Positions 1-64,000 of a stretch of DNA of 64,000 nucleotides are shown here, one piece after another. A model generated the notes under the pieces. It had not been told where the DNA came from, ran no database searches, and worked only from the letters and a program-made list of their open reading frames with translations. This DNA comes from Candidatus Omnitrophota bacterium (GTDB lineage Bacteria > Omnitrophota > Gorgyraeia > S143-82). The position numbers were made by a program, and so were the translations under genes. The stretch is taken from positions 180,477 through 244,476 of the forward strand of contig WGBD01000001.1 of the NCBI GenBank assembly GCA_015494465.1. The letters run 5' to 3'. Numbering within the stretch: the first letter of the stretch is position 1; each line of letters begins with the position of its first letter.

Positions 1-63
1 TAAAAAGGCCAAAAAGATCCTCTTTTTAACCCTCATCTCTCCCCCCTTCAAATGTAGACATCA

Positions 64-141
64 TGGTAGCCCCAAGGGGATTCGAACCCCTGTTTCATGG
101 CTGAGAACCATGCGTCCTAGGCCGGGCTAGACGATGGGGCC
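64..141 (-). tRNA. tRNA-Glu (anticodon CUC), CCA encoded
   Basis: The reverse complement reads GGCCCCATCGTCTAG...CATGG-TTCTCAG-CCATG...AGGGGTTCGAATCCCCTTGGGGCTACCA. It has a 7-bp acceptor stem, a 5-bp anticodon stem with a 7-nt loop carrying CTC, a GTTCGAATC T-loop, and close similarity to bacterial tRNA-Glu. Confidence 0.7.
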
Positions 142-195
142 ACATACGCACTCACGATTTTAACAAAAAAGCGCTATCCAGTCAACGCTATCGGT

Positions 196-1059
196 TCACT
201 TGCCCAACTTCTCTAAGGCAGACCAACCTCGTTCTCCCCCTTCACCACTCTCTATCAGGCCCTCTTCTCCCTTCTGCGTCCCAGAGGGTTGGGACGGAGC
301 AGGGGCAGTCTTCACGACGAACAAGCTATCCGGCAAATCGGGATTGATCGTTACATCCACCACCTCGGTATCTGCGACTTTTTCACCATCCAGATACATC
401 TCCATTCTTCTAGGAAAGCGAACCCCTGGAGCTCCCTGAACTGCTTTAAAACCACTCCTAACCAAGACGATCTTATTCCCCCCTACCTCCTGCTCCAGCT
501 TCAGCCAATCTAGGGTCTCTTTGTCGAGATAGAGCTTAACATCATTGTCCATAGCCAACACATAACAGGGACGGCCATTCACCGTTTCTTCTCCCACCAG
601 TTTTAGTCTACCCTTAAGATTGCTCAGCCAATCCACATCCCCGACTGGATTCATCTTATTGAGCCCTACCTTGTCCACCGGTATCCGCTGAGTTTGGCCC
701 TGAGATATGACCCACAGATCCTTGCCGTCGAATATGCTAATCGACTTCAAGTACTCCGCTGGGATGTCCTTGGGGGCCTTGACTGGTTGGGACTCACTCC
801 TTAGTTTGTTCCCCTTCTGATAGACCACATTCTCTATCTCCACTTCTTGGTCCCCAAACGCCCCCTTGGTCCTGGCCACGATCTTTAGCGTCTGCACCTT
901 GGCCTTGAACGCCTTCCCCTTCTCGTCTAGGCGGGAGACGATGTCGTCCAAGGTCCCAGCCCACAAAGCCACCTGAAACGAGATCACGCCCAGGACTAAC
1001 AAGCCTGCTTTGACTATCCTAGCCACTTCTAACCTCCTTTCAGACGAGCCGAAGCGCAA
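196..1059 (-). CDS. secreted or periplasmic protein with an N-terminal anchor, possibly LolA-like outer-membrane lipoprotein-sorting fold (function uncertain)
   Basis: 287-aa ORF with an N-terminal hydrophobic segment (LLVLGVISFQVALWAG). Composition and length are consistent with LolA/RseB-like proteins, but I recognise no diagnostic motif. Confidence 0.35.
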   Translation of the reverse strand: MRFGSSERRLEVARIVKAGLLVLGVISFQVALWAGTLDDIVSRLDEKGKAFKAKVQTLKIVARTKGAFGDQEVEIENVVYQKGNKLRSESQPVKAPKDIPAEYLKSISIFDGKDLWVISQGQTQRIPVDKVGLNKMNPVGDVDWLSNLKGRLKLVGEETVNGRPCYVLAMDNDVKLYLDKETLDWLKLEQEVGGNKIVLVRSGFKAVQGAPGVRFPRRMEMYLDGEKVADTEVVDVTINPDLPDSLFVVKTAPAPSQPSGTQKGEEGLIESGEGGERGWSALEKLGK

Positions 1060-1339
1060 GTTCCCGTATCACCCCTACCAAAAACTGCTGTAGGAAGCTC
1101 AAGACCAAGAACGCCACCACCGGAGAAAAATCTAACATTCCCACCTGCAGAGGCAGTTTCCTAAAGGGAGCCAAGATGGGTTCGGTGATGGCGTATATGG
1201 CCTGGATAACGGAATTGTAATAGTAATCTATCTGGAGCCAGGAGAGGATAATCCTGATCACTAAAAGGATGTACAGAATACCAAAGACCATGTCTATAAG
1301 ACTGGCCAAGGCAAAAAGAAAGTGCTTTATGATAAACAT
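1040..1339 (-). CDS. yggT: YggT family membrane protein
   Basis: 99-aa protein with two hydrophobic segments typical of YggT/Ycf19, and it lies next to proC, a common synteny. Confidence 0.55.
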   Translation of the reverse strand: MFIIKHFLFALASLIDMVFGILYILLVIRIILSWLQIDYYYNSVIQAIYAITEPILAPFRKLPLQVGMLDFSPVVAFLVLSFLQQFLVGVIRELALRLV

Positions 1340-1342
1340 ACT

Positions 1343-2131
1343 CTACCTCGCAAGCTCCTTTGCCCTGATCCTTGCCCTTTCAAACGCACCCTTTAGTATA
1401 TCACCTACCCCTTTCTCTGTCATATACTTAATCGCTGCCTCGGTGGTCCCTCCGGGCGAGGTGACCATCCGCCTCAGCTCCTCACACTTGCCGGAAAACT
1501 TTTCCAACAAGAGCCCAGCGCCATAGGCGGTCCTGCGGGCAAGCCTTTCGGCCACCTCCTCAGAGAGGCCAGCCCCTATGCCGAAATCCCGCAGTTGCTC
1601 GGTCAGGAAAAAGTAGTAGGCAGGTCCGCTTCCGCTGATCGCCGTGACTACATCTAAGTCCTCCTCTTTCTCTAGGCGCAGGACTTCCCCCAGCCCCTTT
1701 AATATCTCTAAGGCGACCTCCAGATGGGGTATCCCCTCCTCGTAAACTACGCCGGTTATCCCCGCGGATATCAGACCCGGTGTGTTCGGCATCGCCCTTA
1801 TCACATGCTCGACGCCCATAACCTTCTTAAGATAGCCCCGCGTAATCCCTGCACACACCGACAAAACGCTGACCTCTTCTCCTATCTTATCCCGAATCTG
1901 CTCCGCAACCCCGGAGACATCCTGAGGCTTTACCGCCAGTATTAACAGGCCATCCTCTAACTCCGGAACCGTCTGCCTGCACTCCACATCAGGATACATA
2001 CCGCTTGCCCTCTCCAGCTGTTCTGCCCGTTTGTCCACCACCACGATCCGATCCACATCCCTGCACCTCACCGCGGACTTCAAAAGGGCCATCCCCATGT
2101 TCCCGCAACCGAGCAAAACGACCTCTGCCAC
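1343..2131 (-). CDS. proC: pyrroline-5-carboxylate reductase
   Basis: N-terminal Rossmann motif LLGCGNMGMAL, the conserved SPGGTT motif near the C-terminus, and a length of 262 aa. Confidence 0.85.
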   Translation of the reverse strand: MAEVVLLGCGNMGMALLKSAVRCRDVDRIVVVDKRAEQLERASGMYPDVECRQTVPELEDGLLILAVKPQDVSGVAEQIRDKIGEEVSVLSVCAGITRGYLKKVMGVEHVIRAMPNTPGLISAGITGVVYEEGIPHLEVALEILKGLGEVLRLEKEEDLDVVTAISGSGPAYYFFLTEQLRDFGIGAGLSEEVAERLARRTAYGAGLLLEKFSGKCEELRRMVTSPGGTTEAAIKYMTEKGVGDILKGAFERARIRAKELAR

Positions 2132-2132
2132 T

Positions 2133-2684
2133 TCAACCCTCCAGGTTTACCAACGCCCCAACCCGTTTACTCTTCAGGTTCGTGTTCTCCCAAGTATGGG
2201 GTACGATAACCACCTCAAACCAGCGCTTCACTTTATCAACATCCTGCACGGTTAGGCTTATCCCGTCCACGCCAACGGATCCTTTCGCCTCCACACCTAT
2301 CTTCCCCTTCACCACACCTATCTTCAACCTATACTCCCCTGCCCTCCTGCGAATAGCACCTATCCTGCCAACCGCACTTACATGGCCGGACATAATGTGT
2401 CCACCGACCCTGTCCCCCACCCGCATGGCCGGTTCCAGGTTTACCACCTCTCCCACCCGCCAACGGGAGACAGTGGTATCGGAGAGCGTCGTAGGAGAGG
2501 CCCAAAACCGCAACTGTCCCCTCTCCCTGCCCTCCACGGTAAGGCAGACCCCGTTAACCGCCACGCTGTCCCCAACGGAGACCTCTCCTTCGGGAAAGGG
2601 ATCCTTAATCCACAACTCCTTTCCCCCTCGCCTCCCGACGATCCGGCTAACGGTAGAGGTATGTCTTATCAATCCGGTGAACAT
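2133..2684 (-). CDS. ribE: riboflavin synthase alpha subunit
   Basis: N-terminal MFTGLI, and GVCLTV and GGHIMSGHV motifs matching riboflavin synthase lumazine-binding repeats. Confidence 0.7.
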   Translation of the reverse strand: MFTGLIRHTSTVSRIVGRRGGKELWIKDPFPEGEVSVGDSVAVNGVCLTVEGRERGQLRFWASPTTLSDTTVSRWRVGEVVNLEPAMRVGDRVGGHIMSGHVSAVGRIGAIRRRAGEYRLKIGVVKGKIGVEAKGSVGVDGISLTVQDVDKVKRWFEVVIVPHTWENTNLKSKRVGALVNLEG

Positions 2685-2689
2685 AATCC

Positions 2690-3823
2690 CTAACCCAAAT
2701 CTCCCTCAATCCAGAGGTCTTCCCCAAGGTCTTCCACTCGCACATCCCTCAAGAAGACCCTTCCCTCCAACCCGAGATCCAGATCCAACCAACCCATGCC
2801 TCTGCCCAGCAAGCTCTTGGAGGTGCACAGGACCAACCTGTCCACCAATCCCTCCCCAAAGAAGGCAGAGACCACCCCTGCCCCCGCCTCGACCAGGACC
2901 CGGGCTATCCCTTGGGAAAACAGGACCCCCATCACCGCCTCGAGGTCAACCCTGCCATCCCGAACGGGAACCGGAAAGACCCGGAAGTATTCCCTGACCC
3001 TTTTCGCAAGATACGCCTTAAACCGAGCGATCTTCCTTGAGGATACATCTTCCCCCACGAACACCCAAAGCGGGGTCCTCTCCGAGACCGTATTCATCAA
3101 TCGTGCCTCAGGGGAGATGCGAAACTGGGTGTCCAAGACCACCCGAACCAACCGCTGAGAGGTCCTCCCCCAACGGAGCGTGAGTTGAGGGTCGTCCCGC
3201 TCAACCGTGCCGATACCGGTAAGCACTGCATCCACTCGTGCCCTGAGGTCCCTGTGGACCCTGCGTCTGGTCCTCTCCGAGGTAATCCACTTCGACCTGC
3301 CTCTTCGGTCCCCGATCTTTCCGTCCAAGGTCTGGGCAACCTTGACTACCACAAACGGCCTGCGCTCCTCCATTAAGAGCCTGAAAGGGCGATAGAACCT
3401 GTCTATCTCCCGGCGAAGTTCTGAGGAGGCAATCCTCTCAACCCGAATCCCCTTCTTCCTCAACCTCAAAGACCTGCGGTAATTGACCGGATTGGGATCC
3501 CAACTGCCAACGACCACCCTCGATATCCCGAATTCCTCTATCGCCAAGGTGCAGGGCGGGGTATTGCCCCAACTATCGCAGGGCTCGAGGGTAACGAACA
3601 ACTCACTGCCCCGAATCCCCTCGGGCCCAACCGTTTTCCTGGCCTTATTTATCGCCACCAACTCCGCGTGTAGACTGCCCACCCCCCGGTGAAATCCTCT
3701 GCCGATGACCTTACCGTCTTTCACCAACACCGCCCCCACGGAAGGATTCATACCCGTCTTACCGTCGTACCGGCGGGCTAAATCCAAGGCCTCGAGCATG
3801 TAGACATCATCTGAACCGGACAT
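2690..3823 (-). CDS. ribD: bifunctional riboflavin biosynthesis deaminase/reductase RibD
   Basis: CMP/dCMP-type deaminase zinc motifs (HAE..., PCxxC: LHAELVAIN, LEPCDSWG) followed by a reductase domain. The ORF track extends the N-terminus to 4084, but that extension overlaps the upstream gene and does not look like protein. The likely start is the ATG at 3823 (MSGSDDVYMLEAL) or the one at 3799. Confidence 0.75.
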   Translation of the reverse strand: MSGSDDVYMLEALDLARRYDGKTGMNPSVGAVLVKDGKVIGRGFHRGVGSLHAELVAINKARKTVGPEGIRGSELFVTLEPCDSWGNTPPCTLAIEEFGISRVVVGSWDPNPVNYRRSLRLRKKGIRVERIASSELRREIDRFYRPFRLLMEERRPFVVVKVAQTLDGKIGDRRGRSKWITSERTRRRVHRDLRARVDAVLTGIGTVERDDPQLTLRWGRTSQRLVRVVLDTQFRISPEARLMNTVSERTPLWVFVGEDVSSRKIARFKAYLAKRVREYFRVFPVPVRDGRVDLEAVMGVLFSQGIARVLVEAGAGVVSAFFGEGLVDRLVLCTSKSLLGRGMGWLDLDLGLEGRVFLRDVRVEDLGEDLWIEGDLG

Positions 3824-4634
3824 CCGCGAAGACTCGTTCGAAGAGGTCCTGAGGCATACCCACCTTGCCCAGAAAGTCCTGCTTCTTGGCAGATCCGTGG
3901 AAGTCGGAACCACCGGTAGGGAACAGGCCCTTCTCCTTGCACAAGACGAGCAACTCCTCCACGAACCTCTCTCCGTGCTCCGGATAGAAGACCTCCACCC
4001 CCCAGAAGGCAAAACTATCCAATATCCTCCCCACCAACCGCGAAGGAACGAATATCGGATGGGCCAAAACCGGAAGACCGCCACTTGCAGTTATCACCTC
4101 TATGGCCTCACTGACATCCATCCGCAGGGTAGGCACATAATAAGGGCAGTGATAACCGATAAGGTCCTTATAGGCCCGCTCCAGACTGGGGACATATCCC
4201 TTCTCCAGCAACACCGCAGCCAGGTGCGGTCTGCCTACCACCCCGTGATGGGCCTTGGCAAAGACCTCCTCGCAAGAGACCGAAAACCCGTCCCGGTTAA
4301 GGCGGGAGACCATCTCCTGCATGCGCCTCTGACGCCTCATCTGCTGACGACTCAATACCTGTCCTAAATCCGAAGACTCCGCATCTACAAAGTACCCGAG
4401 GATGTGCACCTCCACCCCGTCGTACTCACAACTGAACTCCACCCCCGGCACGAAGGACAATCCGTAATACTCACAGGCCCGTTCAGCCCTCTCTAATCCA
4501 GCCACCGTGTCGTGATCGGTAAGGGCCACGGCGGACAGCCCCCTCAACTTGGCAAGGGATACCAACCCTTCCGGGGAGTGGGTCCCATCGGAAAACAGGG
4601 AATGCATGTGCAGGTCAGCAAAGACTAACTCCAT
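3807..4634 (-). CDS. PHP-domain phosphoesterase, TrpH/YciV (RNase AM)-like
   Basis: N-terminal DLHMHSLFSDG and the following TDHDT motifs are typical of TrpH-type PHP phosphoesterases. It sits next to trpS. Confidence 0.7.
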   Translation of the reverse strand: MELVFADLHMHSLFSDGTHSPEGLVSLAKLRGLSAVALTDHDTVAGLERAERACEYYGLSFVPGVEFSCEYDGVEVHILGYFVDAESSDLGQVLSRQQMRRQRRMQEMVSRLNRDGFSVSCEEVFAKAHHGVVGRPHLAAVLLEKGYVPSLERAYKDLIGYHCPYYVPTLRMDVSEAIEVITASGGLPVLAHPIFVPSRLVGRILDSFAFWGVEVFYPEHGERFVEELLVLCKEKGLFPTGGSDFHGSAKKQDFLGKVGMPQDLFERVFADVRFR

Positions 4635-5608
4635 ATCTTCTGCCTTATCTTGGACCAGACCCTGCGGGCCACCGCTCCAGCCCGCTCCTTCCCCTGCCTA
4701 AGGATGTCCATCACCAGATCCCTCTTGGCCAGCAGTTCCTGGCGCCTGGAACGAATAGGCTCCAGTCGGGCATTGATGTTTCCCGCAAGGTGGCGCTTGC
4801 ACTCAACGCAACCTATCTTACCCGCCCGACAATCCCTCTCTATCTCCGCTACATCCCCTTCCGAGAAGACCCTGTGATAGGTAAACACCGAGCAGACCTC
4901 CGGATGGCCGGGATCGGTCTTCCTAATGCGGGCAGGGTCGGTTATCATCCGGGAGACCTTTTTAGTAACCTCATCCGCAGGCTCTCCCAAAGAGATGAAG
5001 TTGCCATAACTCTTGCTCATCTTCCTGCCGTCCAGTCCGGGCAGGCGGGGTATCTTGGTCAAAAGGGGTTGGGGCTCAGGCAGATCCAATCCAAAGTAAT
5101 AATTTGCCCTGCGCACTATCTCTCTGGCCAACTCCAGATGGGGCAACTGATCCTCCCCCACAGGCACCAGTTCCGCCTCGTATATGAGGATGTCCGCTGC
5201 CTGCAGGACGGGATAGCCTATAAAGGCGTGGGTCTGCAACTGCCGGGTACTAAGATTCTGCAACTGCTCTTTGTAGGTAGGGCACCGCTCAAGCCAGCCC
5301 AACGGCGTCAGGATGGAGAACAACATGTAGAGGTCCAGGTGCTCCTGCACATCCGACTGCAAGAACACCACTGCCTTATCCGGATCGATCCCGCAGGCCA
5401 GCCAATCCACCACATTGTCCACTATGTATTCGCTCAAAGACTGGTGCCGCTCGTACTCGCTCATCAGGGCATGCCAGTCCGCAACCATAAAAAAGCAGGA
5501 ATACTCCTCCTGCAGGGCAATCCAGTTGGACAAGGCCCCCACGAGGTGCCCGAGATGAAGGGGCCCGGTAGGCCTCATCCCGCTCAAGACGACTTTCTTC
5601 TCAGCCAT
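4625..5608 (-). CDS. trpS: tryptophan--tRNA ligase
   Basis: HIGH-type motif (TGPLHLGHLVG) and KMSKS present. 327 aa, class I aaRS. Confidence 0.9.
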   Translation of the reverse strand: MAEKKVVLSGMRPTGPLHLGHLVGALSNWIALQEEYSCFFMVADWHALMSEYERHQSLSEYIVDNVVDWLACGIDPDKAVVFLQSDVQEHLDLYMLFSILTPLGWLERCPTYKEQLQNLSTRQLQTHAFIGYPVLQAADILIYEAELVPVGEDQLPHLELAREIVRRANYYFGLDLPEPQPLLTKIPRLPGLDGRKMSKSYGNFISLGEPADEVTKKVSRMITDPARIRKTDPGHPEVCSVFTYHRVFSEGDVAEIERDCRAGKIGCVECKRHLAGNINARLEPIRSRRQELLAKRDLVMDILRQGKERAGAVARRVWSKIRQKIWS

Positions 5609-6045
5609 ATCTCTTCCAGTTCCGCGTTTATCTCCTCTATATCCTCCGAAGACAGCTCCTTATCGCTTATCTCCTCTTCCTCGTCCTCCTCCTGCCAGGA
5701 GAGGAACTCCCCCACTGACAGGGACTTTATCCCCGCCTTGTGGGCGTAGAACCTGACCTCCCTGTCGTCGCTGACCACGAACCCGGCCGAGGGCCTGTAC
5801 CTCTCCAGAAACTCCTTTATCTTGACGTCTGCGGTCTTCTCCTCCGAAAAGACCACCTCAAACATAGGGAACTCAAAGGCGATGTCAGGATTCCGGGCAC
5901 CGTCAAAGAAGACCACTATGCGGTTCTTATTGGAGAACGAGATAGGATGGCGAAGGAGATATCTAAGGAATCCCCTTCGCAGGTCACCCCAACCCCGGGA
6001 TCGCAACTTCCCGAGGATGTTGTAGGCATCCAAAACGAATAACAT
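5584..6045 (-). CDS. NYN/PIN-like domain protein (YacP-like), acidic C-terminal tail
   Basis: 153 aa. The N-terminal MLFVLDAYNILG...VVFFDG pattern is typical of YacP/NYN nuclease-like proteins, and the C-terminus is an acidic tail. Confidence 0.5.
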   Translation of the reverse strand: MLFVLDAYNILGKLRSRGWGDLRRGFLRYLLRHPISFSNKNRIVVFFDGARNPDIAFEFPMFEVVFSEEKTADVKIKEFLERYRPSAGFVVSDDREVRFYAHKAGIKSLSVGEFLSWQEEDEEEEISDKELSSEDIEEINAELEEIWLRRKSS

Positions 6046-6137
6046 AGTAATTCATACCACAGCCCGCCCACATCTTCAATCACAAAAGCACCTCTTTTCC
6101 CGAAATTCTCCCGCTTGCCGTAATCATTGTTTACCCC

Positions 6138-6167
6138 AAACAAAAAAGGCCTCGCGAAAGCGAGGCC
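6138..6167 (-). terminator. intrinsic (rho-independent) terminator downstream of pckG
   Basis: On the minus strand, a GGCCTCGC-TTTC-GCGAGGCC perfect 8-bp GC-rich hairpin is followed immediately by TTTTTTGTTT, 28 nt after the pckG stop. Confidence 0.65.
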
Positions 6168-6194
6168 GTCGACGAGGGAATCTACCCTTCCGAC

Positions 6195-8096
6195 TCACTT
6201 ACAGCAATTCGGAGCGAACTTCTCCATCAGCACGAACGGAGAGACCACCTCCCCCTGACAGGAGAGCATCTTCTCCAGAATCGCCTTCTGTCGGCGGAAG
6301 ACCTCCAAGGCGACCTCCGGGGTCTTGGCGGAGGGATCGGAGTATATCTCCAGCATCCGGTTTATCTTATCCAGATTGTTCTTCACCCGCAGGGAGAACT
6401 GGGCCTCGTAATCTTTCTTGGTGTACTCCTTGCCCAATACCTCGGCAAAGAGGACCTTGAGGTCCTCGTAGTAGGGGAAGTAGCCAATAGGGGTGGCAAA
6501 GGCAGAGAAGTATCCCTTGACCCTGCCTGCCATCCACTTCAACCAGACCCGCTTGTCGTGCATCCCGGTGAGGAACTTACCGTTCTCGTCGCGCTGAAAG
6601 TAATTGACCCCGAAGATGATGGGCACCTTTTTCAGCCCTTCCACAAACTTGATGTGATTCTCCACATACCGGCCTATAGGGATAGAAAGGAAGTCCAGAT
6701 TGGCCATCGGGTTGAACTTCCTCACCCCCACCGCCCCGAGGGTGGCAGCGGTGGTCTCAGACTCCAACGCAGCACCTATGGTCACCACCCCGTGCACCCA
6801 GTCAAAGCTCTGGAATACCGGCACCCAGGTGTCCGAATCCCTTCCGCCGTATATGACCGCGCTCACCTCAACTCCCTCTCTGGCCTCAAGGGCCCGGCAG
6901 TCGCAGTTTTCAAGAGAAGACAGCCTTATCGTGTACCTGGCATTGGGGTGGGCGTAGGGAATCTCCTTGCCGTCTTCGTCCTTTTTCCCCTTGTACCACT
7001 CACCGGAGAAGTTCTCCCCTCTCTTCGGAATCTCCCTTCCGTCTCCCTGCCAATAGGGGATACCGTCCACCACCAACACATTGGAGAAAATCACCTCACC
7101 CGGACTGGTGAGGACCTTCCAGATAAGGGGATCGTCCTTGGGGTTGACATCCCTTATTATCCCAAATATGCCTCTCTCCACATTAACCGCCCTAACTCTG
7201 CCATTTAGTCTGCGCAGGTAGGAGATGTCGTCACCTACGATGTTCTCCCCCTCCACCATACAGGTAGAGGTCTTCCCGCAGGCTGAGGGGAACGCACCGG
7301 TGAAGTATACCTTATCCCCCTCCCGGGTGTGTACTCCCATAAGGAACATGTGCTCCGCCAACCAGCCCTCGCGGTCTGCCCTGCGTATGGCCAGACGGAG
7401 GGCCAGTTTCTTTAAACCGACGGTGTTGCCGGCGTACTGGGTGTTCACGCTGTAGACGATCTCATCCTTCAAATCTATGTAGATCCTCCGCCTGTCTACA
7501 TTCTTGCTGTTATTCCGCTCGTCCAATTCCCCTGCCGAGTGGACGAACCTAAAGAACCCCTCCGGACGGGCCTTTTTAAAGGCCTCGTAGGCAGGCCGGT
7601 AGAGTATGTCCTCGGAATGGGCCACATAGGCGGAATCGGTCAACTGCACCGCATAAAGAGAGAACGGCGAATCCACCGGCCCCAGTCCCATAAACAGGAC
7701 ATAGGCCTCCTTGCCCTTCATCGCCCCCTTCAAAAGATCCTTTACCTCTGCAAGACCTTGCTTTCTGTCTATCGTGTTCAAGGAGACACCCAAGTCCTCG
7801 CCCTCCTCCACCAAAAATCGGGTGTTCTCCTTATCCCTTGCCTGATCCTTTATGCCGTCAAAGTGCACGGTATGGCCTTCTATCTTAAGGGGCTTCTCCT
7901 CACCCAATTCTATAGCCCGCCTGCGTATGTACTCTATGGTCTCGGGATCGTCGGTCCTGACGAAGACCGAATCCGGCTGGCATAGAGAGACATACTCCTC
8001 TAAGAAAGTCAAGACATCCTCCCGCCCCAAGTTCTCCAACGCCTTGCGGGACCTTTCATCGCACAGTCTAAACAGGTTTTCGTATCTCTCTACCAT
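6195..8096 (-). CDS. pckG: phosphoenolpyruvate carboxykinase (GTP)
   Basis: 633 aa with the kinase-1a P-loop FPSACGKTS and overall GTP-PEPCK architecture. A perfect AAGGAGG SD lies 7 nt upstream of the ATG. Confidence 0.9.
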   Translation of the reverse strand: MVERYENLFRLCDERSRKALENLGREDVLTFLEEYVSLCQPDSVFVRTDDPETIEYIRRRAIELGEEKPLKIEGHTVHFDGIKDQARDKENTRFLVEEGEDLGVSLNTIDRKQGLAEVKDLLKGAMKGKEAYVLFMGLGPVDSPFSLYAVQLTDSAYVAHSEDILYRPAYEAFKKARPEGFFRFVHSAGELDERNNSKNVDRRRIYIDLKDEIVYSVNTQYAGNTVGLKKLALRLAIRRADREGWLAEHMFLMGVHTREGDKVYFTGAFPSACGKTSTCMVEGENIVGDDISYLRRLNGRVRAVNVERGIFGIIRDVNPKDDPLIWKVLTSPGEVIFSNVLVVDGIPYWQGDGREIPKRGENFSGEWYKGKKDEDGKEIPYAHPNARYTIRLSSLENCDCRALEAREGVEVSAVIYGGRDSDTWVPVFQSFDWVHGVVTIGAALESETTAATLGAVGVRKFNPMANLDFLSIPIGRYVENHIKFVEGLKKVPIIFGVNYFQRDENGKFLTGMHDKRVWLKWMAGRVKGYFSAFATPIGYFPYYEDLKVLFAEVLGKEYTKKDYEAQFSLRVKNNLDKINRMLEIYSDPSAKTPEVALEVFRRQKAILEKMLSCQGEVVSPFVLMEKFAPNCCK

Positions 8097-8233
8097 ACAC
8101 CAACCTCCTTTGGCCTGACGTCCTTACGCCGTGTGCCGGGAATCAGAGGGTAAAACGAACCCGTTGTCCCTTGCACCGCATTTTTGAAGGGACTGGCGGT
8201 ATTTTATTATAGGAAAAGGGAATTGTAAAGGCG
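8097..8233 (-). promoter_or_regulatory. pckG 5' region: Shine-Dalgarno AAGGAGG (8103-8110) and candidate sigma70-like -10 TATAAT (8206-8211) on the minus strand
   Basis: The minus strand reads ...TTTACAattcccttttccTATAATaaaatacc... upstream of the RBS. The -35/-10 spacing is non-ideal, so the promoter call is weak. Confidence 0.3.
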
Positions 8234-11200
8234 TTAGACCGCAGTCTCAAATGCCCGGCGAACCTCCACCGGCGGGGCCTTATGCCACAGACGGAACCAC
8301 AACCCACGCCACCTCTGATTTATCACTATCAGGCCATCGCGCAGGCGCCTCCACAGCCTGTACACCCCGTACATAAACGGATTCCTCTCCCATATCTCTC
8401 TGGTAAGCCACCAACGCCACTCCTCTGCCATCTCGAACAAACTTATCCCGAACATACTCAAGGACTTTACCTCCTCCGGCCACTTCCGGGAGGCGATGTC
8501 CATCAACTCCTTTATCCGGTACACCTCCATACCCGGTATTATCTTGGCCACCACCCGGCCCACATAGTAGGAGATGCTCTTGCGGTAGACCTGAGATATT
8601 AGACTGCTCATGTAATCGAACATGGAGAAGAACAACTCCTCTTTGCTGGCAGTCGGCCTCAACTGCCTCTCTATCCCGAAGTGCAGGCCTGCCCTCAGCA
8701 TTATCCTGCTCGCCCGGCCGTTCTCCAACAGGACCGGGTGTATATAGAGGATGCCCTTATCCGCATCCATTAGCATAGGCCTCTCCGCCATCCGTATCTC
8801 CCTGTAGCGCAACAGGGCGGTCAGTATCTCATCCTCGCTATAACCCTCTCTCACCAACGCGTCCACGACATCCTTCAATGCCCTCCTCATGTGGAGGCTA
8901 TCCCTCACCCCTTCTATCCTGATGGAGTCTATCGCATCGGTGATCCTTGCCCTTGGAGAGAACAGGCCCAGTAGTTCTTCTTTGAAGGAGGACTCGTCCT
9001 CCCTCATTGCAGAGGCATCCAGGACCAACACCCCGTTATCCAGAAGTTGCACCGCCTTTGCCCCCTCCGGCCTGTCCTCTACCCAGATCAGAACGTAATC
9101 CGCTCTCACCCCCGCCTGCCTGAGCCAGAACCTCACCTTCGCCTCCATATGGGCCATCTCCATCCTGCGCAAGAGCCCAGCCTTGCGCACATCCACCAAG
9201 ACCTTCGCACCCGGCCGGACCTCCCTCACCGAGACCTCAAACCTTAAGCCCGCATCCTTACGCTTCAGGGGTGCCACATCTATACCCATTCTCGTTCCGC
9301 GGAACCAGTTCCTCACCCTTGCCTTCAACCTCATCCACACACCCGCATCCGACGGCCCGGGCACCTGCCTAACCCGGCCCCTGCTCCTCACCCCCTGCAG
9401 GGCCAGGCGCACGGGCACGATCACATAGGTAAGTCCAATCCAAACGGTGTATACCGCCATCAAGGGTATCGCCATAATCACCGCCAACGGACCCCTATCA
9501 AACAGGGCCCAGAACCGGGAGGGCCTCAAGCCCGGCATACCGTACTTCTGCTCGAGTTCGTCCTCAACCTTGACCAAGGCATTCAGGACATCGCGTATCT
9601 CCTTCTCGCTTATCTCCACTTCATCCAGATCCGGGACCTCATCCTTGTAGGCCTCCAGTTTGCCATATAAGGTCATTTCCAAATTATGCAAGGGGACTTT
9701 CCGCTTTTTTTCTTTGTTGAGTATATACTTCTCATTTACAAACGCCCAGTACACACCCGCAATCTTGGGGTTCCTCTCCAAGATACCCGCAACCCTGTCT
9801 ATAATCTCGTCCTTCACCGACTCTATCATCCCGTTCTTGGCATACAGGGTAACATAAGCAATCAGTATCTCGGAGATGGTGGTGGAAAGTGCCCGGGCCC
9901 TGTCCTCCCACTTCTCCTGTGCCTTCTTCGTCTCTTTCTTCTCTTCTTTGCCTTTCTCGTTTACCGACGAACCACCTGCACCCGCTTCACCTTTGACCTT
10001 CTCTTTCTTTTCCTCTTCTTTCTTCCCTTTTTCTTCCTCTAAGTCCGGTAACTTCGGCCACCTCGCCAACATCGCAAACAACGGTCCGGCGGAGATCCTG
10101 CGGTAGATCGCATAGGGATTCACCGGGGCCTTCTTCCCGACCTCGTAGTTGTACAGTTTGTAAGGATCGAGGAGGAAGACCCTGCGCATAGTATCTCCCA
10201 GCATCAGGCGGGTAATCACTCCTTCAACCGCATCCGCAACGCCGTACCAGTAGATACGGCCAAGTTGCTTTATCCTAAACAACATTCTGTATCGACTCTC
10301 GCCATTCGCCATCAACACTCCGGCCACCCATCCCAGACCTGCCCCCAGTATGGCAAACGGCCAGAGAGAAAGGACTCCCAAAACCCCCGAACCCACGATG
10401 GCAGATCCAATCAACGACTTTATTCCCATAACCACACCGGGGAGCAATACCGCCCCTGCCACCGCCCCGGCAATCGCAACGACCCTGCCCCCCTTGCCCA
10501 GCAACTCCCACAGGTTCTTCGTCGGCCGTTTATCCGCCGGATTCATAAGGGCAGGACCAAGTGCACCCGCTATCGGCATAAAGAAGGTCACACCCCAGAG
10601 CACCATCTTGAGCGGAGATGCCCCTGCGAACAGGAAGGTCAACAGGGATATCAGGGCGTACTGCTTTATCGTGCGGTAGGCTATGCCGTATATCCGCTTC
10701 TCCGGTGCGTAGGCAAGTTGGGCACCCTTTCCGGGCGTAGTGATAAACCGGGCGTACATCTTCATACCCACCTGCCCCACGCTCTCCTCGTACATAAACA
10801 GCCAGTGCACATAGGCCCAGTACAGGCGGGCGGGTATCTCCTTGAGCATGTCTTTTATGCCCCTTTTCCAGCCCTTTCCGAGGATACGGACATGGTAGAG
10901 GAGGAGGTTGATGTTTATCGCCTGAGAGAGGAGCAGTCCCGATATCCACAGGGCAAGCGGAGTAGCGGTAAACGGATTCCAGTCCAGTATCAGGAAGGCC
11001 AGAAGCGCCCAGCGGATGTACCGGGTGATAAGGACCTTCTTGGTGTAGAAGCCAAGACCGTCCAGCCAGTAATTGTTCAGTATGTAGGCCCAGGAACTGG
11101 ACGGTGCGAGCATCATGTTGATGCTGTATCTGCTATAGGCACTCTCCGGGGCATCCTGCGACCACTTATAGACCGGAGTTGCCGCGTCCACATACTGATA

Positions 11201-14200
11201 GGGCCAGGCCTTCTCTATAATCATAGACGGATTCTGACTCACATAATAACCCACCGGATACCTGTCTCCTCCGGTGAAGGACTGGAAGGCAATCACCGTC
11301 ATAAGGTCTTCTGCCACATAAGAGGTCGTGGCGCCTTCGGACCAGCGCATAGGGGTGGTACGGATGAAGAACTTACCGTAGGCACCCATACCGCCTATCT
11401 CGTACTTGCCGATGTGGGAGGCATAGAAACCTTCTTCACCAACCGGCAGAACCTTACCGATGATGCCAAATCCTTTGCTCATATGGTGGCGTATCTTGGG
11501 TATCGTCGCGGAGGCGTAGGAGTCAAAGCGATAGTTCATCAACTCCCCAACCTCTGCGAACTGGTTCTCCGGCCTGAAGGCGTGGTCCGCATCCACTGCC
11601 AAGATGGCCCGGGAGGTACTAAGCGGGACCACCGCTGCGAACTGATTCCACTTGGCCCCGTGGAACTGTTCGTTACTGCTCATAATGAAGGGCATAGAAT
11701 CGGTGGCAATCACCTCGTAGAGGAACCGCTTAAGGCCATGCGTCGCTATACCTCCATTTTCACCAATCACCTTACCGGGCACCCTGGCATCCTCTATGGC
11801 CCCCTGCCCCTTCTCCCAGAGATCCCGCACCCTCTCCGAGGTCTCCATCGCGCCGTAGAAAAACCTCTTGTAGGTATCTACATCCTTTTCTAAGTCGAAA
11901 ATCTCCTCATTCTGAGCCACATTCATGTGCGGCTGGAGCAGACGGGACACCACCCGTATGCGGGAGGAAAGGTACAGGTCTCGCACTTCCCTCTCACTGA
12001 GTTTAGGTAGATCCTCTTTCAACCTCTCCGAGGCCCAGTCGTAAAGGAGCTTCCCTTCTTCGTCAGGGGTATACCCCTTCTTGAAGGCATAGGATATGAC
12101 GGTTTCGGGCAGTACCGCCTTGTAGTTGACCATCTCCTCCAGTCTATCCCTCACCGACTCCTTGTTGAGTATCAGGGTAGCGGTGTAGACCCGATTCAAT
12201 GCCCACCGGGCGGTGGAGGTGGTGTTCACCGCTGCCTGAAGCCTGCGGTTGGCCCATACGGTCAACAGGTTCAACGCCTTCTCCACCCCCTCGGTCTTTG
12301 CCTTTTCTCCGAATAGTTTTTCAAGCCAGGTGTGCACATCGGGAATGTCTTCAGGCCTGTCCGCATAGGCAAGGAGATCGTCCAACATCTTCTCCAAATA
12401 AGTCCACTCCGGACCTTTCTCCCTCATAGAGCGGGCATAGTCCTTCAGGGCAACAAACTCCTCCCGCTTCTCCGGCACGGACAGGAGCAGGCCAATGCGA
12501 GAGACCATATGGTCCTCATTCTCATTCTTTGCGAATAGTTCGTTTACGGTGAAGAAGGGCAGTTCACTATATCCGTTGTGCACGATTATCTGATTGTCAA
12601 ACTCGCTTGCGCTTCTATAAAGCGTCAACCCGCCCCTGCGCAGGAGTTGATTGGCAAAGTCCCTGAATCTGGACTTGATGGCCCCGTTCTTCAACAGAGC
12701 ATCCAGCAGGCGCTCCAGTTCCGCCCGGTCTACCGCACCAAACCTGTCCACATCTATCTCACCGTCTTCTCCTCGAGTTATCCCCATGGCCCTCTCCAGT
12801 TGCCTCACTACCTCCGGCGAGATGAGCATCTCTCCCTCTTCCGTCGAGCTCATCGCCTCCAGCACCAAGGCGAACTTGACGCGATTCTCCTCTCCCAAGG
12901 TAAGCCTCGTATTCACATACCCGACCCTCTCGTCGGTCAAGAGGTCTACGAGAGCCCTGCGAATCTCCTTGGGATTATCGCCCACCGCGTAGAGGGCCAT
13001 CTCGTTCATCGTCCTGAGGCCCAGAGACCCCATGGTCAGATAACTCTGGCTAAACGGCGTGAGCACCACCATGGTAAAGAAGGCAAGGACATAGGCACCC
13101 ACCGCCAGGGCGTACCTGACTGGATCCGGGATTTCTATCACCGTAGAGGGGATTACAGGAGCGTGGAAGGTGTGCAAGACCACCGCCCCCGCCAGTGCCA
13201 ACAGGGCAAGACCCAAGATGGTCTGGGCCAAGATGAGAGACCTACCGGTCAACCTCCGTTTGACCTGCGTATCGTAAAGCGCAACTGAAACCACCGCTAT
13301 CGCACCTGCCAGAGGCAGACCGACCAGAGACCGCAGGTCCACACCCGCAGGCACACCCACATTTACCACATCCCAGTCGAAGTAAGAGCCTATCAAGAGG
13401 GCCAGTCCCAGAGAGGAGAGCATTATCGCCAGATGGGCGATCCGCCTCATCCTCTCCTTATAGGTAAGGTTGTTTACTGCCCCTTGAGAGAATATCCTGC
13501 CCATGTTCTTCCAGACGAAGCCCAACTCCTTGAACTTGTACTCCCAGATGTTGAACCTCCTGCCGGTAAGGATTACATCCCCCGCGTCTATCAGGGCCTT
13601 GTAGAAGCGGAACATCGCACGGTCCAGTTCCGCAGGGGAGACCTCCTTGCCCTCGGCTATGGCCACGAGGGTGTCCTGCAGGGCCTTAGCGGACTCCCGC
13701 ACCTGCGCGCTATTGCCCTTATAGAGGCCACGGTTGACCTGATTCAGGTACCTGAACACGATGTTCAGGACCTCCTCGGTCATCACCCTGCCCTTGCCCC
13801 TTATAAGCGTGGCTGCGTCCCTCTGGGTCTCGTGGGCAGAGATGTTGCTGGCCATTACCTTAATCAAGACCGAGCGGAGATTGCTTATCTGAGGAATCAG
13901 AGCGTTAACCGCAGAGACGATGTCCTCATCGTATATCCTCTTGGAGACGATGTTCTCCCACAGCCACTCCTCAAACCTGCCCTGAGAGGTGAGGGAGTAT
14001 ATCCCCCGAGAGATAAGGGCATTCATACCCAGCCAGTACCTCACCCCGTGCAGGGCACCGTAGGAGAACCGGCCGTACTCAAAGTCCACCGGATAGGGAT
14101 TCATGTCGTCGGTGTAGTCGAAGATGAAGAGGTCCTCTTTGGCCAGTTCTTCTTCGCCGGGGAAGTCCACGACCTCCACCTTAAGCCGTGGCCTTCCGTT

Positions 14201-17200
14201 AATCTCGGTAAGGCCGTCGAGGAAGCGGTTGAACATAGAGGCCCGCATGTTCACATAGTACTGATTGAGATACGGATCCTTCTTCCAGCCCTCTGCGGAG
14301 AAGAACTCGTCCATCCGATCTGCCAACTCTTGCTTATAGGCATCCGAGGCGAGGATGTATCCAAGGGCGATGGACAACAACCTCCTCCTGCCCACCTCCT
14401 CGTCCATACCCAAGGCCTGCAGGCGCTTGGCAGAATCGCGCAGGTCCTCTTCCATCTTCCTGCGCTCCTCATCGCTTAAACGGCCTGCAAACCTCTTCAG
14501 GAAGCCACCAAGATTCTCCCTGCCCGAGGAGATCCAATCAATAATCCCGTCTAGATCGGAAACTCCTCTAAAGGAATCCCAGGCCACCGCAGGGAGAGAG
14601 AAGTTGCCTATCCGGACCAACTCCCGTGAGGCCCTCATCAAGGCCTTCTTTGCCTTGGGATACTTACTCAGATCCGCACCGGAGAGGGAGGCAAGTATGA
14701 GCGCAAGGGTAAGGGCCTGCAGATCCTCCCTGCCTTCCAGTTTATCCCTCAACTCCTGCCAGGAGACATCCTCACCCAATCCCAGTCTATTGCGCACCTC
14801 ATTGACGAAGCCTCCGCCTCTCAGGAAAGCGACCTTCTCGTCATCGCGGTCCACCTGATAGCGGGTCTTGAACATTGCCTCCACGAACTCCAGAGAATTG
14901 CGGAAGCCAAGCGCCCTCTGTCTGGCCATCATAACCAATGCGGTCTCTTCCTTGCTCAATCCCAGTTCCTGAACCTGGCGCCAGGTCATAGAGTTGAGGT
15001 TGAGTCGGAACTGGGAATACATCTTACGCAATTGCTTCCTGCTCAGCCAGTAGACCACCGGCACCCCGAACACCGCCACCAGCATAGGCAGGACGAACAG
15101 GAGCCCGCCTATCCAGAGGTACCAGAAGGCAAAGAGACCAACAGCAGTCGGCAATATCACCCTATAGGCCTCAGAAGGAGAGAGCTGTTTGGTCAACAGC
15201 CCTACAATCGCCCCCAGCCAGTTGCGGTTCCCCTGCCAATCCCGGGCAGTGCCTTCTTTCGGTTTTGCCTTTATCGGTTTTTCCAGATCCGGAGTCCTGT
15301 ACTCATCTTTATGCCTTATTACCTGTTCCACCGCGGAGGCAAAGTAAGGAGAAAGCTCCTCAGCCAGATGGGAAACCGCCTCGGTATCCGCAACCAATTC
15401 ACCTTCCTTGAGCACCTTTTCGAGGATTCCCTCGGGTGTCCCTACGGGGAAGATGCCGAACAGGATCTTACCGAGGAAGGAGTTGCGGAAGTAATCCCAG
15501 AGGTGAACGAAGGTTGGCACTCCCTCTGCGGTGCTCATGTCTCGAGTGAGCTGGGTAGTAGAGTAGATGAGCACCCCGTTCCTGAGCAAGATGTATTTCC
15601 GGCCGAGATCCTTGGTGCTCTTCTGGTACTTGTGGGTAGGGATAACCTCTATCGCGGTGTAGTCGTTGCCCTCTTCGTCCTGCCAGACATACCTCTTGAC
15701 ATGGAACTGCTCAAACCACTTACCTCTATTCGCATCGTACAGGTATTCCGCCAAGGCGTTCCCGTTCTTGTCCACGAAGGAGACATAATAGAGATCCCTA
15801 TCACCGTAGTACCTGCGGATGTAGATCCTGGTCCCCATGGGCAGATGGGTATCACCCGGATTGCGAACTTCCAGGATAAAGGTCTCGGCAAACTCGGCCC
15901 GGTTCTTCTCAAACCCTATTAGGACGAAGGAGACATTACCGATCTTGACCAACCTCCTGGCACCACCCTGAGCAACCCTGTGGAGGATTTCTGCCTTATC
16001 GCCTAGGATCTGTCGCACCTGCTCTACTTCGGATGTGATCTGACCTATCCTGTAAAGCGATCCCTGTAGGATACGGCGGGGTACGATCTTGCCGTTTTCC
16101 CTATCCACTTCCACGGACAACTTGCCAACAGGATTGCTCAAACCGATGTCGTAAGTGCCCATCAACAGGACATCTACCCAGCGACGAGGCTTATACACCT
16201 TCCAGTTACCGTTGACCTCTCGTTCAGCAACAAGATCTCTAACCACCACATTCACCATCTTAGCCAATACTTGTCTTGCCCCTTCTCCCTGTAGATGCCC
16301 CAGATCGACCTGTTTCAGGAAGAAGTGCAAGGCCTTATCGTCCAGAAGGTCCAGATACGCCCTTTCGTTCATCTCGGTCCAGACCTTATAGATCTTGTGA
16401 TTGACGAGATCGATCTCGTAGCCCATCACCGGGAACTTGTCCAACCACTTTCCGTAAAGGGTTATCGACAGGATCTCGCCCTTTTCGTTAATCTCCAACC
16501 TGCCTACCTCTCTCGCTGCCGGATCGCCTGCCTTCACGAGAGATACGATTACCTTGCCGTTAGAGACCACCCTCGTCCGACCCAAGCTAAGATCCGTACC
16601 TCGCAACCTGGCGAACAGCTCTAACATCTCTTTGGAGACCGTAGGATCTATCCCCCGTATATTCTGGAGTATGTGCTTTATAAGTGAATCCCCACTCATC
16701 TCTCCAAAGGACTCCAATTCCGCAATAGTGCTCTCTTTCCCGGGACCTCTCAGTACCCACTTTCCTTTACAAATAGTACCTCCTATCGGAGGCTGAACTG
16801 CCACACCGGTAGCCGGAATCGGGAAGGCCTTTTCTTTACGACTCTCCGACATGATCTTCATCAACTGACCAAACGGATTGTTGGAGGCACGATAGTCCTG
16901 GATTACCATGCTCTTGTCAAAGTAGATCACCTGAGCAGTCACGAAGACATCGCCGTCTTTTTTGGAGACATCCGCCTGCACGATCTTACCTACATTGATC
17001 CAGTTCCCCTCCGTCAGCTGATACCTCTCCATAACCACCGGCTCGCTCAACAGGAACTGGCGAGGCAGGAGCATCACCGGCGGAACGAGTCCTTTCTCAT
17101 CCACCACGAACTCCACCAACTCCTGTCCCAAGGCATTATCCTCGGGCACATAAACCTTTATGTGATCCATACCAGAAATAGGATTGCGCCTGATGGTGAA

Positions 17201-20200
17201 CGCCAGATAGGCGTTTGGCAGGACTTTTCTCTCTTGCAGGAGATCCCTCAGTTTCGCCTTCACATTTTCCGGCAGACCTTTAATTTCATCCAGACCTTTG
17301 GCCTGCACCTCTATGTATTCCTCACCTTGAGCGTAGACGAAGTAGTGTTTGCCCTTTTCCTTCAAAAGAATCCCACTCCTCCAGGCGCGGACATCCTTTT
17401 TCAGGGAAGAGGTAATCTTGCTTATCAATTCAGGAGACAACCTCTCTTTCAACTCATCCCAATCCCCCTCTATCACTGCATAGGCAACCTTTGTCTTCCT
17501 GTCCACCACCCTCTTTATCGTGTAGACCTTACCGGCAATGGTGACCTCCCCGGTTACCTCTTCGTTCTGACCTCTGATGTCCGCAAGTTCCCCGAGCGGG
17601 GTCCTTTCCAGTATCACCTGTCTTTCAGGGGTCAGCCCGCCTTTCTCGGGATAGACCTTCCGGATCCACCATTCCTGATCGTACTTCTTATCCACGAGTT
17701 TCACCCTCACCGGAACGCCCGCAGGACCGACCTTCTCTTCTCTCGTCTTGACTCCAGTACGGGTCTTGCCATCCTTGGTCCGATATCTTACATATTTCTC
17801 AAATCTGACCCACACCTCTTTCTTCTTTGCATCGTATCTCGACCGGGCCCGCTCCAAGATCTCCTGCCGAGCACCGTCCCACTTGCCAGAGAGCATCCTC
17901 GGAAGGAGATCCCTGATGTCCTTGGGTAAGTAATCCACCAGTATGGCTTCTCTCATCCGGACCCTGTTGCCCGCAATCTTGCCCTCGTATATAACCCTAG
18001 TCCAGACCAGACCGTAAGAGGTACTGCCCTTTTCGTCCACATAGCGGGTAGGTACCGCCCTCGCGATGAGGTCGCCGTAGGCATCAGATATCTGGTAGGA
18101 TTTGCCCTCGCGATAAGACCAGACCTCTGCAACCTTCCAAACTTTACCGTCTATCTTCACCCACTTCTCCTCTATTCTCTTCAGCAACTCTCCGTGTTTA
18201 TCCTTCACCTCCCGGACTACTGTACCGTCTTCGCGGATCTCCTTTACCTGCTCAACTGTGTTGGCGTTCATCTTCAAGACCGGATCGGCGCTCAACTCCT
18301 TCCTGTCCCAGACCCAGGTCTCTTCATACCAGGCGGTATCCTCTCCTTTGACTTTCCCAACGGCCATACCGCCCTTTTCTATGTGGATGTCGTATATCTC
18401 CTTTGCCACCTTGCCATCCGGCCTGTAGAATATGACCCGCTTGGGCAGATCGGAGAGACCGCCGTACAGGGTCTTAATCACACCACCATTGGCGAGCTTG
18501 CGCTCTATGTCCCTGCCGAAGATGTCCAACTTCACCGTCTCTCTGGCTATCTCGCTCCTATCCGGGGTAAACTTAATCACCTTAAAGGACGCGTTACCGT
18601 CCTTATCTACCAAGGCCCTCTCCCACAACTCCGCAAGGTAGAGCCTGGAATCGCGTCCTTTATAGACCGCAGACCTCTTTAGCCTGCCCTGCCGGTCAAA
18701 CTCGTTCTCTATTATCTGGTGATTCTCAGCAAACCTGTCGCCCCGTTTCTCCACCATAACCGGCTGGAGGAACCAACCGTAAAAGACCTTCTTCTTCTCT
18801 CCGGTCCTCAGGTCAAGGACCTCGTGGATCTCGGTTATCTCGGAGAGATCCACTACCTCTTTATTGGGATCCCTCAATATCTGATGTATCCTGATGTGAT
18901 AAAGGTGTCTGGCCTTGCCGGTATAAATCAGTCTGCGTATCTCATCCCAAGACCTGCCCCTCACATCCCGGGAGAACTCGTATACCTCCGCCGAATCCTT
19001 GACGAGGAAGTCGCGTTCGTCCGAATACTTCTTCCAGTTGTATATGGTAACCTTTCCGTTGGCGCTTATCTGGGCCAGCAGGTGCCCATCCTTTATAACC
19101 AGTTTCTCCACCAATCCGGTATCCGGATTGACCCAATCCACCTCCACCGGCTTGTCTCCGCTGGGGAAGTGGACGGTTATGACCTCTTTCTCACCGTCGC
19201 CGTCCAGATCTATGGGTATGTTCACGAAGTCCTTTCTAAAGGCCTTTATCCTTTCCACATCAGGGAGGTGATTTATCTTGTTAAAGATTGCCCTCACCTC
19301 TTTCTCGTCGACTACTACCTCTTTGACCTCACCGTTCTCTTTGCCCACAGATATGGCTATCTTGCCCTGCTTCAGGGCACCTTCCACCTTGCGGGCAAAT
19401 TCACCCTGCAGTTTGAGGCGCTTGACCTGCTTGGCCACCTCGTCCGTGGAGACGATAATCGTAAACCTCTTCACGCTCCCATCCTTATAGGGGAGGTAAA
19501 ACTTGGAGAAGTACATATCCACATCAAAGACCTCTTTGAGCCGGGAGACATCTACGCCCTCCTCCTCAAGGGTCCTTATCGCCTCTATCCCCTGCAGGAG
19601 GATCTTCCTGTCCGGGCCTTTAGCCCCTTTCAGGGCCTCCTTCATCTCCTGCACCCTGAAGTGGTACCGCTTGTACACATCCCAGAATCTGACTATCTGG
19701 GCAGCGCTGGTCTGGAGCCTCCTCGCGGTCCTCTGGGCGTCCTTTCCGGGCCGGATGTCAACGATCTCTTTGGTGTGTCCTTTCTCATCCAACTCCTCTA
19801 TAATCACACCGCCCTGCCTCTGATTTACCACCCGGAAGTACTTGAGCATGTTCTGATACTTCTGGCGGGATATCTCGAGGGACTTCCTCACCCCCTTGGA
19901 GGTGAACATCGCCATACCTTTGACCTCTATCTCCGCATCGGGCTGGCCCAATCTTCCTTTCTTCACCTCCACATAGGCGTACACCGGAACGGACGAGCCC
20001 TTGTTTTCCCCGCTCATCTTACCGGAAGGACTCATGTATCCCAATAAGACCCATCCACCCTTGGCGGGATCAAACTCTGCCAGCCTGGACTCAAACTCCT
20101 CAAGGCTCATCTTCTCTTTCACATCCCGGCCTTTGACTAAAAGGACATCCGTATCCTCGTACCCTTTTTTCTGGTTAGTAAGTATCTCTACGAGGTCTTT

Positions 20201-23200
20201 GGTGGCCTTTATGCGGAACGGCAGGGTTATGTCCACACCCCAGAGGTAGATGTGCAGGGCGTCCTTAAGACTGTCCTTCCACCAGAACAGGAGCTTGAAG
20301 AGCGGATTGCGATCCCTTACCTCTTCAAGGGTATTGGTCTTGTCGACGAATTCCCTCAACTGATGGAGGATGTACCTGACATCGATCGTTACGCCAATCG
20401 GCAAGCGATTGAGCTTCTTTGCCTTTTCGCGTCCATAAGGCCCTTTAGACTTCTCCACCTTATACTTAGGAGCGTGATCGTAGGACAGATACTCGCGATC
20501 TATGAACTTATATACGATGTTGTGGAGTTTGATCTCCCAAGGCAGACCGAACCAATAGTTGTGGAATACCTCCTTTGCACCCCTGTCCCAATCCTTCTCC
20601 GTCAACTCTGCCAGCGAAGACAGGATCCCGGTGAAGGTCAATATGTCTCTGTCCAGTTTCTCCGTCGCATCCCCCTGACCCAAGGCCTTTACGAAGTCCT
20701 TATCCTCGTCCACATTCCTGATGGCGCTCATAAACAGACGATACAACTCCTGATAATCTGCTTCGTTGAGATCCTGCCCGTACTTGGACTTAAGCCACTT
20801 ATAGGCCTTCAGGACCTCTCCCCTTACTGCGGTAGAAGTGGGATCGAGTTTCCTGCCGGCGTTCTCTTTCCGCACCTTCTCTACCGCCATCACCCAGAGG
20901 AGGTAATCGTTCAGTTTCTGTCTGAAGGCCTGCTCGTAGTCGTGCCTGCCAACATACCTATCCAGTATCCCGAACAGTATGGCCGCCAACTTAAACCCGG
21001 CACCTATCTGGGGAGAGACGAACGCACTACCAAGGGTGGCAAAGAACCAAGCAGTACCGGCTCTCACCTGACCCTCCAGATGGCTTACCATAGACGCCTG
21101 GGATATGGCACTGAGTATACTCCGGGCAAACTCCTGCTTTGCGGACCAGACCGTACCAAAGAGCATCGGCATCCTGCGCGCGTCCTTTTCGCCTTTCACC
21201 ACGATCCTGAACTGCAGCGATCCAGATGCCTTACTCTTTATCTCCTCCCAAGTTACCTCTTCCAACTCGTCGCTCGTGCCCTTGACCCTATAGGCCTTGA
21301 CCTCGTACTCCTTATCTCCAACCTTTACCAGCACCTGCTTCCTGCCGTCGGGGAGGATTACCTCCTTCAACTCACCCTTGGATATCAAGGCTTTCACGCC
21401 CGTGGGGATACCGGTGACCGGATCCACATCCATTACCACTGCGACTATCGGACCGGTCTGACGGGCGGAGGCCTTGGCCTGGAGCATCTGCCTGACCCGT
21501 TTCAACTCTCTCAATATCTGGGCATTGGGATCGTCTCCGCCTTCACCACCGGATCTACCAGAGGAAAGGCCTTTGATGTAATCGTCCAGCACCTTGAGGG
21601 CCCTTTCCACATCGCCCTCGGCCAATGCCCTGTCAAGGGCATTTGCTACCTCCCTGCTGACGAGGTACTGCTCCTGCACCGCCTTGTCCTTCTCCCAGGC
21701 GTGATATCCGAAGAAGAACCTGTACTCCTCACCGGACTTTGCCTTGACCTCTAGCATCACCGGGACATTCTTGCCCTCCCTGTGGATGGCGTCCAGATCC
21801 GCAGGGGTGAGTATCTGACCATTAATCGCATTTTTAACTATTACCTCACCGCCCTCCTCCTTTATCTTCTTGACCCACTTCTTGAAGGCGATGGGATTGG
21901 TAAAGACCTTCTTTATGCTATATTCCGGACCCTCTACTTGGAGGGCGTAGGTTTCCTTATTCAGCATCTTCCTCTGGATCTTCTTCCAGTTGAGCGCCTT
22001 GCGGAACTCGGTCTCAAGGGCATTGAGCACCTTCTCGGGAACGGGCTTTTTTGCCTCTATGGTAGCCTGTTCTATCTTCTGCTGTACCTTCACCGGATTG
22101 GTGATCTTCGGCGTCTTAACCTTTACCGGAGCGGGTCCCTTCTTTATCTCCTTCGGCCTTTCGCCTGCCTTGACCGGGCTGGCAACACTGCCCATCAGCC
22201 AGTTCAAGGCCCTACCCAAGGTCCGCTCGAGGAAAGATGGCTCCGAAGTCGCCTTCCCTGCCTCCTTGGCCAGTCTATCCCTCTCGTTTACCCCGCCAAC
22301 CAACCCCGCAACGGAGGATCCCAGTCCCGGCAGGACCACCGAACTGGCCACCATCACCCCACTGCGGACCAGATTCAACATCGTCGTCTCGATGGGGGCA
22401 ACCAGCCAGGAGATGTGCAGGTGATGGGCGGTGGAAAGGACCATGTGTATCTCCAGCGGCAACAGCATAAGTGGAACCATCCCCGGCAGGGCATAACGCA
22501 GTGTGGTCGAGGAGAATAAGCCTCTGCCAAATGTGGCAAGGTAGGAAACCGTCCTCTCGGGCAGGGAGAGCCTTACCTCTTTAACATCCAGACCCAACTC
22601 GTTAACCAGAGACCTCCACTCCACCTCCGGCCAGAAGAACTGCAGAGACCTTGCGAGACCAACCAACCTCTCATCCTCAAGGTCCTGCTCCTCCCTCAAC
22701 TTCCTAAGGAGTTCCCTGACCGCAGTGGTGTCGTCCACCCTCACCGGAGGGGCGTTGTTCTGATATCCGACGGCCCTCAACAGCTCATCCAACTTGCGCT
22801 GGGCGGATCGTATCCTCCGGACCTTCACCATCGACGGTGCGGTGAACAGGGCAGAGAGGCTGAAGGTGTTGGCCAGATAGGGCGCAATCGCTACCTTGTG
22901 CCCGAAGAGGGATACGACCCCTGTGCTGAGGAACGGCGCCAGCGCAAAGAGATTGGCTACCCCAAGCGTCGCCAGGGAGGAGAGGACGAACAGCGTGCCC
23001 CTTCTCTTAAGGAAGTCCAGAGTCCCGCCAAGCGTTACATTCCTCTCGAATGCAGATCTCGTCTTACCAACGATGCCGAAATTGCCTCTTTCCTCCTCAG
23101 GCAGGGACAGGAACGCAGACACTACCCGGTTCACCTCTTCCTCAGGCAACACTCTGTAGTCCCTGAACTGGGCAACCAGCCACCGCTTGCGGAAACTCTG

Positions 23201-26200
23201 ACCGAAGAAGGAATCCAAGAGGTGTATCATCGTCCTCGGCACGAACATCACCCCGTCAACCATGCGCCTGGCGGTGCTCCACCCCAGTTTGTCCGCCACC
23301 CAAGCGTACACCGCCAGTTTCTTGGGCAGACCGGTAATCCCCAGCCTTGCATACCAGTTCGCAATCGTTCTCCTCAACTCGTGGACAGAGAGATTGCTCA
23401 ACCGGGCCTCGTCCAACCCCATAAATCGCTGAGCAAACTCCTTAAGAGCCACCTCGTCCATCTCCCAGACGAAGCCGGCCGACCGCACGGATGAGTAGGC
23501 CGACAGGAGGTATTCTTCTTTTCTCCTCTCCAACTCCCTGCGGAGAGAGGAGACCTCAGCCTCGGACAATCTTTTGATGGTCTCTTCCTTAAGGCCAAAC
23601 TCTTTTACGAGTCGCTCCCGATCTCCAGATATGCCCTCCAACCGGTTGCTCTCGTCCGGAACGAGTTCTACCCTGCCCAGACTGTCCACCGCCACCTTAA
23701 GGGCCTCGTTCCCGGCATAGCCGGTCATCTTCTCGTTGGAAAGAGAGGCCGCCGTCCTCCTCAAGCCCAGCCATCCCTGAATGAACTGGGAATACCCGAC
23801 GAACAGGGCAGGTATCCCAATGCCCCAATAGGCCCACAGAGAGGCATGGGCGGTAGCGAGCATCCCTCCTGCGTATATAGCACCCAGTCCCGCTCCGGCC
23901 TTGAAGGCAGAACCCGCCAAAGACCTCCAATCGGTCTTTCTAATCGCCTCTTTCCAATTCGCCTCTCTCAACTGACTCAACAGGGCCCTTAACTCCCTGC
24001 CTATGCCCAAAACTGCTCCACCGGCTGCCCCTGCCAGAGCGGCAGCGACGGCGGCAGGCATACCTACCGAGGGCAGGAAAGACATCCCCGCAAGGACCGG
24101 CACAGCGGTCGTAAGGGAGAGGCGGGAATTCGCCAGATCACTCATTATCGCTCCCGGCCCCTTGGTTACCGCCTTCCAACCCGCATAGGTACCGAACATC
24201 GCCAATAGACCCGCGCCACCGGAGGTAACGGTCAACACAGTAAGCGGCAGGAGATAGCCCTTGCGCCCCAACACCCTGGACTGGACGGACAGACCCTTGT
24301 GGTAGAGACGGGCTAACCTGCCCTCCTTACGGTATCTGTCCACCAGATCCTTAAACTGTTTATTAGCCCGTTCACCCGCACCCAACAACGAGCTAAGATC
24401 CTCATTCCCGCCGTTTACCAACGCCGATAGAACCTTCCCGACCAAGTCTGTATTCTCCACCCCGTTATTCACCACCGCCCGAGCCACGGCATCTATCGCC
24501 GAGGAGACCGGATCAACCTGGGCGAACTTCGCCATCCACCTGTTTTCCAACATAGTCGCAAACGGATTGGCCGGGGCAGAGGCCTCGGCAAGCGCCCGCT
24601 TTAATCCCCTGAGTTGACCCTCGTCGGGCAGATAACGGGCAAGGATGTCAAACTTGTCTCTCAGAGACACATCGGAATCCGCGAGTTTCATCGCATCCCG
24701 CACGGTAATATTGTCCTCAATCGCCTTTGCTCTATCCCCAAGGGCGGTTTCCAGACCGCTTAGCACCGAACGGACCGCCTCGGCCTTCCCTCCGGCGAGC
24801 ATAGCGGTAGCCATCTCCCGCGCCAGTTTTCCATCTTCCAAGGAATTCAGCCCAAGGGCCGTTAATCCCTTGCTTTCTATCTCACTCCACCTGATTCCCC
24901 TCTTCGGAACGCCCCTGTTGAGTACCGACCAGCCGAGGACCGGCAGTGAGGACACACCCGCAATCACCTTTGCGATACCGGATGCCCCTGCCACTGCTAT
25001 GGCGCCTCCCGTAGCAAGGGCGATAGACGGATTCAACAGAAGGAGACCCAGACCGACCACCCCTGCCAAGGCAGTGCCGGTGGCGACCTTGGGCATAGGT
25101 CCAACCGGGGCAGAGAAGGAGAAGGACGGAATCATCCTATCCCGAAGCCTTAATCCCAGTTGCCCCTTGAGAGCCCCGATATTATCGAGAACCTTCCCGT
25201 TATCTATCTCCGGCAGGGCAAGTTCCCGCTCCACCGCCAATGGAGTGCTCAAAATAGCCTTTAGCGAGGAGGACGCTACAGACCCAAGATAACCCCCAAG
25301 GGCACCTATCTTGCCCGACCATCCAAGGGAGGGATTCCTCCACTCCCTCAGGAACTCCATCTTTGCCCTCTGGTGGGCAAGGTTCACCGACGCCACCTTA
25401 CTTGCCCCGACCCGCTTGGGGGTGGACAGCCTCACCGATAGGTTATTCAGGAACTCCTCAAGGCCCATGTCCTTTGCCCTGAAGGCCTCTTTCCTGATAA
25501 AGTCCTCGTCGGTTATGCCCAACCTATTCCGCATAAGCTCGCTATACCCTACCACCCTCAGGGCCTGCTCGTAGGAGAGGTTGGGATTTACGAATACATG
25601 GGTAAGGGCATCTCTGATTTCGCCGGTCTTATCTCCTACCTTTTCACTGATGTTTTTGATGCCCGCAAGGGCCTGGGCCGGGCTGGTGAATTTTTCATTC
25701 AAGGTCTCCACTTCATCTTTACGGGTATTCAGTTTTTTCCCTATCTCCGAAAGGGCCTCAACCACCTGTTTCTGGGTATCCCCATTGAAAGACCCTTTTG
25801 AAATATTCTCTATGGCCTGATTGAGGATTTGATTCTTGTCCTCGGCAAGCACATTGGAGACCACAGGATTGGCCAAAAGGCTGTTCAGTTGAACAGAGAT
25901 CTGCTGGAGTTGTTCGTTACTGACTTGATTAGGATTGAGTTGGGATATCTGAGCGGTTATCTGGTTTACACTCTGCAATGCGGAGGATATTTGGTTAGGC
26001 AACTTGTTCAACGCCCCATTCAACAGATTCGCCACCGCCGGAGGTGCGCGCAGGGTGGTAGGGGACATCCCCGCAAACGACCTCGCTAATTGATATTCGA
26101 GATTCCTCCTTACCTCAACCGGCATATCCTTTGCCAGGGCATTTACGACCACCTTCGCGGTATCGTAGGCGGTCCTGCCGTGTCCAGGGGCCTTCTCCAC

Positions 26201-29200
26201 CATCAACGCAGAGATAGCCCCCTCGTTCCACTGAGGGGTAAACTCAGGCTGACTAGACGGTGCGGTCTGTACCTCGACTCTGGCCTCCTTCTTCATCTCC
26301 CGCTCCAAATGGGACTGGGAAACCGCACTTGAACCTCCATTAAGCACATCCTTACCCCAAAGCCTCTCTACGATCTTGCCTATCTCCTGCCCCTTAGCCT
26401 CTCCCCTAAGATAGGCATCCAGTTCACCGTACCTGAAGGCCTCCTTTAGATCCTTTGCCACACCCTTGCCTACTTCCCTCTCCACCCTGTCTATCATCCT
26501 GTCCATCTGGGTCCTTACGGCCTCAAGGGATTCCCGCACCAATTCCTCTGGTGTCAATATCTTTTCTCTGGACAAGAGTTGTTCAAAAGGATTGTCCTTG
26601 GGATTCAGTATCTCCTCCGTTTCGATTCTTTTAAGCCTCTCGTAGACCTCGGGCCTGCCCAAGACCCCATTCTTCGCCCCCGAGACGAACATCTTCCACG
26701 GGGTGGTGAAGAGGTTCGCCCGCATCACATCGGTGAGGATCCTCCGAGTGGCCTTGGCGGATTCCACCGCCTGCATCCCAGCCAGATAAAGGGCAAGTAC
26801 CTTGGACTTCTCCTTACCCTCCCCTTCAAGATACTTATCCAACTCTTCTTCCTTAAGGTTGCCATCCTTGTCCAGGATATCCGAGCGGATCTTCTTCCAC
26901 ATCTCCTTGTAAGACACATTTGAGGCCTTGACCCTTGCTTTGGCCTCTGTCCTCGTCTTCATTACCCTCATATCCACCTGATCTATCAGATCAAGGGTGC
27001 GGGACACGTCTTTGGAACGGAAGAGGTTTTCTTTGAGGAAGTTCTTCACCAGACTATCCGCAACATATATGTAGGCATTACCACTGCTTCCGCCCTCCTT
27101 TCTATTTATCCTTCCCAACACCTGCTCTGCCAATGCCTTGCTCTGGGAAGGAGAGACTATGTCAATGAGGTCCACCCTTGCCTTATCACCTGCGGTTATA
27201 CCTCTGGCTCCCAGTTCACTGACGAGTATCACCTCAGGGGCCCCCGCACCTTTCTCCCCGAGATTCCTTGCTACACTCTCCAACTCCTCCGGCTTATCCG
27301 TATAATCCTCGGCATTTATCCCCTTTTCCCTTAACCTCTTCAATATCTCTTGCCTCATCCCGGTATCCTCTACCACCACATAGTAGGCATCCACCTTTTC
27401 TTTACCCTTGAGGTTGAGCCCGCTTACTATACCGTTCACCACATTATTGATGAATTTATCCTTTTTCTCCTCCTTGAACACATCCCAAAATACCCCGGTC
27501 TGCTTCCCGCTGGTCATCACTACCTTTTCGCCATCAAGGACTAGGGTTATAGGCCTTCCGATGGTCTTCACCCTCTTGCCGGTTATACCCTCAACCAATG
27601 GTTCTATGTCCCTGAGTGTACCGGAGAGGAAGACCACATCACCAAGCCGTGCCACATTCAGCAGTTCTCCCACACTGGTGGAGGTCACCGTGATCCCTCC
27701 CGCCCGGGTATTCTCAAGGGCAGCCTTATAGTCAAATCCTCTTTCTTTGAGCAGCGTAGAAACATGCTTTACCTGCTCTGCTCCTACCCTCACCTCTTCT
27801 GGTTTAAACTCGCCCTTGCTTATCAAACCGGACAGAAAGGCCTTTGCCCCCACATACTGCACATTCTTGCTTATCTGCTCGGGACGGAATTGCCCCTCGC
27901 TATAGGGGACAAAGCGCTTTTCCTTGCCATACCAAGACACCATCCTATCAAAGACCAACTTGCCACCGCCGACCTTAACGCCTTCTATCTCCGCCAGCAC
28001 GGTAACTAGGGAGTTCACTCCAGCCACCGATACACCCTTGCCGACCAACTTATCTCCCCTGCGCTCCAATCTGAAGTCCTTCAGGACCTGAGGGTTTGCC
28101 CCCTCTTTTATCTCGAACATCCCGGTCTGCTGGTTGTAGTTAAAGTTCTCGTTGAGGAACTCCTCAAATCCCTTACCCTCGTACCTCCCAAGTGCCCGTT
28201 TCACCCCTTCCCAGGCAGGCTGTATCTCCTTTTCAACCACATCCGCTATGGGAGCCCCGCCATCCCCTATTATGGCGTCCACCGGGGTCCTCAAAATGGC
28301 CTCCTCATCTATGATGACCCTCGCCCTATCGCCTATCTCCCTCCGCTTTGCTATAAAGGCGGTATACTCTCCCGCCTCGTAGAGTTTATTCATGGCCTGC
28401 TGGAAGGCACTGTACTCCCCAACCACTACCCTTCGCTCATTCGTGTTCGTGAGGACCTCCCTGATCTCTTTTGCATCCATCTTCGTGGGATCTATTACCT
28501 TTATGTTCTCCTTCCCTCTATAGTCTCTAATCAGATTCTCGTTGGAGGTCATGACATACATCTTATTACCGGTGAGTTTTAAGGCCTCTTGTATTACCTT
28601 GTTATCGACGAAGTTCTTCACCAGGGCCGAATTGGCAAGGTACAACTCAGTAAAGCCTTCCTTGGCGTAGTTATGGCTAATCGCCATCATCTCGCTGGCG
28701 TAGGTCTTTCCACCTCCCACAGGGGCCTCTATGTTCCAGAACTTCGCGCCCAAGATACCTTTAAGTTCTTGAACTGCCTTCGGTTTAAAGCCCTTATTCT
28801 CAACCTTCCTGAACGCCTCCTTCGTGGCCCAAGATGCCAAGACCGCACCTCCAATGTGCCGGCTGAGGGACTCAACCTCCTCTTTACTCAACTTCATATC
28901 GGGAGCAAACTCTTTCAGGATAACCTTTACGGCGTGCCTGACCTCCTTACCATCAACTTTCACTCCTGTTTCGCCCTCCTGAACCATCTGCTCGCCGAGT
29001 CCCTTATCTATCTTTGCAACGAGGGCGTCGAATTTCTGCTCAAACAAGGCGAACTTCTCCTTGGGAAGGATACCCCTCGCCGACTCTACCATAGTGGACC
29101 TTTTGACTGCCTCCGTATACACCGAACGGAACTCTTTGGCGCCCATCCTAAACAGGTCCTTATTACCACCCATACCCTCTGAGGCCTTCATCATGCTCCT

Positions 29201-32200
29201 AAGCACCTCCGCCGAGGGAGAACCCATCCCCGCAAGGGCATCCACCGCCTCCTGCACACCTACCGATCCTGCTCTATGGGCAGAGGTCTTTCCAAGGAGA
29301 TCTCCAACTTTTGCCTCAGCGGGGAACAGATTCTTGACCGTTTCCCCGAGATCACCGCTCGCCTCCAGAACCGCACCTTTTTCTACGGCCTTCCGCGCAA
29401 CCCTTTCGCTCGCCTCGTCCACAGCCTGGCGCAACAGGTCGCGGGCAGGAGTGGAGGTTATCCTTATCGATCCCTTCAAGGCCTCTTGGAAGACAGGATG
29501 CTGGAGGAGACTGGTCCTTACCAAACGATAATTCTCATTGACCCGAGCGGCTTTCATCCTGCTGATCTCATACGGGGACTCGAAGGACTTAATGGCAATA
29601 GCGGCATCTACTATTTCCTCCCTAACCTTACCGTAAGTCTCGGGAGAGAGGCTTAACTGAGATTTGTCTCCGAATAAGGTGCCGGTCAACTTCTTGGCGA
29701 TACTGACCACATCGTTCACCTCTTTTCCGGAGATGCGGGCCTGAATCGCCTTTTCTATCTCACTTTCCATCTTGGTACGATCCACCTGCGGTTTCTCTAC
29801 CCCATTCGCAGTATCCTTAGAGATCAATGTCCCAAGTCTTCCCCCAACCGCATTTTCAATATCTGCCCTTAACCGCTCCCTGGAAAGCCCGTTCCTTTCA
29901 CCGATCCCCTCAGCAAACTTCCTCAGAGAGGAGACATAGGCGTCAATGGTTATCCTGCCTTCCGCAAATTCCTTTCCATAGCCTTTTAGAAGGGCATCCA
30001 CGGATTGAGCCACCCGTCCTTCTCTCGCCATGTTCAAAGTGGATATCTCAAAGGCCATCTCGGGGCTGAGTCCCATCTGCCTCAGTCCCCGGAAACTCCT
30101 GCCCTCCTGCGCAAGGACCTCCATAGCCTTCCTCTGGTTAAGGCTATTGACGAGGGCATCCTGATGCATCCTCTTCTCACCGGTCAGCACCTTCACTGCC
30201 TCGCCTCCGCTCATCTCCTGCACCGGCAGACGATAGGATCCTTCTTTCAACATAGACCGCACAGCCCCTGCAGAAATGGAGTTCGCCCTCCCCAAAGGCA
30301 TCTCGTGGATACCCAACACCTTACTGCCCGGAATACGAGGCGCAAGGGCCACCTCACCGCTCCGCTTGGTCTCTATACGGTAGAAGAGGTTCGTCACCTC
30401 CCGTGCAACCGGATGGACCCGGCGGGACTTCACTTCGGAGGTAGAAACTTTCCCGGTTAGCACCTTATTCACATCCCTTTCTAAGCCCTGTAGATTCTCC
30501 GCCACATGTCCCACGGAAGACTGAACAACAGTCCTACCCACCAACGCAGTAGAGAGGGCCTTCCCTCCGAAGGTCGCCCCTACCCCCATCATTGCTGCTT
30601 CACTAGTCATTGCCATACCGAATTCCTTGGGAAGGCTCTTCCACGCACCAAATCCCTCCCTGGCTCCTCTCAAGGCACCTCTAAGGCCAAATTGCCCTTC
30701 GACGGCCTCCCCCCTCCAGCCTTTTACCGCTCCTTCACCCGCACGCAGGATCCGCCCCGTCCCCACATGGGCAACACTGGCCCCCAACAGCGTCCCGGCA
30801 AAACCGGTGAGGTTCTCGTAAACCCCACGACGCTGATCAATACTTTTCAGATTGCCCGCCAAGGCCTGTCCGACCAGAGCCCTGTTGTGCCACATCCAAC
30901 CCAGTTGACGGCTCGCCTCAGCGTAGAACGGCCGTATCACAAACCATGTGTTTGCCAGATCAAAGGCAAGAGAGGAAGAAAAACTCGCCCCCCGCGTCAG
31001 CCTGCTGAATCCACCAAAGAGGAGGCCAAAGGCCCCCATAGTAAGCGAAGTCTCGGCTCCTTTGTATAGCAAACCATACAGGAGATACCTCCTATTCCCG
31101 GTCTGCTCGTATCTTTTCAAGAGATACTCCTGCTTCGTCTTAACGCCTGCTTTATTGAGGTCCTCTCGTCCGATCCAGAATACGGCCCTATCCATCGCCC
31201 TGCTCACCCCGGCAGAAACAAGTCCCATCGCCCGGCCTCCCAATGACTGCCCGTTTCCTGCAGGAACGAAGAAAGAAGCAGTTGCCACGGTCCTGATTAA
31301 AGACGCAGAACTAACCCCGGCACCTGTCGGGACCAAGGCCCTGCCCCCACCGAGGGCAATACGCTCGCCTACGCCAGATCCCAAACCGGAGAGTCTCCCG
31401 GAGACCCTCGCCCCGATACCGGTGATCCTGCCCCTCAGTTCTCCCCCGAGCCGTCCTCCCCATTCCACAACTCTACCTGCTACCCTGCCCACCAATCTTC
31501 CTTCCAGACCGCTACCAACGCTCTCCCAGATCCTAACGGGTACCCCACGAATCCCCTTAATCTTGCCCATCACCCTACCCGCACCAATTACCCTAGACCC
31601 TGCGCGGCCCAATGTCCCCTTGGCCACCTCAACCACCCTGCCGGCCCTAACGGCCCCCACGACTGGGGCGAGGGCAGCACCGGCCAATACTTCCACGGCA
31701 GCCGAATGGGCTAAGATAGGAGCAATCGCATGTAGATACCCTATTGACTTGCCTATCTTCTGCGCAGCCCCATACTTCTCATCTACTACCTTGGATACTT
31801 TCTCCGGCGACAGGCCCGTCAGTATTGGCACGAGACTCTTAAACTCACCTACATAGCCACGACTCATTAGATCTAACTCACGGTTCAGAGTTCGTTCGGA
31901 TCGCTTGGCAGACTCCTTATGCCCAAACATCCGCTCCAAAATGATCCCTATTTTCGCCGGGATCTTGACTAAGAATGAAACAGGTGCCAGCGATTGCCGA
32001 ACGCCTGTCGAAAATGTATCCCCTATGTAAGCGTCCCTCCAATCCTTTAACAACTGCGGATTCTCCTTGAACGCCTTGCCTAACTTCTTTCTCAGGGCAG
32101 CGAAACTCTCCCAGGTGTGCTGGGTGACGAATTTCTTATAAGCCTCGCTAAGGTCCTGCCTGTTCCTCAGCGGATTAGTAACCCAGAGGTGGCGTAGTTC

Positions 32201-35200
32201 CGGTGACTGTGCGACTTTGTGTGCATAATAGTCTGAAGACACCTGAAAGAGTACAGACGGCCGGATGTATTCAGCGGTCAAACCCTGCTTTTTAAGCCCC
32301 TCAAGGGAATTAGACCAACTGTAATTTTTGAAATACTGCCTGAATGCAGTATCCTGCAAACTCCTGTTTACGAATGAAATCGTGGTCTCTTGAGGGCGCA
32401 GAGCCTTCAGAGCGACTGCACTCTTGCCCATAAAGAGGCCCTTTTCCTCATACCTGACCAGCCCTTTCTTCTCGTCAAGGTTGGGGATAAATGCACGCCA
32501 CTCTTTCCCGCTGAGGTCTTGTAAGGCCTTTACGGTGAGCATGCGATCGTCACCGGCCAGATAAACCCCGTTTTTGCCAGCACTCGTGTCGATGTGTACA
32601 CCGTAAACCATTTTTGCTATACTCACCAGCCCGCGACGATCCCTCACCTTATCGCCCCAAGTCCAACCCCGAACGATGTTCACACCTTTGATATCACCAC
32701 TTGGGCCCCGCACAATCGCCGTCGGGAATATAGGCCGGGTCTTTCCGTCGGAGAAGTAGAAGTAATCCTTGGCCATTGCCAGATTGCCTGCAAATCTCCC
32801 GGTGGCATTGGCGACCGTACCCAGTCCGGTGAGAGACCACTCGACCCCCTTTGCACGGACTATATCGCCTTCTTTGTACACCCTTGCCCCGGCCCGGGTA
32901 GCCTCAACGGGACCCTTGGGTTTGGGAGAAGAAGGAACCGCTATCACATTCACCAAGACAGGCAAGTCCCCCTTTATGTTCACGGCACCCGCATTGACCT
33001 GAACCTTTTGCGTCACCAATTCCTGCCTACCATGCGCTACCTTGATGTTCAGGTCCCCCCTTATCCCCGTCCCCCCTCCGGTCAGCGCTACGATGTCTGC
33101 CTTCTTCGAAGAAAGTGAGAGGGTACCTATCCCGATACCCAATTCATTGAGTGCCTTCATTTCCTTATCGGTTAATGTTTCCCCCTTATAGGCCTTTATG
33201 ATAGCGTCCTTCACCTCCCGGGAAATCTTTAGAGCATTCAACTTTTCAGCGAGATCTTCAACTCCCTTGGCAGTCTCAAAAATACCCTTGATCTGATTAT
33301 TTGTCACCTCCCTTGCCAGCAATACCTGCTTCTGAGAGGCGAGGTTGTACATATTGGCAACAGTGGTTCCACCCGTGAGATTTACGCCTCCAAAACCGGT
33401 TACCCTATCGTATGTAGCGCCTCTGTTGATGTTCTGCAAAACCTCAATGTTCTGCACGGGAGTCTTCGCACTTCGGCCGGTATTAAAGGTCCCCACGAGG
33501 AGGTAATTGGCGTTCTCGACATCGCCGGTAAACCTCAACTTGACCGCGTTGCTCTGGTAGGCACTGAGGGTGCCATACATGTTGGTCATAAAGATGGTAA
33601 GCCTCTGATCCGTGGCAAGAAGACCTGCTCCCTCTTTTCTAACCTTTACTTCAATTGTACTGATACCTCCGCTGGACCCCGAACCGGGGGAGGAGCCGGG
33701 TCCTGCCGACAAGAAGGGCACGAACCAGTTCTCTCCCTCTACCTTCCAGGCGTTGTGGGCTCTATCATAACTGAGATTACTCTGTCTCCAATTGCTCACC
33801 CCATCTACCTTAAAGGCTACCTTAAGACCCTTTCCACCCGCTAAAGTAAGATTTCCACCCCGTAGTTTGTACTTTGCCTCTTCAAACTTAAGTCGGCCCT
33901 CCTTAATCCGCCGGACATTGGCAGCCTCCTTTACATTCCCGACATCCGGAGTCTGGACCTTGACCCAACCGCGTTTACCCTCAAACGGGATCTGGATCCA
34001 CACCACCTGTCCCTCATTAACCCCCGAAAACTTTACTTCACCATTAGGATTAAAGGTCGCGGTCATTTTGTTAGTGAAGGCCACCTGATTTACGACATTG
34101 GGAGCGCCGTTCTTCCCGGTGCCATAGGTAATTGGCATTCGATCCGCGGTTTCTCCATGGATGGTGATATTTGTCAACACCCGACGATCAACGAAGTCGC
34201 CGGTTACCTCCGCCGATCCCTTACCGATGCGCACGGAAGAGAAGGTGTTATTTAGTAAGATCTTAGAGGGAGGTTTGAAGTTCAATTCAGCGACGAGCTC
34301 ACTAGCCCTGCCAACAAAATCTGCCTCCGTCTTTGGGATGTCTATCTTTTTCGGTCTTCCTGCATTACCAGAGTCGGGGTTTCCTCCACTAATCCGCATA
34401 GCGTGCACGGGGAGGGTGAGTCGGTTTTTGCCATTTATAAAAGCCCGTCCAGATTTATCTACAGACATCTTGGCCTGCTGGTTTTTATAATTATTGTACG
34501 AGACAGTGACATCGAGAGGTTTCGTAGCGTTTATCCTGCGATTTATTCCCTGATCAGGCGTGACATCCCAGGTAAACGAAACACCATGCCCAAAATCAAC
34601 TTTCACCTTATGGGTTTCCCCTGTTTTTTCATCTCTCAAAACCGTGTCCAAGTGAGTGACATTATTCTGCGTAATCAATGCCCCGTGCTTGAGCACGCCT
34701 TTGTAGGAGGAGATGGCACCGGCCTCGTTAAAGTAGAAGTCCCATGCCCCTCCTTGCTCAGGACGGGCATCCATATCCACCTTATCTGCCAACAAACCGC
34801 CCAAGTAGGTCTCCTTGATAGGCCCCTGCCCTCTTACGACCAGATTCCTTGGTATGATGTCGTAGGTAGAACTCTGCGGGTTGGCAAGGGCGTTCGAGAG
34901 AGAAACCAAGAGATATCTATCTTTTGCCGGTGAATCGGGGTTTGAAGATATGACTTCCTTCACCCACTTTATATCCATAAAGCCATGGCCTTCTGGAATA
35001 GGTTGATCCTGTGGTGGCTGACCCCGAGGTGGCGCCCTATCTGGCAAGAGTCTGGTTCCCCAAACCCTGGAATAAGTCGCACTTACCCTCTTTGCCCACC
35101 AAGCACCTGCGTCTATTAAGGATTGACTAGTCCTCACCACATCCAAACCGTACACTCCTGCGCGCTCGTTGCCTTTGCTATCGTAAACCGGGATCGTAGC

Positions 35201-38200
35201 GACCATTCGCTCGGAAATATTGCCCCGATCCCAAGCAAATCTTATATTCATAGGATCAACACGGCCCTGTGGCAGATTCTTATTCCCCTGCTCTGCAAAG
35301 TCCCTCCCTATGGTCTTGTTCCCAAAAGATATAGTCGAAGAAAGCACACGGGTTGGAGTAAATGTAACGTTCATCTGAGTGATAGGCCCGCCCTGCATCT
35401 CATCGGTTATGTCGGCCTGGACATTCCAACTACCGGCGCCATAGTAGTAACGCCCATCCTTTATTCGCATTACACTGGTCTTTGCTAAGTCCTCCGGGCG
35501 CACATGCTTCACGACTCGGTGAGAGACCCTGTCCTCTCTCAGGTAGTTATCCACAGCCACAAATCCCCGGGTCTCGGGATTGGTGTATTTACCAAACTTC
35601 ACTATCAGATTTTTATTCATTGAGGCATCAAAGAGATCACCGGATCCAGAAATGCTTGTAGAACCACCGAATCCCGGAAGGGATTGGGCAATACCCTCAA
35701 ACTTTACCTTTGCTTTATCCATATAACCGAGGTTATAAGGGTTCACATCATCCCCAAGAGATGTTATAAAGTCGAACTGGAAAGGAGGCATTTCGCCTTT
35801 TGTATTACTACCGGAAGTCTGTGAAGCACCCGCACCCGTCTCTGATACAGTCTGCTGAGGCGCAGCCAATGCCACAAGAAATTTATCATCTTTACTTCTA
35901 AGCACTTTATCTTCTGGACTCAAGACCATAGACCTAGTTTCGCCTGTCTGGATGGAGTAATCCCGCCATAGGAAAGCGTCTAACGGATTATCTTCTAAAG
36001 TAGAAAATGTCTTCTCTGGGCCAAACAATAGATTTAAGGTCCATTCTTCACCTGGATAGTATGCAGTTAATTCCCCTCGAACCTCTTTCGAAGATCCTTC
36101 AAGCTTATCCATATGATAACTCAGTTTGAAACCTTCACCCCTCATAACCGTATTTACATCAAATGTAGCAGATACAGGTTTTTCAAATTGCGCCTCCGCT
36201 TCGTATCCGATGCCATTTTCCACCCTGTACCTATCAAAAGCAATGTGGCTAATTCTGGCTGCCGTGCCTGGGGCGAGTTCTAACTTATTGTCCAATACTG
36301 CCGTCCAGAACTTCTGTTTGCTTATAGGCTCTACCCACCCTGTCTTCTCAGACAGAGCAAATCCCCGCCGGATGCCGTTTATCTCAATCTCACCGGCCTT
36401 TTTACCCCAAAGCATAGTATTCCGGAAGTCAAACGCCATCCCTTCCTCTGCAAAGGGATTCACCCTCATCCCCGCCCTCAATGACGCAAAGACCTCCTTC
36501 GCTCTCACTCCCTCGTCGGCCTTCAACCTCGCCTTCCCAACATTTTCGGGTAACTCCGCAGTAAGGGCGACGACATCTCTGGACAGTTGAGTCGTCCGCA
36601 CGGATGCAAGTGCCTGTGGGGTGGGTTGTCTTTGAGGTGAGGGTGTATTCGTGGATCTGACTGTTTTATCCCAAGAAAAATGAAATATGCTTCCTTCGTC
36701 CATCCAGTATTCATCCGATTCTTTCCGATGGATAACTCCGGTGGTATACACCCATTCCCTCCCTATCTGGTGAACACCCTTCGGGAGACCCGTGCCCTTT
36801 TCAATGAGATCGTTTCTACCCCAACTGAACACCGGCACTTTTCCCTCAGGGCTTAAATAGTAAAACCTCCCACCAACTATCCCGTCGCTTAATAACATAC
36901 CCATCTCACCGGGCAAATTCCCCTTAGCAAACCTCTCCTCTAATCTCCCCAAATACGCCTTACCGGTCTCCTCCTTACGCAGGATGTTATCCAGTTGTCC
37001 AAGGTCCGTCCCCCCCGCTTCCAAGCGGCGGAAGGCCCCTAAGACCCGACCTACATTGAGCTGTCCGGAAGAGGAAAGGTAGGTTGGAACTCGATAGGAA
37101 AAGAACTTCGCATGAGTGGCTATGCCAACGGTGATGTCCTCCTCCATCCGCTCATCATAGGTGTACCTATTCTCAAAAGTGCCTACGGGGGTGTAGGTGG
37201 CCAGATCGTATAATTGACTATTATTGGCATATTCACCAGCGCGATTTACATAACCCAAGAAAGTGGTGCTATTATCCATCCAGCGGGAAAACAATCCCGC
37301 AAACGGCCCCGAACCTTTTCTTATTTTCATACCCAAAACATCTCCGAACTTGATCCCTTTCCCTTCGGATCCATATACACCATTCAATCCCACGAAGACC
37401 GGTCTTTTATCACTGAGATGAAGGGCATAAAGACCGGAGGAGAGAAATATCTTATCCATTATATTCGTAGAGACCGCGTGGGCGCCCTGAGAGACCATCC
37501 TGCCCCAGACCTCACCTGGAGTAGGGAGTAGATGATAACGCCAATCGCTGACGCCGTGCTCCTTCAACTTATCCGCTATCCCGGACATCTGGACTATCCC
37601 GGCGGCATTTGCCAATCTCATTGCATATCCACTCGAGGCTGCCTGATAAGAGGAGAAATCCCCGTAATTGCCAAGCTCCGGCGGACGCCAAGTGGCCAAG
37701 ACTCCCTTCAGTTGACGCATCGAACCCGAAAAGGCCTCTTTCCAGGTTGGCCTGCGGAGGGTCATCTTTCCGTCAGGTCCAACGACCGGATGGGTGGTAG
37801 CCTTGGCCCACAAAGCGCTGGCCCCAACCAGCGCCAAGGTGGTAACCTGTGAACTGGCATAGGGGCTTAGACCTAGTTTATCCTCCGCAAGGTCCTCCAG
37901 CTTGCCAACTGCCAAGTCCGCAATTCCACCTCTGACCCCCGATATCAACACATCCTTCCAAAACTCACTCGAAGCCAAGGACGAACCTGAATAGCCTTCA
38001 CCCGTGGAGGCAATGCCTCTTCCTACCGCAGAGCTTATGGAAGTGCTGACCAATCCCCTCAGGAAGTTGTCTTTTACCCACCCCTTCTTCTCCGCGAGGC
38101 CAGTAACTGCCAATCCCACGCCCTCCGAACCCCATTGAGAGAGGTTAGTTCTAGAAAAAGCATCTTTAATCCCCCGTCCAAAGCCTCCCTTAGTCAAGGG

Positions 38201-39601
38201 CGCGAGTTTGGATTCCAGATCCGAGCCTTTTATCCAAGCAGGCGCTGCATTCTCTCCATCCGGGGTAAGGCTATAGGCAAGGCCGTTCATCAGCGCAGTG
38301 CTGGCTATCTTACCACCTAAACCTGAGATACTCGCCCGCAGATAAGGCTTGGAACTGATGTGCTTGGCGATGAGGTTGTCCACACCTACCACTGATGCTC
38401 CAACTATTCCTCCTTGCAGGGCACCAACCAAAGCCGCCTTGGCCACCGAATGCCCCACCCAATCCACGGTCTTGGACCCCAGGTTCCCGATAATAGTCTT
38501 CTCTACCACCATACGCTTAAAGGCCTCTTCTGTCAGGTGCTGCTGGATGGCTGTCCGTTTCAGGTCGTACATCTGAAGCCCTCCCAGGGTGGCCTGCTGG
38601 GCTACAAAACCGCTCAACTGACCCACCCACACCGGAGCCTTAAGAACCCCAGTGGTAATGTTGGAAGCGATGTTTCCTACATTGGCTGCCGTCAAAGCGG
38701 TGGTAAAGCTCGTCCCCGTGAGAGCGGAACTAACCCCCGCACTTACCAAAGACATGCCCACACTCAGGGCCACATCGCCAAGGCTCATCCCCGGAAGCAT
38801 ATCATCGATGTCCACTGCATCTTCGGGCCCTTCCCTTCTGAACCCACCCCGCAAAGCGAGTGCCTCTTCCAACCGCAGTACTTGATAGCCACCACGCACT
38901 CTATTAAGATCCCTCCTTGGAACCAGCACCACACCAGAGAAGTGCTCCGAGAAGTCTTTCAAGGGCGAGATAAACATCTCGCCATTGCTCACATATGCCA
39001 TTACCTTCCCAACCGACAGGACCTCAACATAGTGCCCGCCAAAGCTATCCAGGAGGGCGATAAAGCGCAGGCCTGTGAGGGCCAACAAATCCTTCACCCT
39101 TATAGGCACCAGCGGAAGGTGGTGATACGCAGAAAGCAGAGCCAAGGCGTAGACGGAGACCTGTTTGAAGTTCCCAGTCCCACCGGCCTCAATGAGATCC
39201 ACCATCCTAGAATAGAGGCCAAAGCCCTTTTTAGGCGAGACACCGTTGTCCAACAGGAATTGGTAAAGGACCTCCTCACCACAGTTGGCGAGGTAATCCC
39301 AGACCTTGTGCGGGTGTTTGCTTACGCCCCAGGCCAACAAGGCCTTCCTCAGCCACTTATCGTCCTTTGCATATCCCCACCTTACCGCAAGATCGTAGGC
39401 AAGGGAAGGGGGCAGCTTTTCTCCCAAGACCTGCAAGGCGGTACTCTGCACCTGTGAGGCCAAGGTCCCTAACCGGATGTGGCGGGCGAGGAAATTAGGA
39501 TCGTAACCGTATGCCCAAGAGATATTTTCAAATATGAATAAAATGCTTGTAAAAATCGCCAAAAATTGGGCAAAAATTTTTCTGCCCTTCATAGGCAACA
39601 C
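8234..39601 (-). CDS. giant multi-domain membrane-associated protein (10,455 aa). Its domains are a C39/papain-like peptidase, a SecA-like DEAD motor ATPase, YD/RHS-like repeats, low-complexity tracts and multiple TM clusters
   Basis: A single uninterrupted reading frame of 31,368 nt. It starts at a GTG at 39601, or at the ATG at 39592 preceded by AAGGGG, and lies 34 nt downstream of the tadC-like gene. The internal motifs listed in the findings are read directly from the translation. Confidence 0.85.
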   Translation of the reverse strand: MLPMKGRKIFAQFLAIFTSILFIFENISWAYGYDPNFLARHIRLGTLASQVQSTALQVLGEKLPPSLAYDLAVRWGYAKDDKWLRKALLAWGVSKHPHKVWDYLANCGEEVLYQFLLDNGVSPKKGFGLYSRMVDLIEAGGTGNFKQVSVYALALLSAYHHLPLVPIRVKDLLALTGLRFIALLDSFGGHYVEVLSVGKVMAYVSNGEMFISPLKDFSEHFSGVVLVPRRDLNRVRGGYQVLRLEEALALRGGFRREGPEDAVDIDDMLPGMSLGDVALSVGMSLVSAGVSSALTGTSFTTALTAANVGNIASNITTGVLKAPVWVGQLSGFVAQQATLGGLQMYDLKRTAIQQHLTEEAFKRMVVEKTIIGNLGSKTVDWVGHSVAKAALVGALQGGIVGASVVGVDNLIAKHISSKPYLRASISGLGGKIASTALMNGLAYSLTPDGENAAPAWIKGSDLESKLAPLTKGGFGRGIKDAFSRTNLSQWGSEGVGLAVTGLAEKKGWVKDNFLRGLVSTSISSAVGRGIASTGEGYSGSSLASSEFWKDVLISGVRGGIADLAVGKLEDLAEDKLGLSPYASSQVTTLALVGASALWAKATTHPVVGPDGKMTLRRPTWKEAFSGSMRQLKGVLATWRPPELGNYGDFSSYQAASSGYAMRLANAAGIVQMSGIADKLKEHGVSDWRYHLLPTPGEVWGRMVSQGAHAVSTNIMDKIFLSSGLYALHLSDKRPVFVGLNGVYGSEGKGIKFGDVLGMKIRKGSGPFAGLFSRWMDNSTTFLGYVNRAGEYANNSQLYDLATYTPVGTFENRYTYDERMEEDITVGIATHAKFFSYRVPTYLSSSGQLNVGRVLGAFRRLEAGGTDLGQLDNILRKEETGKAYLGRLEERFAKGNLPGEMGMLLSDGIVGGRFYYLSPEGKVPVFSWGRNDLIEKGTGLPKGVHQIGREWVYTTGVIHRKESDEYWMDEGSIFHFSWDKTVRSTNTPSPQRQPTPQALASVRTTQLSRDVVALTAELPENVGKARLKADEGVRAKEVFASLRAGMRVNPFAEEGMAFDFRNTMLWGKKAGEIEINGIRRGFALSEKTGWVEPISKQKFWTAVLDNKLELAPGTAARISHIAFDRYRVENGIGYEAEAQFEKPVSATFDVNTVMRGEGFKLSYHMDKLEGSSKEVRGELTAYYPGEEWTLNLLFGPEKTFSTLEDNPLDAFLWRDYSIQTGETRSMVLSPEDKVLRSKDDKFLVALAAPQQTVSETGAGASQTSGSNTKGEMPPFQFDFITSLGDDVNPYNLGYMDKAKVKFEGIAQSLPGFGGSTSISGSGDLFDASMNKNLIVKFGKYTNPETRGFVAVDNYLREDRVSHRVVKHVRPEDLAKTSVMRIKDGRYYYGAGSWNVQADITDEMQGGPITQMNVTFTPTRVLSSTISFGNKTIGRDFAEQGNKNLPQGRVDPMNIRFAWDRGNISERMVATIPVYDSKGNERAGVYGLDVVRTSQSLIDAGAWWAKRVSATYSRVWGTRLLPDRAPPRGQPPQDQPIPEGHGFMDIKWVKEVISSNPDSPAKDRYLLVSLSNALANPQSSTYDIIPRNLVVRGQGPIKETYLGGLLADKVDMDARPEQGGAWDFYFNEAGAISSYKGVLKHGALITQNNVTHLDTVLRDEKTGETHKVKVDFGHGVSFTWDVTPDQGINRRINATKPLDVTVSYNNYKNQQAKMSVDKSGRAFINGKNRLTLPVHAMRISGGNPDSGNAGRPKKIDIPKTEADFVGRASELVAELNFKPPSKILLNNTFSSVRIGKGSAEVTGDFVDRRVLTNITIHGETADRMPITYGTGKNGAPNVVNQVAFTNKMTATFNPNGEVKFSGVNEGQVVWIQIPFEGKRGWVKVQTPDVGNVKEAANVRRIKEGRLKFEEAKYKLRGGNLTLAGGKGLKVAFKVDGVSNWRQSNLSYDRAHNAWKVEGENWFVPFLSAGPGSSPGSGSSGGISTIEVKVRKEGAGLLATDQRLTIFMTNMYGTLSAYQSNAVKLRFTGDVENANYLLVGTFNTGRSAKTPVQNIEVLQNINRGATYDRVTGFGGVNLTGGTTVANMYNLASQKQVLLAREVTNNQIKGIFETAKGVEDLAEKLNALKISREVKDAIIKAYKGETLTDKEMKALNELGIGIGTLSLSSKKADIVALTGGGTGIRGDLNIKVAHGRQELVTQKVQVNAGAVNIKGDLPVLVNVIAVPSSPKPKGPVEATRAGARVYKEGDIVRAKGVEWSLTGLGTVANATGRFAGNLAMAKDYFYFSDGKTRPIFPTAIVRGPSGDIKGVNIVRGWTWGDKVRDRRGLVSIAKMVYGVHIDTSAGKNGVYLAGDDRMLTVKALQDLSGKEWRAFIPNLDEKKGLVRYEEKGLFMGKSAVALKALRPQETTISFVNRSLQDTAFRQYFKNYSWSNSLEGLKKQGLTAEYIRPSVLFQVSSDYYAHKVAQSPELRHLWVTNPLRNRQDLSEAYKKFVTQHTWESFAALRKKLGKAFKENPQLLKDWRDAYIGDTFSTGVRQSLAPVSFLVKIPAKIGIILERMFGHKESAKRSERTLNRELDLMSRGYVGEFKSLVPILTGLSPEKVSKVVDEKYGAAQKIGKSIGYLHAIAPILAHSAAVEVLAGAALAPVVGAVRAGRVVEVAKGTLGRAGSRVIGAGRVMGKIKGIRGVPVRIWESVGSGLEGRLVGRVAGRVVEWGGRLGGELRGRITGIGARVSGRLSGLGSGVGERIALGGGRALVPTGAGVSSASLIRTVATASFFVPAGNGQSLGGRAMGLVSAGVSRAMDRAVFWIGREDLNKAGVKTKQEYLLKRYEQTGNRRYLLYGLLYKGAETSLTMGAFGLLFGGFSRLTRGASFSSSLAFDLANTWFVIRPFYAEASRQLGWMWHNRALVGQALAGNLKSIDQRRGVYENLTGFAGTLLGASVAHVGTGRILRAGEGAVKGWRGEAVEGQFGLRGALRGAREGFGAWKSLPKEFGMAMTSEAAMMGVGATFGGKALSTALVGRTVVQSSVGHVAENLQGLERDVNKVLTGKVSTSEVKSRRVHPVAREVTNLFYRIETKRSGEVALAPRIPGSKVLGIHEMPLGRANSISAGAVRSMLKEGSYRLPVQEMSGGEAVKVLTGEKRMHQDALVNSLNQRKAMEVLAQEGRSFRGLRQMGLSPEMAFEISTLNMAREGRVAQSVDALLKGYGKEFAEGRITIDAYVSSLRKFAEGIGERNGLSRERLRADIENAVGGRLGTLISKDTANGVEKPQVDRTKMESEIEKAIQARISGKEVNDVVSIAKKLTGTLFGDKSQLSLSPETYGKVREEIVDAAIAIKSFESPYEISRMKAARVNENYRLVRTSLLQHPVFQEALKGSIRITSTPARDLLRQAVDEASERVARKAVEKGAVLEASGDLGETVKNLFPAEAKVGDLLGKTSAHRAGSVGVQEAVDALAGMGSPSAEVLRSMMKASEGMGGNKDLFRMGAKEFRSVYTEAVKRSTMVESARGILPKEKFALFEQKFDALVAKIDKGLGEQMVQEGETGVKVDGKEVRHAVKVILKEFAPDMKLSKEEVESLSRHIGGAVLASWATKEAFRKVENKGFKPKAVQELKGILGAKFWNIEAPVGGGKTYASEMMAISHNYAKEGFTELYLANSALVKNFVDNKVIQEALKLTGNKMYVMTSNENLIRDYRGKENIKVIDPTKMDAKEIREVLTNTNERRVVVGEYSAFQQAMNKLYEAGEYTAFIAKRREIGDRARVIIDEEAILRTPVDAIIGDGGAPIADVVEKEIQPAWEGVKRALGRYEGKGFEEFLNENFNYNQQTGMFEIKEGANPQVLKDFRLERRGDKLVGKGVSVAGVNSLVTVLAEIEGVKVGGGKLVFDRMVSWYGKEKRFVPYSEGQFRPEQISKNVQYVGAKAFLSGLISKGEFKPEEVRVGAEQVKHVSTLLKERGFDYKAALENTRAGGITVTSTSVGELLNVARLGDVVFLSGTLRDIEPLVEGITGKRVKTIGRPITLVLDGEKVVMTSGKQTGVFWDVFKEEKKDKFINNVVNGIVSGLNLKGKEKVDAYYVVVEDTGMRQEILKRLREKGINAEDYTDKPEELESVARNLGEKGAGAPEVILVSELGARGITAGDKARVDLIDIVSPSQSKALAEQVLGRINRKEGGSSGNAYIYVADSLVKNFLKENLFRSKDVSRTLDLIDQVDMRVMKTRTEAKARVKASNVSYKEMWKKIRSDILDKDGNLKEEELDKYLEGEGKEKSKVLALYLAGMQAVESAKATRRILTDVMRANLFTTPWKMFVSGAKNGVLGRPEVYERLKRIETEEILNPKDNPFEQLLSREKILTPEELVRESLEAVRTQMDRMIDRVEREVGKGVAKDLKEAFRYGELDAYLRGEAKGQEIGKIVERLWGKDVLNGGSSAVSQSHLEREMKKEARVEVQTAPSSQPEFTPQWNEGAISALMVEKAPGHGRTAYDTAKVVVNALAKDMPVEVRRNLEYQLARSFAGMSPTTLRAPPAVANLLNGALNKLPNQISSALQSVNQITAQISQLNPNQVSNEQLQQISVQLNSLLANPVVSNVLAEDKNQILNQAIENISKGSFNGDTQKQVVEALSEIGKKLNTRKDEVETLNEKFTSPAQALAGIKNISEKVGDKTGEIRDALTHVFVNPNLSYEQALRVVGYSELMRNRLGITDEDFIRKEAFRAKDMGLEEFLNNLSVRLSTPKRVGASKVASVNLAHQRAKMEFLREWRNPSLGWSGKIGALGGYLGSVASSSLKAILSTPLAVERELALPEIDNGKVLDNIGALKGQLGLRLRDRMIPSFSFSAPVGPMPKVATGTALAGVVGLGLLLLNPSIALATGGAIAVAGASGIAKVIAGVSSLPVLGWSVLNRGVPKRGIRWSEIESKGLTALGLNSLEDGKLAREMATAMLAGGKAEAVRSVLSGLETALGDRAKAIEDNITVRDAMKLADSDVSLRDKFDILARYLPDEGQLRGLKRALAEASAPANPFATMLENRWMAKFAQVDPVSSAIDAVARAVVNNGVENTDLVGKVLSALVNGGNEDLSSLLGAGERANKQFKDLVDRYRKEGRLARLYHKGLSVQSRVLGRKGYLLPLTVLTVTSGGAGLLAMFGTYAGWKAVTKGPGAIMSDLANSRLSLTTAVPVLAGMSFLPSVGMPAAVAAALAGAAGGAVLGIGRELRALLSQLREANWKEAIRKTDWRSLAGSAFKAGAGLGAIYAGGMLATAHASLWAYWGIGIPALFVGYSQFIQGWLGLRRTAASLSNEKMTGYAGNEALKVAVDSLGRVELVPDESNRLEGISGDRERLVKEFGLKEETIKRLSEAEVSSLRRELERRKEEYLLSAYSSVRSAGFVWEMDEVALKEFAQRFMGLDEARLSNLSVHELRRTIANWYARLGITGLPKKLAVYAWVADKLGWSTARRMVDGVMFVPRTMIHLLDSFFGQSFRKRWLVAQFRDYRVLPEEEVNRVVSAFLSLPEEERGNFGIVGKTRSAFERNVTLGGTLDFLKRRGTLFVLSSLATLGVANLFALAPFLSTGVVSLFGHKVAIAPYLANTFSLSALFTAPSMVKVRRIRSAQRKLDELLRAVGYQNNAPPVRVDDTTAVRELLRKLREEQDLEDERLVGLARSLQFFWPEVEWRSLVNELGLDVKEVRLSLPERTVSYLATFGRGLFSSTTLRYALPGMVPLMLLPLEIHMVLSTAHHLHISWLVAPIETTMLNLVRSGVMVASSVVLPGLGSSVAGLVGGVNERDRLAKEAGKATSEPSFLERTLGRALNWLMGSVASPVKAGERPKEIKKGPAPVKVKTPKITNPVKVQQKIEQATIEAKKPVPEKVLNALETEFRKALNWKKIQRKMLNKETYALQVEGPEYSIKKVFTNPIAFKKWVKKIKEEGGEVIVKNAINGQILTPADLDAIHREGKNVPVMLEVKAKSGEEYRFFFGYHAWEKDKAVQEQYLVSREVANALDRALAEGDVERALKVLDDYIKGLSSGRSGGEGGDDPNAQILRELKRVRQMLQAKASARQTGPIVAVVMDVDPVTGIPTGVKALISKGELKEVILPDGRKQVLVKVGDKEYEVKAYRVKGTSDELEEVTWEEIKSKASGSLQFRIVVKGEKDARRMPMLFGTVWSAKQEFARSILSAISQASMVSHLEGQVRAGTAWFFATLGSAFVSPQIGAGFKLAAILFGILDRYVGRHDYEQAFRQKLNDYLLWVMAVEKVRKENAGRKLDPTSTAVRGEVLKAYKWLKSKYGQDLNEADYQELYRLFMSAIRNVDEDKDFVKALGQGDATEKLDRDILTFTGILSSLAELTEKDWDRGAKEVFHNYWFGLPWEIKLHNIVYKFIDREYLSYDHAPKYKVEKSKGPYGREKAKKLNRLPIGVTIDVRYILHQLREFVDKTNTLEEVRDRNPLFKLLFWWKDSLKDALHIYLWGVDITLPFRIKATKDLVEILTNQKKGYEDTDVLLVKGRDVKEKMSLEEFESRLAEFDPAKGGWVLLGYMSPSGKMSGENKGSSVPVYAYVEVKKGRLGQPDAEIEVKGMAMFTSKGVRKSLEISRQKYQNMLKYFRVVNQRQGGVIIEELDEKGHTKEIVDIRPGKDAQRTARRLQTSAAQIVRFWDVYKRYHFRVQEMKEALKGAKGPDRKILLQGIEAIRTLEEEGVDVSRLKEVFDVDMYFSKFYLPYKDGSVKRFTIIVSTDEVAKQVKRLKLQGEFARKVEGALKQGKIAISVGKENGEVKEVVVDEKEVRAIFNKINHLPDVERIKAFRKDFVNIPIDLDGDGEKEVITVHFPSGDKPVEVDWVNPDTGLVEKLVIKDGHLLAQISANGKVTIYNWKKYSDERDFLVKDSAEVYEFSRDVRGRSWDEIRRLIYTGKARHLYHIRIHQILRDPNKEVVDLSEITEIHEVLDLRTGEKKKVFYGWFLQPVMVEKRGDRFAENHQIIENEFDRQGRLKRSAVYKGRDSRLYLAELWERALVDKDGNASFKVIKFTPDRSEIARETVKLDIFGRDIERKLANGGVIKTLYGGLSDLPKRVIFYRPDGKVAKEIYDIHIEKGGMAVGKVKGEDTAWYEETWVWDRKELSADPVLKMNANTVEQVKEIREDGTVVREVKDKHGELLKRIEEKWVKIDGKVWKVAEVWSYREGKSYQISDAYGDLIARAVPTRYVDEKGSTSYGLVWTRVIYEGKIAGNRVRMREAILVDYLPKDIRDLLPRMLSGKWDGARQEILERARSRYDAKKKEVWVRFEKYVRYRTKDGKTRTGVKTREEKVGPAGVPVRVKLVDKKYDQEWWIRKVYPEKGGLTPERQVILERTPLGELADIRGQNEEVTGEVTIAGKVYTIKRVVDRKTKVAYAVIEGDWDELKERLSPELISKITSSLKKDVRAWRSGILLKEKGKHYFVYAQGEEYIEVQAKGLDEIKGLPENVKAKLRDLLQERKVLPNAYLAFTIRRNPISGMDHIKVYVPEDNALGQELVEFVVDEKGLVPPVMLLPRQFLLSEPVVMERYQLTEGNWINVGKIVQADVSKKDGDVFVTAQVIYFDKSMVIQDYRASNNPFGQLMKIMSESRKEKAFPIPATGVAVQPPIGGTICKGKWVLRGPGKESTIAELESFGEMSGDSLIKHILQNIRGIDPTVSKEMLELFARLRGTDLSLGRTRVVSNGKVIVSLVKAGDPAAREVGRLEINEKGEILSITLYGKWLDKFPVMGYEIDLVNHKIYKVWTEMNERAYLDLLDDKALHFFLKQVDLGHLQGEGARQVLAKMVNVVVRDLVAEREVNGNWKVYKPRRWVDVLLMGTYDIGLSNPVGKLSVEVDRENGKIVPRRILQGSLYRIGQITSEVEQVRQILGDKAEILHRVAQGGARRLVKIGNVSFVLIGFEKNRAEFAETFILEVRNPGDTHLPMGTRIYIRRYYGDRDLYYVSFVDKNGNALAEYLYDANRGKWFEQFHVKRYVWQDEEGNDYTAIEVIPTHKYQKSTKDLGRKYILLRNGVLIYSTTQLTRDMSTAEGVPTFVHLWDYFRNSFLGKILFGIFPVGTPEGILEKVLKEGELVADTEAVSHLAEELSPYFASAVEQVIRHKDEYRTPDLEKPIKAKPKEGTARDWQGNRNWLGAIVGLLTKQLSPSEAYRVILPTAVGLFAFWYLWIGGLLFVLPMLVAVFGVPVVYWLSRKQLRKMYSQFRLNLNSMTWRQVQELGLSKEETALVMMARQRALGFRNSLEFVEAMFKTRYQVDRDDEKVAFLRGGGFVNEVRNRLGLGEDVSWQELRDKLEGREDLQALTLALILASLSGADLSKYPKAKKALMRASRELVRIGNFSLPAVAWDSFRGVSDLDGIIDWISSGRENLGGFLKRFAGRLSDEERRKMEEDLRDSAKRLQALGMDEEVGRRRLLSIALGYILASDAYKQELADRMDEFFSAEGWKKDPYLNQYYVNMRASMFNRFLDGLTEINGRPRLKVEVVDFPGEEELAKEDLFIFDYTDDMNPYPVDFEYGRFSYGALHGVRYWLGMNALISRGIYSLTSQGRFEEWLWENIVSKRIYDEDIVSAVNALIPQISNLRSVLIKVMASNISAHETQRDAATLIRGKGRVMTEEVLNIVFRYLNQVNRGLYKGNSAQVRESAKALQDTLVAIAEGKEVSPAELDRAMFRFYKALIDAGDVILTGRRFNIWEYKFKELGFVWKNMGRIFSQGAVNNLTYKERMRRIAHLAIMLSSLGLALLIGSYFDWDVVNVGVPAGVDLRSLVGLPLAGAIAVVSVALYDTQVKRRLTGRSLILAQTILGLALLALAGAVVLHTFHAPVIPSTVIEIPDPVRYALAVGAYVLAFFTMVVLTPFSQSYLTMGSLGLRTMNEMALYAVGDNPKEIRRALVDLLTDERVGYVNTRLTLGEENRVKFALVLEAMSSTEEGEMLISPEVVRQLERAMGITRGEDGEIDVDRFGAVDRAELERLLDALLKNGAIKSRFRDFANQLLRRGGLTLYRSASEFDNQIIVHNGYSELPFFTVNELFAKNENEDHMVSRIGLLLSVPEKREEFVALKDYARSMREKGPEWTYLEKMLDDLLAYADRPEDIPDVHTWLEKLFGEKAKTEGVEKALNLLTVWANRRLQAAVNTTSTARWALNRVYTATLILNKESVRDRLEEMVNYKAVLPETVISYAFKKGYTPDEEGKLLYDWASERLKEDLPKLSEREVRDLYLSSRIRVVSRLLQPHMNVAQNEEIFDLEKDVDTYKRFFYGAMETSERVRDLWEKGQGAIEDARVPGKVIGENGGIATHGLKRFLYEVIATDSMPFIMSSNEQFHGAKWNQFAAVVPLSTSRAILAVDADHAFRPENQFAEVGELMNYRFDSYASATIPKIRHHMSKGFGIIGKVLPVGEEGFYASHIGKYEIGGMGAYGKFFIRTTPMRWSEGATTSYVAEDLMTVIAFQSFTGGDRYPVGYYVSQNPSMIIEKAWPYQYVDAATPVYKWSQDAPESAYSRYSINMMLAPSSSWAYILNNYWLDGLGFYTKKVLITRYIRWALLAFLILDWNPFTATPLALWISGLLLSQAININLLLYHVRILGKGWKRGIKDMLKEIPARLYWAYVHWLFMYEESVGQVGMKMYARFITTPGKGAQLAYAPEKRIYGIAYRTIKQYALISLLTFLFAGASPLKMVLWGVTFFMPIAGALGPALMNPADKRPTKNLWELLGKGGRVVAIAGAVAGAVLLPGVVMGIKSLIGSAIVGSGVLGVLSLWPFAILGAGLGWVAGVLMANGESRYRMLFRIKQLGRIYWYGVADAVEGVITRLMLGDTMRRVFLLDPYKLYNYEVGKKAPVNPYAIYRRISAGPLFAMLARWPKLPDLEEEKGKKEEEKKEKVKGEAGAGGSSVNEKGKEEKKETKKAQEKWEDRARALSTTISEILIAYVTLYAKNGMIESVKDEIIDRVAGILERNPKIAGVYWAFVNEKYILNKEKKRKVPLHNLEMTLYGKLEAYKDEVPDLDEVEISEKEIRDVLNALVKVEDELEQKYGMPGLRPSRFWALFDRGPLAVIMAIPLMAVYTVWIGLTYVIVPVRLALQGVRSRGRVRQVPGPSDAGVWMRLKARVRNWFRGTRMGIDVAPLKRKDAGLRFEVSVREVRPGAKVLVDVRKAGLLRRMEMAHMEAKVRFWLRQAGVRADYVLIWVEDRPEGAKAVQLLDNGVLVLDASAMREDESSFKEELLGLFSPRARITDAIDSIRIEGVRDSLHMRRALKDVVDALVREGYSEDEILTALLRYREIRMAERPMLMDADKGILYIHPVLLENGRASRIMLRAGLHFGIERQLRPTASKEELFFSMFDYMSSLISQVYRKSISYYVGRVVAKIIPGMEVYRIKELMDIASRKWPEEVKSLSMFGISLFEMAEEWRWWLTREIWERNPFMYGVYRLWRRLRDGLIVINQRWRGLWFRLWHKAPPVEVRRAFETAV

Positions 39602-39635
39602 CCCTTACACATCCACGATCATAACCTATTGCTAA

Positions 39636-40538
39636 TCAACGGAATCCGCCGAACACATCTCCTTTCATAAACTTTAAAATAACCGGTCCTGCTACCACTA
39701 TAAGTATAACAGGAAGGATAAAGAAAAGCAAAGGGAAAAGCATCTTGATAGGGGCGGTCATCGCCGCCTCCTCCGCCTTCATTATCCTATACACGCGCAT
39801 CTCGTTTGCCTGTATGCGCAGGATCTCCCCTATAGGGGTCCCCATCTTATCTCCCTGGATCAGGGCCCGAACGAATGACGACACCTCAGGCATATCCACC
39901 CGCCAGGCCATGTGCCTAAGTGCCTCGGCACGGGATCTTCCCATCTGGATCTGGCGCCAGACATGTGAGAGCTCCTCAGTAACCGCACAGGGTTTGTAGT
40001 CCCTAACCACCCGTTTCACCGCCAACATAAAGTCCATACCCGCTTCCACGCACAGTTTTAGCAGATCTATCACATTGGGAAGCTCTCTGGATATCTCTTT
40101 TCTTCTCTTGGCAATCCTATTGTTAAGCCAAATGTCCGGTAATATAAACCCTATGAACACCAATAGGATAGCGAGATCTGGCGAAGGGAGGTTGCCGATC
40201 AGGAGATAATACAATACGGGCACCAATAACAAAGAGAGCTCTTTGATCGCCATGAACTCGTTGACGGTAAGCGGAACATTAGCGGTAATAAGTTTACGGT
40301 TTATTTTTCTCTTAAGGTTGCCTAAAGGAAGAAGATCGTTTAGATTGGCTATTGGTCGCAGTAGTAATAAAAGTGCCTTCCAGTGTCCCCTAAGGCTGGC
40401 CAGTGAGCGTATGGCCTCCTCTTCGGACCACTCTTCGAAACGATGTCTTATTTTAGTATCTACCTTTCTGGAATAGAGATAACTGTACATCATCGCTGTC
40501 ACGAATAAAAAAATAGAGAGAACTACTAAAACTATCAT
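39636..40538 (-). CDS. tadC: Tad pilus assembly inner-membrane protein TadC-like (T2SS F-domain family)
   Basis: 300 aa with an N-terminal TM, a cytoplasmic T2SSF-type helical domain, and C-terminal TM helices (LFPLLFFILPVILIVVAGPVIL). It is paired with a TadB-like gene. Confidence 0.7.
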   Translation of the reverse strand: MIVLVVLSIFLFVTAMMYSYLYSRKVDTKIRHRFEEWSEEEAIRSLASLRGHWKALLLLLRPIANLNDLLPLGNLKRKINRKLITANVPLTVNEFMAIKELSLLLVPVLYYLLIGNLPSPDLAILLVFIGFILPDIWLNNRIAKRRKEISRELPNVIDLLKLCVEAGMDFMLAVKRVVRDYKPCAVTEELSHVWRQIQMGRSRAEALRHMAWRVDMPEVSSFVRALIQGDKMGTPIGEILRIQANEMRVYRIMKAEEAAMTAPIKMLFPLLFFILPVILIVVAGPVILKFMKGDVFGGFR

Positions 40539-40542
40539 ATTG

Positions 40543-41397
40543 TTAGACCTCCACCTTCCCCATGACCCTCATCGTAATCAATCCCAGTATCTGAGATACA
40601 ACCGCATATACCAAAAGCAATTGCCCAGTAGGATCTTTAAAGAATATGTCGAAGTGATGTGGATCTTGGTGGATGACGAACATCACAAAGAAAATCGGCA
40701 TAGCGCTTATAATCATCCCCTGCCAGCGCGCCTGAGCAGTCAAGACCTCTACCTTTCTCTGAAGCATCTTCTTTTCTCTGATCATCTGGGCCAAATTGGA
40801 AAAGATCTCCGTCACATTTCCCCCCGTATCCCTTGCTACGAGGACCGAGATAACCACGATGTCTACATCGTCGTTCCGTATGCGTGCCCTAAGCCGATTT
40901 AGCGCCTCTTCTAAAGGGATCCCCATCCTGAGTTGTTGGAGGATCAAGGCAAACTCTTCCCGGGTTGGGGACGGCATCTCTTCTACGACGACCTCAAAGG
41001 CCTGCCGTAAAGTTAGTCCTGCCTTTAAAGCTGACGACAATAGGGCCAAGGTATCCACGAGTTGATCAACAAACTGTTTTCTCCTTCGCTCTTCAAGGGC
41101 CCTTACCACGAACACAGGCAGGAGGGCCCCAACCGCTGCTCCTAGCAAAGCAAACAAGGGATTTGCAAAGAGAAAAAACACTATTATCCCGCCTCCGACC
41201 ATCGACAACACATATAGCATATTCAGGGTCTTTCGTTGTACGGGAAGGAGCATGCCCTCAAGAAGAGCCTCGGTCTGACGAATTTGGGCCTCCCGAACCC
41301 TAGAGTATCTATGCGCCACCCCCGGAACTAACAGCAGAGTAAGTGAGGCCACTGACCCGGCTATCAAAATGAGGATAACAATAAGAAAAGGATCCAT
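40543..41397 (-). CDS. tadB: Tad pilus assembly inner-membrane protein TadB-like (T2SS F-domain family)
   Basis: 284 aa with T2SSF-domain signatures (ALKAGLTLRQAFEVV...; ARDTGGNVTEIFSNLAQMIREK) and an N-TM, helical domain, C-TM topology. Confidence 0.7.
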   Translation of the reverse strand: MDPFLIVILILIAGSVASLTLLLVPGVAHRYSRVREAQIRQTEALLEGMLLPVQRKTLNMLYVLSMVGGGIIVFFLFANPLFALLGAAVGALLPVFVVRALEERRRKQFVDQLVDTLALLSSALKAGLTLRQAFEVVVEEMPSPTREEFALILQQLRMGIPLEEALNRLRARIRNDDVDIVVISVLVARDTGGNVTEIFSNLAQMIREKKMLQRKVEVLTAQARWQGMIISAMPIFFVMFVIHQDPHHFDIFFKDPTGQLLLVYAVVSQILGLITMRVMGKVEV

Positions 41398-41416
41398 CTC
41401 CCCCCTCCCCCCGGCG

Positions 41417-41659
41417 TTAATTATTGTTTATCCGAAGAACTCCTTTGGTAGGACCTCCACCTCCGGAAATATCATCCGCGCTAACTTCGCCAAAGACCGA
41501 GACCACCGCAGATCGATTGCGACCCAATAATATAGATTTAAACAAATTGGCCATGACTACGATACCCATTATTACCGCAACACTTAGTACCATGTATTCT
41601 ATAAAACTAAAACCTCTACGGTCGTTATCGTGCAACGATCTACTCTGCATCCTTACCAT
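41417..41659 (-). CDS. Flp/pseudopilin-like small protein with class III signal peptide (G/FSFIEY)
   Basis: The ORF track extends it to 41779, overlapping the upstream gene. The internal ATG at 41659 gives MVRMQSRSLHDNDRRG|FSFIEYMVLSVAVIMGIVVMANLF, a G-X4-EY prepilin motif followed by a hydrophobic helix. Confidence 0.5.
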   Translation of the reverse strand: MVRMQSRSLHDNDRRGFSFIEYMVLSVAVIMGIVVMANLFKSILLGRNRSAVVSVFGEVSADDISGGGGPTKGVLRINNN

Positions 41660-41670
41660 AAACGCCGTCC

Positions 41671-43344
41671 TTAATTGCCTTGGATCCACCAATTGTTCGT
41701 AGTTGGACCTCTGTGCTTTTTTGCGTAATATCGAGCCCGGGTAGTAAAGCAATAGCCATTCCTGCAAGCCCTTACCCATACCACTTGCTTACAACGCTTC
41801 ACCTTTATCTTAACCTTGGTAAGTTTCTTCTTGACCTTTATCTTAGGCATCTTGAAACTCACTCTCACCTCAAGAGAGTGACGCCTCCCTAACTTATCCC
41901 TCCAAGAATATCTAAAATCATTACCCCCGACAGCATAACTTCCCTCACCAAATGCTTTCATAAGGAGGTCCCTATACTTATTTTCTATCTGGTTTATCCT
42001 GTCCATAAACCTATCCATAGAGCTGGAAAAGGCCATCAGACTAGCGATCAAACGCTCCTTGAGTTTGGTATACTGCCACTCAGTCATATATACATCTTCT
42101 CCCTTGCTGGTTCTCTCGTATATATCTCTAAGCATCTCTAAATAATTACTCCCATGTACGAACTTCTCTGCGTGGCTTCCTACCATTAAAGGACTTACCG
42201 TTGAATTAGAGACCACCTTTACGCGCCCATACCTGCGGATTTCCTTCCAACCACTCCCCGGTCCAAACGAACGAACTCGCTGAATACTATATGTACCTTT
42301 TAGATCACTATTTCTTATCGTGTCGACAGCGATATTAACGAAGCGCTTCATCCGCTCAAAATCCCGCGAGAACTGACCATCCTCGTCCTGCTCCTCAGGA
42401 TCCCAGTCTTTAATAACCTGCAGAGCCTGGACTGGGTCTACCTCTTTTTTAGCTAGGGCCCACATCAACCCCGCTAGGCTCATCTCTGGATTGGTTCCTG
42501 CCCCGCCATATAGTACCGCACGAAGGTAATCAAAGCTCGAGAGACTAAGAACGGGGTTGACTTCATCTTCGTCCGGCTCTATTGCTTCCGTATAATAAGC
42601 AGGCTGATCCATGTTAGTCCCTGCCAGCTTATCCCACAAGCTTAAGGCCTCAAGGAGATCTTCTATCCACCCTCCTTTACCAGGTGAACCAGCATACCCA
42701 GGCAAGCCGGAGTAATAATAGTAAGCCTTTATGATCTCTTTTCTCATTGATCCCAGAACGCCGTCTAATCCGCCATTATTATTACTCCCTGCGGATCCAT
42801 TTATAGCTGCCTCCAGGGCTTCGCTCAGTTGGGGAATAACTTCTGGATCAGCCAAGAGCTGTGCCACATAAGAGATAGTACTCCAACGAAGAACATCCCT
42901 CACGTTGGATAATCGTTTAAAGGCAGCCCTGAGCCTTTTGACAGCCGCATTCGTAACGACCTCATCCGCTACGAATGTAGCCAAACCTGTTGTTGAAATG
43001 GCTAAGGCCCAATTAAGACCTACTATGCCGAACCCCCCTAAGAAGCCACCTAATATAGACAGCCCTAGGCCTACAATAGCACCCCACCTCCTCTTTTTCT
43101 TCTTACACTTACACTTCAGATACTTACAAGCCAAGTAATGGGCATAACTGCCCACTATTGATCCCAAATACATCGCCCCTGCATCGGCGGCTATTTTGGC
43201 CTTGGTCTGGAAGTATTTTTTCTGGGCATAGAATATCCCTACAGAACCGAGAAAGAACATAACCGCCATAACTAACAGCAGTACAGCCGCTATCTGCCCA
43301 GTCTTCTTCTTCAAGCCATAGGGCATTATGTCACTTATCCTCAT
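41671..43344 (-). CDS. TadG-like pilus-associated protein with N-terminal pseudopilin-type anchor and Cys/Lys-rich segments
   Basis: 557 aa. The N-terminus KKKTGQIAAVLLLVMAVMFFLGSV resembles the TadE/TadG N-terminal domain. It also has unusual CKYLKCKCKKKKRRW and C-terminal KRCKQVVWVRACRNGYCF cysteine clusters. Confidence 0.45.
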   Translation of the reverse strand: MRISDIMPYGLKKKTGQIAAVLLLVMAVMFFLGSVGIFYAQKKYFQTKAKIAADAGAMYLGSIVGSYAHYLACKYLKCKCKKKKRRWGAIVGLGLSILGGFLGGFGIVGLNWALAISTTGLATFVADEVVTNAAVKRLRAAFKRLSNVRDVLRWSTISYVAQLLADPEVIPQLSEALEAAINGSAGSNNNGGLDGVLGSMRKEIIKAYYYYSGLPGYAGSPGKGGWIEDLLEALSLWDKLAGTNMDQPAYYTEAIEPDEDEVNPVLSLSSFDYLRAVLYGGAGTNPEMSLAGLMWALAKKEVDPVQALQVIKDWDPEEQDEDGQFSRDFERMKRFVNIAVDTIRNSDLKGTYSIQRVRSFGPGSGWKEIRRYGRVKVVSNSTVSPLMVGSHAEKFVHGSNYLEMLRDIYERTSKGEDVYMTEWQYTKLKERLIASLMAFSSSMDRFMDRINQIENKYRDLLMKAFGEGSYAVGGNDFRYSWRDKLGRRHSLEVRVSFKMPKIKVKKKLTKVKIKVKRCKQVVWVRACRNGYCFTTRARYYAKKHRGPTTNNWWIQGN

Positions 43345-43583
43345 CTCCGATCCTTCCTAAACTCATAAAAGGAAGAGCCCTTATAAGGCAAAGAAATCCT
43401 CGGCAAGCTACTCCCAGGAATCCGGCGATAAAAGATTAACCTGTACGCCCGAAAGCGCTTGTTCATATCAAACGACACCCAACTTATAAAAGAAACCATA
43501 GCGCTTACGAAAAGCGCCAATACTGCAACCGCTATTATGGTATCCAATAACACCTGTCCTTCGTTACCACGAGAAACTCTCAT
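43341..43583 (-). CDS. TadE-like minor pilin / pseudopilin (short)
   Basis: The internal start gives MRVSRGNEGQVLLDTIIAVAVLALFVSAMVSF, a class III-like signal plus hydrophobic helix. The longer track ORF (to 43631) overlaps the upstream gene by 68 nt. Confidence 0.45.
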   Translation of the reverse strand: MRVSRGNEGQVLLDTIIAVAVLALFVSAMVSFISWVSFDMNKRFRAYRLIFYRRIPGSSLPRISLPYKGSSFYEFRKDRR

Positions 43584-44532
43584 CTCCACTACTCCACTCG
43601 TAGCTTTTTGTGCCAGTCCTACTCTCCACATCCCTGTGAATCGTGTAGGGCCCTGTAATCCTCAGCCTCCCGTGGTCACCGTTCACTACAATCTCTGCAG
43701 AGCGTTTATCTCTTTCCACATAATTGTTCCTAAACAGACCCGATAAAGAGTCAAGATCACCCCGCCAGCTCTCGTGCTCAAGATAGTTTATGAGAGAAGA
43801 AATCTCCCCTGGCACATAAGAACCATAGGCAGAATAGAGGACATCCTTCAACTTTTGGAGTTGGTGCTGCCTTTCCCCTGGCGAAAGATTTGCAAAGCTC
43901 CTTTGCACTCCATCCCACTGCTCTAGCCAGTGCCTCACCCTCTGATATACATAACTATCTGCCCCAAAGTCATCCTCTATTCTTTCCAATATCTTCCCTT
44001 CGCGATTCGCTATCTCCTCGTCCGGGGACACGCTTAAAACCAAAAACTGCCCTTCTCTTCCCCGGAGATCGCTCGGCAGCAGTCCTGCTATATTGGGAGG
44101 AGGTAAACCTACTAATTGCCGAGATACATTTTTGCCATCCATGATTATCTTTACTAATGTGGCAGGTTGATCGGGATCGTCGTCGTGCTCCTTCCAGAAC
44201 ATATTCCATGACCAGATAGCACTTGCGGTATCTCTAATTTCACGATAAGCGGGGAAGAAAATATTCAACAGAGATGGGACCCTTCTGTGCTCTATAGCGA
44301 TTTGCATTACTGGTGCCCCTGTGGTCCCCGCGCTAGCGGCAAACTTAACGGTCTCCACAAAATTCCTAATCATCAAATCCTGACGATATACCAAAACAAG
44401 GACATACGAGACGAAAACCGAAGCGATCATCAGTATTATAGTGCCCCAGATAGACAGCTCTACTAAGGCCTGCCCCCCACACGGCTTTGTTCCTCGTACG
44501 GCTGGATCATATCGATGCCTCATATGTCTCAC
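43564..44532 (-). CDS. TadE/TadF-like pseudopilin with large C-terminal domain
   Basis: 322 aa. ...KPCGG|QALVELSIWGTIILMIASVFV matches the TadE N-terminal consensus (G-x-A-x-VE + TM helix). Confidence 0.5.
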   Translation of the reverse strand: MRHMRHRYDPAVRGTKPCGGQALVELSIWGTIILMIASVFVSYVLVLVYRQDLMIRNFVETVKFAASAGTTGAPVMQIAIEHRRVPSLLNIFFPAYREIRDTASAIWSWNMFWKEHDDDPDQPATLVKIIMDGKNVSRQLVGLPPPNIAGLLPSDLRGREGQFLVLSVSPDEEIANREGKILERIEDDFGADSYVYQRVRHWLEQWDGVQRSFANLSPGERQHQLQKLKDVLYSAYGSYVPGEISSLINYLEHESWRGDLDSLSGLFRNNYVERDKRSAEIVVNGDHGRLRITGPYTIHRDVESRTGTKSYEWSSGDESFSW

Positions 44533-44875
44533 TCACCGTCTCCTTCACTTCTTCATTAGCACTTACATGTTCGAGAAGGTCAGAGCTAGCAGCTCCTTCG
44601 TTAACGGGAACAAAATTATGGTATGTAACGACATTCCTGGAGATAGTGCGCTTATATTGAACAGTTCCATCCTTTCCGAAGGGCTTATGTCCCAAACTGG
44701 AGATGAGGCTGTATATCCTGCCTGCAGAAGAGCGTTTCAGGTAAGGCATCATCAACATCACTGCTGCGGTTATCACCATTATAAGCACGGTAATCTCTAC
44801 CGCCGTCTGTCCTCCGCTGTCTCTTTCACATAGACTCTCTAATCGTATTGGATGTCGAAGAGGTAGTCTCAACAT
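44507..44875 (-). CDS. flp: Flp-family pilin paralog (long leader; start uncertain)
   Basis: ...RDSGG|QTAVEITVLIMVITAAVMLM: G/XXXXE motif followed by a hydrophobic helix. The 5' end overlaps the upstream pilin by 50 nt, so the true start may be internal or non-ATG. Confidence 0.5.
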   Translation of the reverse strand: MLRLPLRHPIRLESLCERDSGGQTAVEITVLIMVITAAVMLMMPYLKRSSAGRIYSLISSLGHKPFGKDGTVQYKRTISRNVVTYHNFVPVNEGAASSDLLEHVSANEEVKETVSETYEASI

Positions 44876-45146
44876 ATCTTGCGTGCCCTTCAGATATCTG
44901 GAACTTGCTTACGGTGGTTTGTTTCACTCCGGAAACGGTATTCTCGTTTATCGTGACCCCAATCTCTGCTTCGTCTATCGACTCAACTCGTTGAGTTTTC
45001 AATCCAACTGCCACGAACAGGTCCCTTATCTTTGCTTGTACACCGCGACGATAATAGGTCTGCATAGCAAATATCGCTCCCACAATCGCCAATACCAGGA
45101 CCGCGTACTCAGCTATGCTCTGTCCCGACTTTTCCCCTGCCCGCAT
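44826..45146 (-). CDS. flp: Flp-family pilin paralog (106 aa)
   Basis: MRAGEKSG|QSIAEYAVLVLAIVGAIFAM: a canonical class III signal with E+5, Y+6. Confidence 0.65.
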   Translation of the reverse strand: MRAGEKSGQSIAEYAVLVLAIVGAIFAMQTYYRRGVQAKIRDLFVAVGLKTQRVESIDEAEIGVTINENTVSGVKQTTVSKFQISEGHARYVETTSSTSNTIRESM

Positions 45147-45151
45147 TTATC

Positions 45152-45328
45152 CTATTCTCCTACCCTAATATCGGCGGTTTTGGAGATATCCCTAATCACA
45201 GCTGAAAACTTACCCCGAGCAGAATATAAAACCAAAATAAGGGCTGCGCAGACCGCCCCAACAAAGAGGGCATACTCAACTACTGCTTGCCCAGGAGATC
45301 GCCTACGCCATCTCTTACCAATTCGCAC
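45152..45328 (-). CDS. flp: Flp-family pilin paralog (about 58 aa, probable GTG start)
   Basis: The track ORF 45152..45427 overlaps the upstream gene by 113 nt. An in-frame GTG at 45328 gives (M)RIGKRWRRRSPG|QAVVEYALFVGAVCAALILV, matching the family leader pattern. Confidence 0.45.
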   Translation of the reverse strand: MRIGKRWRRRSPGQAVVEYALFVGAVCAALILVLYSARGKFSAVIRDISKTADIRVGE

Positions 45329-45662
45329 CTTCGGTAATAGATTGTAAGTTGTCAACTTTGACCCCATTGTACCACTCCGTCTGATTGCTCTCGAAAGTAG
45401 TATAGTCTGTACGCTTCTCACCCCCACTGTAGGTCGTCTGGGTGGTTACAGACTCAGTATCAAATTCCTTGTGATATACAACCTGACTCTGACTTGCATC
45501 AGAGTAATCCCACAACTTACCTCCGCCTATCTTCTCGGCAGATTCCCGAGACTTTCCTTGAATAGCCCGCTTAAGATACCCCTGCATGAGGAAGATTGCC
45601 ACTGCGACTATCATGAATAGCACCACGACCTCTATAGTGGATTGCCCTTTTCTCATGGCCAT
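45315..45662 (-). CDS. flp: Flp-family pilin paralog (115 aa)
   Basis: MAMRKG|QSTIEVVVLFMIVAVAIFLM. Confidence 0.6.
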   Translation of the reverse strand: MAMRKGQSTIEVVVLFMIVAVAIFLMQGYLKRAIQGKSRESAEKIGGGKLWDYSDASQSQVVYHKEFDTESVTTQTTYSGGEKRTDYTTFESNQTEWYNGVKVDNLQSITEGANW

Positions 45663-45691
45663 ACCTCCCTTTTCAGGTTATCCTGATCAGA

Positions 45692-46057
45692 TCAATAATT
45701 CCCGAGGGCATCGTCCCCTTCTTGGACTTCATAACTACCCGATTCGTATTCCACATGTGAAAACTGGTTGCTAAGGGCATTTATGTTCTTATCCAAAACT
45801 ACTTGGGAGTTCTGCACTACCTGTTGGTTTATGTTCTTCGTTTCGTAATAAGGCACATACTGAAACTTATCGCCTGCCCCCATACCCAAGGCATTTCGCA
45901 TCATATGTACCATACTATCTTTTTGCCTGGCCTGCAGTGCCCTCTTCACATATAACTGCATAGCCACCGCTGCACCGATGATTATGGCAAACAAGGTAGC
46001 GTATTCCGCTACGCTCTGCCCTCTTTTACTGGACAAGTTCATGAAAGCCATGGCCAA
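45692..46057 (-). CDS. flp: Flp-family pilin paralog (121 aa)
   Basis: ...SSKRG|QSVAEYATLFAIIIGAAVAM. Confidence 0.65.
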   Translation of the reverse strand: MAMAFMNLSSKRGQSVAEYATLFAIIIGAAVAMQLYVKRALQARQKDSMVHMMRNALGMGAGDKFQYVPYYETKNINQQVVQNSQVVLDKNINALSNQFSHVEYESGSYEVQEGDDALGNY

Positions 46058-46073
46058 CCTCCTCTTTAAGAAT

Positions 46074-46240
46074 TAGTTATTACTGCTAGGCGGACTAGTA
46101 TCCACCATTTTACTGAATAAAGCCATCCTGCCATTCACCGCCCGCATAGCGAACTGATACATCACCGTAAAGGCGGCGGCTACTATGAGGAATAAGACCA
46201 CATATTCTGCCATGCTTTGACCTATCTTCCCCACTCTCAT
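46074..46240 (-). CDS. flp: Flp-family pilin paralog (55 aa, not in ORF track)
   Basis: Hand translation: MRVGKIG|QSMAEYVVLFLIVAAAFTVMYQFAMRAVNGRMALFSKMVDTSPPSSNN. Its ATG overlaps the TGA of the upstream gene (ATGA). Confidence 0.6.
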
Positions 46241-46380
46241 GGGCACTTGCTCCCTTTGGTCAAGTCCGCGTGCACGCAGGAATCCATCTTAACAAAGAAC
46301 GAGGTTATTGCCCCAACCGCTGCTGCCACGAAGAGACTCATTATTATTGCGTATTCTAACAAGCTTTGCCCCTTAGACAT
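46237..46380 (-). CDS. flp: Flp-family pilin paralog (47 aa, not in ORF track)
   Basis: Hand translation: MSKG|QSLLEYAIIMSLFVAAAVGAITSFFVKMDSCVHADLTKGSKCP. It starts 2 nt after the stop of the upstream pilin. Confidence 0.6.
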   Translation of the reverse strand: MSKGQSLLEYAIIMSLFVAAAVGAITSFFVKMDSCVHADLTKGSKCP

Positions 46381-46382
46381 AT

Positions 46383-46721
46383 TCATTGAAACAACTTCTC
46401 TTTGTTCAATACATCGAACTCTTTATCCTCGACTCGATTTTCTACATAATAATCGTACGTCTTTGTCTCCACACCTCCCTTGCTCATAGTGATGCTATAT
46501 TCTGCCTTCACATTCTGCACCACATTGAATTTTGTCACATGGTCCGGGCTAAATTGCTCACCCACACTATCTCCGCTTTCTTTTAATCGAGCCATTATAG
46601 CCCTTCTAACAAAGCGGTTCATGGTAAGCACAGCAGCAGCAACAATCATAATAAGCACCACTATCTCTATGGCAGATTGTCCCTTCCTTCTCAATGCTTT
46701 TTTTGAAGCCCTTCCAACCAT
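46383..46721 (-). CDS. flp: Flp-family pilin paralog (112 aa)
   Basis: MVGRASKKALRRKG|QSAIEIVVLIMIVAAAVLTM. Confidence 0.6.
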   Translation of the reverse strand: MVGRASKKALRRKGQSAIEIVVLIMIVAAAVLTMNRFVRRAIMARLKESGDSVGEQFSPDHVTKFNVVQNVKAEYSITMSKGGVETKTYDYYVENRVEDKEFDVLNKEKLFQ

Positions 46722-46747
46722 AGCTTCCTCCCCCTATCCTATTAAAC

Positions 46748-47122
46748 TTACAAAGTTTCGTTCCATCCCCAATCGCTTATATCGGTATTCCCTGCAACCC
46801 CAAGGGTGTTTTCATAACCACTGGTGATTTCCGTAACACTCTGGGTATGTGAAGCGGTCTTTCCTTCCCCGACGATGTTAACCCAACCACTCTGATTGCT
46901 CTTAGTAGTAAGTTGGGACTCTGTATAATACGGCTCGAACTGGACCGTTCCATCCAAGGTCCCATTTCCTGTGTTCACAAGGTGATTTAATACCACAAAG
47001 CGAATAGCCCCTTGCTGGCCCCTCTTTATGAAGATATTCATAGTAGTCACCGCAGCTACCACTAGGAGTATCAAGACTGCGTATTCCGCAGTGCTTTGTC
47101 CCTTTTTATCACTCAACTTCAT
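46748..47122 (-). CDS. flp: Flp-family pilin paralog (124 aa)
   Basis: MKLSDKKG|QSTAEYAVLILLVVAAVTTM. Confidence 0.65.
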   Translation of the reverse strand: MKLSDKKGQSTAEYAVLILLVVAAVTTMNIFIKRGQQGAIRFVVLNHLVNTGNGTLDGTVQFEPYYTESQLTTKSNQSGWVNIVGEGKTASHTQSVTEITSGYENTLGVAGNTDISDWGWNETL

Positions 47123-47161
47123 GGCCTCCCCTCCTTAAACTCTCCACACTCTCAAACTCCC

Positions 47162-47332
47162 TTAATTCACCTGTATCTTCCCTATAGCCTTCGTCATGTT
47201 TTCGGTTAATCCGTTGTAACTGCTTTTGACTTTTGTCTCCAACTGGGCCTTCACTATTAATATAGCTGCGATGATGCCCGCCAAGATCAAGAGGTACTCC
47301 ACTATACTCTGTCCCCTTCTGCTCCTTTTCAT
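47162..47332 (-). CDS. flp: Flp-family pilin (56 aa, first gene of array, not in ORF track)
   Basis: Hand translation: MKRSRRG|QSIVEYLLILAGIIAAILIVKAQLETKVKSSYNGLTENMTKAIGKIQVN. Canonical Flp size and motif. Confidence 0.65.
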   Translation of the reverse strand: MKRSRRGQSIVEYLLILAGIIAAILIVKAQLETKVKSSYNGLTENMTKAIGKIQVN

Positions 47333-47546
47333 GTCCCTCCTCCTCTCGTTTTGGGTCCCATCTTACTATTGCCCAATGGGTTTTGGCCCTAATTTGAATC
47401 GATTAATTAATATTTTCAAATTTCCAAATTTTAACCGCGCAGAGAAAGAGCAAGCCTAAGCCTCTCAACTGCTTATTTCAAGTATAGACGCCATCCCTTG
47501 AGAAGTCAAATTCGCCAGCGCCCCTAAACCTAAACACAACTTTAGT
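47333..47546 (-). promoter_or_regulatory. AT-rich intergenic region upstream of the pilin array (candidate promoter/operator)
   Basis: 214 nt between the hldD stop and the first flp gene. The minus strand reads ...GGTTAAAATTTGGAAATTTGAAAATATTAATTAATCGATTCAAATT..., with AAATTTG direct repeats and an ATTAATTAAT palindrome. Confidence 0.3.
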
Positions 47547-48545
47547 CTACCAGGATCGCCTCTCCCTGTCAATCACATCGTCTCCCAAGTACCGCCCTGG
47601 AATGAGGTAATTCTGTAAGTAATCCTTCACCGCCCCCCCTAAGGGAGTAATCTTTTCTAAAGAAAATCCTGCTTTCGCGAGTTTTCCCATCTCCGCACAG
47701 GTGTAGTTTTGATATTGACCTTTTAGGTCCTCCGGCATATCCACGAATTCTATCACCGGCTCCTTCCCTAGGGCGGAGAAGATCGCCTCTATGAGCTCTA
47801 ACCAGGTGTGCGGTCTTCCTGTGCCTACATTAAATATCCCCGAGGCTCCTTCTTCCGCTAGGAACCAGGTCATGGCCACCGCGTCCTTAACGTATATAAA
47901 ATCCCGCATCTGCCCACCGTCAGGGTAGCGGGGATCGGTCGACTTAAATAGGCGCACCTTTCCAGTAGCCCTTATCTGATCGTAGGCCTTGGCCACCATC
48001 GAACGCATGTCACCCTTGTGATATTCATTCGGGCCAAAGACATTGAAGTACTTTAAAACGGTTATCTTGTCCAACATCCCCGTGCGCCAGGCCCAGAGGT
48101 CGAAGAGGTGTTTGGAAAAGGCATAGCCGTTAAGCGGGCGCAACCGGGGGAGAAACCCATGATCGTCGATGAACCCACTCTCCCCCAAGCCATAGGTGGC
48201 TGCGGAAGAGGCGTGGACGAACCTTATTCCCCGTCTTAAGCACTCTTCACACAACTCCCGGGCAAAGCGATAGTTGTTCTCCAAGAGGTACTCAAAATCC
48301 GTCTCCCGGGTATCACTGCAGGCCCCCAAATTTATTACCAAATCAACCCTGTCGTCCTCCTTCAAGAAATCAAAGACTTCTCCTGGCGGGATCACATCCC
48401 TAAAAACGAGGCCACGGAGGTTCTTCCACTTCTCTGGCCTGCGGTGAAAGCTGTCAACGACGACTATCTCGTCTATCCCCTTGAGGTTCAAGTACCACAC
48501 AAGGGCACTACCTATGAACCCTGCTCCACCAGTGATTACTAGCAT
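47547..48545 (-). CDS. hldD: ADP-L-glycero-D-manno-heptose-6-epimerase
   Basis: MLVITGGAGFIGSALV NAD-binding motif, HASSAATYG, YAFSK catalytic region, and YFNVFGP..HKG all closely parallel E. coli HldD/RfaD. Confidence 0.85.
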   Translation of the reverse strand: MLVITGGAGFIGSALVWYLNLKGIDEIVVVDSFHRRPEKWKNLRGLVFRDVIPPGEVFDFLKEDDRVDLVINLGACSDTRETDFEYLLENNYRFARELCEECLRRGIRFVHASSAATYGLGESGFIDDHGFLPRLRPLNGYAFSKHLFDLWAWRTGMLDKITVLKYFNVFGPNEYHKGDMRSMVAKAYDQIRATGKVRLFKSTDPRYPDGGQMRDFIYVKDAVAMTWFLAEEGASGIFNVGTGRPHTWLELIEAIFSALGKEPVIEFVDMPEDLKGQYQNYTCAEMGKLAKAGFSLEKITPLGGAVKDYLQNYLIPGRYLGDDVIDRERRSW

Positions 48546-48628
48546 CTCCTCCTCCCGCTAACCTTTTGTTAAGGTAAAAACACAGTGATATAATAACAGA
48601 CCACATCCAAAAAGGGAAGGAGTAGGCG

Positions 48629-50005
48629 ATGAAAAGGCGTAAGACACGAGCGAAAACCAAAATCCAGCTATCAAAGCGCAAGATCCGTCAAATGCTCATA
48701 ATTACCGCAATACTTATCGTCCCTCCCTTCATCCTCTGGGGGGTCAGTTCGGTGATAAGAAGCAATCGCAACTACTTCGTAGGCAAGATCGGATCGTGGC
48801 GTATTACCCGTCCACTATGGCGACGGGCCTTGATGCACACCCGGATAGACTACTTACTGAAGACGGGTATTCGAGAGCTTCCGCCTCAAGTCCTTGAGGA
48901 ATTCGCCTGGAATCGGCTCATACAACTTTACGCAAGCAAAAAGCAAAGGATAAAGGTAAGCGACGAGGAGCTGGCCAAATACATACAAAACTTACCCCTT
49001 TTTAAGGACGAAGACGGAAACTTCTCTTTGCAGGCCTACAGGCGGTTTCTAAACGCCATAGGCATCCCAGAAAAGGAATTCGAGGAGACCTTACGCGAGG
49101 ACCTCCTCCTAGAGAAACTCAAACAAAAGGTCTCTGTCAAGGCAACGGTAAGCGAAACTGAAATACAAGACGCATGGACTCGCTCCCAAGAAAAGTTTAA
49201 GTTAAGTTACTATCCGATTAAGTACGAGAAATTTTTGCCTCAGATCTCCATAAGCGAGGAAGAGATACGAGACTACTATTCAAAACACAAAGAGGAGCTG
49301 GTCATTCCCAAAAGGGTATGGCTATCCTTCGTGATAATACCCAAAGATAAAGCCATACCCCATCCTCTGCCCAAGTCTCTGGATGCCTTAGCAAAAGCTA
49401 TAGGAACCGAAGTAAAGAAGATTGGTCCTATTTCCAAAGAAGAAATCGTCCCGGAGATAGGCCTAGAGGAGGACTTCTACTCCTATGCCTTCAACCTCCC
49501 CGAGGGACAACGGAGTCCTTTGTTCACACTTTCTAACGGAAACAGGTGCCTCCTCCAGGTGGATCGCGTTGAAGAGAAGCACATCGGCCGACTGGACGAG
49601 GTCAAAGACCAGATCGTAGAGGCCCTAAAACTCGCAAAGGCAAAGGAACTGGCAAAAAAGGAGGCGAAAAAGCTCCTGCAAAGAGCAGAGGAGTTGAAGT
49701 GGCAGTCCATACAGGAGATCTCCGCGGAGGTCCCGTATTTACCTGAACTGGGCAAGACAGAGACGGTCGTAAAGGTGGTAAAAGAGGCCCTGAAAAAGGG
49801 GAACAAAGTTGCGATCCTACCCAAGGAACGGGCCCTCTACCTCATAAAGATCGAAAGATTTACCCCTGCACCAAAGGAAATACCAGAAGAGGAAAAAGAA
49901 AGGCTCAGACGCGAACTGCTGAAGCGCAAGCAGGCAGAACTTTACCGTCAATTCATACTGGACTTCATCGGCACCACACCCATGCAGAGACAACGCCCAA
50001 AATGA
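48629..50005 (+). CDS. membrane-anchored periplasmic chaperone, PpiD/SurA-like (putative)
   Basis: 458 aa with an N-terminal TM (MLIITAILIVPPFILWGV), followed by a SurA-N-like helical region and a possible parvulin-like segment. The assignment is by architecture only. Confidence 0.4.
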   Translation: MKRRKTRAKTKIQLSKRKIRQMLIITAILIVPPFILWGVSSVIRSNRNYFVGKIGSWRITRPLWRRALMHTRIDYLLKTGIRELPPQVLEEFAWNRLIQLYASKKQRIKVSDEELAKYIQNLPLFKDEDGNFSLQAYRRFLNAIGIPEKEFEETLREDLLLEKLKQKVSVKATVSETEIQDAWTRSQEKFKLSYYPIKYEKFLPQISISEEEIRDYYSKHKEELVIPKRVWLSFVIIPKDKAIPHPLPKSLDALAKAIGTEVKKIGPISKEEIVPEIGLEEDFYSYAFNLPEGQRSPLFTLSNGNRCLLQVDRVEEKHIGRLDEVKDQIVEALKLAKAKELAKKEAKKLLQRAEELKWQSIQEISAEVPYLPELGKTETVVKVVKEALKKGNKVAILPKERALYLIKIERFTPAPKEIPEEEKERLRRELLKRKQAELYRQFILDFIGTTPMQRQRPK

Positions 50006-50014
50006 CGGGCCTCA

Positions 50015-51085
50015 TCACCTGCTCATTATCTGGGTGAGGCTAAAAAGCGGGAGGAACATCGCAATTACGATAAAGCCCACCACCACTCCCATAAAGACTA
50101 TGAGAAACGGCTCCAGAAGTGAGGTAAGAGAAGACACCATCAATTCCATCTCCTCCTCGAAGATTTCCGCTACCTGGGAGAGCATCGGAGCCAACTTCCC
50201 GGTTTCCTCCCCAAGACTGATCATCTCCACCACCAACGGCGGGAAAAATCTCACCTGCGTACGAAGATAAGAACTTATCTCATCCCCTTCTTCCACGATA
50301 AATATCAACCGCTGTAGCAATGCCCTATAGACCTCGTTTTCTATGGTCCCCCTGGTTACGCTGATCGCCTCTACGATGGGAACACCGCTGGCCAGAAGCG
50401 TACTAAGGGTCTGGGCAATCCTTCCCACATAGAACCTCTTAAACAACCCTCCTATACCCGGTAATAACAAGATAAATTCATCCATCTTGTAGCGCACCCT
50501 AGGGAACCTTCGCAAGAAGGAAATCAGCCCGAAGACCCCTACGATAAACAGAGCACCGATCCACCAACTCTCGCGTACGAATTGAGAGGCCCCTAATAAC
50601 AGTCGCGTTGGCAAAGGGAGGGCCTCTCCGTATTCGCGAAACATCTTCATGAAAGAAGGCACGACGAATCCCATTATTATCAAAAGGATGACCAAGGCAA
50701 CCAATAGGACGAATACAGGATAGGCCAAGGCAGATATTATCTTCTTTTTGGTGCGATGCTGGTTCTCCAGAAAAGAGGCCAATCGCAAAAATATCTCGTC
50801 CAGAGATCCACTGGCCTCAGCCACCTTTACCATGTTTACATAGTAGACCGGAAAGATGGAAGGATACCTAGCAAGGGCATCCGAGAGCTTGTCACCCTGT
50901 TCGACCTGTACCGCTAGAGAGGCCACGATCCCGGCAAAGGCGCGATTCGTCAGCTGAGAGGAAAGGGTGTGAAGGGCCCGTACCAGTGGGATGCCTGCCC
51001 TCAACATCACCGCCAGCTGGCGGGTAAAATAAATAAGTTGCCCAGCGGGTATCCTGCTGGGCAACTTTAGGAATCGCAGATCCAT
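50015..51085 (-). CDS. pilC: type IV pilus / T2SS platform protein PilC/GspF family
   Basis: 356 aa with two T2SSF-like repeats (AGIPLVRALHTL...; SGVPIVEAISVT...) and three TM segments. Confidence 0.7.
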   Translation of the reverse strand: MDLRFLKLPSRIPAGQLIYFTRQLAVMLRAGIPLVRALHTLSSQLTNRAFAGIVASLAVQVEQGDKLSDALARYPSIFPVYYVNMVKVAEASGSLDEIFLRLASFLENQHRTKKKIISALAYPVFVLLVALVILLIIMGFVVPSFMKMFREYGEALPLPTRLLLGASQFVRESWWIGALFIVGVFGLISFLRRFPRVRYKMDEFILLLPGIGGLFKRFYVGRIAQTLSTLLASGVPIVEAISVTRGTIENEVYRALLQRLIFIVEEGDEISSYLRTQVRFFPPLVVEMISLGEETGKLAPMLSQVAEIFEEEMELMVSSLTSLLEPFLIVFMGVVVGFIVIAMFLPLFSLTQIMSR

Positions 51086-51099
51086 GTCTAAGGGGCGAA

Positions 51100-52365
51100 C
51101 TATCGCACCCTATCTCCAGGCTTTATCTCCTCACTACCGTACAGCTTGATGATGTCTGCTGCACACACGTTGTCCTTTAGCATTCGTACTCTTACCCGCG
51201 CTATCTGTTTATCCCCCCGCAAGACATCGAACTCCATACCCTCTACTACCCCGTCCTTCTTGCCCAGATCTATCACCACGAAGTTGTGCGCCTCGTTAAC
51301 GCTCAGGATCTTGCCCTCCAGCTTCAACCCCGTATTCACCACCTTCTCCTCAGCCACGGCCGATCCCGACTTGGCTGAACCCACTACTATCGGAGGCAGG
51401 TCTACGACCTGGCTCTTAGCCAACGACTTGGAGGAAGTAGCCTGCATGTCCTTCATCTTCTCCGCCAAGGTCAAGATCTGATCTATGCTCTCGCGCACCG
51501 CGGTATCCATGTCCTCAAGATACCGCTTTAGCAGTTCCTTTTCCTCCTCTGTCTTCGATAGCCTTTTCTCTAGGTAAGTCTCCGACTTGGTGAGCTTTAT
51601 CACCTTATCCTTTATCAGACGGTTCTCTTGCTCCATCTTGTCCAATATCTCCTTCATGGCTCTACGATTCTCTTTCTCTTTTACGAAGTCGCGGGAGAGG
51701 ATGGCCAACATCCTACGGGCATAGTTCAACTGACGCTCAAGCTCCTTGTTTTTCAACTCGGTCTGGGCAAGCTTTATCTCTAGCTCTAACTTCTTTTGTA
51801 AGGCCTCTTTCCTCTCGACCTCTTTCTTGCGAAGCTGATTCTCCAATTCCTCGACCTTGGCCTCGAGCTCTGCCTTTTTCTGAACCACATCTGCCCAGAA
51901 TGGGTCAGCCTCTAGACCCGAAGGGCTAACCTCAGAAGACACCTTACGCTTAGGCCTGCTCTTCAGATCCTCCAGCTCCTCTTTCAGATCCGCCAGCTCC
52001 TCGACCTTCTTCTCGTACTTCTCTCGCAAGTCCTCTAGATCCTCTTGGAGAGCGGTCTTCTCTTTAGCCAGGGAATTGTACTTCTCCTCCAGGTCCTTTT
52101 TCTCCAACTTGAGGGACATTATCTGCCTCTTGTAGCTCTGGATGTCCTTCTTTACCTTCTGGAGTTCCTCACTGATCTTTTTCTTCTCTTGTTCCACTGC
52201 CTGTTTCTGACGGGCGAGTTCGGATATCTTGGCCTCGTATTGGCGACGCTGGGAAAGGAGTCGGGCATGCTCGTTCCGATAATCCATGTAGAACTTGATG
52301 CTGATGCCACCTAGCGCTAGGACTAGCAAAAGGAAAAGAACTATTACTAACTTGACTCTTTCCAT
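51100..52365 (-). CDS. membrane-anchored long coiled-coil protein with small C-terminal beta-rich domain
   Basis: N-terminal TM, about 300 aa of heptad-rich K/E/L sequence, and a C-terminal of about 70 aa (FVVIDLGKKDGVVEGMEFDVLR...IKPGDRV) that is OB/SH3-like. Confidence 0.45.
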   Translation of the reverse strand: MERVKLVIVLFLLLVLALGGISIKFYMDYRNEHARLLSQRRQYEAKISELARQKQAVEQEKKKISEELQKVKKDIQSYKRQIMSLKLEKKDLEEKYNSLAKEKTALQEDLEDLREKYEKKVEELADLKEELEDLKSRPKRKVSSEVSPSGLEADPFWADVVQKKAELEAKVEELENQLRKKEVERKEALQKKLELEIKLAQTELKNKELERQLNYARRMLAILSRDFVKEKENRRAMKEILDKMEQENRLIKDKVIKLTKSETYLEKRLSKTEEEKELLKRYLEDMDTAVRESIDQILTLAEKMKDMQATSSKSLAKSQVVDLPPIVVGSAKSGSAVAEEKVVNTGLKLEGKILSVNEAHNFVVIDLGKKDGVVEGMEFDVLRGDKQIARVRVRMLKDNVCAADIIKLYGSEEIKPGDRVR

Positions 52366-52455
52366 TTACGCCCCCCTTTTCCCTCTCCTTTTAACGGCGG
52401 AACCTAAAACTGCCCTCCCTTTACCTCGGTTTGCGCCTCTATTATAACTTAAAGA

Positions 52456-53676
52456 TCACAGTTGGGCAAAGACATTTCTCATAACGAGGCTAGCAGCCCC
52501 TAAGGCGACCGCATTTTCCCCTAACCGCGAAGGCATTATCCTAGCCACTGAGGCCATCTCGTGAAAGGCCCAGGAATCCACCACCTCTCGCACGGTATCT
52601 ATTAGCTCACTCCCTAGCCTCTCTATCCCCCCTCCGACGACTACCACCTGAGGATTGAGCAAGTTCACCAACAAAGCGCACTTCAGGCCTAGACACCTGG
52701 CCTTCTCTCTTACCACATCTCTCACCAAGGGATCCCCTTGCTTCATGGCCTCCACGACGAGATCGAAGGTAATCTTATCCTTGTTCCCCTCGCAGAGAGT
52801 CATCAGGGGGGTAATGTCCTCCCGCTTTATCTGGAGCCTTTTCTTCAACTCCCTCACTATACCCATGTCCGAATCAGGACGCCCCAGAAAACAGGAATCC
52901 TTGGCCACTGCACTTTGTTCGGGGTTGTAAAGCGTAAGTTCTCCTGCGCATCCACTGCTTCCCCTGTATAGGTCGCCTCCTAGTATCATCCCACAGCCCA
53001 CACCGGAAAACAGGTATATCAGATTCTCTACCGAGGAGTCCATGTAGAACCAATACTCACCAAAGGCAGCTACGGTGGCGTCGTTCTCGACCAGCGTGGG
53101 CAGGTTGAACTCCCTCTCTATGTACTCCTTCAAAGGCACGTATATCGAGACATACTCGTACTCGTCTTCGGAGATCCTCTCGGGCCACTTTATAGCCCCG
53201 CTCTGCCTATCCACTATCCCACCTATCCCTATCCCAATCCCCTTTATCTTGGACTTATCTCCCTCGAACTTCTCCAATACCTCCCTGACCAGGTCCTTTA
53301 TGGTGGCAACGATGTCCCTTATCTGCATCTTATCAGGAGTGCGTTTGGCCTGAGAGAGGATCTGACCGTCTATGTTGGTCAGGACCGCAGTGAGGTTATT
53401 CATGTTGACCCCAACCCCTATCACATAGCTGGCATCGGGATTCAGGTCCAACAGCACCGGGCGCCTACCACCCTGGGAGATGTCCAGCTCCTTCTCCACC
53501 ACGAAGTCGTTCTCTAGAAAGTGGTTGATGTAGTTGGTCACGGTAACCACATTTAAACCGACCATGTTGGAGATCTCGGCCTTGGTGAGTGGACCGGCCT
53601 TGCGCAGTGTCTCCAAGATGGCCACATTACGCCTGGCGCGTTCGTTAAAGCGAGTTACCTCTTTTAGAGAATCCAT
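52456..53676 (-). CDS. ROK-family transcriptional regulator (NagC/Mlc-like)
   Basis: N-terminal HTH (ILETLRKAGPLTKAEISNMVGLNVVTVTNYINHF) plus a ROK sugar-kinase-like domain with glycine-rich motifs. Confidence 0.7.
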   Translation of the reverse strand: MDSLKEVTRFNERARRNVAILETLRKAGPLTKAEISNMVGLNVVTVTNYINHFLENDFVVEKELDISQGGRRPVLLDLNPDASYVIGVGVNMNNLTAVLTNIDGQILSQAKRTPDKMQIRDIVATIKDLVREVLEKFEGDKSKIKGIGIGIGGIVDRQSGAIKWPERISEDEYEYVSIYVPLKEYIEREFNLPTLVENDATVAAFGEYWFYMDSSVENLIYLFSGVGCGMILGGDLYRGSSGCAGELTLYNPEQSAVAKDSCFLGRPDSDMGIVRELKKRLQIKREDITPLMTLCEGNKDKITFDLVVEAMKQGDPLVRDVVREKARCLGLKCALLVNLLNPQVVVVGGGIERLGSELIDTVREVVDSWAFHEMASVARIMPSRLGENAVALGAASLVMRNVFAQL

Positions 53677-53769
53677 ACCACCGCTCCTTGATTAACCTAT
53701 CTCGTCCCCCATTTACGCACCTTTATTTTACAACAAAACCGAATATATGTTAAAAAGTTTTTGACCAAA

Positions 53770-56355
53770 TTAAAAATCTTTCTCGTAGACCAATCTAAAG
53801 AGGTGCTGAGTATCCACTGCGGAGAGGTGCCAATAAGTAGGATCCAGATAATTGGCATATTCTCCCCACATAAATCTCAGGTGCTGATCCTCCCTTATCT
53901 CCCAGGACAGGCCCAAGAAGAAGTTGTGGTGATCGTCGTAATCCAGTCGGCGAGTCTGGTTATACTCGTAGAGATCGTACATCCTACTGTAGACATAGCT
54001 GAACCACAATTGGAGAGAGGGGGTAAGGTCGTATACGAGATCCAGGCCTAAGTGATTCACATTGTCGTCTATCCCAGTGGCGAACTTGTTCTCGTTCCTA
54101 GTAAAACTACCCCTCACCTCTAGCCACTCTACGGGCCTCCAGGAAAGTTTTACCCGGAAGATGTCGTAATAATCGTAGGGGGGAAGGCCAAAGATATCTT
54201 GGTCGTAGAGAAACGGCACCATGGCATCCCACAGTATCCCATCCCTGCTCACATCCGTGACATAGGTGTCGTAGAAGAGAAGCCGAGGGAAGTCCATGGG
54301 ATCGTTAGTCCTCTCCCAGATCCCCTCTAGGTTCAACTTTTCATCTCCCACTCGTATACCACCCGAGAAGTGACCTATAGAAGGATCCTCTCCTTCGGAG
54401 ATGGAGTTATTCTGAAGACATTCCACCTGTCCGCTGTAGTAATCGCTGAGCGCATACACATTATCCGCCAATAGAAGGGGATCCTTACCCGCCTTGGTAT
54501 CTGGCAAGAACTTATACCAAAACAATCCCCTCACCGCTATCCAATCCTTCGGTCTGCAACCGAGCTCAGCCCGAACGAGGGTCTCAACTTCATCCCCAGA
54601 ATCCGTATCGACCTTGCGCAGGTAGAAGTCGTAATCCCAACGAGGGAAAAGTCCTTTCGAATAGATCCCAAAGACCCTACGCCCCCGCTCCATACCGTCC
54701 CCATAGGCCAGGTAATAGTCGGCGGTAATCTCTTCGGGGAGGGGATCGAAGTAGAGATGTTTGGTGCGCTCTTCCTCTTTACGGGTATAGCGATAGTTAG
54801 AGAGCCCGGGGTTAAAGGTGTCGTCCATGTAGGCCCCGTAGGCACCGACCACCTGCCGTTTAGGTATCGGCCACCACTCAAATCCTCCTGCGTAGGCGTA
54901 TCCGTGGAAGCTATTCAGGAAGCCGTTCGCCTCACTTATCCTCGTCCAACTGTAACCTATCTCTCCCTTCAAACTAACCCCCTCGTAGCAAGGGAGGAGC
55001 AGATCTACCGCAATGGTATCGTTCTTTGCCTCTAGGTGCTCGTCTGCGTCGAATCCACGCTTCCCGGTGTAGGTAAGGCCCACGAATCCCCCCGGGAAGG
55101 AATCCAGATCCAGCTTCCACCTGCTTGCCATCTCCCCGCTGTTGAGATCGGTCCAGTCGTCCCACAGGGTCATAGGGAAGGCGAGCACCGTCTCCGACTC
55201 CCAAAAGTCCCCGTATAAGGCGAGCCTGGCCCCTCTCAGATAGGTCAATCTATTCCAATCGCTATCCCTCACATAGGCGGATATGTTCCGGACCCACTTG
55301 CCACCTTTAAGGGGATTCCCCGAGCGTGCAAACACCCTGCTGGGATCGTAGGTATCTATCCATGGGCTCTCCTCCCACGGCCTCTTGTTGTTGGAGAGCC
55401 TCAAAGGATCGTCAGAAGTCAAGGCCTGAGATTGATCGCTTATCGGGAAGAGCTTGAATTCATAGAAGTCGTTCGCCCAGGCCACCCAAAGGTCTCTTAT
55501 CAGGTTCCAGCGAGTGTGTACCTTTTCTCCACCTATAGGCTCAAAGTAGGTGTACCAATCGTACAGGCCCTCCGGGGTATAAGGGGATAGCCTACCGTGG
55601 TTGACCTTTATCTCGTCGAAGTTCAAGACATTTCCGTACTTCGTCCGGAAGATCTCGTTCATCGTCCTTCCCGTTGCGTAGATGTACTTAAGCCTCACAT
55701 CCGCTTCGTCTCCCCCTGCAGTGGCCTCCACATGCACATCTACATCACCCACATAGGACCAAGGATCCAAGACGAACTTGGTGTAGAATTCCGGGCCCTT
55801 CCCGGTACTATGCAGTTCCAATTGCAGTCGATCGTAGACCTTCGGATCGAAGGTGTTCTCCCTCTCATCACCCCAAAGATAGCGCCAGGACTTCTCGTAA
55901 GGGACCGACTCCTTGTCTGGATTGGCGTACTTCCAAAGCAGGTCTCCATCCGATTCCATCGCCACCGCCATTCTTACCCTACCCTTTACCTCCAACCAAG
56001 GGCCCTTCGTCTTGCCTTCCTTGGGACACGCCTTAACCAAATTTTCTTTATCCCCTTCCCGATCCAAAAGGGCCTGGGCCATTGCCAACTCCCTTTGCTG
56101 GTCAGGACAAAGTCGTCCCTGGGCCGACAACAGGTTTCCATAACTGACCAGCTCTTCGTTCCAACATCCTCGCTTAGCCAGAAGTGAAAACTCCACCTGG
56201 GCCCTCTTCCAGTCCTTATTTGCTATTGCCCGTCTTAAACCATCTATTTGGCAGGCATCGGGTCCGGAGGCCATTAGGCCGAAAGGAGAGGACAGAGACA
56301 CCAGAAAAGAGATAAATGCGAACACACGAACACGGAAAGCAATCGCCCCCCGCAT
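53770..56355 (-). CDS. large outer-membrane beta-barrel protein (putative)
   Basis: 861 aa with an N-terminal signal peptide, aromatic-rich alternating beta-strand-like sequence, and a C-terminal ...VYEKDF ending in Phe, as in OMP beta-barrels. Confidence 0.4.
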   Translation of the reverse strand: MRGAIAFRVRVFAFISFLVSLSSPFGLMASGPDACQIDGLRRAIANKDWKRAQVEFSLLAKRGCWNEELVSYGNLLSAQGRLCPDQQRELAMAQALLDREGDKENLVKACPKEGKTKGPWLEVKGRVRMAVAMESDGDLLWKYANPDKESVPYEKSWRYLWGDERENTFDPKVYDRLQLELHSTGKGPEFYTKFVLDPWSYVGDVDVHVEATAGGDEADVRLKYIYATGRTMNEIFRTKYGNVLNFDEIKVNHGRLSPYTPEGLYDWYTYFEPIGGEKVHTRWNLIRDLWVAWANDFYEFKLFPISDQSQALTSDDPLRLSNNKRPWEESPWIDTYDPSRVFARSGNPLKGGKWVRNISAYVRDSDWNRLTYLRGARLALYGDFWESETVLAFPMTLWDDWTDLNSGEMASRWKLDLDSFPGGFVGLTYTGKRGFDADEHLEAKNDTIAVDLLLPCYEGVSLKGEIGYSWTRISEANGFLNSFHGYAYAGGFEWWPIPKRQVVGAYGAYMDDTFNPGLSNYRYTRKEEERTKHLYFDPLPEEITADYYLAYGDGMERGRRVFGIYSKGLFPRWDYDFYLRKVDTDSGDEVETLVRAELGCRPKDWIAVRGLFWYKFLPDTKAGKDPLLLADNVYALSDYYSGQVECLQNNSISEGEDPSIGHFSGGIRVGDEKLNLEGIWERTNDPMDFPRLLFYDTYVTDVSRDGILWDAMVPFLYDQDIFGLPPYDYYDIFRVKLSWRPVEWLEVRGSFTRNENKFATGIDDNVNHLGLDLVYDLTPSLQLWFSYVYSRMYDLYEYNQTRRLDYDDHHNFFLGLSWEIREDQHLRFMWGEYANYLDPTYWHLSAVDTQHLFRLVYEKDF

Positions 56356-56404
56356 AAAACTCGAATACCCCCCTTTTATAGCCCCAGAGATCTACAGCGA
56401 ACGA

Positions 56405-57691
56405 TCAATCGACCAGACTACCCAGCTCCTTTTCTTTCTCTGCCATAGTGGGCGAGGTCCACAGCGTCTTCAACACATAAAAGCTCTTCCTCGGCTTGCG
56501 TATGTTCCAACCGTGCCGGGGATCCTTCTTCCTAGAGATTGCGATTAATCCCCACCACTCTTCGTTCATGTTCAGGTTGTGATCACAGGCGATGTCGTGA
56601 TAATATCCACCGCAGGACCAATCTCCCTTCTTGTCGTGTCGCCACCAGCTCTTTGGGTCGAACACATTGCTCTTCCACCACTCGTCCGTCCACTCAAAGA
56701 CTATCCCCCCCACGACATTTCCTCTGCCCGTACCCACCGCAAGGTTCCTCTCTATCTCTTTCCACAAGGCGGCTATGTACTCCGCTTGGATGTCCTCGTT
56801 CTCTTGCATGTGCAGGGCATCGAACGCGTCTGCTCCAAACTCCATCACGAAAAATGGCTTCCGGGGACAATACCTGGCCACATCTCTCCACACATGCCCA
56901 AAGCTCTTGCCAGTAAACAGGTTTAGTCCCAAGATGTCTATGTGCTTGCAGATCCTACCCGCCACCTCCAATCCTCGCGTACCACCGTTACCCATGGCCA
57001 CCAACCTGTCGGGATCTATCCGCTTTATCTCCTTGGCCAGGGAGTCTACGAAGGAGTAATATATCTCCGCCTGCCGTTCCCTCCGACGAGCAGGGTCCCT
57101 GATCTCCAAAAGTTCCTTAGTAATCCAGGGATTCACATTCTCGGGGCCAAAAGAATAATTATTCTCGTTGCCCAACACCCACATGATGATGCCAGGCTCG
57201 TTTTTCAAGGCCTTGACCATCCGCAGGACATCCCGGCGGACCTTCCGGCGGAACTTTGGGTCCCCGTAATTGGGGTTGTCCCAAAACCCCAGCCAGTGCC
57301 CCATTATGGTGTAGATCCCGTACTCTTTATAGAGCTTGTGGATAAACCTCTTGGTGGCCTTTATGTCCTTGCTAGGCTGGTAGAATCGGACCACATTTGC
57401 TCCCAATTCCTTCAATAGAGGGCCATCAACATCCAATATGGAGGGATGGGCAAAGATGTCGAACTGCCAGTTCTTCCCAATCGGTATAGGCTGATAGACC
57501 ACCCCCCGGATGATAAACGGTTTACCGTACACATACAAAACGCACCCTTTGGAGGTATGTTTTATCTCGGAGATAGCCGAATTACCGACTAGCCCAAGGG
57601 GAAATAGGAATAAAAATAACACGAGGGCCCTAACCAGGGCCCTCGCTCCGTTCAAACGCGAACTATCGGATAACCTATTATTCACCCTCAT
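56405..57691 (-). CDS. clan GH-A glycoside hydrolase (GH2/GH5-like TIM-barrel catalytic domain)
   Basis: Signal peptide. Acid/base-type motif IIMWVLGNENNY (cf. GH2 WSxxNE) and nucleophile-type VMEFGAD. Confidence 0.5.
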   Translation of the reverse strand: MRVNNRLSDSSRLNGARALVRALVLFLFLFPLGLVGNSAISEIKHTSKGCVLYVYGKPFIIRGVVYQPIPIGKNWQFDIFAHPSILDVDGPLLKELGANVVRFYQPSKDIKATKRFIHKLYKEYGIYTIMGHWLGFWDNPNYGDPKFRRKVRRDVLRMVKALKNEPGIIMWVLGNENNYSFGPENVNPWITKELLEIRDPARRRERQAEIYYSFVDSLAKEIKRIDPDRLVAMGNGGTRGLEVAGRICKHIDILGLNLFTGKSFGHVWRDVARYCPRKPFFVMEFGADAFDALHMQENEDIQAEYIAALWKEIERNLAVGTGRGNVVGGIVFEWTDEWWKSNVFDPKSWWRHDKKGDWSCGGYYHDIACDHNLNMNEEWWGLIAISRKKDPRHGWNIRKPRKSFYVLKTLWTSPTMAEKEKELGSLVD

Positions 57692-58841
57692 AGATTATGT
57701 CGTCTAGATAAAAGGTGCAACCGTTGGGATTCACATCCATGTTGGTCACCCAGCAGAAACCACCTATGATGTAGGACATGTCCTTTCCGGAGAGGTCTAT
57801 AGTGTACTTCTTCCATTCCTTGGTCAAGACTATGGGACCTATTTCAGCGCTGTCGGAATCGGAATACTTGTCCTGGATACCTCCAACCTTGAACGCCTCT
57901 ATCCTCTCTCCGCCTTTTTCTCCTCTGGCCCAGAAGGTGAGTTTCTTGGCCTTGCTCAGGTCGTAACCTGCGTCTATCTTTCCCCAGTTGTTGGCCGGCT
58001 CGAGCCAATACACCCCAGCCCAACGGGCACCCCTGGAACCCTGAGCAGTGTAGGTGAACTTTATACAGGTGTCCCCACTGTGAGGATCCTCCTCACAGGC
58101 ATCGTCCATCTTTATGTCGCTATAATCCCCCATGAACCCAGAAGGTACGAAGTGATTCTTTAAGGATCTCTTGTCGATGTAGACCGCAAACGGCATAGGC
58201 TCCGGACCTTTGACCTCCGCCTTGAGAGTGGGATCGTATTCGTAACGGATGTCGTCAAGGTAGAAGGTCGCACCGTCGGGATTTTGACCTGCCTGCAGTA
58301 CGAAGGCAAATCCACCGCTGATGTAGGACAGATCCTTGCCAGCCAGGTTTATCTCGTACCTCTGCCACTCGTCGCTAAGCTGGATAGGACCGATGGATAC
58401 CTCGGTGGAATCCGGGTAGAGCCCCTTGATCCCCCCTACCATAAACTTGGCTACTATCTCGTCCCCGTATTCACCTTTTGCCCAGAAGGTCAACTTGTTC
58501 ATCGAAGAGAGATCGTAACCTCCTAGCTTGGTCCCCCAGTTGTTGGGTGGGTTCTGCCAATATACGCCAGCCCATCCCTGCCCTTGGGACTTGTCAGCGG
58601 TGTAGACTACCTGGATGCAGGTCTTCCCAGAATGGACATCCTCGGTGTAGGCATCGTTGATCCGGATGTCTCCGTAATCGCCCATGTAACCAGACGGCAC
58701 ATAATGGTTGCTAGGATCACCCTTATCCGTATAGACATTAAAGACCTTGCCTTCAGGAATCTTTATCCCCTGGGGCTTCTCAGCGTAAACCACACCACCC
58801 AACCCAAGGCACAGCACCGCAAACGCCAGCAATCTCCGCAT
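57678..58841 (-). CDS. secreted protein with tandemly duplicated carbohydrate-binding-like domain
   Basis: Signal peptide, then two ~170-aa internal repeats sharing NH(Y/F)VPSG(Y/F)MGDY.DI...D...ED.HSG.TCI...YTA...G..WAGVYW..P.NNWG...GYDLS...KLTFWA.GE.G. Confidence 0.5.
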   Translation of the reverse strand: MRRLLAFAVLCLGLGGVVYAEKPQGIKIPEGKVFNVYTDKGDPSNHYVPSGYMGDYGDIRINDAYTEDVHSGKTCIQVVYTADKSQGQGWAGVYWQNPPNNWGTKLGGYDLSSMNKLTFWAKGEYGDEIVAKFMVGGIKGLYPDSTEVSIGPIQLSDEWQRYEINLAGKDLSYISGGFAFVLQAGQNPDGATFYLDDIRYEYDPTLKAEVKGPEPMPFAVYIDKRSLKNHFVPSGFMGDYSDIKMDDACEEDPHSGDTCIKFTYTAQGSRGARWAGVYWLEPANNWGKIDAGYDLSKAKKLTFWARGEKGGERIEAFKVGGIQDKYSDSDSAEIGPIVLTKEWKKYTIDLSGKDMSYIIGGFCWVTNMDVNPNGCTFYLDDIIYEGE

Positions 58842-58944
58842 ATCAGCACCTCCTCTTTCTTCCCGTCACTCTACCGACTTCCTAATTTAACATTCTATCC
58901 CAATCTCCTCTGAAAGTCAAAAATGGATTTAAACTTTTTTAAAA

Positions 58945-60852
58945 CTAGTCCTGCCAGGCCCGTCGGAGGAAGAAGAAGACCTTTCGGATCTCTCTCTTAA
59001 ACGGGCTGTCCTTCCCGTCTCCCTGACCGAATAATCCCAACCATTCTTCGTACATGTATCCGTCGATGAAGGGTCCTGCCCATCGGGATTCGGTATTGTG
59101 CACGAACGGCTCGTAGGCCTTCCACCACTCGTCGAGGTACTCAAAGGCAAACCCTCCGATGGCATTTCCCGCGCCATCCCAACCCGCGGAATTGAATAGG
59201 ATGTCCTCCCAACAACCAAGGTAGTACAGGGCCTGCTGTTCCTCTATCTCCTCTCTAGGCATCCCCTTTGCGTAGGCAGGACAACCGTATTCGGTAATCA
59301 TGATGGCCTTGTCCGGAGCAAAGTACCTCGCGGTGTCCCACACATCACCAAATCCACTATTGCCCCGATAGCTATTGAGCCCGTATATGTCCACATCCGG
59401 ACAGTACTTTGCAAACTTATCAAAGAAGAGCATGTCACCGTTGCAGATGGCCACCGGGCGGGAGGGATCCAGCTTCTTTATCATCTTGGCCACCTCGTTG
59501 ACGAACCGATAATAGGCCTCTGGGTTCTCCTTGGCGTTGTTGGCCACGCCGTAATTGTTCTCGTTGCCCAACAACCAAAAGAGCACGAACTCCTCGTCCT
59601 TGAACTCCTCCACCATACTCCTAACGCTATCCATCATGTTCTTGCGGTGTTTCGGATTGGTATAGTCCGTCCCCTCCGCCCAGCTGGCCCCACTACCGAT
59701 GGTATACATCCCAAGGAAGTCTCCCATAACCACCCGGATGCCAAATCGCTTGTACAGATCCCTCAACAAGACCTTGTTCACCTTGCCAGGATGGTGATAC
59801 ACCCTAATGGTATTGACTCCCATTGCCTTCATTATGGAGAAATCACCTACCGATCCCTCGTCTGGGTCCCTCTTGTCGTTGCCATTCCAGTCTATCCAGG
59901 CATCGTAAGGTCCATCTATGAGCCCGTTGTTGTCGTAATCGTAATACATCCAATTCTTGAGCGTCCCCTCGTCCGGGCTCTGTCCCACCTTGGTAGGCGC
60001 ATAGGTGATTCCCTTGATGATGTACGGCTTTCCGTTTACCAACAACTGCCAGTGCCCGTTCTCGTACTGGACCAGCTCGCAGTTCTTCCCTCCCTTTCTC
60101 TTCACCACCCTCTTGCCCCGCAGGTCTACCCGCTTGGGGAAGACCTCCTCTTCCTCCTCTACCCTAACGATCCGACCGGGAGTTACGATAGCCTTATCGT
60201 TAAGGATGTCGTTGTCCATGCCGTTTTCTATGATTATGCTAGCCCCCTCCAGCTTCATCCTTAGGCCGGGATACCTGCGGAGTAGAAACTTGATCCTATA
60301 CAATGAAGCGGGACCCACATACCAAGGGGTATGCCAATAGGTCCAGCCGTAGGTAGCGGGAAAGTGGACCACTATGGCGTAATAGGCCTTGACCGCGTGT
60401 TTCAGGAGACCGGCCCGCTCCAGGATCTGGGCTATGTAGAACTGCCTCACCCCTGGGGATTCAGGTGCACTGCACCACTTGAAGAAGTTGGCCAGGGGAT
60501 CCGGCCCGTAAAGGAAGTTCCAGTGGGAGCCTCGCAACAATCCTTTCTCCCGATATTCCTTGTACTTTGGATCCCAACGGAAACTGGTCGTGTTCGGGTA
60601 GATGCCCTCACCGACCGCCTTAGCAAGGCCCTCTTGATCCTCTATAACATACCTGTACTTATCCGTCCCCACATTCTCAAAGTAACCGTACTTTTCGTAA
60701 TCGACGATGTCCTCGGATCCGTAATCGTAAAGGCTGAACTTAGGGGTGGGCAGGGGCATGGTATAAGGCAGGAATCCTTTCCTCTTCGCACATCCATTGA
60801 GGAGGAAGAGAGAGAGGAACCCCAAAAATACCAACAGGGCCTTACTTCTCAC
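58945..60852 (-). CDS. clan GH-A glycoside hydrolase lipoprotein (GH2/GH5-like), paralogous to 56405..57691
   Basis: Lipoprotein signal (LLNGC). Motifs LFWLLGNENNYG (acid/base) and IMITEYGCPAY (nucleophile, cf. GUS ITEYG). Confidence 0.5.
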   Translation of the reverse strand: MRSKALLVFLGFLSLFLLNGCAKRKGFLPYTMPLPTPKFSLYDYGSEDIVDYEKYGYFENVGTDKYRYVIEDQEGLAKAVGEGIYPNTTSFRWDPKYKEYREKGLLRGSHWNFLYGPDPLANFFKWCSAPESPGVRQFYIAQILERAGLLKHAVKAYYAIVVHFPATYGWTYWHTPWYVGPASLYRIKFLLRRYPGLRMKLEGASIIIENGMDNDILNDKAIVTPGRIVRVEEEEEVFPKRVDLRGKRVVKRKGGKNCELVQYENGHWQLLVNGKPYIIKGITYAPTKVGQSPDEGTLKNWMYYDYDNNGLIDGPYDAWIDWNGNDKRDPDEGSVGDFSIMKAMGVNTIRVYHHPGKVNKVLLRDLYKRFGIRVVMGDFLGMYTIGSGASWAEGTDYTNPKHRKNMMDSVRSMVEEFKDEEFVLFWLLGNENNYGVANNAKENPEAYYRFVNEVAKMIKKLDPSRPVAICNGDMLFFDKFAKYCPDVDIYGLNSYRGNSGFGDVWDTARYFAPDKAIMITEYGCPAYAKGMPREEIEEQQALYYLGCWEDILFNSAGWDGAGNAIGGFAFEYLDEWWKAYEPFVHNTESRWAGPFIDGYMYEEWLGLFGQGDGKDSPFKREIRKVFFFLRRAWQD

Positions 60853-61420
60853 AGCTCTGCTCCAGTTTTTCTATCTTGCCCTTGGCCTCTTCTGCGACCT
60901 TCCAATACCAACCTCTAGGATCCCAGTTCTGGGCCAGAGGGAACTCCTTGATCGCCCTGCGGTAGTACTCTATGGCCTTCTGGCAATCGCCCTTTTTCTC
61001 GTAGGCCTCTGCGACGATGTAAAGAGCAGCCCCACAGGCATTTAGTTCGGGATAGTCCTTTTCCTTCCCCGTCTGAGGGAACTTTCCCCCCAGAGACCTC
61101 TGCTCCTCCTGGGCCTTGGCGTAGAACCTGGTCAGGATGGTATTGCTTATCTCTATAGCGGTATCCAAGGCCCCAGCCCCCAGGGCGGACCAGGCCTCGT
61201 TGACCAGCTTATCCGCAGGCAGGCTCTGGAGGGCCTCTTGAGCGATCTCGTACTTTGCCTCCCTCTTGACCTCGTCTTGATGGATCAACTCTTTAGGATC
61301 GAACTGCGGGGCCCCTTTACCCGCAGGGGGAATCTCGATGCGGGCAAACATGTCTTCCTTCCCCCTGCATCCAGAGAGCAAAACGACCCCTAATATGAGG
61401 AACACCCCGAGATAGCGCAT
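60842..61420 (-). CDS. TPR-like lipoprotein
   Basis: Lipobox LLSGC, and helical repeats with an AEAYEKKGDCQKAIEYYRRAIK TPR-like consensus. Confidence 0.45.
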   Translation of the reverse strand: MRYLGVFLILGVVLLSGCRGKEDMFARIEIPPAGKGAPQFDPKELIHQDEVKREAKYEIAQEALQSLPADKLVNEAWSALGAGALDTAIEISNTILTRFYAKAQEEQRSLGGKFPQTGKEKDYPELNACGAALYIVAEAYEKKGDCQKAIEYYRRAIKEFPLAQNWDPRGWYWKVAEEAKGKIEKLEQSCEK

Positions 61421-61422
61421 GT

Positions 61423-62277
61423 TTAGATCCCGGTTAAGGCACCCTCGGTTACCCCTTTGATTATATGCCTTTGCATGAGAATGTAAACCAAAATAACTGG
61501 GATTACGGTGATGGTGGTTGCTGCCATGAGGAGGGCATAATCCGCTGAGTGGGGGCCCCTAAACACCATCAAGCCTCTCATCAACGGCATCTTCGCCTTG
61601 TCCTGGAGGATCAACATAGCCAACAGATATTCGTTCCACACATTCAAGGTGTTAAAGATTATCACCACCGCTAAGGCCGGTCTGGCCAGAGGCAGGGCCA
61701 CATGCCACCATATCCCCAGACGGGAACAGCCGTCTATCCTCGCAGCGTCCTCCAGATCGCGCGGAAGCTTATCGAAAAAGGTCTTTAAGAGGAATATGCC
61801 AAAGGGAAGTCCTGCATTTATCAAAGGCAGTATGTATCCCAGCCGAGTATTTATAAGCCCGAGCTTGTCTATCAGGACATACAAGGCGATAAAGGCCCCA
61901 GGGACCGGTATCATCATGCTGGCTATCAGGAGGGTGTAGAAAAACCTCCGGTAGGGGAACTCCAACCTGGCAAAGGCATAGGCAGCAAGGGATGAAAAAA
62001 GGACCACGAAAAACACTACTACTACGGTATAGAACACACTATTAAAGAAATACATCCCAAAATGGCCTTTGGTCCAAGCGATGTAAAAATTCTCCCAGTG
62101 GGGATGAGGAGGGATCGCACCCAGACCTATAAACGCGGTCTCGTCCGTCTTCAAGCCGGTTATAAACATCCACCACAAGGGATAAAGACAGAGTATGGCA
62201 ACGAAGGTAAGCACGAAATAGGTGAAGGTATAATCCAAAAAGCGCTGGGCCCTGTAATACAGGCTCGTCCAGGTCAT
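61423..62277 (-). CDS. carbohydrate ABC transporter permease (MalG-like)
   Basis: Six TM segments and the EAA loop DLEDAARIDGCSRLGIWWHVALPLARPAL. Confidence 0.8.
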   Translation of the reverse strand: MTWTSLYYRAQRFLDYTFTYFVLTFVAILCLYPLWWMFITGLKTDETAFIGLGAIPPHPHWENFYIAWTKGHFGMYFFNSVFYTVVVVFFVVLFSSLAAYAFARLEFPYRRFFYTLLIASMMIPVPGAFIALYVLIDKLGLINTRLGYILPLINAGLPFGIFLLKTFFDKLPRDLEDAARIDGCSRLGIWWHVALPLARPALAVVIIFNTLNVWNEYLLAMLILQDKAKMPLMRGLMVFRGPHSADYALLMAATTITVIPVILVYILMQRHIIKGVTEGALTGI

Positions 62278-62289
62278 AGTTGTGCCCTT

Positions 62290-63261
62290 TTAATCCTGCC
62301 TCAACTTCCGAGAAACCATAAACAAAACCCTCGCCGACAACAACAGGATAATACCAAAGACTACACCTTCCGCCGCTGCATAACCGAACCTGCGTCGGCC
62401 CATCCACGACAGTATCTGGGTTACCGGTACCTCTGTGTGTCCGGTTGGCCCCCCGTTGGTAGTGGCTGCGATAATGTCGTATATCTGCATCGTCCCCAGA
62501 ATGGTCAATATGGCGACCAACACAAAGACCGGTATCATCATGGGTACGGTGATGTAGATAAACCTCTGCCAGGCATTTGCCCCGTCCACCTTCGCCGCCT
62601 CGTAAATCTGCTGAGGAATGTTCTGCAAGCCTGCCAGCAAGATAACGAACCCCCATCCGAAGCCCTTCCACATGTGAACGAAGGCAACCGCGTTAAGAGC
62701 GGTCTTGGGATCACCCAACCACGGACGCGTCCAGGATTCCAAACCCAACTTTACCAGTATCGTATTCAGCACTCCATCGGGATAACTGTAGATCAGACTC
62801 CACACCAGACCTATCACTATCCCAGAAAGGACCGGTGGTATGTAGAAGATTACCCTGTACACATGCCCACCCCTTATGTCCCTAGCGCACATCAGGGCGA
62901 GAATAAGAGCCACTCCGTTTTGGAGGGTAAGCGCTAGAAAGGTGATCCATCCCGCGTGAAGCATGGAGATCCACCACATCTTATCCGAGGTGAAAATCTC
63001 CCAGAAATTGCGAAACCCTACGAAGGTCATAGGCAGGCCCTTTAAGCCTTCCCACTCCATCAGGGAAAGTTGGAATACCTTGTAGAAGGGATAGACCCCA
63101 AAGACCAAAAAAAGCAACAACGCAGGCAGAATGAACAGGAAGTTCCAAAGAGATGACATAGAGACCTTTTCCCTATAGACGAAAGGTAAAGGGAGGAAGA
63201 TAGCCAACCTCCCAACTTTGAGTATGGCCTGTTTCTTAAAGCCTATCCCGGGAATCCACAT
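62290..63261 (-). CDS. carbohydrate ABC transporter permease (MalF-like)
   Basis: EAA loop YEAAKVDGANAWQRFIYITVPMMIP and multiple TM helices. Confidence 0.8.
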   Translation of the reverse strand: MWIPGIGFKKQAILKVGRLAIFLPLPFVYREKVSMSSLWNFLFILPALLLFLVFGVYPFYKVFQLSLMEWEGLKGLPMTFVGFRNFWEIFTSDKMWWISMLHAGWITFLALTLQNGVALILALMCARDIRGGHVYRVIFYIPPVLSGIVIGLVWSLIYSYPDGVLNTILVKLGLESWTRPWLGDPKTALNAVAFVHMWKGFGWGFVILLAGLQNIPQQIYEAAKVDGANAWQRFIYITVPMMIPVFVLVAILTILGTMQIYDIIAATTNGGPTGHTEVPVTQILSWMGRRRFGYAAAEGVVFGIILLLSARVLFMVSRKLRQD

Positions 63262-64000
63262 TATCTTCTAGCGCGTTTCTTCAGTTGCTTGTCCTTTACC
63301 CTCTGCACTTCCTCCGCAACATCTTTAGGGGTCTTTTCTCCAACGATTATGCCCTGAATCCCCCGACAGAAGGTATCCACGACCAAGGGGTCCTCTTGAA
63401 CGGGAAAGTTCCTAGGGTGATACATAAAGTTCATGGCCTTCAAAAATCCCCTCACCTCAGGTGCAAGGAACTCCTCACAGCCCTTTACTGCCGGCAAGGA
63501 ATTAGCGTCTCTGACGAACCTTACTTGCTGGTCCTTCTCCGTAAGCCACTTCAGGAACTCTATCGCCTTTTCCGCTCGGGGGGACTTACCGTTAACCACG
63601 AAGAAGGTTCCTGCTCCTCCCCAGACGCCCACAGGATTGGCGTCTGAGATCTTGGGAGGCAACATCGTCCCGAAATGGAGATTGCTATTCATGTGCTTGT
63701 AGACATTTACGCACCAAGAGCCGTTGAAGGCAAAAGCGGTCTTGCCTCTAGCAAAGTCCCTTTCCGCTTCCTTGTTGGACTTGATGACTATCCCAGGTAT
63801 AAACACACCTGCCTTGCGCATCTTATCGAAGACCTCGAAGACCCTGACCCAATCCGGATCGGTGTACTTTACCTCACCCCGGTAGGTAGCGATCATCTTT
63901 TCCTCACCCATGATATTCCAGGCGAAGTTAGACGCCATACACTCCACGAGCCACAACTCCCCAAAACCCGTAACCAGGCCATCTACTCCAACCTTTTCCT
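63261..64000 (-). CDS. sugar ABC transporter substrate-binding protein (5'-truncated by window end)
   Basis: The frame is open to the window edge. The C-terminal region is typical of family 1 extracellular solute-binding proteins. The ATG at 63956 in the ORF track is probably internal. Confidence 0.55.
   Translation of the reverse strand, partial: EKVGVDGLVTGFGELWLVECMASNFAWNIMGEEKMIATYRGEVKYTDPDWVRVFEVFDKMRKAGVFIPGIVIKSNKEAERDFARGKTAFAFNGSWCVNVYKHMNSNLHFGTMLPPKISDANPVGVWGGAGTFFVVNGKSPRAEKAIEFLKWLTEKDQQVRFVRDANSLPAVKGCEEFLAPEVRGFLKAMNFMYHPRNFPVQEDPLVVDTFCRGIQGIIVGEKTPKDVAEEVQRVKDKQLKKRARR

Follow-up and report, generated by a model that had tools for sequence, protein, structure and literature searches.

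Amino acids ~3596-4200 of a giant membrane protein from an Omnitrophota bacterium very probably form a genuine SF2 ATPase fold, and this module is most likely a fast-evolved counterpart of the "divergent SecA DEAD" modules found in other Omnitrophota giant proteins. The sequence of the segment has diverged too far for the name SecA to be applied to it, and it is the genomic context that favours a SecA-derived origin. The window, that is, the whole stretch of 64,000 nucleotides that was analysed, encodes the protein on its minus strand in a single uninterrupted ORF (8234..39601) of 10,455 aa. The motor segment at 27002-28804 corresponds to aa 3600-4200 of this protein, while its plus-strand translation is riddled with stops. 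The original prediction placed here a complete SecA-like DEAD motor embedded in a giant membrane protein. The four peptides that it quoted are all present on the minus strand, within aa 3626-4181 of the giant ORF, and the ~135 aa that it gave from Walker A to VIIDEEAILRTPVDAIIGDGG amount to 136 aa when counted from the start of Walker A. The membrane character of the protein is likewise borne out, by a hydrophobic, signal-peptide-like N-terminus and by ~15-20 strongly hydrophobic stretches in a Kyte-Doolittle scan of the 10,455 aa. What has held up is an SF2 motor with all of its motifs inside a giant membrane protein, whereas its identity as SecA is not established.

The assignment to SF2 rests on an ordered pattern of motifs, Walker A ... 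hhhDE ... RG[ILVT][DT] ... QxxGRxxR with SF2-like spacing, which was picked post hoc from the sequence but equals the canonical SF2 set. The pattern occurs once in the giant protein, and 5000 shuffles of all its residues never produced it, by which a chance coincidence of motifs is rejected; the chance expectation calculated from single-motif frequencies is ~1e-7. Motifs Q, I, Ia, II, III, V and VI stand in canonical order and spacing (Table 1), and the catalytic residues Q3611, K3632/T3633, D3765/E3766, R4133-G4134 and R4164 + R4167 follow one another in order. Q3611 and T3633 are 22 residues apart, an ungapped spacing equal to that of SecA VQ...GKT when the segment is added to 17 SecA sequences with MAFFT --add, and in SF2 generally the Q lies ~22-25 residues upstream of GKT. 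Profile matches to both lobes are sub-threshold throughout: on RecA1 to Pfam ResIII (15.9 bits, E=0.013, cut-off 22.5), Pfam DEAD (13.4 bits, E=0.067, cut-off 26), PADLOC CasDinG (14.5 bits and, at E=0.0026, the best RecA1 E-value) and Cas3c (E=0.026), and on RecA2 to DpdF (13.6 bits, E=0.0046), RadD (E=0.042) and Cas3b (E=0.0022-0.017). SF2 helicases are the only families that recur across three HMM libraries, and each of them is correctly placed; the alignments to Pfam ResIII/DEAD and to PADLOC CasDinG begin at Walker A. Over RecA2, a DEAD-box HMM aligns collinearly with aa 4064-4184, comprising motifs IV-V-VI, and E. coli DeaD aligns with aa 4068-4183 in phmmer. The single-sequence AlphaFold model of the whole module reached a pLDDT of 43.8, so poor that its Foldseek matches are meaningless, and the model of a shorter construct is confident in parts only.

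Table 1. Features of the motor module and of its genomic surroundings, by position in the window; residue numbers refer to the giant protein.
Feature	Window position	Strand	Details
SF2 ATPase module	27002..28816	-	aa 3596-4200: RecA1, insertion, RecA2, start of helical tail
Q-motif-like KAVQELKGIL	28751..28780	-	aa 3608-3617; MAFFT --add alignment to 17 SecA
Motif I / Walker A APVGGGKTYAS	28694..28726	-	aa 3626-3636; K3632, T3633
Two motif-Ia-like strand-helix units	28520..28651	-	TELYLANSALVKNF aa 3651-3664; KMYVMTSNENLIRDY aa 3680-3694
Motif II / Walker B VIIDEEAILRTPVDAIIGDGG	28256..28318	-	aa 3762-3782; VIIDEE (D3765, E3766) then ILRTPVDAIIGDGG
Insertion, ~185-205 aa	27641..28255	-	aa 3783 to ~3965-3987, between motifs II and III
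Motif III region	27617..27700	-	candidates GGITVTS and VVFLSGT
RecA2 lobe	27032..27565	-	aa 4013-4190
Motif V VILVSELGARGITAG		-	aa 4124-4138; includes quoted LVSELGARGITAG, aa 4126-4138
Motif VI + tail QVLGRINRKEGGSSGNAYIYVA	27059-27124	-	aa 4160-4181; QVLGRINR aa 4160-4167 then GGSSGNAYIYVA
SecA-HMM-matched stretch	26921..27148	-	aa 4152-4227: motif VI, GSS..Y, ADSLVKNF, helical continuation
Two T2SSF-domain genes (TadB/TadC-like)	39636..41397	-	directly upstream of the giant gene, same strand
~10 small genes with Flp-type N-termini	44507..47332	-	class III signal peptide, (K/R)GQSxxEYxxL

Several of these placements draw on the comparison with SecA. The two motif-Ia-like units were recognised by alignment, by predicted strands and helices and by a non-significant HMM domain 1 (-3.8 bits), and the second of them is similar to SecA VVTVNDYLAxRD. 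Walker B, 133 aa from Walker A, is followed by an RTP that MAFFT aligns with SecA DEARTP. For the insertion, the Pfam, NCBIfam and PADLOC libraries returned no family match covering aa 3775-3995, and single-sequence AlphaFold predicts, with low confidence, a mixture of helices and short hairpins. Of the two candidates for motif III, GGITVTS was aligned by MAFFT to SecA LAGMTGTA and VVFLSGT is a predicted strand. The RecA2 lobe contains TIGRP..., a motif IV-like AYYVVVED and a strand RVDLIDIVSP. A MAFFT alternative that puts motif V on SVARNLGEKGAG was rejected in favour of LVSELGARGITAG, which agrees better with the distance to motif VI and with the alignment of the DEAD-box HMM.

Whether the motor is a SecA is answered differently by different comparisons. 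The Pfam models SecA_DEAD (PF07517), SecA_PP_bind (PF01043), P-loop_SecA (PF21090) and SecA_SW gave no match at E<=10 in a 1001-aa region and nine sub-segments, a search in which HMMER filters may hide very weak matches. Likewise, the NCBIfam SecA models did not match the motor segment, PF07516 (helical scaffold + wing) did not match aa 4175-4420, BLASTP of E. coli SecA against the segment found nothing, and hhalign to SecA returned a probability of 4.4% (P=0.009). The original prediction had held the DE..RTP and GSSxxY features of the motor to be SecA-specific rather than generic SF2, and had named as its own refutation the lack of a significant SecA_DEAD HMM match or a best match to another SF2 family, together with a structural model lacking a PPXD-like insertion. 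At the sequence level the former is what was found, in that no SecA model matches and the best matches are to ResIII, DEAD, CasDinG, Cas3b/c, DpdF and RadD, and the claim of specificity is not upheld.

A faint SecA signal was obtained with an HMM of our own, built from 17 diverse SecA/SecA2/SecA-like sequences from PLSDB records and run with --max. It scored 6.0 bits, a value reached by 1/2000 global and 3/1000 local shuffles, or roughly 1 in 1000 decoys overall, and only four tiles of the giant protein exceeded 6 bits, all of them overlapping aa 4152-4227, with the others at <=0.3 bits. The signal comes solely from motif VI and the tail behind it: the model aligns aa 4152-4227 to the motif VI of SecA and the beginning of the helical scaffold, the ~45 residues past motif VI aligning weakly, and the NBD1 and PPXD columns carry no positive score. 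Among identically built HMMs, SecA (6.0 bits) ranks above DEAD-box (2.0 bits) and DinG (-0.3 bits). In single-sequence phmmer comparisons, 16 SecA sequences score -2.2 to 8.0 bits, overlapping the range of 11 other E. coli helicases/ATPases (-2.4 to 3.9 bits). In the MAFFT alignment, Walker A, RTP, motif III and motif VI are collinear with those of SecA; the residues of motif I (APxGxGKT) and of motif V (ARGI) are closer to ResIII/DEAD-box than to SecA (MRTGEGKT, GRGTD). The insertion, at 185-205 aa, fits PPXD in size and site, with a low-confidence model and no SecA_PP_bind match. No SecYEG genes were identified among the scanned ORFs of the window.

Set against known systems, the module resembles SecA/SecA2 in being a DExx-box motor with motifs I-VI, and SecA in its ~200-aa insertion at the PPXD site, which starts ~15 residues after Walker B, and in the succession of motif VI, G-S-S..Y and D.L...F. 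Unlike SecA, it has an extra beta-alpha unit between Walker A and motif Ia, while no PPXD, helical scaffold, wing or C-terminal linker was detected, and it lies in the middle of a protein whereas SecA is free-standing and ~900 aa long. In comparison with generic SF2 proteins (ResIII PF04851, DEAD PF00270, Cas3, RadD, DpdF), all of its scores fall below the family cut-offs, a Helicase_C match is absent, no motif III follows within ~30 residues of motif II, a ~200-aa domain splits RecA1, and the membrane-protein context is atypical. With XPD/DinG it has in common an accessory domain in HD1 right after Walker B, but it differs in having no FeS or vestigial-FeS insert and a smaller RecA2.

Homologues of the motor segment were not found in a word-indexed search of 5.8 billion proteins, nor in two scans each of GTDB genomes and JGI metagenomes, the second of which used a synthetic alignment that forced motif-based seeds. 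The sole phmmer match among 1.84 billion representatives was spurious, being a stretch of 35 residues that occurs 11 times in a repeat protein. The window's giant protein was not returned as a match to itself, though its neighbours on the same 781,960-bp contig are in the collection, so that the lack of homologues may in part be explained by giant proteins missing from the protein library. The giant ORF carries no Pfam domain anywhere along its 10,455 aa, and internal repeats or a second copy of the motor were rejected, as self-BLAST was empty. Orthologues could be located through the neighbouring PEPCK, whose named homologues are from Omnitrophota: the giant proteins are 41.6% identical where PEPCK is 83% identical, a comparison that leaves out the motor region, with a contig break at ~aa 4460 of the window protein. 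The giant protein of a relative (GCA_054040295.1, JBPKZG010000005.1) comprises 16,032 aa and is likewise without a recorded Pfam match. Given such very fast divergence of giant orthologues, it is plausible that detectability by HMMs has been lost.

SecA-like motors in Omnitrophota giant proteins have been on record since 2023, when most of the giant proteins from loci of this type were reported to carry divergent SecA_DEAD and PP-binding domains without scaffold or wing, and self-export by giant proteins, an idea also put forward in the original prediction, was proposed in the same work (West-Roberts et al., bioRxiv 10.1101/2023.11.21.568195). More recently, Nielsen & Lui (2026, 10.64898/2026.06.07.730766) reported an architecture cluster of PF07517 and Tad cassettes on the flanks of such genes. 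The present module shares with the published ones, as these are described, its Omnitrophota origin, a giant host protein with multiple TM segments and a layout of two ATPase lobes with an inserted domain, scaffold and wing being undetected. The locus is also alike, with T2SS/Tad genes, class III signal-peptide genes, a Rotamase_2 PPIase and GH2-like genes; near the giant gene there is a GspF-like gene as well, and the array of small genes gives sub-threshold Flp1_like, Flp_Fap and Class_IIIsignal matches. However, the published modules match Pfam SecA_DEAD/PP-binding and the present one matches neither.

It is an unsolved question how bacteria with tiny genomes can produce giant proteins of 10,000 to >100,000 residues, insert them and export them, and the main clue in the literature is that a SecA-like motor is built into such proteins. 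Here, a lineage whose giant proteins appear to Pfam to have no domains at all has nevertheless retained an intact SF2 motor, with an insertion where SecA has its PPXD. If this module is homologous to the published ones, then such motors are more general in giant proteins than domain surveys suggest, and the module offers a compact 600-residue construct for biochemistry. If it is of the helicase type instead, the "self-export" hypothesis needs revision for this Omnitrophota lineage.

In the favoured reading, the two RecA-like lobes would act as a DExx-box motor whose lobes open and close as ATP is bound and hydrolysed at their interface, and this motion, coupled through the inserted domain, would be turned into stepwise movement along a linear polymer. 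The polymer would most probably be a polypeptide, since the module is tethered between hydrophobic segments and encoded beside Flp/Tad pilus genes, and the module would need to face the cytoplasm. That the module is SecA-derived and handles polypeptide is, in our judgement, an evenly balanced proposition. It is possible, if rather doubtful, that it belongs instead to a sequence-orphan family of non-SecA SF2 motors, built into the Pfam-dark giant membrane proteins of a single lineage of Omnitrophota. Such a family would be marked by an inserted ~200-aa domain of its own and by one additional beta-alpha unit in RecA1, and it might power something other than classical Sec export, for example in-cis threading or extrusion of its own 10,000-residue chain, or import and processing of prey nucleic acid alongside the Flp/Tad pilus. 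Similarly tentative is the idea that the giant protein acquired, by fusion, a nucleic-acid helicase or translocase of SF2 (ResIII/DEAD/Cas3/RadD kind), whose substrate at the membrane would be DNA or RNA; it would perhaps pull in or process prey nucleic acid. An analogue exists in ComFA, a membrane-associated, DEAD-box-like protein of competence systems in which type IV pilus-like machinery takes part, and here too a pilus system is encoded next door. The sub-threshold library matches are all to nucleic-acid helicase families and outscore SecA-like ones in bits, ResIII/DEAD-box proteins typically have a motif I and a motif V (LVSxLGARGI) of the kind seen here, and the complete RecA2 lobe is aligned by the DEAD-box HMM. 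However, PF00270 is found on nearly all SecA matches (at least 90% identical to E. coli SecA, Enterobacterales); ResIII/DEAD models thus also match canonical SecA, and their matches here do not discriminate. Moreover, the nucleic-acid-binding signatures of motifs Ia/Ib (PTRELA, TPGR) are absent, the SecA HMM outscores its DEAD-box and DinG counterparts head-to-head, and the Pfam domains of related giant proteins are SecA-type, not helicase-type.

A derivation from an XPD/DinG 5'-3' helicase core, with the insertion as arch domain and the FeS domain lost, appears highly improbable, even though CasDinG is the best profile on RecA1 and the insertion is predicted, at low confidence, as helices and short hairpins. 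The RecA2 lobe has the size of that in DEAD-box proteins and SecA, not that of the larger XPD HD2; the 133 aa from Walker A to Walker B are too short for an FeS or vestigial-FeS insert, the whole giant protein has only 2 Cys, and neither Helicase_C_2 nor DEAD_2 matches. The DinG HMM, built from 8 sequences, finds only the P-loop, with a score equalled by ~2-5% of decoys. The site of the insertion does speak for such a core: the arch domain of CasDinG (residues 352-467) begins ~14 residues past Walker B (D337/E338), much as the insertion does here (PMC10450177). Finally, the segment could be a decayed SF2 relic that has lost ATP hydrolysis and is kept only as a structural element or spacer in a fast-evolving giant protein, which would suit its extreme divergence, the lack of any detected homologue among 1.84 billion representative proteins and the Pfam-dark, very fast-evolving nature of the whole protein. 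We regard this as very unlikely, since Q, GKT, DE, RG and both motif VI arginines are intact and in the correct order and spacing, and catalytic residues preserved in so fast-changing a protein are not expected after release from selection.

The minus strand of the window carries one unbroken ORF from 8234 to 39601 (10,455 aa by translation), of which residues 3600-4200 correspond to positions 27002-28804; the opposite (plus) strand of this interval contains many stops. The original prediction had placed a complete SecA-like motor here on the basis of four peptides, all of which are present in the giant protein. The giant protein has a single instance of Walker A, hhhDE, RG[ILVT][DT] and QxxGRxxR in this order and at superfamily 2 (SF2) spacing, and 5000 shuffles of its full sequence produced none. 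Thus, the ordered motif set is confirmed, far beyond chance. Judging from its residues, the segment is very probably a genuine and apparently active SF2 motor ATPase embedded in the giant protein. That it is instead an inactive relic of an SF2 domain seems very unlikely; all residue classes required for ATP hydrolysis are intact.

Features of the motor module (read against alignments and predicted secondary structure) and of the upstream genes
Feature	Position	Sequence or remark
Q-like motif	Q3611	KAVQ; 22 residues upstream of T3633
Motif I / Walker A (quoted peptide)	aa 3626-3636	APVGGGKTYAS; motif I core APVGGGKT, 3626-3633
Ia-like unit 1	aa 3651-3664	TELYLANSALVKNF
Ia-like unit 2	aa 3680-3694	KMYVMTSNENLIRDY
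Ib-like	from aa 3724	RVVVGEYSAF
Motif II	D3765/E3766	VIIDEE, then tail ILRTP; quoted peptide VIIDEEAILRTPVDAIIGDGG, aa 3762-3782
Insertion	aa 3783 to ~3965-3987	~185-205 residues
Motif III, two candidates	within aa 3968-3995	GGITVTS; VVFLSGT
RecA2 start	from aa 4013	TIGRP
Motif IV-like	within aa 4071-4081	AYYVVVED
Motif V	aa 4124-4136	VILVSELGARGIT
Motif V, quoted peptide	aa 4126-4138	LVSELGARGITAG
Strand	aa 4142-4151	RVDLIDIVSP
Motif VI	aa 4160-4167	QVLGRINR
Motif VI and tail (quoted peptide)	aa 4160-4181	QVLGRINRKEGGSSGNAYIYVA
Strand	within aa 4160-4181	NAYIYVA
Charged helical region	from aa ~4181	ADSLVKNF at its start
Two TadB/TadC-like T2SSF genes	upstream of giant gene	same strand
Larger pseudopilin-like genes (322, 96, 557, 120 aa)	43341-44532 and 41417-41779 (-)	N-terminal segments similar to those of the array
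Flp/Tad-type small-gene array (~10 genes, 49-124 aa)	44507-47332 (-)	N-terminal (K/R)GQSxxEYxxLxxhhh
SurA-like PPIase (SurA_N_3 + Rotamase_2), two-domain GspF-like T2SSF, two GH2/GH72-like TIM-barrel proteins	48629-51085, 56405-60852	farther upstream

Two adjacent strand-helix units in RecA1 resemble each other (ELYLANSALVKNF and KMYVMTSNENLIRDY; aa 3651-3694, window 28520-28651, minus strand). This suggests that the motif Ia unit was duplicated locally, which would explain why the gap between Walker A and Walker B is 133 aa rather than ~100. AlphaFold run without an alignment modelled the whole module at a pLDDT of 43.8, and the Foldseek matches of that model were meaningless. A shorter construct (aa 3612-3875) reached a pLDDT of 69-93 over aa 3652-3756, with no significant Foldseek match, and the insertion received no confident model in the predictions run. 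The predicted structure is in keeping with an SF2 fold without singling out SecA.

Residues 3400-4400 matched no helicase or SecA family in Pfam (E<=10), and a PDB sequence search gave no match. When the region was split into sub-segments for higher sensitivity, RecA1 matched ResIII best in Pfam (E=0.013, 15.9 bits, profile positions 25-133 of 164), followed by DEAD (E=0.067), and PADLOC placed CasDinG (E=0.0026) and Cas3c on RecA1, DpdF on RecA2 and Cas3b on motif VI, while NCBIfam placed RadD on motifs V-VI. All these matches fall under the family cut-offs; the only families that recur across libraries are SF2, every one correctly positioned. SecA_DEAD, SecA_PP_bind, P-loop_SecA, SecA_SW and the NCBIfam SecA models were seen neither on the region nor on its sub-segments, and BLASTP of the segment against E. 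coli SecA found no match. The interpretation in the original prediction holds in part: the motor itself stands, but its SecA specificity is not shown, and the lack of any SecA library model is, at the sequence level, the outcome which that prediction had given as counting against it. The sole "significant" match of an exhaustive protein search (P0001, E=6.7e-15) is artefactual: its summed score is inflated because a 35-residue stretch, VKHVSTLLKERGFDYKAALENTRAGGITVTSTSVG, aligns with a unit that recurs 11 times in a repeat protein of 1702 aa. This search also missed the window's own giant protein, even though the collection includes neighbouring proteins encoded on its 781,960-bp NCBI/ENA contig. 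The searchable library may therefore lack very long proteins, and negative homologue searches for giant-protein segments call for caution.

A SecA HMM built from 17 diverse SecA, SecA2 and SecA-like N-terminal regions from PLSDB records, run with all filters off, scored 6.0 bits on aa 3580-4260, a value matched by 1 of 2000 global and 3 of 1000 local shuffles. The signal is confined to aa 4152-4227 (motif VI, GSS..Y, ADSLVKNF and the next helix), which the model places on motif VI of SecA and the beginning of its scaffold. When the giant protein was scored as overlapping tiles, the four containing this stretch alone exceeded 6 bits and no other went above 0.3, and hhalign recovered the same stretch against SecA (P=0.009, probability 4.4%). 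Single SecA sequences scored from -2.2 to 8.0 bits in phmmer, overlapping other E. coli helicases (-2.4 to 3.9 bits). The SecA preference of the motif VI and tail region thus appears small but real, and far from proof. Of the features held to be SecA-specific, RTP after Walker B and the VQ...GKT spacing, identical to that of SecA, are SecA-like, whereas motif I (APxGxGKT) and motif V (ARGI) resemble ResIII or DEAD-box proteins. The G-rich turn and hydrophobic strand after motif VI are general in SF2.

A helicase-type SF2 module working on nucleic acid, to which motifs I and V would point, is a possible but rather unlikely alternative; a DEAD-box HMM (three E. coli paralogues) aligned collinearly across the whole RecA2 lobe, yet scored 2.0 bits, reached by 11 of 2000 and 14 of 1000 decoys. 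The insertion directly after Walker B is likewise not peculiar to SecA, since an accessory domain at this site also defines XPD/DinG helicases (in CasDinG, Walker B D337/E338 and an arch domain at 352-467; PMC10450177). However, an XPD/DinG-like core is very unlikely, because the module has no room for an FeS domain, the giant protein has two cysteines in 10,455 residues, and a DinG HMM (eight sequences) gave no signal (-0.3 bits, the P-loop being the sole part matched). The likeliest identity, at about an even chance, is a highly diverged SecA-like module of the Omnitrophota giant-protein kind that would act on polypeptide at the membrane.

The locus is of the type reported for Omnitrophota giant genes, combining the PPIase, GspF-like and GH2-like neighbourhood with pilin and Tad genes. 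Named homologues of the downstream PEPCK belong to Candidatus Omnitrophota, Kaelpia and Saelkia. The ~10 Flp-type pilin-like genes upstream, with class III signal-peptide N-termini, and the larger pseudopilin-like genes are all co-directional with the giant gene; Pfam matches to the array (Flp1_like, Flp_Fap, Class_IIIsignal) are sub-threshold only. Most such giants encode divergent SecA DEAD and preprotein-binding domains without scaffold/wing, and their motor was proposed to help export the giant protein itself (West-Roberts et al., bioRxiv 10.1101/2023.11.21.568195), so that the functional idea of the original prediction was already in print. A PF07517 architecture cluster, with Tad cassettes flanking such genes, is also described (Nielsen & Lui 2026, 10.64898/2026.06.07.730766). 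On the likeliest reading, the motor would be an unusually divergent relative of these known modules.

Published Omnitrophota giants contain many recognisable domains, whereas this one showed no Pfam domain, not even when searched as 523-aa tiles (best E ~0.006), and has no internal repeats. One orthologue lies in GCA_054035575.1 (JBPLON010000048.1, record L027:1-7366), where PEPCK shares 83% identity but the C-terminal 2454 aa of the giant protein match aa 7916-10455 at only 41.6%. In GCA_054040295.1 (JBPKZG010000005.1, record L026:1-6158) PEPCK is 78% identical, and the 16,032-aa giant gene product, with no Pfam match on record, shares only patches at 27-32% identity; in both orthologues the giant-protein figures cover stretches outside the motor region. 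Sequence comparison thus indicates that giant genes evolve far faster than the neighbouring PEPCK, so that a SecA-derived module could plausibly have drifted past HMM detection. In GCA_054040295.1, extra genes (814 aa, and 543 aa plus others) separate the giant gene from PEPCK.

Cysteine is extremely depleted in the giant protein (0.02%, against 184 Trp and 121 His). Its N-terminus (aa 1-34, window 39500-39601, minus strand; (M)KGRKIFAQFLAIFTSILFIFENISWA|YG) resembles a Sec signal peptide, AxA-type cleavage site included. Cleavage would mean that the N-terminal part is exported, and a cytoplasmic ATPase would then need an odd number of membrane crossings before aa 3600. Free-standing SecA-like proteins of ~640 aa occur on alphaproteobacterial plasmids (for example WP_244635385.1 of Methylosinus sp. 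C49 pMSC49a, record L013, and match H36 on a Pseudosulfitobacter plasmid), with ~41-45% identity to E. coli SecA across NBD1-PPXD-NBD2. They are labelled "prepilin peptidase", or "DEAD/DEAH box helicase" in Mesorhizobium; such naming is either a mis-annotation or reflects an uncharacterised connection of SecA-like ATPases with pilus genes.

Follow-up and report, generated by a model that had tools for sequence, protein, structure and literature searches.

The first ~250 residues of a giant bacterial protein encoded in the window, a 64,000-nucleotide stretch from Candidatus Omnitrophota bacterium, are supported by sequence comparison and structural models as containing a very divergent, probably active C39-type cysteine protease, followed by a conserved motif resembling those of double-glycine leaders (Table 1). 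We have kept the GTG-based residue numbering of an earlier sequence-only reading throughout. Because an AAGGGG ribosome-binding site lies 8 nt ahead of an ATG at 39590-39592 and both homologues begin at the equivalent position with MG(R/K)K, this ATG, not the GTG, is probably the true start, so that all residue positions given here could exceed the real ones by 3.

Table 1. Features of the giant gene and its upstream neighbours.
Feature	Position	Strand	Basis
Giant ORF, 10,455 aa	8234..39601	(-)	GTG start; protease domain at N-terminus
N-terminal export signal, aa 1-30	39512..39601	(-)	Sequence features, hydropathy, conservation
Helical region between signal and protease domain, aa 31-94	39320..39511	(-)	AF2 model, identity blocks
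C39-like cysteine peptidase domain, aa 95-232	38906..39319	(-)	hhalign, shuffle control, Foldseek, homologue PF03412 match
Trp101, invariant, Cys-6 position	39299..39301	(-)	Relatives' alignment, reference C39 domains
Cys107, predicted nucleophile (N-C-G-E)	39281..39283	(-)	hhalign, conservation, predicted helix
His190, predicted general base (G-H-Y-V)	39032..39034	(-)	hhalign, conservation, predicted strand
Asn206, third triad position	38984..38986	(-)	hhalign, alignment
Double-glycine leader-like motif, aa 239-253, YQVLRLEEALALRGG	38843..38887	(-)	Alignment, pattern counts, published consensus
Strongly conserved segment, aa 254-290, FRREGPEDAVDIDDMLPGMSLGDVALSVGMSLVSAGV	38732..38842	(-)	Identity to L001
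Two T2SS-F/TadB-TadC-like membrane protein genes	39636-40538 and 40543-41397	(-)	PF00482, E 2e-14 and 1e-19

The sequence-only reading had proposed a C39/papain-like domain with catalytic Cys107 and His190 from two motifs at aa 95-200 (39002-39319), ...HKVWDYLANCGEEVLYQFLL... and ...LLDSFGGHYVEVLSVG..., and the ORF translation contains both exactly as quoted. That box covers the first three quarters of the domain, which ends at ~38906, and is too short in that the third catalytic position and a C39-typical F-S/T-G motif (aa 221-223) fall just outside its edge. When a profile of the three known relatives was compared with solved C39 domains using hhalign, a match of 83% probability was obtained (E 8.8e-6, score 39.6, 115 columns), while column-shuffled controls (n = 200) averaged 12.1 with an s.d. 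of 2.0 and a maximum of 22.95, so that none reached the real score. In addition, Cys is scarce in the giant protein, occurring at 2 of 10,455 residues vs about 1% in neighbouring proteins, and one of the two, Cys107, falls on the C39 catalytic column. On both counts the resemblance to C39 exceeds chance. The proposed HMM check on the window protein gave no Pfam or NCBIfam matches even at E<=10, and no Pfam family is found at E<=0.01 anywhere along the ORF; homologue L001 has a PF03412 match (E 0.0016) that does not reach the gathering cut-off. Two independent AlphaFold models of low confidence (pLDDT 58-61) find C39 domains as their best PDB matches in Foldseek, the top ones being PCAT1, LahT150, ComA and 3b79. 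The hhalign register, the sub-threshold match, Foldseek and conservation together support the proposed domain and its predicted catalytic pair.

Cys107 occupies the catalytic Cys column of LahT150, ComA and PCAT1 and lies at the N-terminal end of a helix predicted to begin 2 residues later. His190, 83 residues further on, falls on the C39 catalytic His (HFVV) and opens a predicted β-strand. Both are kept in all three relatives (Cys107 invariant, 3/3). Asn206, 16 residues past His190, occupies the column of the catalytic Asp, which is Asp in both homologues as well as in C39, and the oxyanion-hole Gln at Cys-6, invariant in four reference C39 domains, is replaced by an invariant Trp (Trp101).

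The hydrophobic segment previously noted ahead of the domain is present, with a hydropathy of 1.88 across aa 9-27. Residues 1-30 resemble a signal peptide of the Sec type or a signal anchor, reading KGRK + IFAQFLAIFTSILFIF + ENISWA↓Y: K5, R7 and K8 make the n-region basic, the hydrophobic core spans 16 residues, and in S-W-A↓Y the -3 and -1 positions are occupied by small residues. From the positive-inside rule we infer an N-in topology that would place the protease domain outside the cytoplasm. The signal and the ensuing YxYDPNF are unusually conserved (16/20 identity to L001, aa 21-40); the region that follows is poorly so (6/20 per block) and in AF2 model 1 forms helices at 35-59, 65-78 and 81-95, with pLDDT of 74-84.

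A search for GG-type cleavage motifs, which the sequence-only reading had suggested, compared with the published leader consensus (PMC6363468), located L242-x3-E246-x3-L250-x-G252-G253 11 residues past the domain, with these residues at -12, -8, -4, -2 and -1, respectively. The pattern is expected at 1.4e-4 per residue, and only 2 matches occur in the window's six frames. All three relatives keep the motif in the same columns (P0001 LSFEESRHIWGG, L001 ISVEEAKTVLGS), and the corresponding site is the sole match in P0001. Immediately after it the N-terminal region reaches its highest conservation, in a segment that is acidic, then Gly/Ala/Ser-rich and hydrophobic, and in which aa 261-280 show 17/20 identity to L001, the highest of any block past the signal. 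The sequence-only reading had allowed either auto-processing or action on partner proteins of the locus; the latter is less favoured, as the conserved motif directly follows the domain in the giant protein itself. No other open frame of at least 50 aa within the window has one. Self-cleavage is thus the preferred reading, with a predicted scissile bond at G253↓F254. Given how closely motif and protease adjoin, the giant protein may cut itself loose from its own N-terminal export module, and aa 254-290 would then form the mature N-terminus.

The T2SS-F/TadB-TadC-like pair lies immediately upstream of the giant gene and co-oriented with it, at the end of a Tad/T2SS-like cluster, and is 62-65% identical and syntenic in Omnitrophota contig L001; with this Tad/T2SS-like system ahead of the giant gene, the locus is typical of Omnitrophota giant genes. 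C39 domains at the N-termini of such giant proteins have already been published, and the present case is therefore a divergent variant, to which the newly recognized leader-like motif past the domain adds a testable cleavage-site prediction.

The giant protein is encoded by a single open reading frame that runs unbroken along the minus strand and whose extent, together with the positions of the other features discussed here, is collected in the table below. Its N-terminal translation reads MLPMKGRKIFAQFLAIFTSILFIFENISWAYGYDP..., further on ...HKVWDYLANCGEEVLYQFLL... and ...LLDSFGGHYVEVLSVGKVMAYVSNGEMFISPLKDFSEHFSGVVLVP..., and the strings that the sequence-only reading had singled out as a C39/papain-like Cys-His peptidase signature, with Cys107 and His190 as the catalytic pair, are found in it as described. 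The interval originally allotted to the signature stops before the end of the domain, and both Asn206 and an F-S-G motif (residues 221-223) lie beyond it. Residues are numbered here from a GTG codon that overlaps an AAGGGG ribosome-binding site; an ATG follows this site by 8 nt and encodes the Met that is the first residue of both known homologues. With the ATG as start codon the giant protein is probably 3 residues shorter and all residue numbers shift by -3.

Only two homologues of the N-terminal region were found. Among 5.8 billion proteins, word-indexed searches with residues 1-260, a two-sequence alignment or a three-sequence alignment of 730 aa as the query found no match. An exhaustive phmmer search of 1.84 billion cluster representatives returned a single relative, a 5,886-aa protein that we refer to as P0001 (E 9e-14, 31% identity over residues 9-255), and a scan of one genome per species yielded a second (40% identity), encoded by the truncated beginning of a gene on contig L001 of a Candidatus Omnitrophota MAG; a scan of metagenome contigs recovered only this same contig again. 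Overall identity among the three relatives, the giant protein included, is 30-48%. The giant protein and P0001 have in common only their N-terminal ~730 aa, residues 4320-4555 of the giant protein (27% identity) and its C-terminal ~350 aa (residues 10085-10437, 25%), and these alignments suggest a variable middle between conserved end modules. When searched in three pieces spanning the full 10,455 aa, the giant protein matches no Pfam family at E≤0.01. A hydropathy scan of the chain locates 21 hydrophobic segments, with clusters at residues ~4840-5770, 8150-8850 and 9650-10050.

We regard residues ~95-232 of the giant protein as a very divergent member of the C39 branch of papain-like cysteine peptidases, the branch that processes bacteriocin leaders, and consider it highly probable that the domain is a C39 homologue. 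The HMM search that the sequence-only reading had proposed as a check came back empty for the giant protein itself: residues 1-300 match nothing in Pfam-A or NCBIfam at E≤10, residues 1-280 and 91-230 likewise return zero Pfam families at this threshold, and a sequence search of the PDB gives no match with either a single sequence or a two-sequence profile. The first 298 residues of P0001 also give no Pfam match, PF03412 included. The N-terminus of L001 does match PF03412 (Peptidase_C39), with E 0.0016 and a score of 18.7 bits that falls under the gathering threshold of 22 bits for this family; residues 147-233 align with profile positions 45-130 of 133, corresponding to the His/Asp half of the domain.

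The relationship emerges when profiles are compared. The reference C39 sequences LahT150 (6mpz), ComA (3k8u) and PCAT1 (4ry2) were taken from a PDB search seeded with CvaB and aligned with CvaB itself. When a profile of the three relatives covering residues 81-260 is compared with this alignment using hhalign, a probability of 83%, an E value of 8.8e-6 and a score of 39.6 over 115 columns are obtained, in a register that puts Cys107, His190 and Asn206 on the catalytic Cys, His and Asp, respectively, and FSG on FTG. Column shuffling of the family profile yields a mean score of 12.1 +/- 2.0 and a maximum of 22.95, exceeded in 0 of 200 shuffles, and the reversed profile scores 15.0. AlphaFold2 models of the N-terminus computed from two sequences (model 1, residues 1-260, and model 2, residues 88-262) are of low confidence, with pLDDT values of 61.4 and 57.9, because there are too few relatives for a deeper alignment. 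Both models place Cys107 just before a helix, which starts at Cys+2, and have His190 opening a beta-strand, in each case at low mean pLDDT. In a Foldseek search of 350,542 PDB chains the top ten matches of model 1 are all C39 domains (PCAT1, 3b79 and LahT150), with ComA at rank 14 and E values of 6e-3 to 0.1, while ranks 1-2 for model 2 are PCAT1 (E 0.05); neither model gives a match at E≤0.001.

The C39 assignment is thus supported by the hhalign comparison with solved C39 domains, by the PF03412 match of a homologue and by fold searches that rank C39 first. A fortuitous resemblance, in which two short motifs turn up in a very long chain without a peptidase fold behind them, would be consistent with the empty Pfam, NCBIfam and PDB sequence searches and with the low confidence of the models. 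This explanation is already disfavoured, and we regard it as very improbable given an hhalign score ~13 s.d. over the column-shuffled controls, three catalytic positions that fall in register within 115 columns, an independent (sub-threshold) family match in L001, and C39 domains at the top of the Foldseek results for two models. A different possibility is that of a papain-fold enzyme with another chemistry, such as an NlpC/P60-CHAP amidase, a transglutaminase or an acyltransferase, directed against the envelope of prey. Attack on the prey cell wall has been proposed for Omnitrophota giants (West-Roberts et al. 2023), and AvrPphB, MCF, USP-like DUBs, the NlpC/P60 protein SagA and PlyPy are all present at lower Foldseek ranks. 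We consider this quite improbable, as C39 comes first in both fold searches, PF03412 is the sole Pfam match in the family (NlpC_P60, CHAP and transglutaminase give none at E≤10 in the N-termini of the three relatives), and both the C39-specific F-T/S-G motif and an acidic or amide residue at His+16 are present. A second C39-like domain, near Cys7611 or elsewhere in the giant protein, was also sought; hmmsearch --max with both profiles finds none, either there or in P0001.

The predicted catalytic triad, consisting of Cys107, His190 and Asn206 (Asp in the relatives), looks intact in the alignment, and given C39 homology we think it likely that the domain is active. Both Cys107 and His190 are kept in all three relatives. 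Cys107 sits in x-C-G, on the column of the Cys that is invariant in the four references, and His190 in GHYVEV, on the His column of HFVV and 83 residues past the Cys, as compared with ~75-80 in C39 domains. The third position is Asn206, at His+16, in the giant protein and Asp in the relatives, at +16 in L001 and +18 in P0001; since Asn is the usual third residue of papain (clan CA), a triad is still possible. In LahT150 the corresponding pair, His101 and Asp117, has the same 16-residue spacing (PMC6363468). The Gln found at Cys-6 in all four reference C39 domains is replaced by Trp101, which is invariant in the relatives, and there is no conserved Gln nearby. Its loss is not decisive because an oxyanion-hole role for this Gln is doubted in the paper describing the LahT150 co-crystal, in which it lies 4.3 A away (PMC6363468). 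There are just 2 cysteines among the 10,455 residues of the giant protein (at 107 and 7611), whereas 15 neighbouring proteins have 68 in 6,713 aa (mean 1.0%) and P0001 has 16 in 5,886 aa. A Cys on the catalytic column of a protein that is nearly cysteine-free is hard to explain without function. No peptidase-like similarity is seen around the second Cys.

Taken together with the domain's extreme divergence from Pfam C39, the missing oxyanion-hole Gln and the Asn that replaces Asp in the giant protein could also reflect a non-catalytic C39-like domain, as in HlyB, that binds a helical segment belonging either to the giant protein or to the export machinery, in a chaperone or docking role during secretion. 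The precedent is the HlyB-type CLD of RTX type I secretion (cited in West-Roberts et al. 2023), where, as here, a degenerate C39 fold is tied to the export of a very large protein; one such domain, 3zua, was present in our PDB search and is barely seen by sequence (E 0.0026 with a genuine C39 query). However, it is the loss of the catalytic Cys that defines HlyB-type CLDs, which do not cleave, and Cys107, retained in three of three relatives, speaks against a dead domain of this type. With the His invariant as well, a Cys retained in a protein otherwise almost devoid of this residue, an oxyanion role for the Gln that is questioned even in active LahT150, and a third residue that is the normal one in papain, a non-catalytic function seems to us improbable.

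The domain follows a Sec-type signal or anchor and, judging from the primary structure, is probably located outside the cytoplasm. The positive-inside rule, applied to a basic n-region and to acidic residues on the far side of the helix, would place the N-terminus in the cytoplasm and the protease on the outer side of the membrane. Residues 1-37 include the pattern F-[IL]-[FV]-E-N-[IV]-S-W-A-Y-x-Y-D-[PL]-[ND], with 16 of 20 positions identical to L001, and the signal region is far better kept than is usual for signal peptides, which suggests a role in recognition or sorting beyond Sec targeting. The N-terminus was also considered as a prepilin-type (class III) signal and rejected, because the G↓xxxxE(Y) pattern seen in the pilins of the locus is missing from it.

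A search for GG-type cleavage motifs, also suggested by the sequence-only reading, has its best site immediately next to the domain, where a double-glycine leader-like motif (residues 242-253) starts 11 residues past the last strand. The sequence is Y-Q-V-L242-R-L-E-E246-A-L-A-L250-R-G252-G253, followed by F, in the giant protein, Y-R-I-L-S-F-E-E-S-R-H-I-W-G-G, followed by R, in P0001 and D-K-I-I-S-V-E-E-A-K-T-V-L-G-S, followed by R, in L001. Published work gives the recognition consensus as Leu(-12)-x3-Glu(-8)-Leu(-7) ahead of Gly-Gly, Gly-Ala or Gly-Ser (PMC6363468). A hydrophobic residue at -12, Glu at -8, a hydrophobic residue at -4, Gly at -2 and Gly or Ser at -1 are kept in all three relatives, and Ser at -11 in two of the three. 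Position -7 is Ala, Ser and Ala in the three sequences, not Leu; in LahT150 the replacement of Leu-7 by Lys or Asp strongly impaired cleavage (PMC6363468). The pattern [LIVMF]-x3-E-x3-[LIVMF]-x-G-[GSA], expected 1.4e-4 times per residue of shuffled sequence, has a single match in P0001, at the homologous position, and two in the giant protein, one here and the other at LAEIEGVKVGGG↓K (residues 3869-3880); open frames of at least 50 aa in the six frames of the window contain no more. Two matches are close to the number expected from shuffling a protein of this size (1.4), and the one at residues 3869-3880, a part of the chain without detectable similarity to P0001, is compatible with chance.

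The leader-like helix has a pLDDT of ~74 in model 2, compared with a mean of 58. Beginning 8 residues past the site is a 20-residue block, DAVDIDDMLPGMSLGDVALS, that is identical to L001 at 17 of 20 positions and, the signal region excepted, has the highest identity in the N-terminal 400 residues; the protease domain ranges from 25 to 55%. Residues 254-290, FRREGPEDAVDIDDMLPGMSLGDVALSVGMSLVSAGV, the best-conserved stretch behind the signal, contain an acidic D-x-D-D cluster and are followed by Gly/Ala/Ser-rich, weakly hydrophobic stretches up to residue ~410 that may be membrane-inserting or glycine-zipper-like.

Gene order and sequence upstream of the giant gene agree with those of the Omnitrophota contig L001 on a gene-by-gene basis (36-65% identity), with the 557-aa and 322-aa proteins, for example, syntenic there at 36-37% identity. 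The window holds three T2SSF Pfam matches, one of them the full-length GspF further upstream, and the ORFs scanned contain no GspD/GspE/CpaF-type Pfam match. The eight small ORFs carry the signal (K/R/I/S/P)-G↓Q-(S/A)-x-(A/I/V)-E-(Y/I/V); eight pilin/pseudopilin ORFs are unusually many for one Tad-like locus, and none of them matches a pilin Pfam family. The G+C content is 46-47% in the Tad-like/pilin region (40001-48000) and mostly 52-58% in the giant gene (8001-32000), and GC skew is negative throughout, fitting the location of nearly all genes on the minus strand. A single tRNA gene is the only Rfam match in the window, which has no rRNA.

Coordinates of features of the giant gene and its neighbourhood, in nucleotides of the window; residues are numbered from the GTG codon.
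Feature	Position	Strand	Description
Giant ORF	8234-39601	-	unbroken from 39601 down to 8234; 10,455 codons
GTG codon	39599-39601	-	overlaps AAGGGG
ATG codon	39590-39592	-	probable start
Signal region	39490-39601	-	aa 1-37
Original peptidase signature	39002-39319	-	codes aa 95-200
Cys107 codon	39281-39283	-	predicted nucleophile
Asn206 codon	38984-38986	-	predicted third triad residue
Segment after candidate GG site	38732-38842	-	aa 254-290
Second pattern match	27962-27997	-	aa 3869-3880
Internal stretch in common with P0001	25937-26644	-	aa 4320-4555
C-terminal stretch in common with P0001	8291-9349	-	C-terminal ~350 aa
Two TadB/TadC-like T2SS-F genes			directly upstream, co-oriented with giant gene
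Conserved proteins of 120, 557, 96 and 322 aa			upstream, co-oriented; no Pfam domain
557-aa protein	41671-43344	-	N-terminal TM segment, very Lys-rich C-terminus
322-aa protein	43564-44532	-	
Eight small ORFs, 56-124 aa	44826-47332	-	Flp-type class III signal, then hydrophobic helix
SurA_N_3/Rotamase_2 PPIase	48629-50005	+	sole sizeable plus-strand gene of region
Full-length GspF, ROK regulator, GH2-like glycosidases, sugar ABC importer (BPD_transp_1 x2, SBP_bac_8)			further upstream
tRNA gene	67-141	-	54.9 bits

Given an active enzyme, we put slightly better than an even chance on the adjacent GG being its site; the full claim, that the C39-like domain cuts the adjoining GG site of its own giant protein, falls somewhat short of even and is made tentatively. 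It is supported by the presence of the motif in all three relatives, its rarity by chance and the location of the best-conserved block right after it, and also by the lack of a small GG-leader substrate gene in the window. Candidates for such substrates were looked for among the neighbouring small genes and rejected, as these are Flp-type pilins and the motif occurs in no other open frame.

An active C39-like protease might instead have other targets, elsewhere in the giant protein, in the secretion apparatus or among prey or host proteins. West-Roberts et al. (2023) propose targets of this kind for the N-terminal C39 domains of giant proteins, including the cutting of Omnitrophota giants into several products, the match at residues 3869-3880 could serve as a second, weaker GG-type site, the catalytic residues are conserved, and the inferred extracytoplasmic location would permit contact with external substrates. 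Yet the strict pattern occurs in the giant protein about as often as shuffling predicts, its second occurrence lies where similarity to P0001 is undetectable, and it is found in no other open frame of the window; the small proteins encoded upstream have the G↓QSxxEY signal of Flp-type pilins, which are substrates of prepilin peptidases and not of C39. Other targets would, moreover, leave the conserved GG motif beside the domain unexplained, and we consider this, the main alternative, fairly unlikely.

If the giant protein is its own substrate, processing might proceed as follows. Once the N-terminus has been exported, the domain would hold the helix formed by residues 242-250 in a hydrophobic groove and cut after G253, acting either in cis or on a neighbouring copy. 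An 11-residue linker that could reach ~35 A would make binding in cis plausible on steric grounds. Cleavage would detach a signal/protease module of ~250 residues and leave a chain of ~10,200 residues that begins with the highly conserved sequence FRREGPEDAVDIDD...; this chain could then be passed to the neighbouring Tad/T2SS-like machinery or enter a membrane. In a fuller form of the proposal the ~290 N-terminal residues would constitute a cassette of signal, C39 protease, own leader and neo-N-terminus, providing extracytoplasmic PCAT-type processing in cis, auto-release of 10,200 residues and a recognition or insertion signal for a Tad/T2SS-like machine; we regard this as doubtful.

Several points weaken the self-processing proposal. 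Pfam and NCBIfam are blind to the domain, the models are of low confidence, the Gln is replaced and position -7 is not Leu. The comparison is based on n=3 sequences, in which the motif may have been kept simply as part of a conserved linker inherited from a common ancestor. Canonical C39 domains act in the cytoplasm on ABC transporters and not in the periplasm, and a cut by signal peptidase, if made, leaves a second cut unneeded for release from the membrane.

The likeness to the C39 domains of PCAT/AMS transporters (LahT, ComA, PCAT1 and CvaB) extends over a C-G Cys at the start of a helix, H-(F/Y)-V ~80 residues further on, an acid or amide at His+16 and F/W-T/S-G, and includes the substrate motif, hydrophobic(-12)-x3-Glu(-8)-x3-hydrophobic(-4)-x-Gly-Gly/Ser. 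Differences lie in the Trp for Gln at Cys-6, the Asn for Asp in the giant protein and the probable extracytoplasmic rather than cytoplasmic location. The giant protein also gives no ABC_membrane or ABC_tran match, and the ABC genes near it encode only sugar-importer permeases (BPD_transp_1) and a solute-binding protein. Whereas a PCAT leader is the N-terminus of a separate small peptide, the leader-like motif here is C-terminal to the protease in the same chain and precedes a "cargo" of 10,200 residues. A functional analogy, and no more than that, is provided by LapG, a periplasmic BTLCP (MEROPS C93) that cuts the N-terminal retention module of the giant adhesin LapA at a di-alanine site, so that a papain-fold protease frees a giant surface protein from a short N-terminal module and controls its release. 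LapG is a separate, regulated enzyme of another family acting on a T1SS substrate at a TAAG site, while the protease considered here is in cis, of the C39 type and next to a GG motif. C39-related domains within large secreted multidomain proteins are known in addition from polymorphic toxins, where Zhang et al. (2012, PMC3482391) list Tox-PL-C39 as one of the toxin domains that have cognate immunity proteins. Unlike Tox-PL-C39, the present domain is N-terminal, behind a signal, and no candidate immunity gene is seen in the window.

As a kind of thing, the basic finding has precedent: N-terminal C39 domains have been described on Omnitrophota giant proteins (West-Roberts et al. 2023, 10.1101/2023.11.21.568195), and a cluster of 24 proteins with a PF03412 architecture has been reported among these giants (2026 preprint, 10.64898/2026.06.07.730766). 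Like the published Omnitrophota giants, the protein studied here exceeds 10,000 aa and carries a C39-type domain behind a signal peptide, close to its N-terminus. Its upstream cluster is also of the published type, with T2SS-F genes, pilins with class III signals, a Rotamase_2/SurA-like PPIase, glycoside hydrolases and a sugar importer; the SurA_N_3/Rotamase_2 gene matches the "conserved peptidyl-prolyl isomerase" reported beside Omnitrophota giant genes. In contrast to the published C39 giants, the domain is invisible to Pfam and shared by only two other sequences, and unlike the "Archaeovorins" (glycosyltransferase, methyltransferase, glycoside hydrolase, NUDIX, SecA-like) and the dockerin-type giants, the protein has no Pfam domain. 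What is new is the extreme divergence of the subfamily, Pfam-invisible, with three known members and Trp in place of Gln, along with the near-total lack of cysteine apart from the predicted nucleophile and the conserved double-glycine site in cis. The term "double-glycine" is absent from the text of both the 2023 and 2026 preprints, and wording on leaders, cleavage sites or cysteine is absent from that of 2023.

As this case shows, C39 domains in giant proteins are undercounted by surveys based on Pfam. West-Roberts et al. (10.1101/2023.11.21.568195) posed as an open question whether the giant proteins are one chain or are cut into pieces, and by what route they leave the cell. The present window makes processing testable on a module of ~250 residues, for which Cys107 is the predicted nucleophile and G253-F254 the predicted scissile bond, in place of the whole 1.1-MDa protein. 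If the proposed cleavage is correct, it would give Omnitrophota giant proteins their first defined processing site and maturation mechanism, and a genuine cis leader would extend double-glycine processing from the small peptides of ABC transporters to the self-maturation of a giant secreted protein.

Follow-up and report, generated by a model that had tools for sequence, protein, structure and literature searches.

The closest analogue of the locus analysed here is probably the Tad-like predation pilus Kil of Myxococcus xanthus, which is built from one major pilin and 14 minor ones and has adapters of Flp size and tips that resemble TadE/F/G (Herrou et al. 2025, PMC12075869). Canonical Flp/Tad (type IVc) loci, such as flp-tad of A. 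actinomycetemcomitans, Cpa of Caulobacter and Flp of P. aeruginosa, carry one to three flp genes together with tadE/F/G. Such systems of Omnitrophota were assigned to Tad by TXSScan (Seymour et al. 2023, PMC10066038), while the locus was called 'type II secretion system-like' by West-Roberts et al. (2023, bioRxiv 10.1101/2023.11.21.568195), who have one sentence on "small genes with class III signal peptides"; the small pilin genes have so far been touched on just in passing, without analysis. The window of this study, a stretch of 64 kb, is an instance of this Omnitrophota locus, and we read its pilin-like genes, with a probability of roughly 70%, as the pilin block of a Tad-like (type IVc-like) filament machine. 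New are the gene count (10 + 4), the division into a short class and an A/B-long class with tandem pairing, the phylum-wide family nearly without Pfam annotation, the invariant Q+1, the 1:1 orthology and the purifying selection.

On the minus strand, between positions 47332 and 44507, the window has ten consecutive small pilin-like genes (p1-p10), as the initial annotation had stated. Each product has a basic leader, G-1, Q+1, E+5 and a hydrophobic helix of ~20 aa; in their alignment, G-1, Q+1, E+5 and one alanine of the helix are the invariant columns, and the proposed class III prepilin-like signature (G/xxxxE) is borne out. The more specific leader motif that had been put forward, (K/R)G/QS, holds only in part: Q+1 is present in all ten proteins, but (K/R)G is found in just six (IG, PG, SG and GG in the rest) and QS in eight; EY is present in seven and replaced by EI or EV in p3, p7 and p10. 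A regular expression for the motif followed by an uncharged stretch of 14 aa matched 12 times in the 64-kb window, each time in the pilin operon and on the minus strand, and gave no match in fifty codon-shuffled windows: within the window, the motif is specific to the pilin operon. Most genes of the array have a Shine-Dalgarno sequence or an ATGA stop/start overlap, and p1-p10 are real genes.

The C-terminal portions had been described as mostly longer than in canonical Flp, and this is correct for six members (about 98-116 aa mature) but not for the four that are Flp-sized (mature 43-49 aa). The short ones, all on the minus strand like every feature below, are p1 (47162..47332; 56 aa, leader MKRSRRG/QSIVEY, mature 49 aa), which is promoter-proximal and has a strong Shine-Dalgarno sequence (GGAGGAGGG), p4 (46237..46386; 49 aa) with a conserved C-terminal Cys-x10-Cys-Pro and an ATGA overlap with the p3 stop, p5 (46073..46240; 55 aa, MRVGKIG/QSMAEY) with an ATGA overlap with the p4 stop, and p8 (45152..45367; ..RRRSPG/QAVVEY, mature 45 aa), which overlaps the 3' end of p7 and has an uncertain start: ATG at 45367, giving 71 aa (the database call, P0020), versus a GTG nearer 45325-45330. 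The long ones are arranged as three tandem A/B pairs, p2/p3, p6/p7 and p9/p10. Type A proteins are p2 (46748..47122; 124 aa, QSTAEYAVL...VQFEPYY; 102 bits with the A-HMM), p6 (45692..46051; 119 aa, QSVAEYATL...FQYVPYY; 96 bits) and the diverged p9 (44826..45146; 106 aa, QSIAEYAVL..MQTYYRRGVQAK; A 52, B 38 bits). Their type B partners are p3 (46383..46721; 112 aa, QSAIEIVVL...KESGDSVGEQFSP; 137 bits with the B-HMM), p7 (45315..45656; 113 aa, QSTIEVVVL...RESAEKIGG; 100 bits) and the diverged p10 (44507..44875; 122 aa, ..DSGG/QTAVEITVL; B 42, A 25 bits), which overlaps the 3' end of p9 and is the database protein P0006 (122 aa).

All six long subunits have an extra C-terminal domain of ~50-70 aa with conserved motifs of its own. 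The C-terminal parts had been regarded as unrelated: this is true for pairwise comparisons, with no significant similarity (best BLASTP E 0.13), but at the profile level the long subunits are one family, with the common motifs Q(Y/F)xP and GG...R...RTG and an hhalign match of type A to type B over 97 columns (99.9% probability, E 8e-32). Types A and B are part of a single Omnitrophota-wide family of thousands of clusters, whose members almost never carry a Pfam annotation. Among 138 family members, G-1, Q+1 and E+5 are invariant, the commonest weak Pfam match is PF04021 (37 of 138), and just one has a TadE match at E<0.01.

None of p1-p10 reaches the Pfam thresholds of Flp_Fap, TadE or Class_IIIsignal, and none of the pilin-like proteins reaches the threshold of a curated pilin HMM. 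Membership in Flp_Fap (PF04964) had been expected and was not obtained: the top score in the array is 16.8 bits, with a cutoff of 32.2, and belongs to p1, whose other top match, Flp1_like (19.8 bits), is below cutoff too. Two findings had been named as speaking against pilins, failure with this HMM and lack of a class III site; the former was observed, the latter was not. Sub-threshold Pfam matches are limited to Flp1_like, Flp_Fap, Class_IIIsignal, DUF4244 and TadE. When the short-pilin profile was compared with the PDB, the top matches, not significant but aligned over the whole 45-aa mature chain, were Flp pilins from Tad pili whose structures are solved (8u2b/8ucr, 8u1k). For p2, AF2 predicts a confident N-terminal helix of 44 residues (residues 7-50; pLDDT 82-94 for residues 11-40) followed by a low-confidence beta-hairpin; the C-terminal domains gave low-confidence folds, and fold searches were empty.

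The array does not end at 44507, as had been assumed: four further pilin-like genes follow, bringing the total to 14. The first, p11 (43564..44523; 319 aa, ..PCGG/QALVEL), has no Pfam or NCBIfam match and a low AF2 confidence (mean pLDDT 52.8); an equivalent of ~310-340 aa is kept at this position across Omnitrophota. The second, p11b (43341..43583; 80 aa, ..NEG/QVLLDT), has Asp, not Glu, at +5 and its counterpart in the related lineage L007 is called as an 80-aa gene. A 557-aa protein (41671..43344) has a pilin-like N-terminus (KKKTG/QIAAVLLLV) without acidic residue at +5, has no family match and is 55-63% identical to its orthologues. The last, p12 (41417..41659; ~80 aa, ..DRRG/FSFIEY), is directly upstream of the first of two single-domain T2SSF platform genes, which encode a TadB-like protein (40543..41397; 284 aa, Pfam T2SSF 70.9 bits) and a TadC-like protein (39636..40538; 300 aa, 53.9 bits); against NCBIfam, both have only weak matches (UpsF, BasF, HofC, ~25 bits). 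The same-strand cluster ends with a giant ORF of 10,455 aa (8234..39601); the pilin-like genes thus lie directly upstream of the platform, a split one of TadB/TadC type, and of this giant gene. The giant ORF has no Pfam domain, a Sec-like signal or anchor at the N-terminus and 15 hydrophobic segments, most at residues ~8160-10040. A prepilin peptidase, an ATPase, a secretin or a GxGDxK-type peptidase motif was not found in the 64-kb window. A separate two-domain GspF/PilC-like gene at 50015-51085 is a member of another cluster.

In other Omnitrophota, seven to eight genes of this kind are found next to those for RcpC, a secretin and a fused TadZ-TadA, in most cases with a giant gene downstream. 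At five other loci, the array is flanked by PPIase-RcpC-secretin(T2SS-T3SS_pil_N)-ParA/TadZ::T2SSE ATPase and TadB/TadC, and this gene set is Tad. The RcpC-secretin-ATPase module is not adjacent to the array in our window, and likewise in L017. A giant ORF (at least 3000 aa or off the contig end) follows TadC at nine of the ten loci examined; L014 has the full array and no same-strand giant gene downstream.

All 14 proteins start with a prepilin (class III) signal, and we infer a machine in which an unlinked prepilin peptidase cuts after G-1, making Q+1 the new N-terminus. The hydrophobic N-terminal helices, with E+5, would pack into the core of a filament assembled by the neighbouring split TadB/TadC platform, and ATPase, RcpC and secretin would be encoded in the host genome outside the window. 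Promoter-proximal, Flp-sized and highly conserved, p1 would be the likeliest bulk subunit, but is a weak candidate for the major pilin, as the p1-type gene is not the first of the array in other Omnitrophota; p4, p5 and p8 would be further Flp-sized subunits of the 'adapter' type. The A/B pairs are probably minor pilins, TadE/TadF-like in role and not in sequence. Together with p11, p11b and the 557-aa protein (a candidate TadG/KilN-like tip subunit), they would initiate filament assembly and make up a tip complex, or more than one, that touches host or prey cells.

Such a machine would resemble Kil in being of Tad type in a (likely) predatory bacterium, with one Flp-like major and many minor pilins (a total of 15 in Kil and of 14 in our window). 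Common to both would also be 'adapter' pilins of Flp size, minor pilins in paralogous sets that recur, and large pilins of TadG-like type whose C-terminal domains are novel. The Kil tips, however, are trimers of KilL/M/N, homologues of TadE/F/G that are encoded in four scattered clusters, whereas in our window it is an A/B pair that recurs, within a single uninterrupted operon, there is next to no sequence similarity to TadE, and a giant ORF stands in place of a T3SS* partner. With canonical Flp/Tad systems, our locus shares the processing motif G/xxxxE(Y), all-helical subunits of Flp size and the split TadB/TadC, to which the related loci add RcpC, a secretin of RcpA type and the domains TadZ and TadA; the canonical systems differ in the number of pilin genes, in lacking the invariant Q+1 and the extra C-terminal domain, in the Pfam scores for Flp_Fap and TadE, which are all sub-threshold here, and in the TadZ-TadA fusion of the related loci. 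Archaeal class III signal/EppA-dependent (Epd) pilins (PF04021, QxSxExxxL) are similar in Q+1, E+5 and L+9, present in seven of the ten genes, in T at +3, found in most of the wider Omnitrophota family, and in the weak UpsF and BasF matches of the platform; unlike them, the present genes have a bacterial host, PF04021 scores of about 15 bits (threshold 23.7) and, in related loci, an outer-membrane secretin and RcpC. This resemblance may merely reflect an archaeal ancestry of Tad systems, as reportedly proposed by Denise et al. in 2019. Several different prepilin-like subunits per operon are also typical of the T2SS pseudopilins GspG-K, and GspK is a large pseudopilin without E5, like the 557-aa protein; yet no GspG-K family matches were found and the platform is of the split Tad type.

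The same proteins could instead build a short periplasmic pseudopilus of T2SS type, not an external adhesive pilus, and this pseudopilus would act as a piston, driving either the giant protein, after its export by Sec, or the glycosidases encoded nearby out through the secretin. The Sec-type N-terminus of the giant ORF and its place as last gene of the cluster, its recurrence after TadC, the multiple pseudopilins and the name given to the locus by West-Roberts et al. fit this idea, but the split TadB/TadC platform and, in related loci, RcpC, the RcpA-type secretin and the TadZ-like domain mark Tad and not T2SS, the many hydrophobic segments near its C-terminus make the giant protein look membrane-anchored rather than released, and L014 keeps the full array without a same-strand giant gene downstream; we consider a pseudopilus unlikely. 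Even less probable are small bitopic inner-membrane proteins with uncleaved N-terminal anchors, for example accessories or chaperones for insertion of the giant protein: the failure with curated pilin HMMs, the lack of a peptidase in the window and the poorly predicted C-terminal domains would suit them, while the invariance of G-1, Q+1 and E+5 in 138 family members is hard to explain for a plain anchor, and no reason would be left why, throughout the phylum, these genes lie together with those for platform, ATPase, RcpC and secretin.

The initial annotation had also allowed for a variable filament, and the array could then hold alternative pilin cassettes in reserve, for antigenic or phase variation, or be an otherwise rapidly diversifying set. 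The dissimilar C-terminal parts would agree with this, as would the faster evolution of the long subunits (58-77% identity between orthologues; short subunits 78-96%, TadB/C 91-95%). Higher identity of short than of long subunits is what a division into core and exposed subunits would predict. In p1, p4 and p5, identities to the L007 orthologues are 91%, 90% and 96%, and in the TadB-like and TadC-like proteins 91% and 95%. Against cassettes, each gene is equipped with a start and a Shine-Dalgarno sequence of its own, unless it is translationally coupled, and 1:1 orthologues of all ten genes are found, in unchanged order, in three related lineages (L007, L010, L004). The dN/dS or the population variation of the C-terminal parts had been proposed as a check: pN (0.02-0.28) is far below pS (0.4-0.9) in N- and C-terminal parts alike, indicating purifying selection, and independent samples of one species are 99.67-100% identical without indels, which makes the array a fixed subunit set. 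The only DNA repeat in the array is the 22-nt stretch that codes for GQSxxEY (77-86% identity); recombination-type repeats and invertible elements are absent. Variable cassettes are thus effectively refuted by orthologue order, pN/pS and near-identical samples, and of the two filaments originally suggested, the heteropolymeric, multi-subunit one stands as the best reading.

Conservation extends to the region upstream of p1: the sigma-70-like promoter TTGACT-17-TATACT (47481..47509) is conserved in other lineages, and the 5' leader of p1 contains an AT-rich palindrome (47391..47422; AATTTGAAAATATTAATTAATCGATTCAAATT on the coding strand) that is nearly invariant among lineages whose synonymous sites are saturated.

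Ten small open reading frames follow each other on the minus strand between positions 47332 and 44507 of the window. With starts set at the start codon closest to the ribosome-binding site, they encode proteins of 56 (p1), 124 (p2), 112 (p3), 49 (p4, 46237-46386), 55 (p5), 119 (p6), 113 (p7), 57-71 (p8, depending on the start), 106 (p9) and 122 (p10) amino acids. A Shine-Dalgarno sequence is clear for p1, p2, p3, p6, p7 and p9; p4 and p5 begin within an ATGA in which stop and start overlap, and p8 and p10 each overlap the preceding gene. All ten proteins have a basic leader of 4-22 amino acids (as many as 26 in p8 if the called start is used) that ends in glycine and is followed by glutamine, a glutamate at position +5 and a stretch of about 20 uncharged residues. 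In an alignment of the ten, G-1, Q+1, E+5 and one alanine of the helix are invariant. A regular expression for this signature has 12 matches in the 64-kb window, all within one operon, and none in 50 codon-shuffled windows. The array of ten pilin-like genes described in the initial annotation is therefore real, and its motif needs small corrections only: G-1, Q+1 and E+5 are indeed constant, but EY is found in seven of the ten proteins, with EI or EV in p3, p7 and p10.

The array is also longer than the ten genes first recognised. On the same strand they are followed by p11 (319 amino acids, GG/QALVEL, the slash marking the leader end), p11b (80 amino acids, EG/QVLLDT with Asp at +5), a 557-amino-acid protein (N-terminus KKKTG/QIAAVLLLV, position +5 not acidic) and p12 (about 80 amino acids, RRG/FSFIEY); with the ten small genes, these bring the cluster to 14 pilin-like proteins. 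The features of a class III signal are present in p1-p10, p11 and p12: a short basic leader with Gly or Ala at -1, an uncharged stretch of some 20 residues and a glutamate at +5 of the mature protein. After p12 come two proteins, of 284 and 300 amino acids and each with a single T2SSF domain, in a TadB/TadC arrangement.

The ten proteins fall into two size classes. The mature forms of p1, p4, p5 and p8 have 43-49 amino acids, the size of Flp, and those of p2, p3, p6, p7, p9 and p10 have 98-116; the earlier description as mostly longer than Flp thus holds for six of them. The C-terminal parts had been considered unrelated to each other, and pairwise BLASTP indeed finds nothing significant, but profiles place the long proteins in one family, with types A and B that are seen with profiles only. 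The long-family consensus is GQ(S/N)TAEYAILI..V.AA.IAMQ.YVKRG.QGR.KD....Q(Y/F)(E/S)P....GG...R....RTG. Type A is marked by QYEPYY (p2 and p6; p9 has diverged) and type B by SADSIGEQFSP, often with E-I/V for E-Y (p3 and p7; p10 has diverged). A type A HMM scores p2 and p6 at 96-102 bits and a type B HMM scores p3 and p7 at 100-137 bits, with p9 and p10 weaker at 42-52 bits. The alignment of the two types with hhalign (99.9% probability, E 8e-32, 97 columns) shows them to be homologous over their full length. The short subunits align to the long family over its N-terminal ~63 columns only. The array order is S1-A-B-s-s-A-B-s-A'-B', in which the long subunits stand as three tandem A/B pairs (p2/p3, p6/p7 and p9/p10) with short subunits between them.

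A profile of the ten, searched against a library of 1.84 billion proteins, matches 3,796 cluster representatives at E<=1e-3, of which 464 reach E<=1e-10; many of the representatives are proteins of 100-125 amino acids that cover nearly the whole profile (positions ~4-110). A second search returned 2,965 clusters at E<=1e-5, virtually none with a Pfam annotation. Where the source names an organism it is Omnitrophota, and the labels read 'hypothetical protein', JGI 'Flp pilus assembly pilin Flp' or 'gas vesicle protein'. For p11, a word-indexed homologue search found four relatives only.

When the proteins were compared with the Flp_Fap model (PF04964), as the initial annotation had suggested, none of the ten passed: the best score is 16.8 bits for p1 (cutoff 32.2), followed by 14.9 bits for p8, and the other eight have no match. 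Flp1_like reaches at best 19.8 bits (cutoff 33.5), Class_IIIsignal (PF04021, QxSxExxxL) about 15 bits (cutoff 23.7; p1, p2, p4 and p7 at 14-15.3 bits), and TadE (PF07811) matches none of the ten. With Pfam and NCBIfam together, the ten proteins, p11, p11b, p12 and the 557-amino-acid protein have sub-threshold or spurious matches only, and NCBIfam gives nothing relevant for the pilin-like genes. In a set of 12 short-pilin sequences (the four of the window and database relatives), Flp_Fap matches five (best E 0.003) and TadE one at E<=0.1. In 138 members of the wider family, weak matches (E<=0.01) are to Class_IIIsignal (37), Flp_Fap (19), DUF4244 (18) and TadE (1). The invariant Q+1, together with T+3 and L+9, both of which are frequent, recalls the archaeal class III motif QxSxExxxL; in archaeal Epd pilins, Q+1 becomes pyroglutamate.

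Searched against the PDB, a short-pilin profile matches best the Flp pilins from Tad pili of solved structure (8u2b/8ucr and 8u1k), and the alignment spans the whole mature chain of 45 amino acids, at E-values that are not significant (0.38 and 1.3). Against the PDB, the long-family profile has no significant match (best geopilin, E 0.38) and the TadB-like protein no match. The architecture of a helix with a small head was examined on p2: its AlphaFold2 model (alignment of 88 sequences) has a 44-residue N-terminal helix (residues 7-50, pLDDT 82-94 over 11-40) followed by a low-confidence beta-hairpin. The model of p11, built from four sequences, has a mean pLDDT of 52.8, and a Foldseek search of both models against the PDB found nothing at E<=1e-3. 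Judged by signal and model, p1-p10 agree with type IV filament pilins in the signal that defines these and in predicted architecture; on their sequences, they cannot be shown to belong to Flp_Fap or TadE, and the long ones form a family of their own.

The short protein p4 has a conserved C-terminus ending in MDSC-x10-CP (window 46237-46386; 7458-7607 and 1624-1773 in the related Omnitrophota contigs L007 and L010). This cysteine pair could possibly form a disulfide loop that recalls the D-region of type IVa pilins and would be unusual in an Flp-sized subunit.

The initial annotation had suggested a variable filament, and this is contradicted by synteny, by codon-level comparison and by population identity. 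L007 (GCA_054005615.1) and L010, identified by exact-protein look-ups and with TadB proteins 91% and 72% identical to that of the window, have the same ten genes in the same order and with near-identical sizes, followed by p11, p11b, the 557-amino-acid gene, p12, TadB, TadC and the start of the giant open reading frame; the ten-gene pattern is likewise present in the more distant contig L004 (TadB ~50%). For every gene, pN is 0.02-0.28 and pS 0.4-0.9, with N- and C-terminal parts alike, so the C-terminal parts, in which population variation had been proposed as a check, have pN below pS too. Independent samples of the same species gave contigs that are 99.67-100% identical over the array with zero indels, and DNA repeats within it are limited to 22 nucleotides coding for GQSxxEY. 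No invertible or recombination elements were found in a repeat scan. Antigenic variation was dropped as an explanation on the strength of the synteny, the pN/pS values and the identity between populations. Identity to L007 is 91% for p1, 90% for p4, 96% for p5 and 78% for p8 among the short proteins, 62% (p2), 63% (p3), 67% (p6), 67% (p7), 77% (p9) and 58% (p10) among the long ones, and 91% and 95% for the platform proteins TadB and TadC. p1-p10 are ten distinct genes, each maintained individually.

Upstream of p1, a conserved sigma-70-like promoter (TTGACT-17-TATACT, 47509-47481, minus strand) is followed by a leader of ~140 nucleotides with an AT-rich palindrome (GAAATTTGAAAATATTAATTAATCG..., 47391-47422, minus strand). 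The palindrome is near-invariant between the window, L007/L009 and L010/L011, whose synonymous sites are saturated, and the -35/-10 and ribosome-binding-site block is conserved as well; the palindrome is likely an operator or an RNA regulatory element. Rfam finds no riboswitch or known RNA over 39000-50100, palindrome included, and a terminator scan no convincing attenuator after p1.

With the TadB-like protein of the window as query, Candidatus Omnitrophota MAGs are retrieved. Six further Omnitrophota contigs with family members were examined. Each has 7-8 small pilin-like genes (3-5 short and 3-4 long), a large pilin-like protein of about 260-345 amino acids at the place of p11 and more pilin-like proteins, followed by TadB and TadC. 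The ten small genes of the window are thus at the upper end of a conserved feature of 7-10 genes, and the larger array likely arose by lineage-specific block duplication. In five of the six loci the array is preceded by a PPIase, RcpC, a secretin (T2SS-T3SS_pil_N and Secretin), a ParA/CbiA::T2SSE fusion of ~720 amino acids (TadZ-like and TadA-like; L013 3872-6043, L014 4244-6403, L015 4501-6660, L016 3359-5542, L018 6595-8736) and DUF192, the latter following the fusion in every case but L018. The sixth locus, L017, is like the window in that the RcpC-secretin-ATPase module is absent beside the array. Near the pilins of the window, the Tad machinery consists of the two single-domain T2SSF genes, with RcpC, secretin and the ParA::T2SSE fusion in related loci only; the window encodes no ATPase, secretin or prepilin peptidase, and neither a GxGDxK motif nor a peptidase gene is present in it. 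A Peptidase_A24 gene is absent from the loci of L013, L014, L015, L016 and L018, and TadV was seen in none of the loci examined. Three loci have a gene of ~265 amino acids matching PF27226 (AF_1845) between the large pilin-like genes and TadB (L014 13975-14769, L015 13915-14709, L018 13778-14584); no counterpart was detected in the window. The family is named after an Archaeoglobus protein, and this match, together with weak UpsF/BasF matches of the TadB/C-like proteins of the window, hints at archaeal-type relatives of the machinery. IS200-like Y1_Tnp genes lie in or beside two Tad-like loci (L015 17382-17576, between TadC and the giant open reading frame, and L013 6540-7022).

Omnitrophota, ultra-small bacteria that have not been cultured, are probably predators or parasites, and few known genes exceed their giant genes in length. 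The giant open reading frame after the TadC-like gene of the window (8234-39601, minus strand) encodes 10,455 amino acids. It has a Sec-like N-terminus (MKGRKIFAQFLAIFTSILFIFENISWA), conserved in the L004 homologue, essentially no cysteine (0.0%) and 15 hydrophobic segments concentrated at residues ~8160-10040; its residues 1-10,000, the part scanned, contain no Pfam domain. The open reading frames downstream of TadC in other contigs encode 30,620 (L013), 8,591 (L017), 5,224 (L015), 4,303 (L018) and at least 3,024 (L004) amino acids; in L007, L010 and L016 they run off the contig end, and L014 has none on the same strand.

A split platform of the Tad type adjoins a conserved operon of 14 prepilin-like genes, and elsewhere in the phylum the array sits by RcpC, secretin and TadZ-TadA. 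In the assembly that we infer, an unlinked A24 peptidase would cut the prepilins at G/Q and p1, which is first in the array here, Flp-sized and very conserved, would build the filament shaft; p4, p5 and p8 would serve as adapters, and the A/B pairs with p11, p11b and the 557-amino-acid protein, which has no E5, would prime assembly and form host-contacting tip complexes. The long subunits evolve faster, which suits surface exposure. The conserved adjacency of the array to giant genes makes it possible to read filament and giant protein as physically linked, and the main competing explanation for the locus is a T2SS-like pseudopilus by which this protein would be exported or presented; with a platform of the Tad type here and further Tad modules in related loci, we regard such a pseudopilus as improbable. 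It is also unlikely, if a shade less so, that the three A/B pairs and the large pilin-like proteins are alternative or stacked tip modules with a business end physically coupled to the giant protein. Should this be the case, a pilus or pseudopilus would present, anchor or extrude an adhesin/lysin of 10,000-30,000 amino acids toward the host cell, and the coupling would account for pilin array, platform and giant gene being kept together across the phylum.

For a Tad-type pilus with p1 as shaft and A/B pairs at its tip, the nearest experimentally studied analogue would be the Kil predation pilus of Myxococcus, with one major and 14 minor pilins, described as four TadE/F/G-like tips and two Flp-sized adapters; we compare by that description only (PMC12075869). 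The multi-tip architecture of Kil may be paralleled here.

The type of locus was published by West-Roberts et al. (2023), its machinery was called Tad by Seymour et al. 2023 (PMC10066038), and a 2026 preprint contains a further census of the flanks; our literature search found no paper dissecting the pilin array. New here are the inventory of 10 + 4 genes, the short and A/B classes with their tandem pairing, the size of the family with its near-total absence of Pfam annotation, the invariant Q+1, and the 1:1 orthology under purifying selection, with variability rejected. No other unannotated part of the machinery that accompanies the giant genes is as large as the pilin block, which is a fixed set of some 14 different subunits, each conserved individually. 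Its long subunits belong to a family that spans the phylum with thousands of clusters, almost never annotated by Pfam. These results argue for a new pilin family model, and p1 and the A/B pairs offer concrete targets for work on host attachment.

Beyond the promoter, upstream of the array, lie an epimerase gene, a SurA/Rotamase_2 PPIase on the opposite strand and a two-domain GspF/PilC-like gene. The latter is a second platform gene (GspF 340 bits, cutoff 424) beside a 421-amino-acid coiled-coil protein (50015-52365, minus strand), with a ROK-family regulator (52456-53676) directly upstream of the pair. This trio is present in L007, too, and has the look of a relic or a component of a separate type IVa/T2SS-like system, for which no ATPase is seen. 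Further upstream (56405-63956, minus strand) are two GH2/GH72-like glycosidase genes, a protein with a choice-of-anchor J domain, a TPR protein and an ABC sugar-transporter operon (two permeases and a solute-binding protein); the glycosidase and transporter genes agree with the published tie of giant-gene loci to carbohydrate degradation and import.
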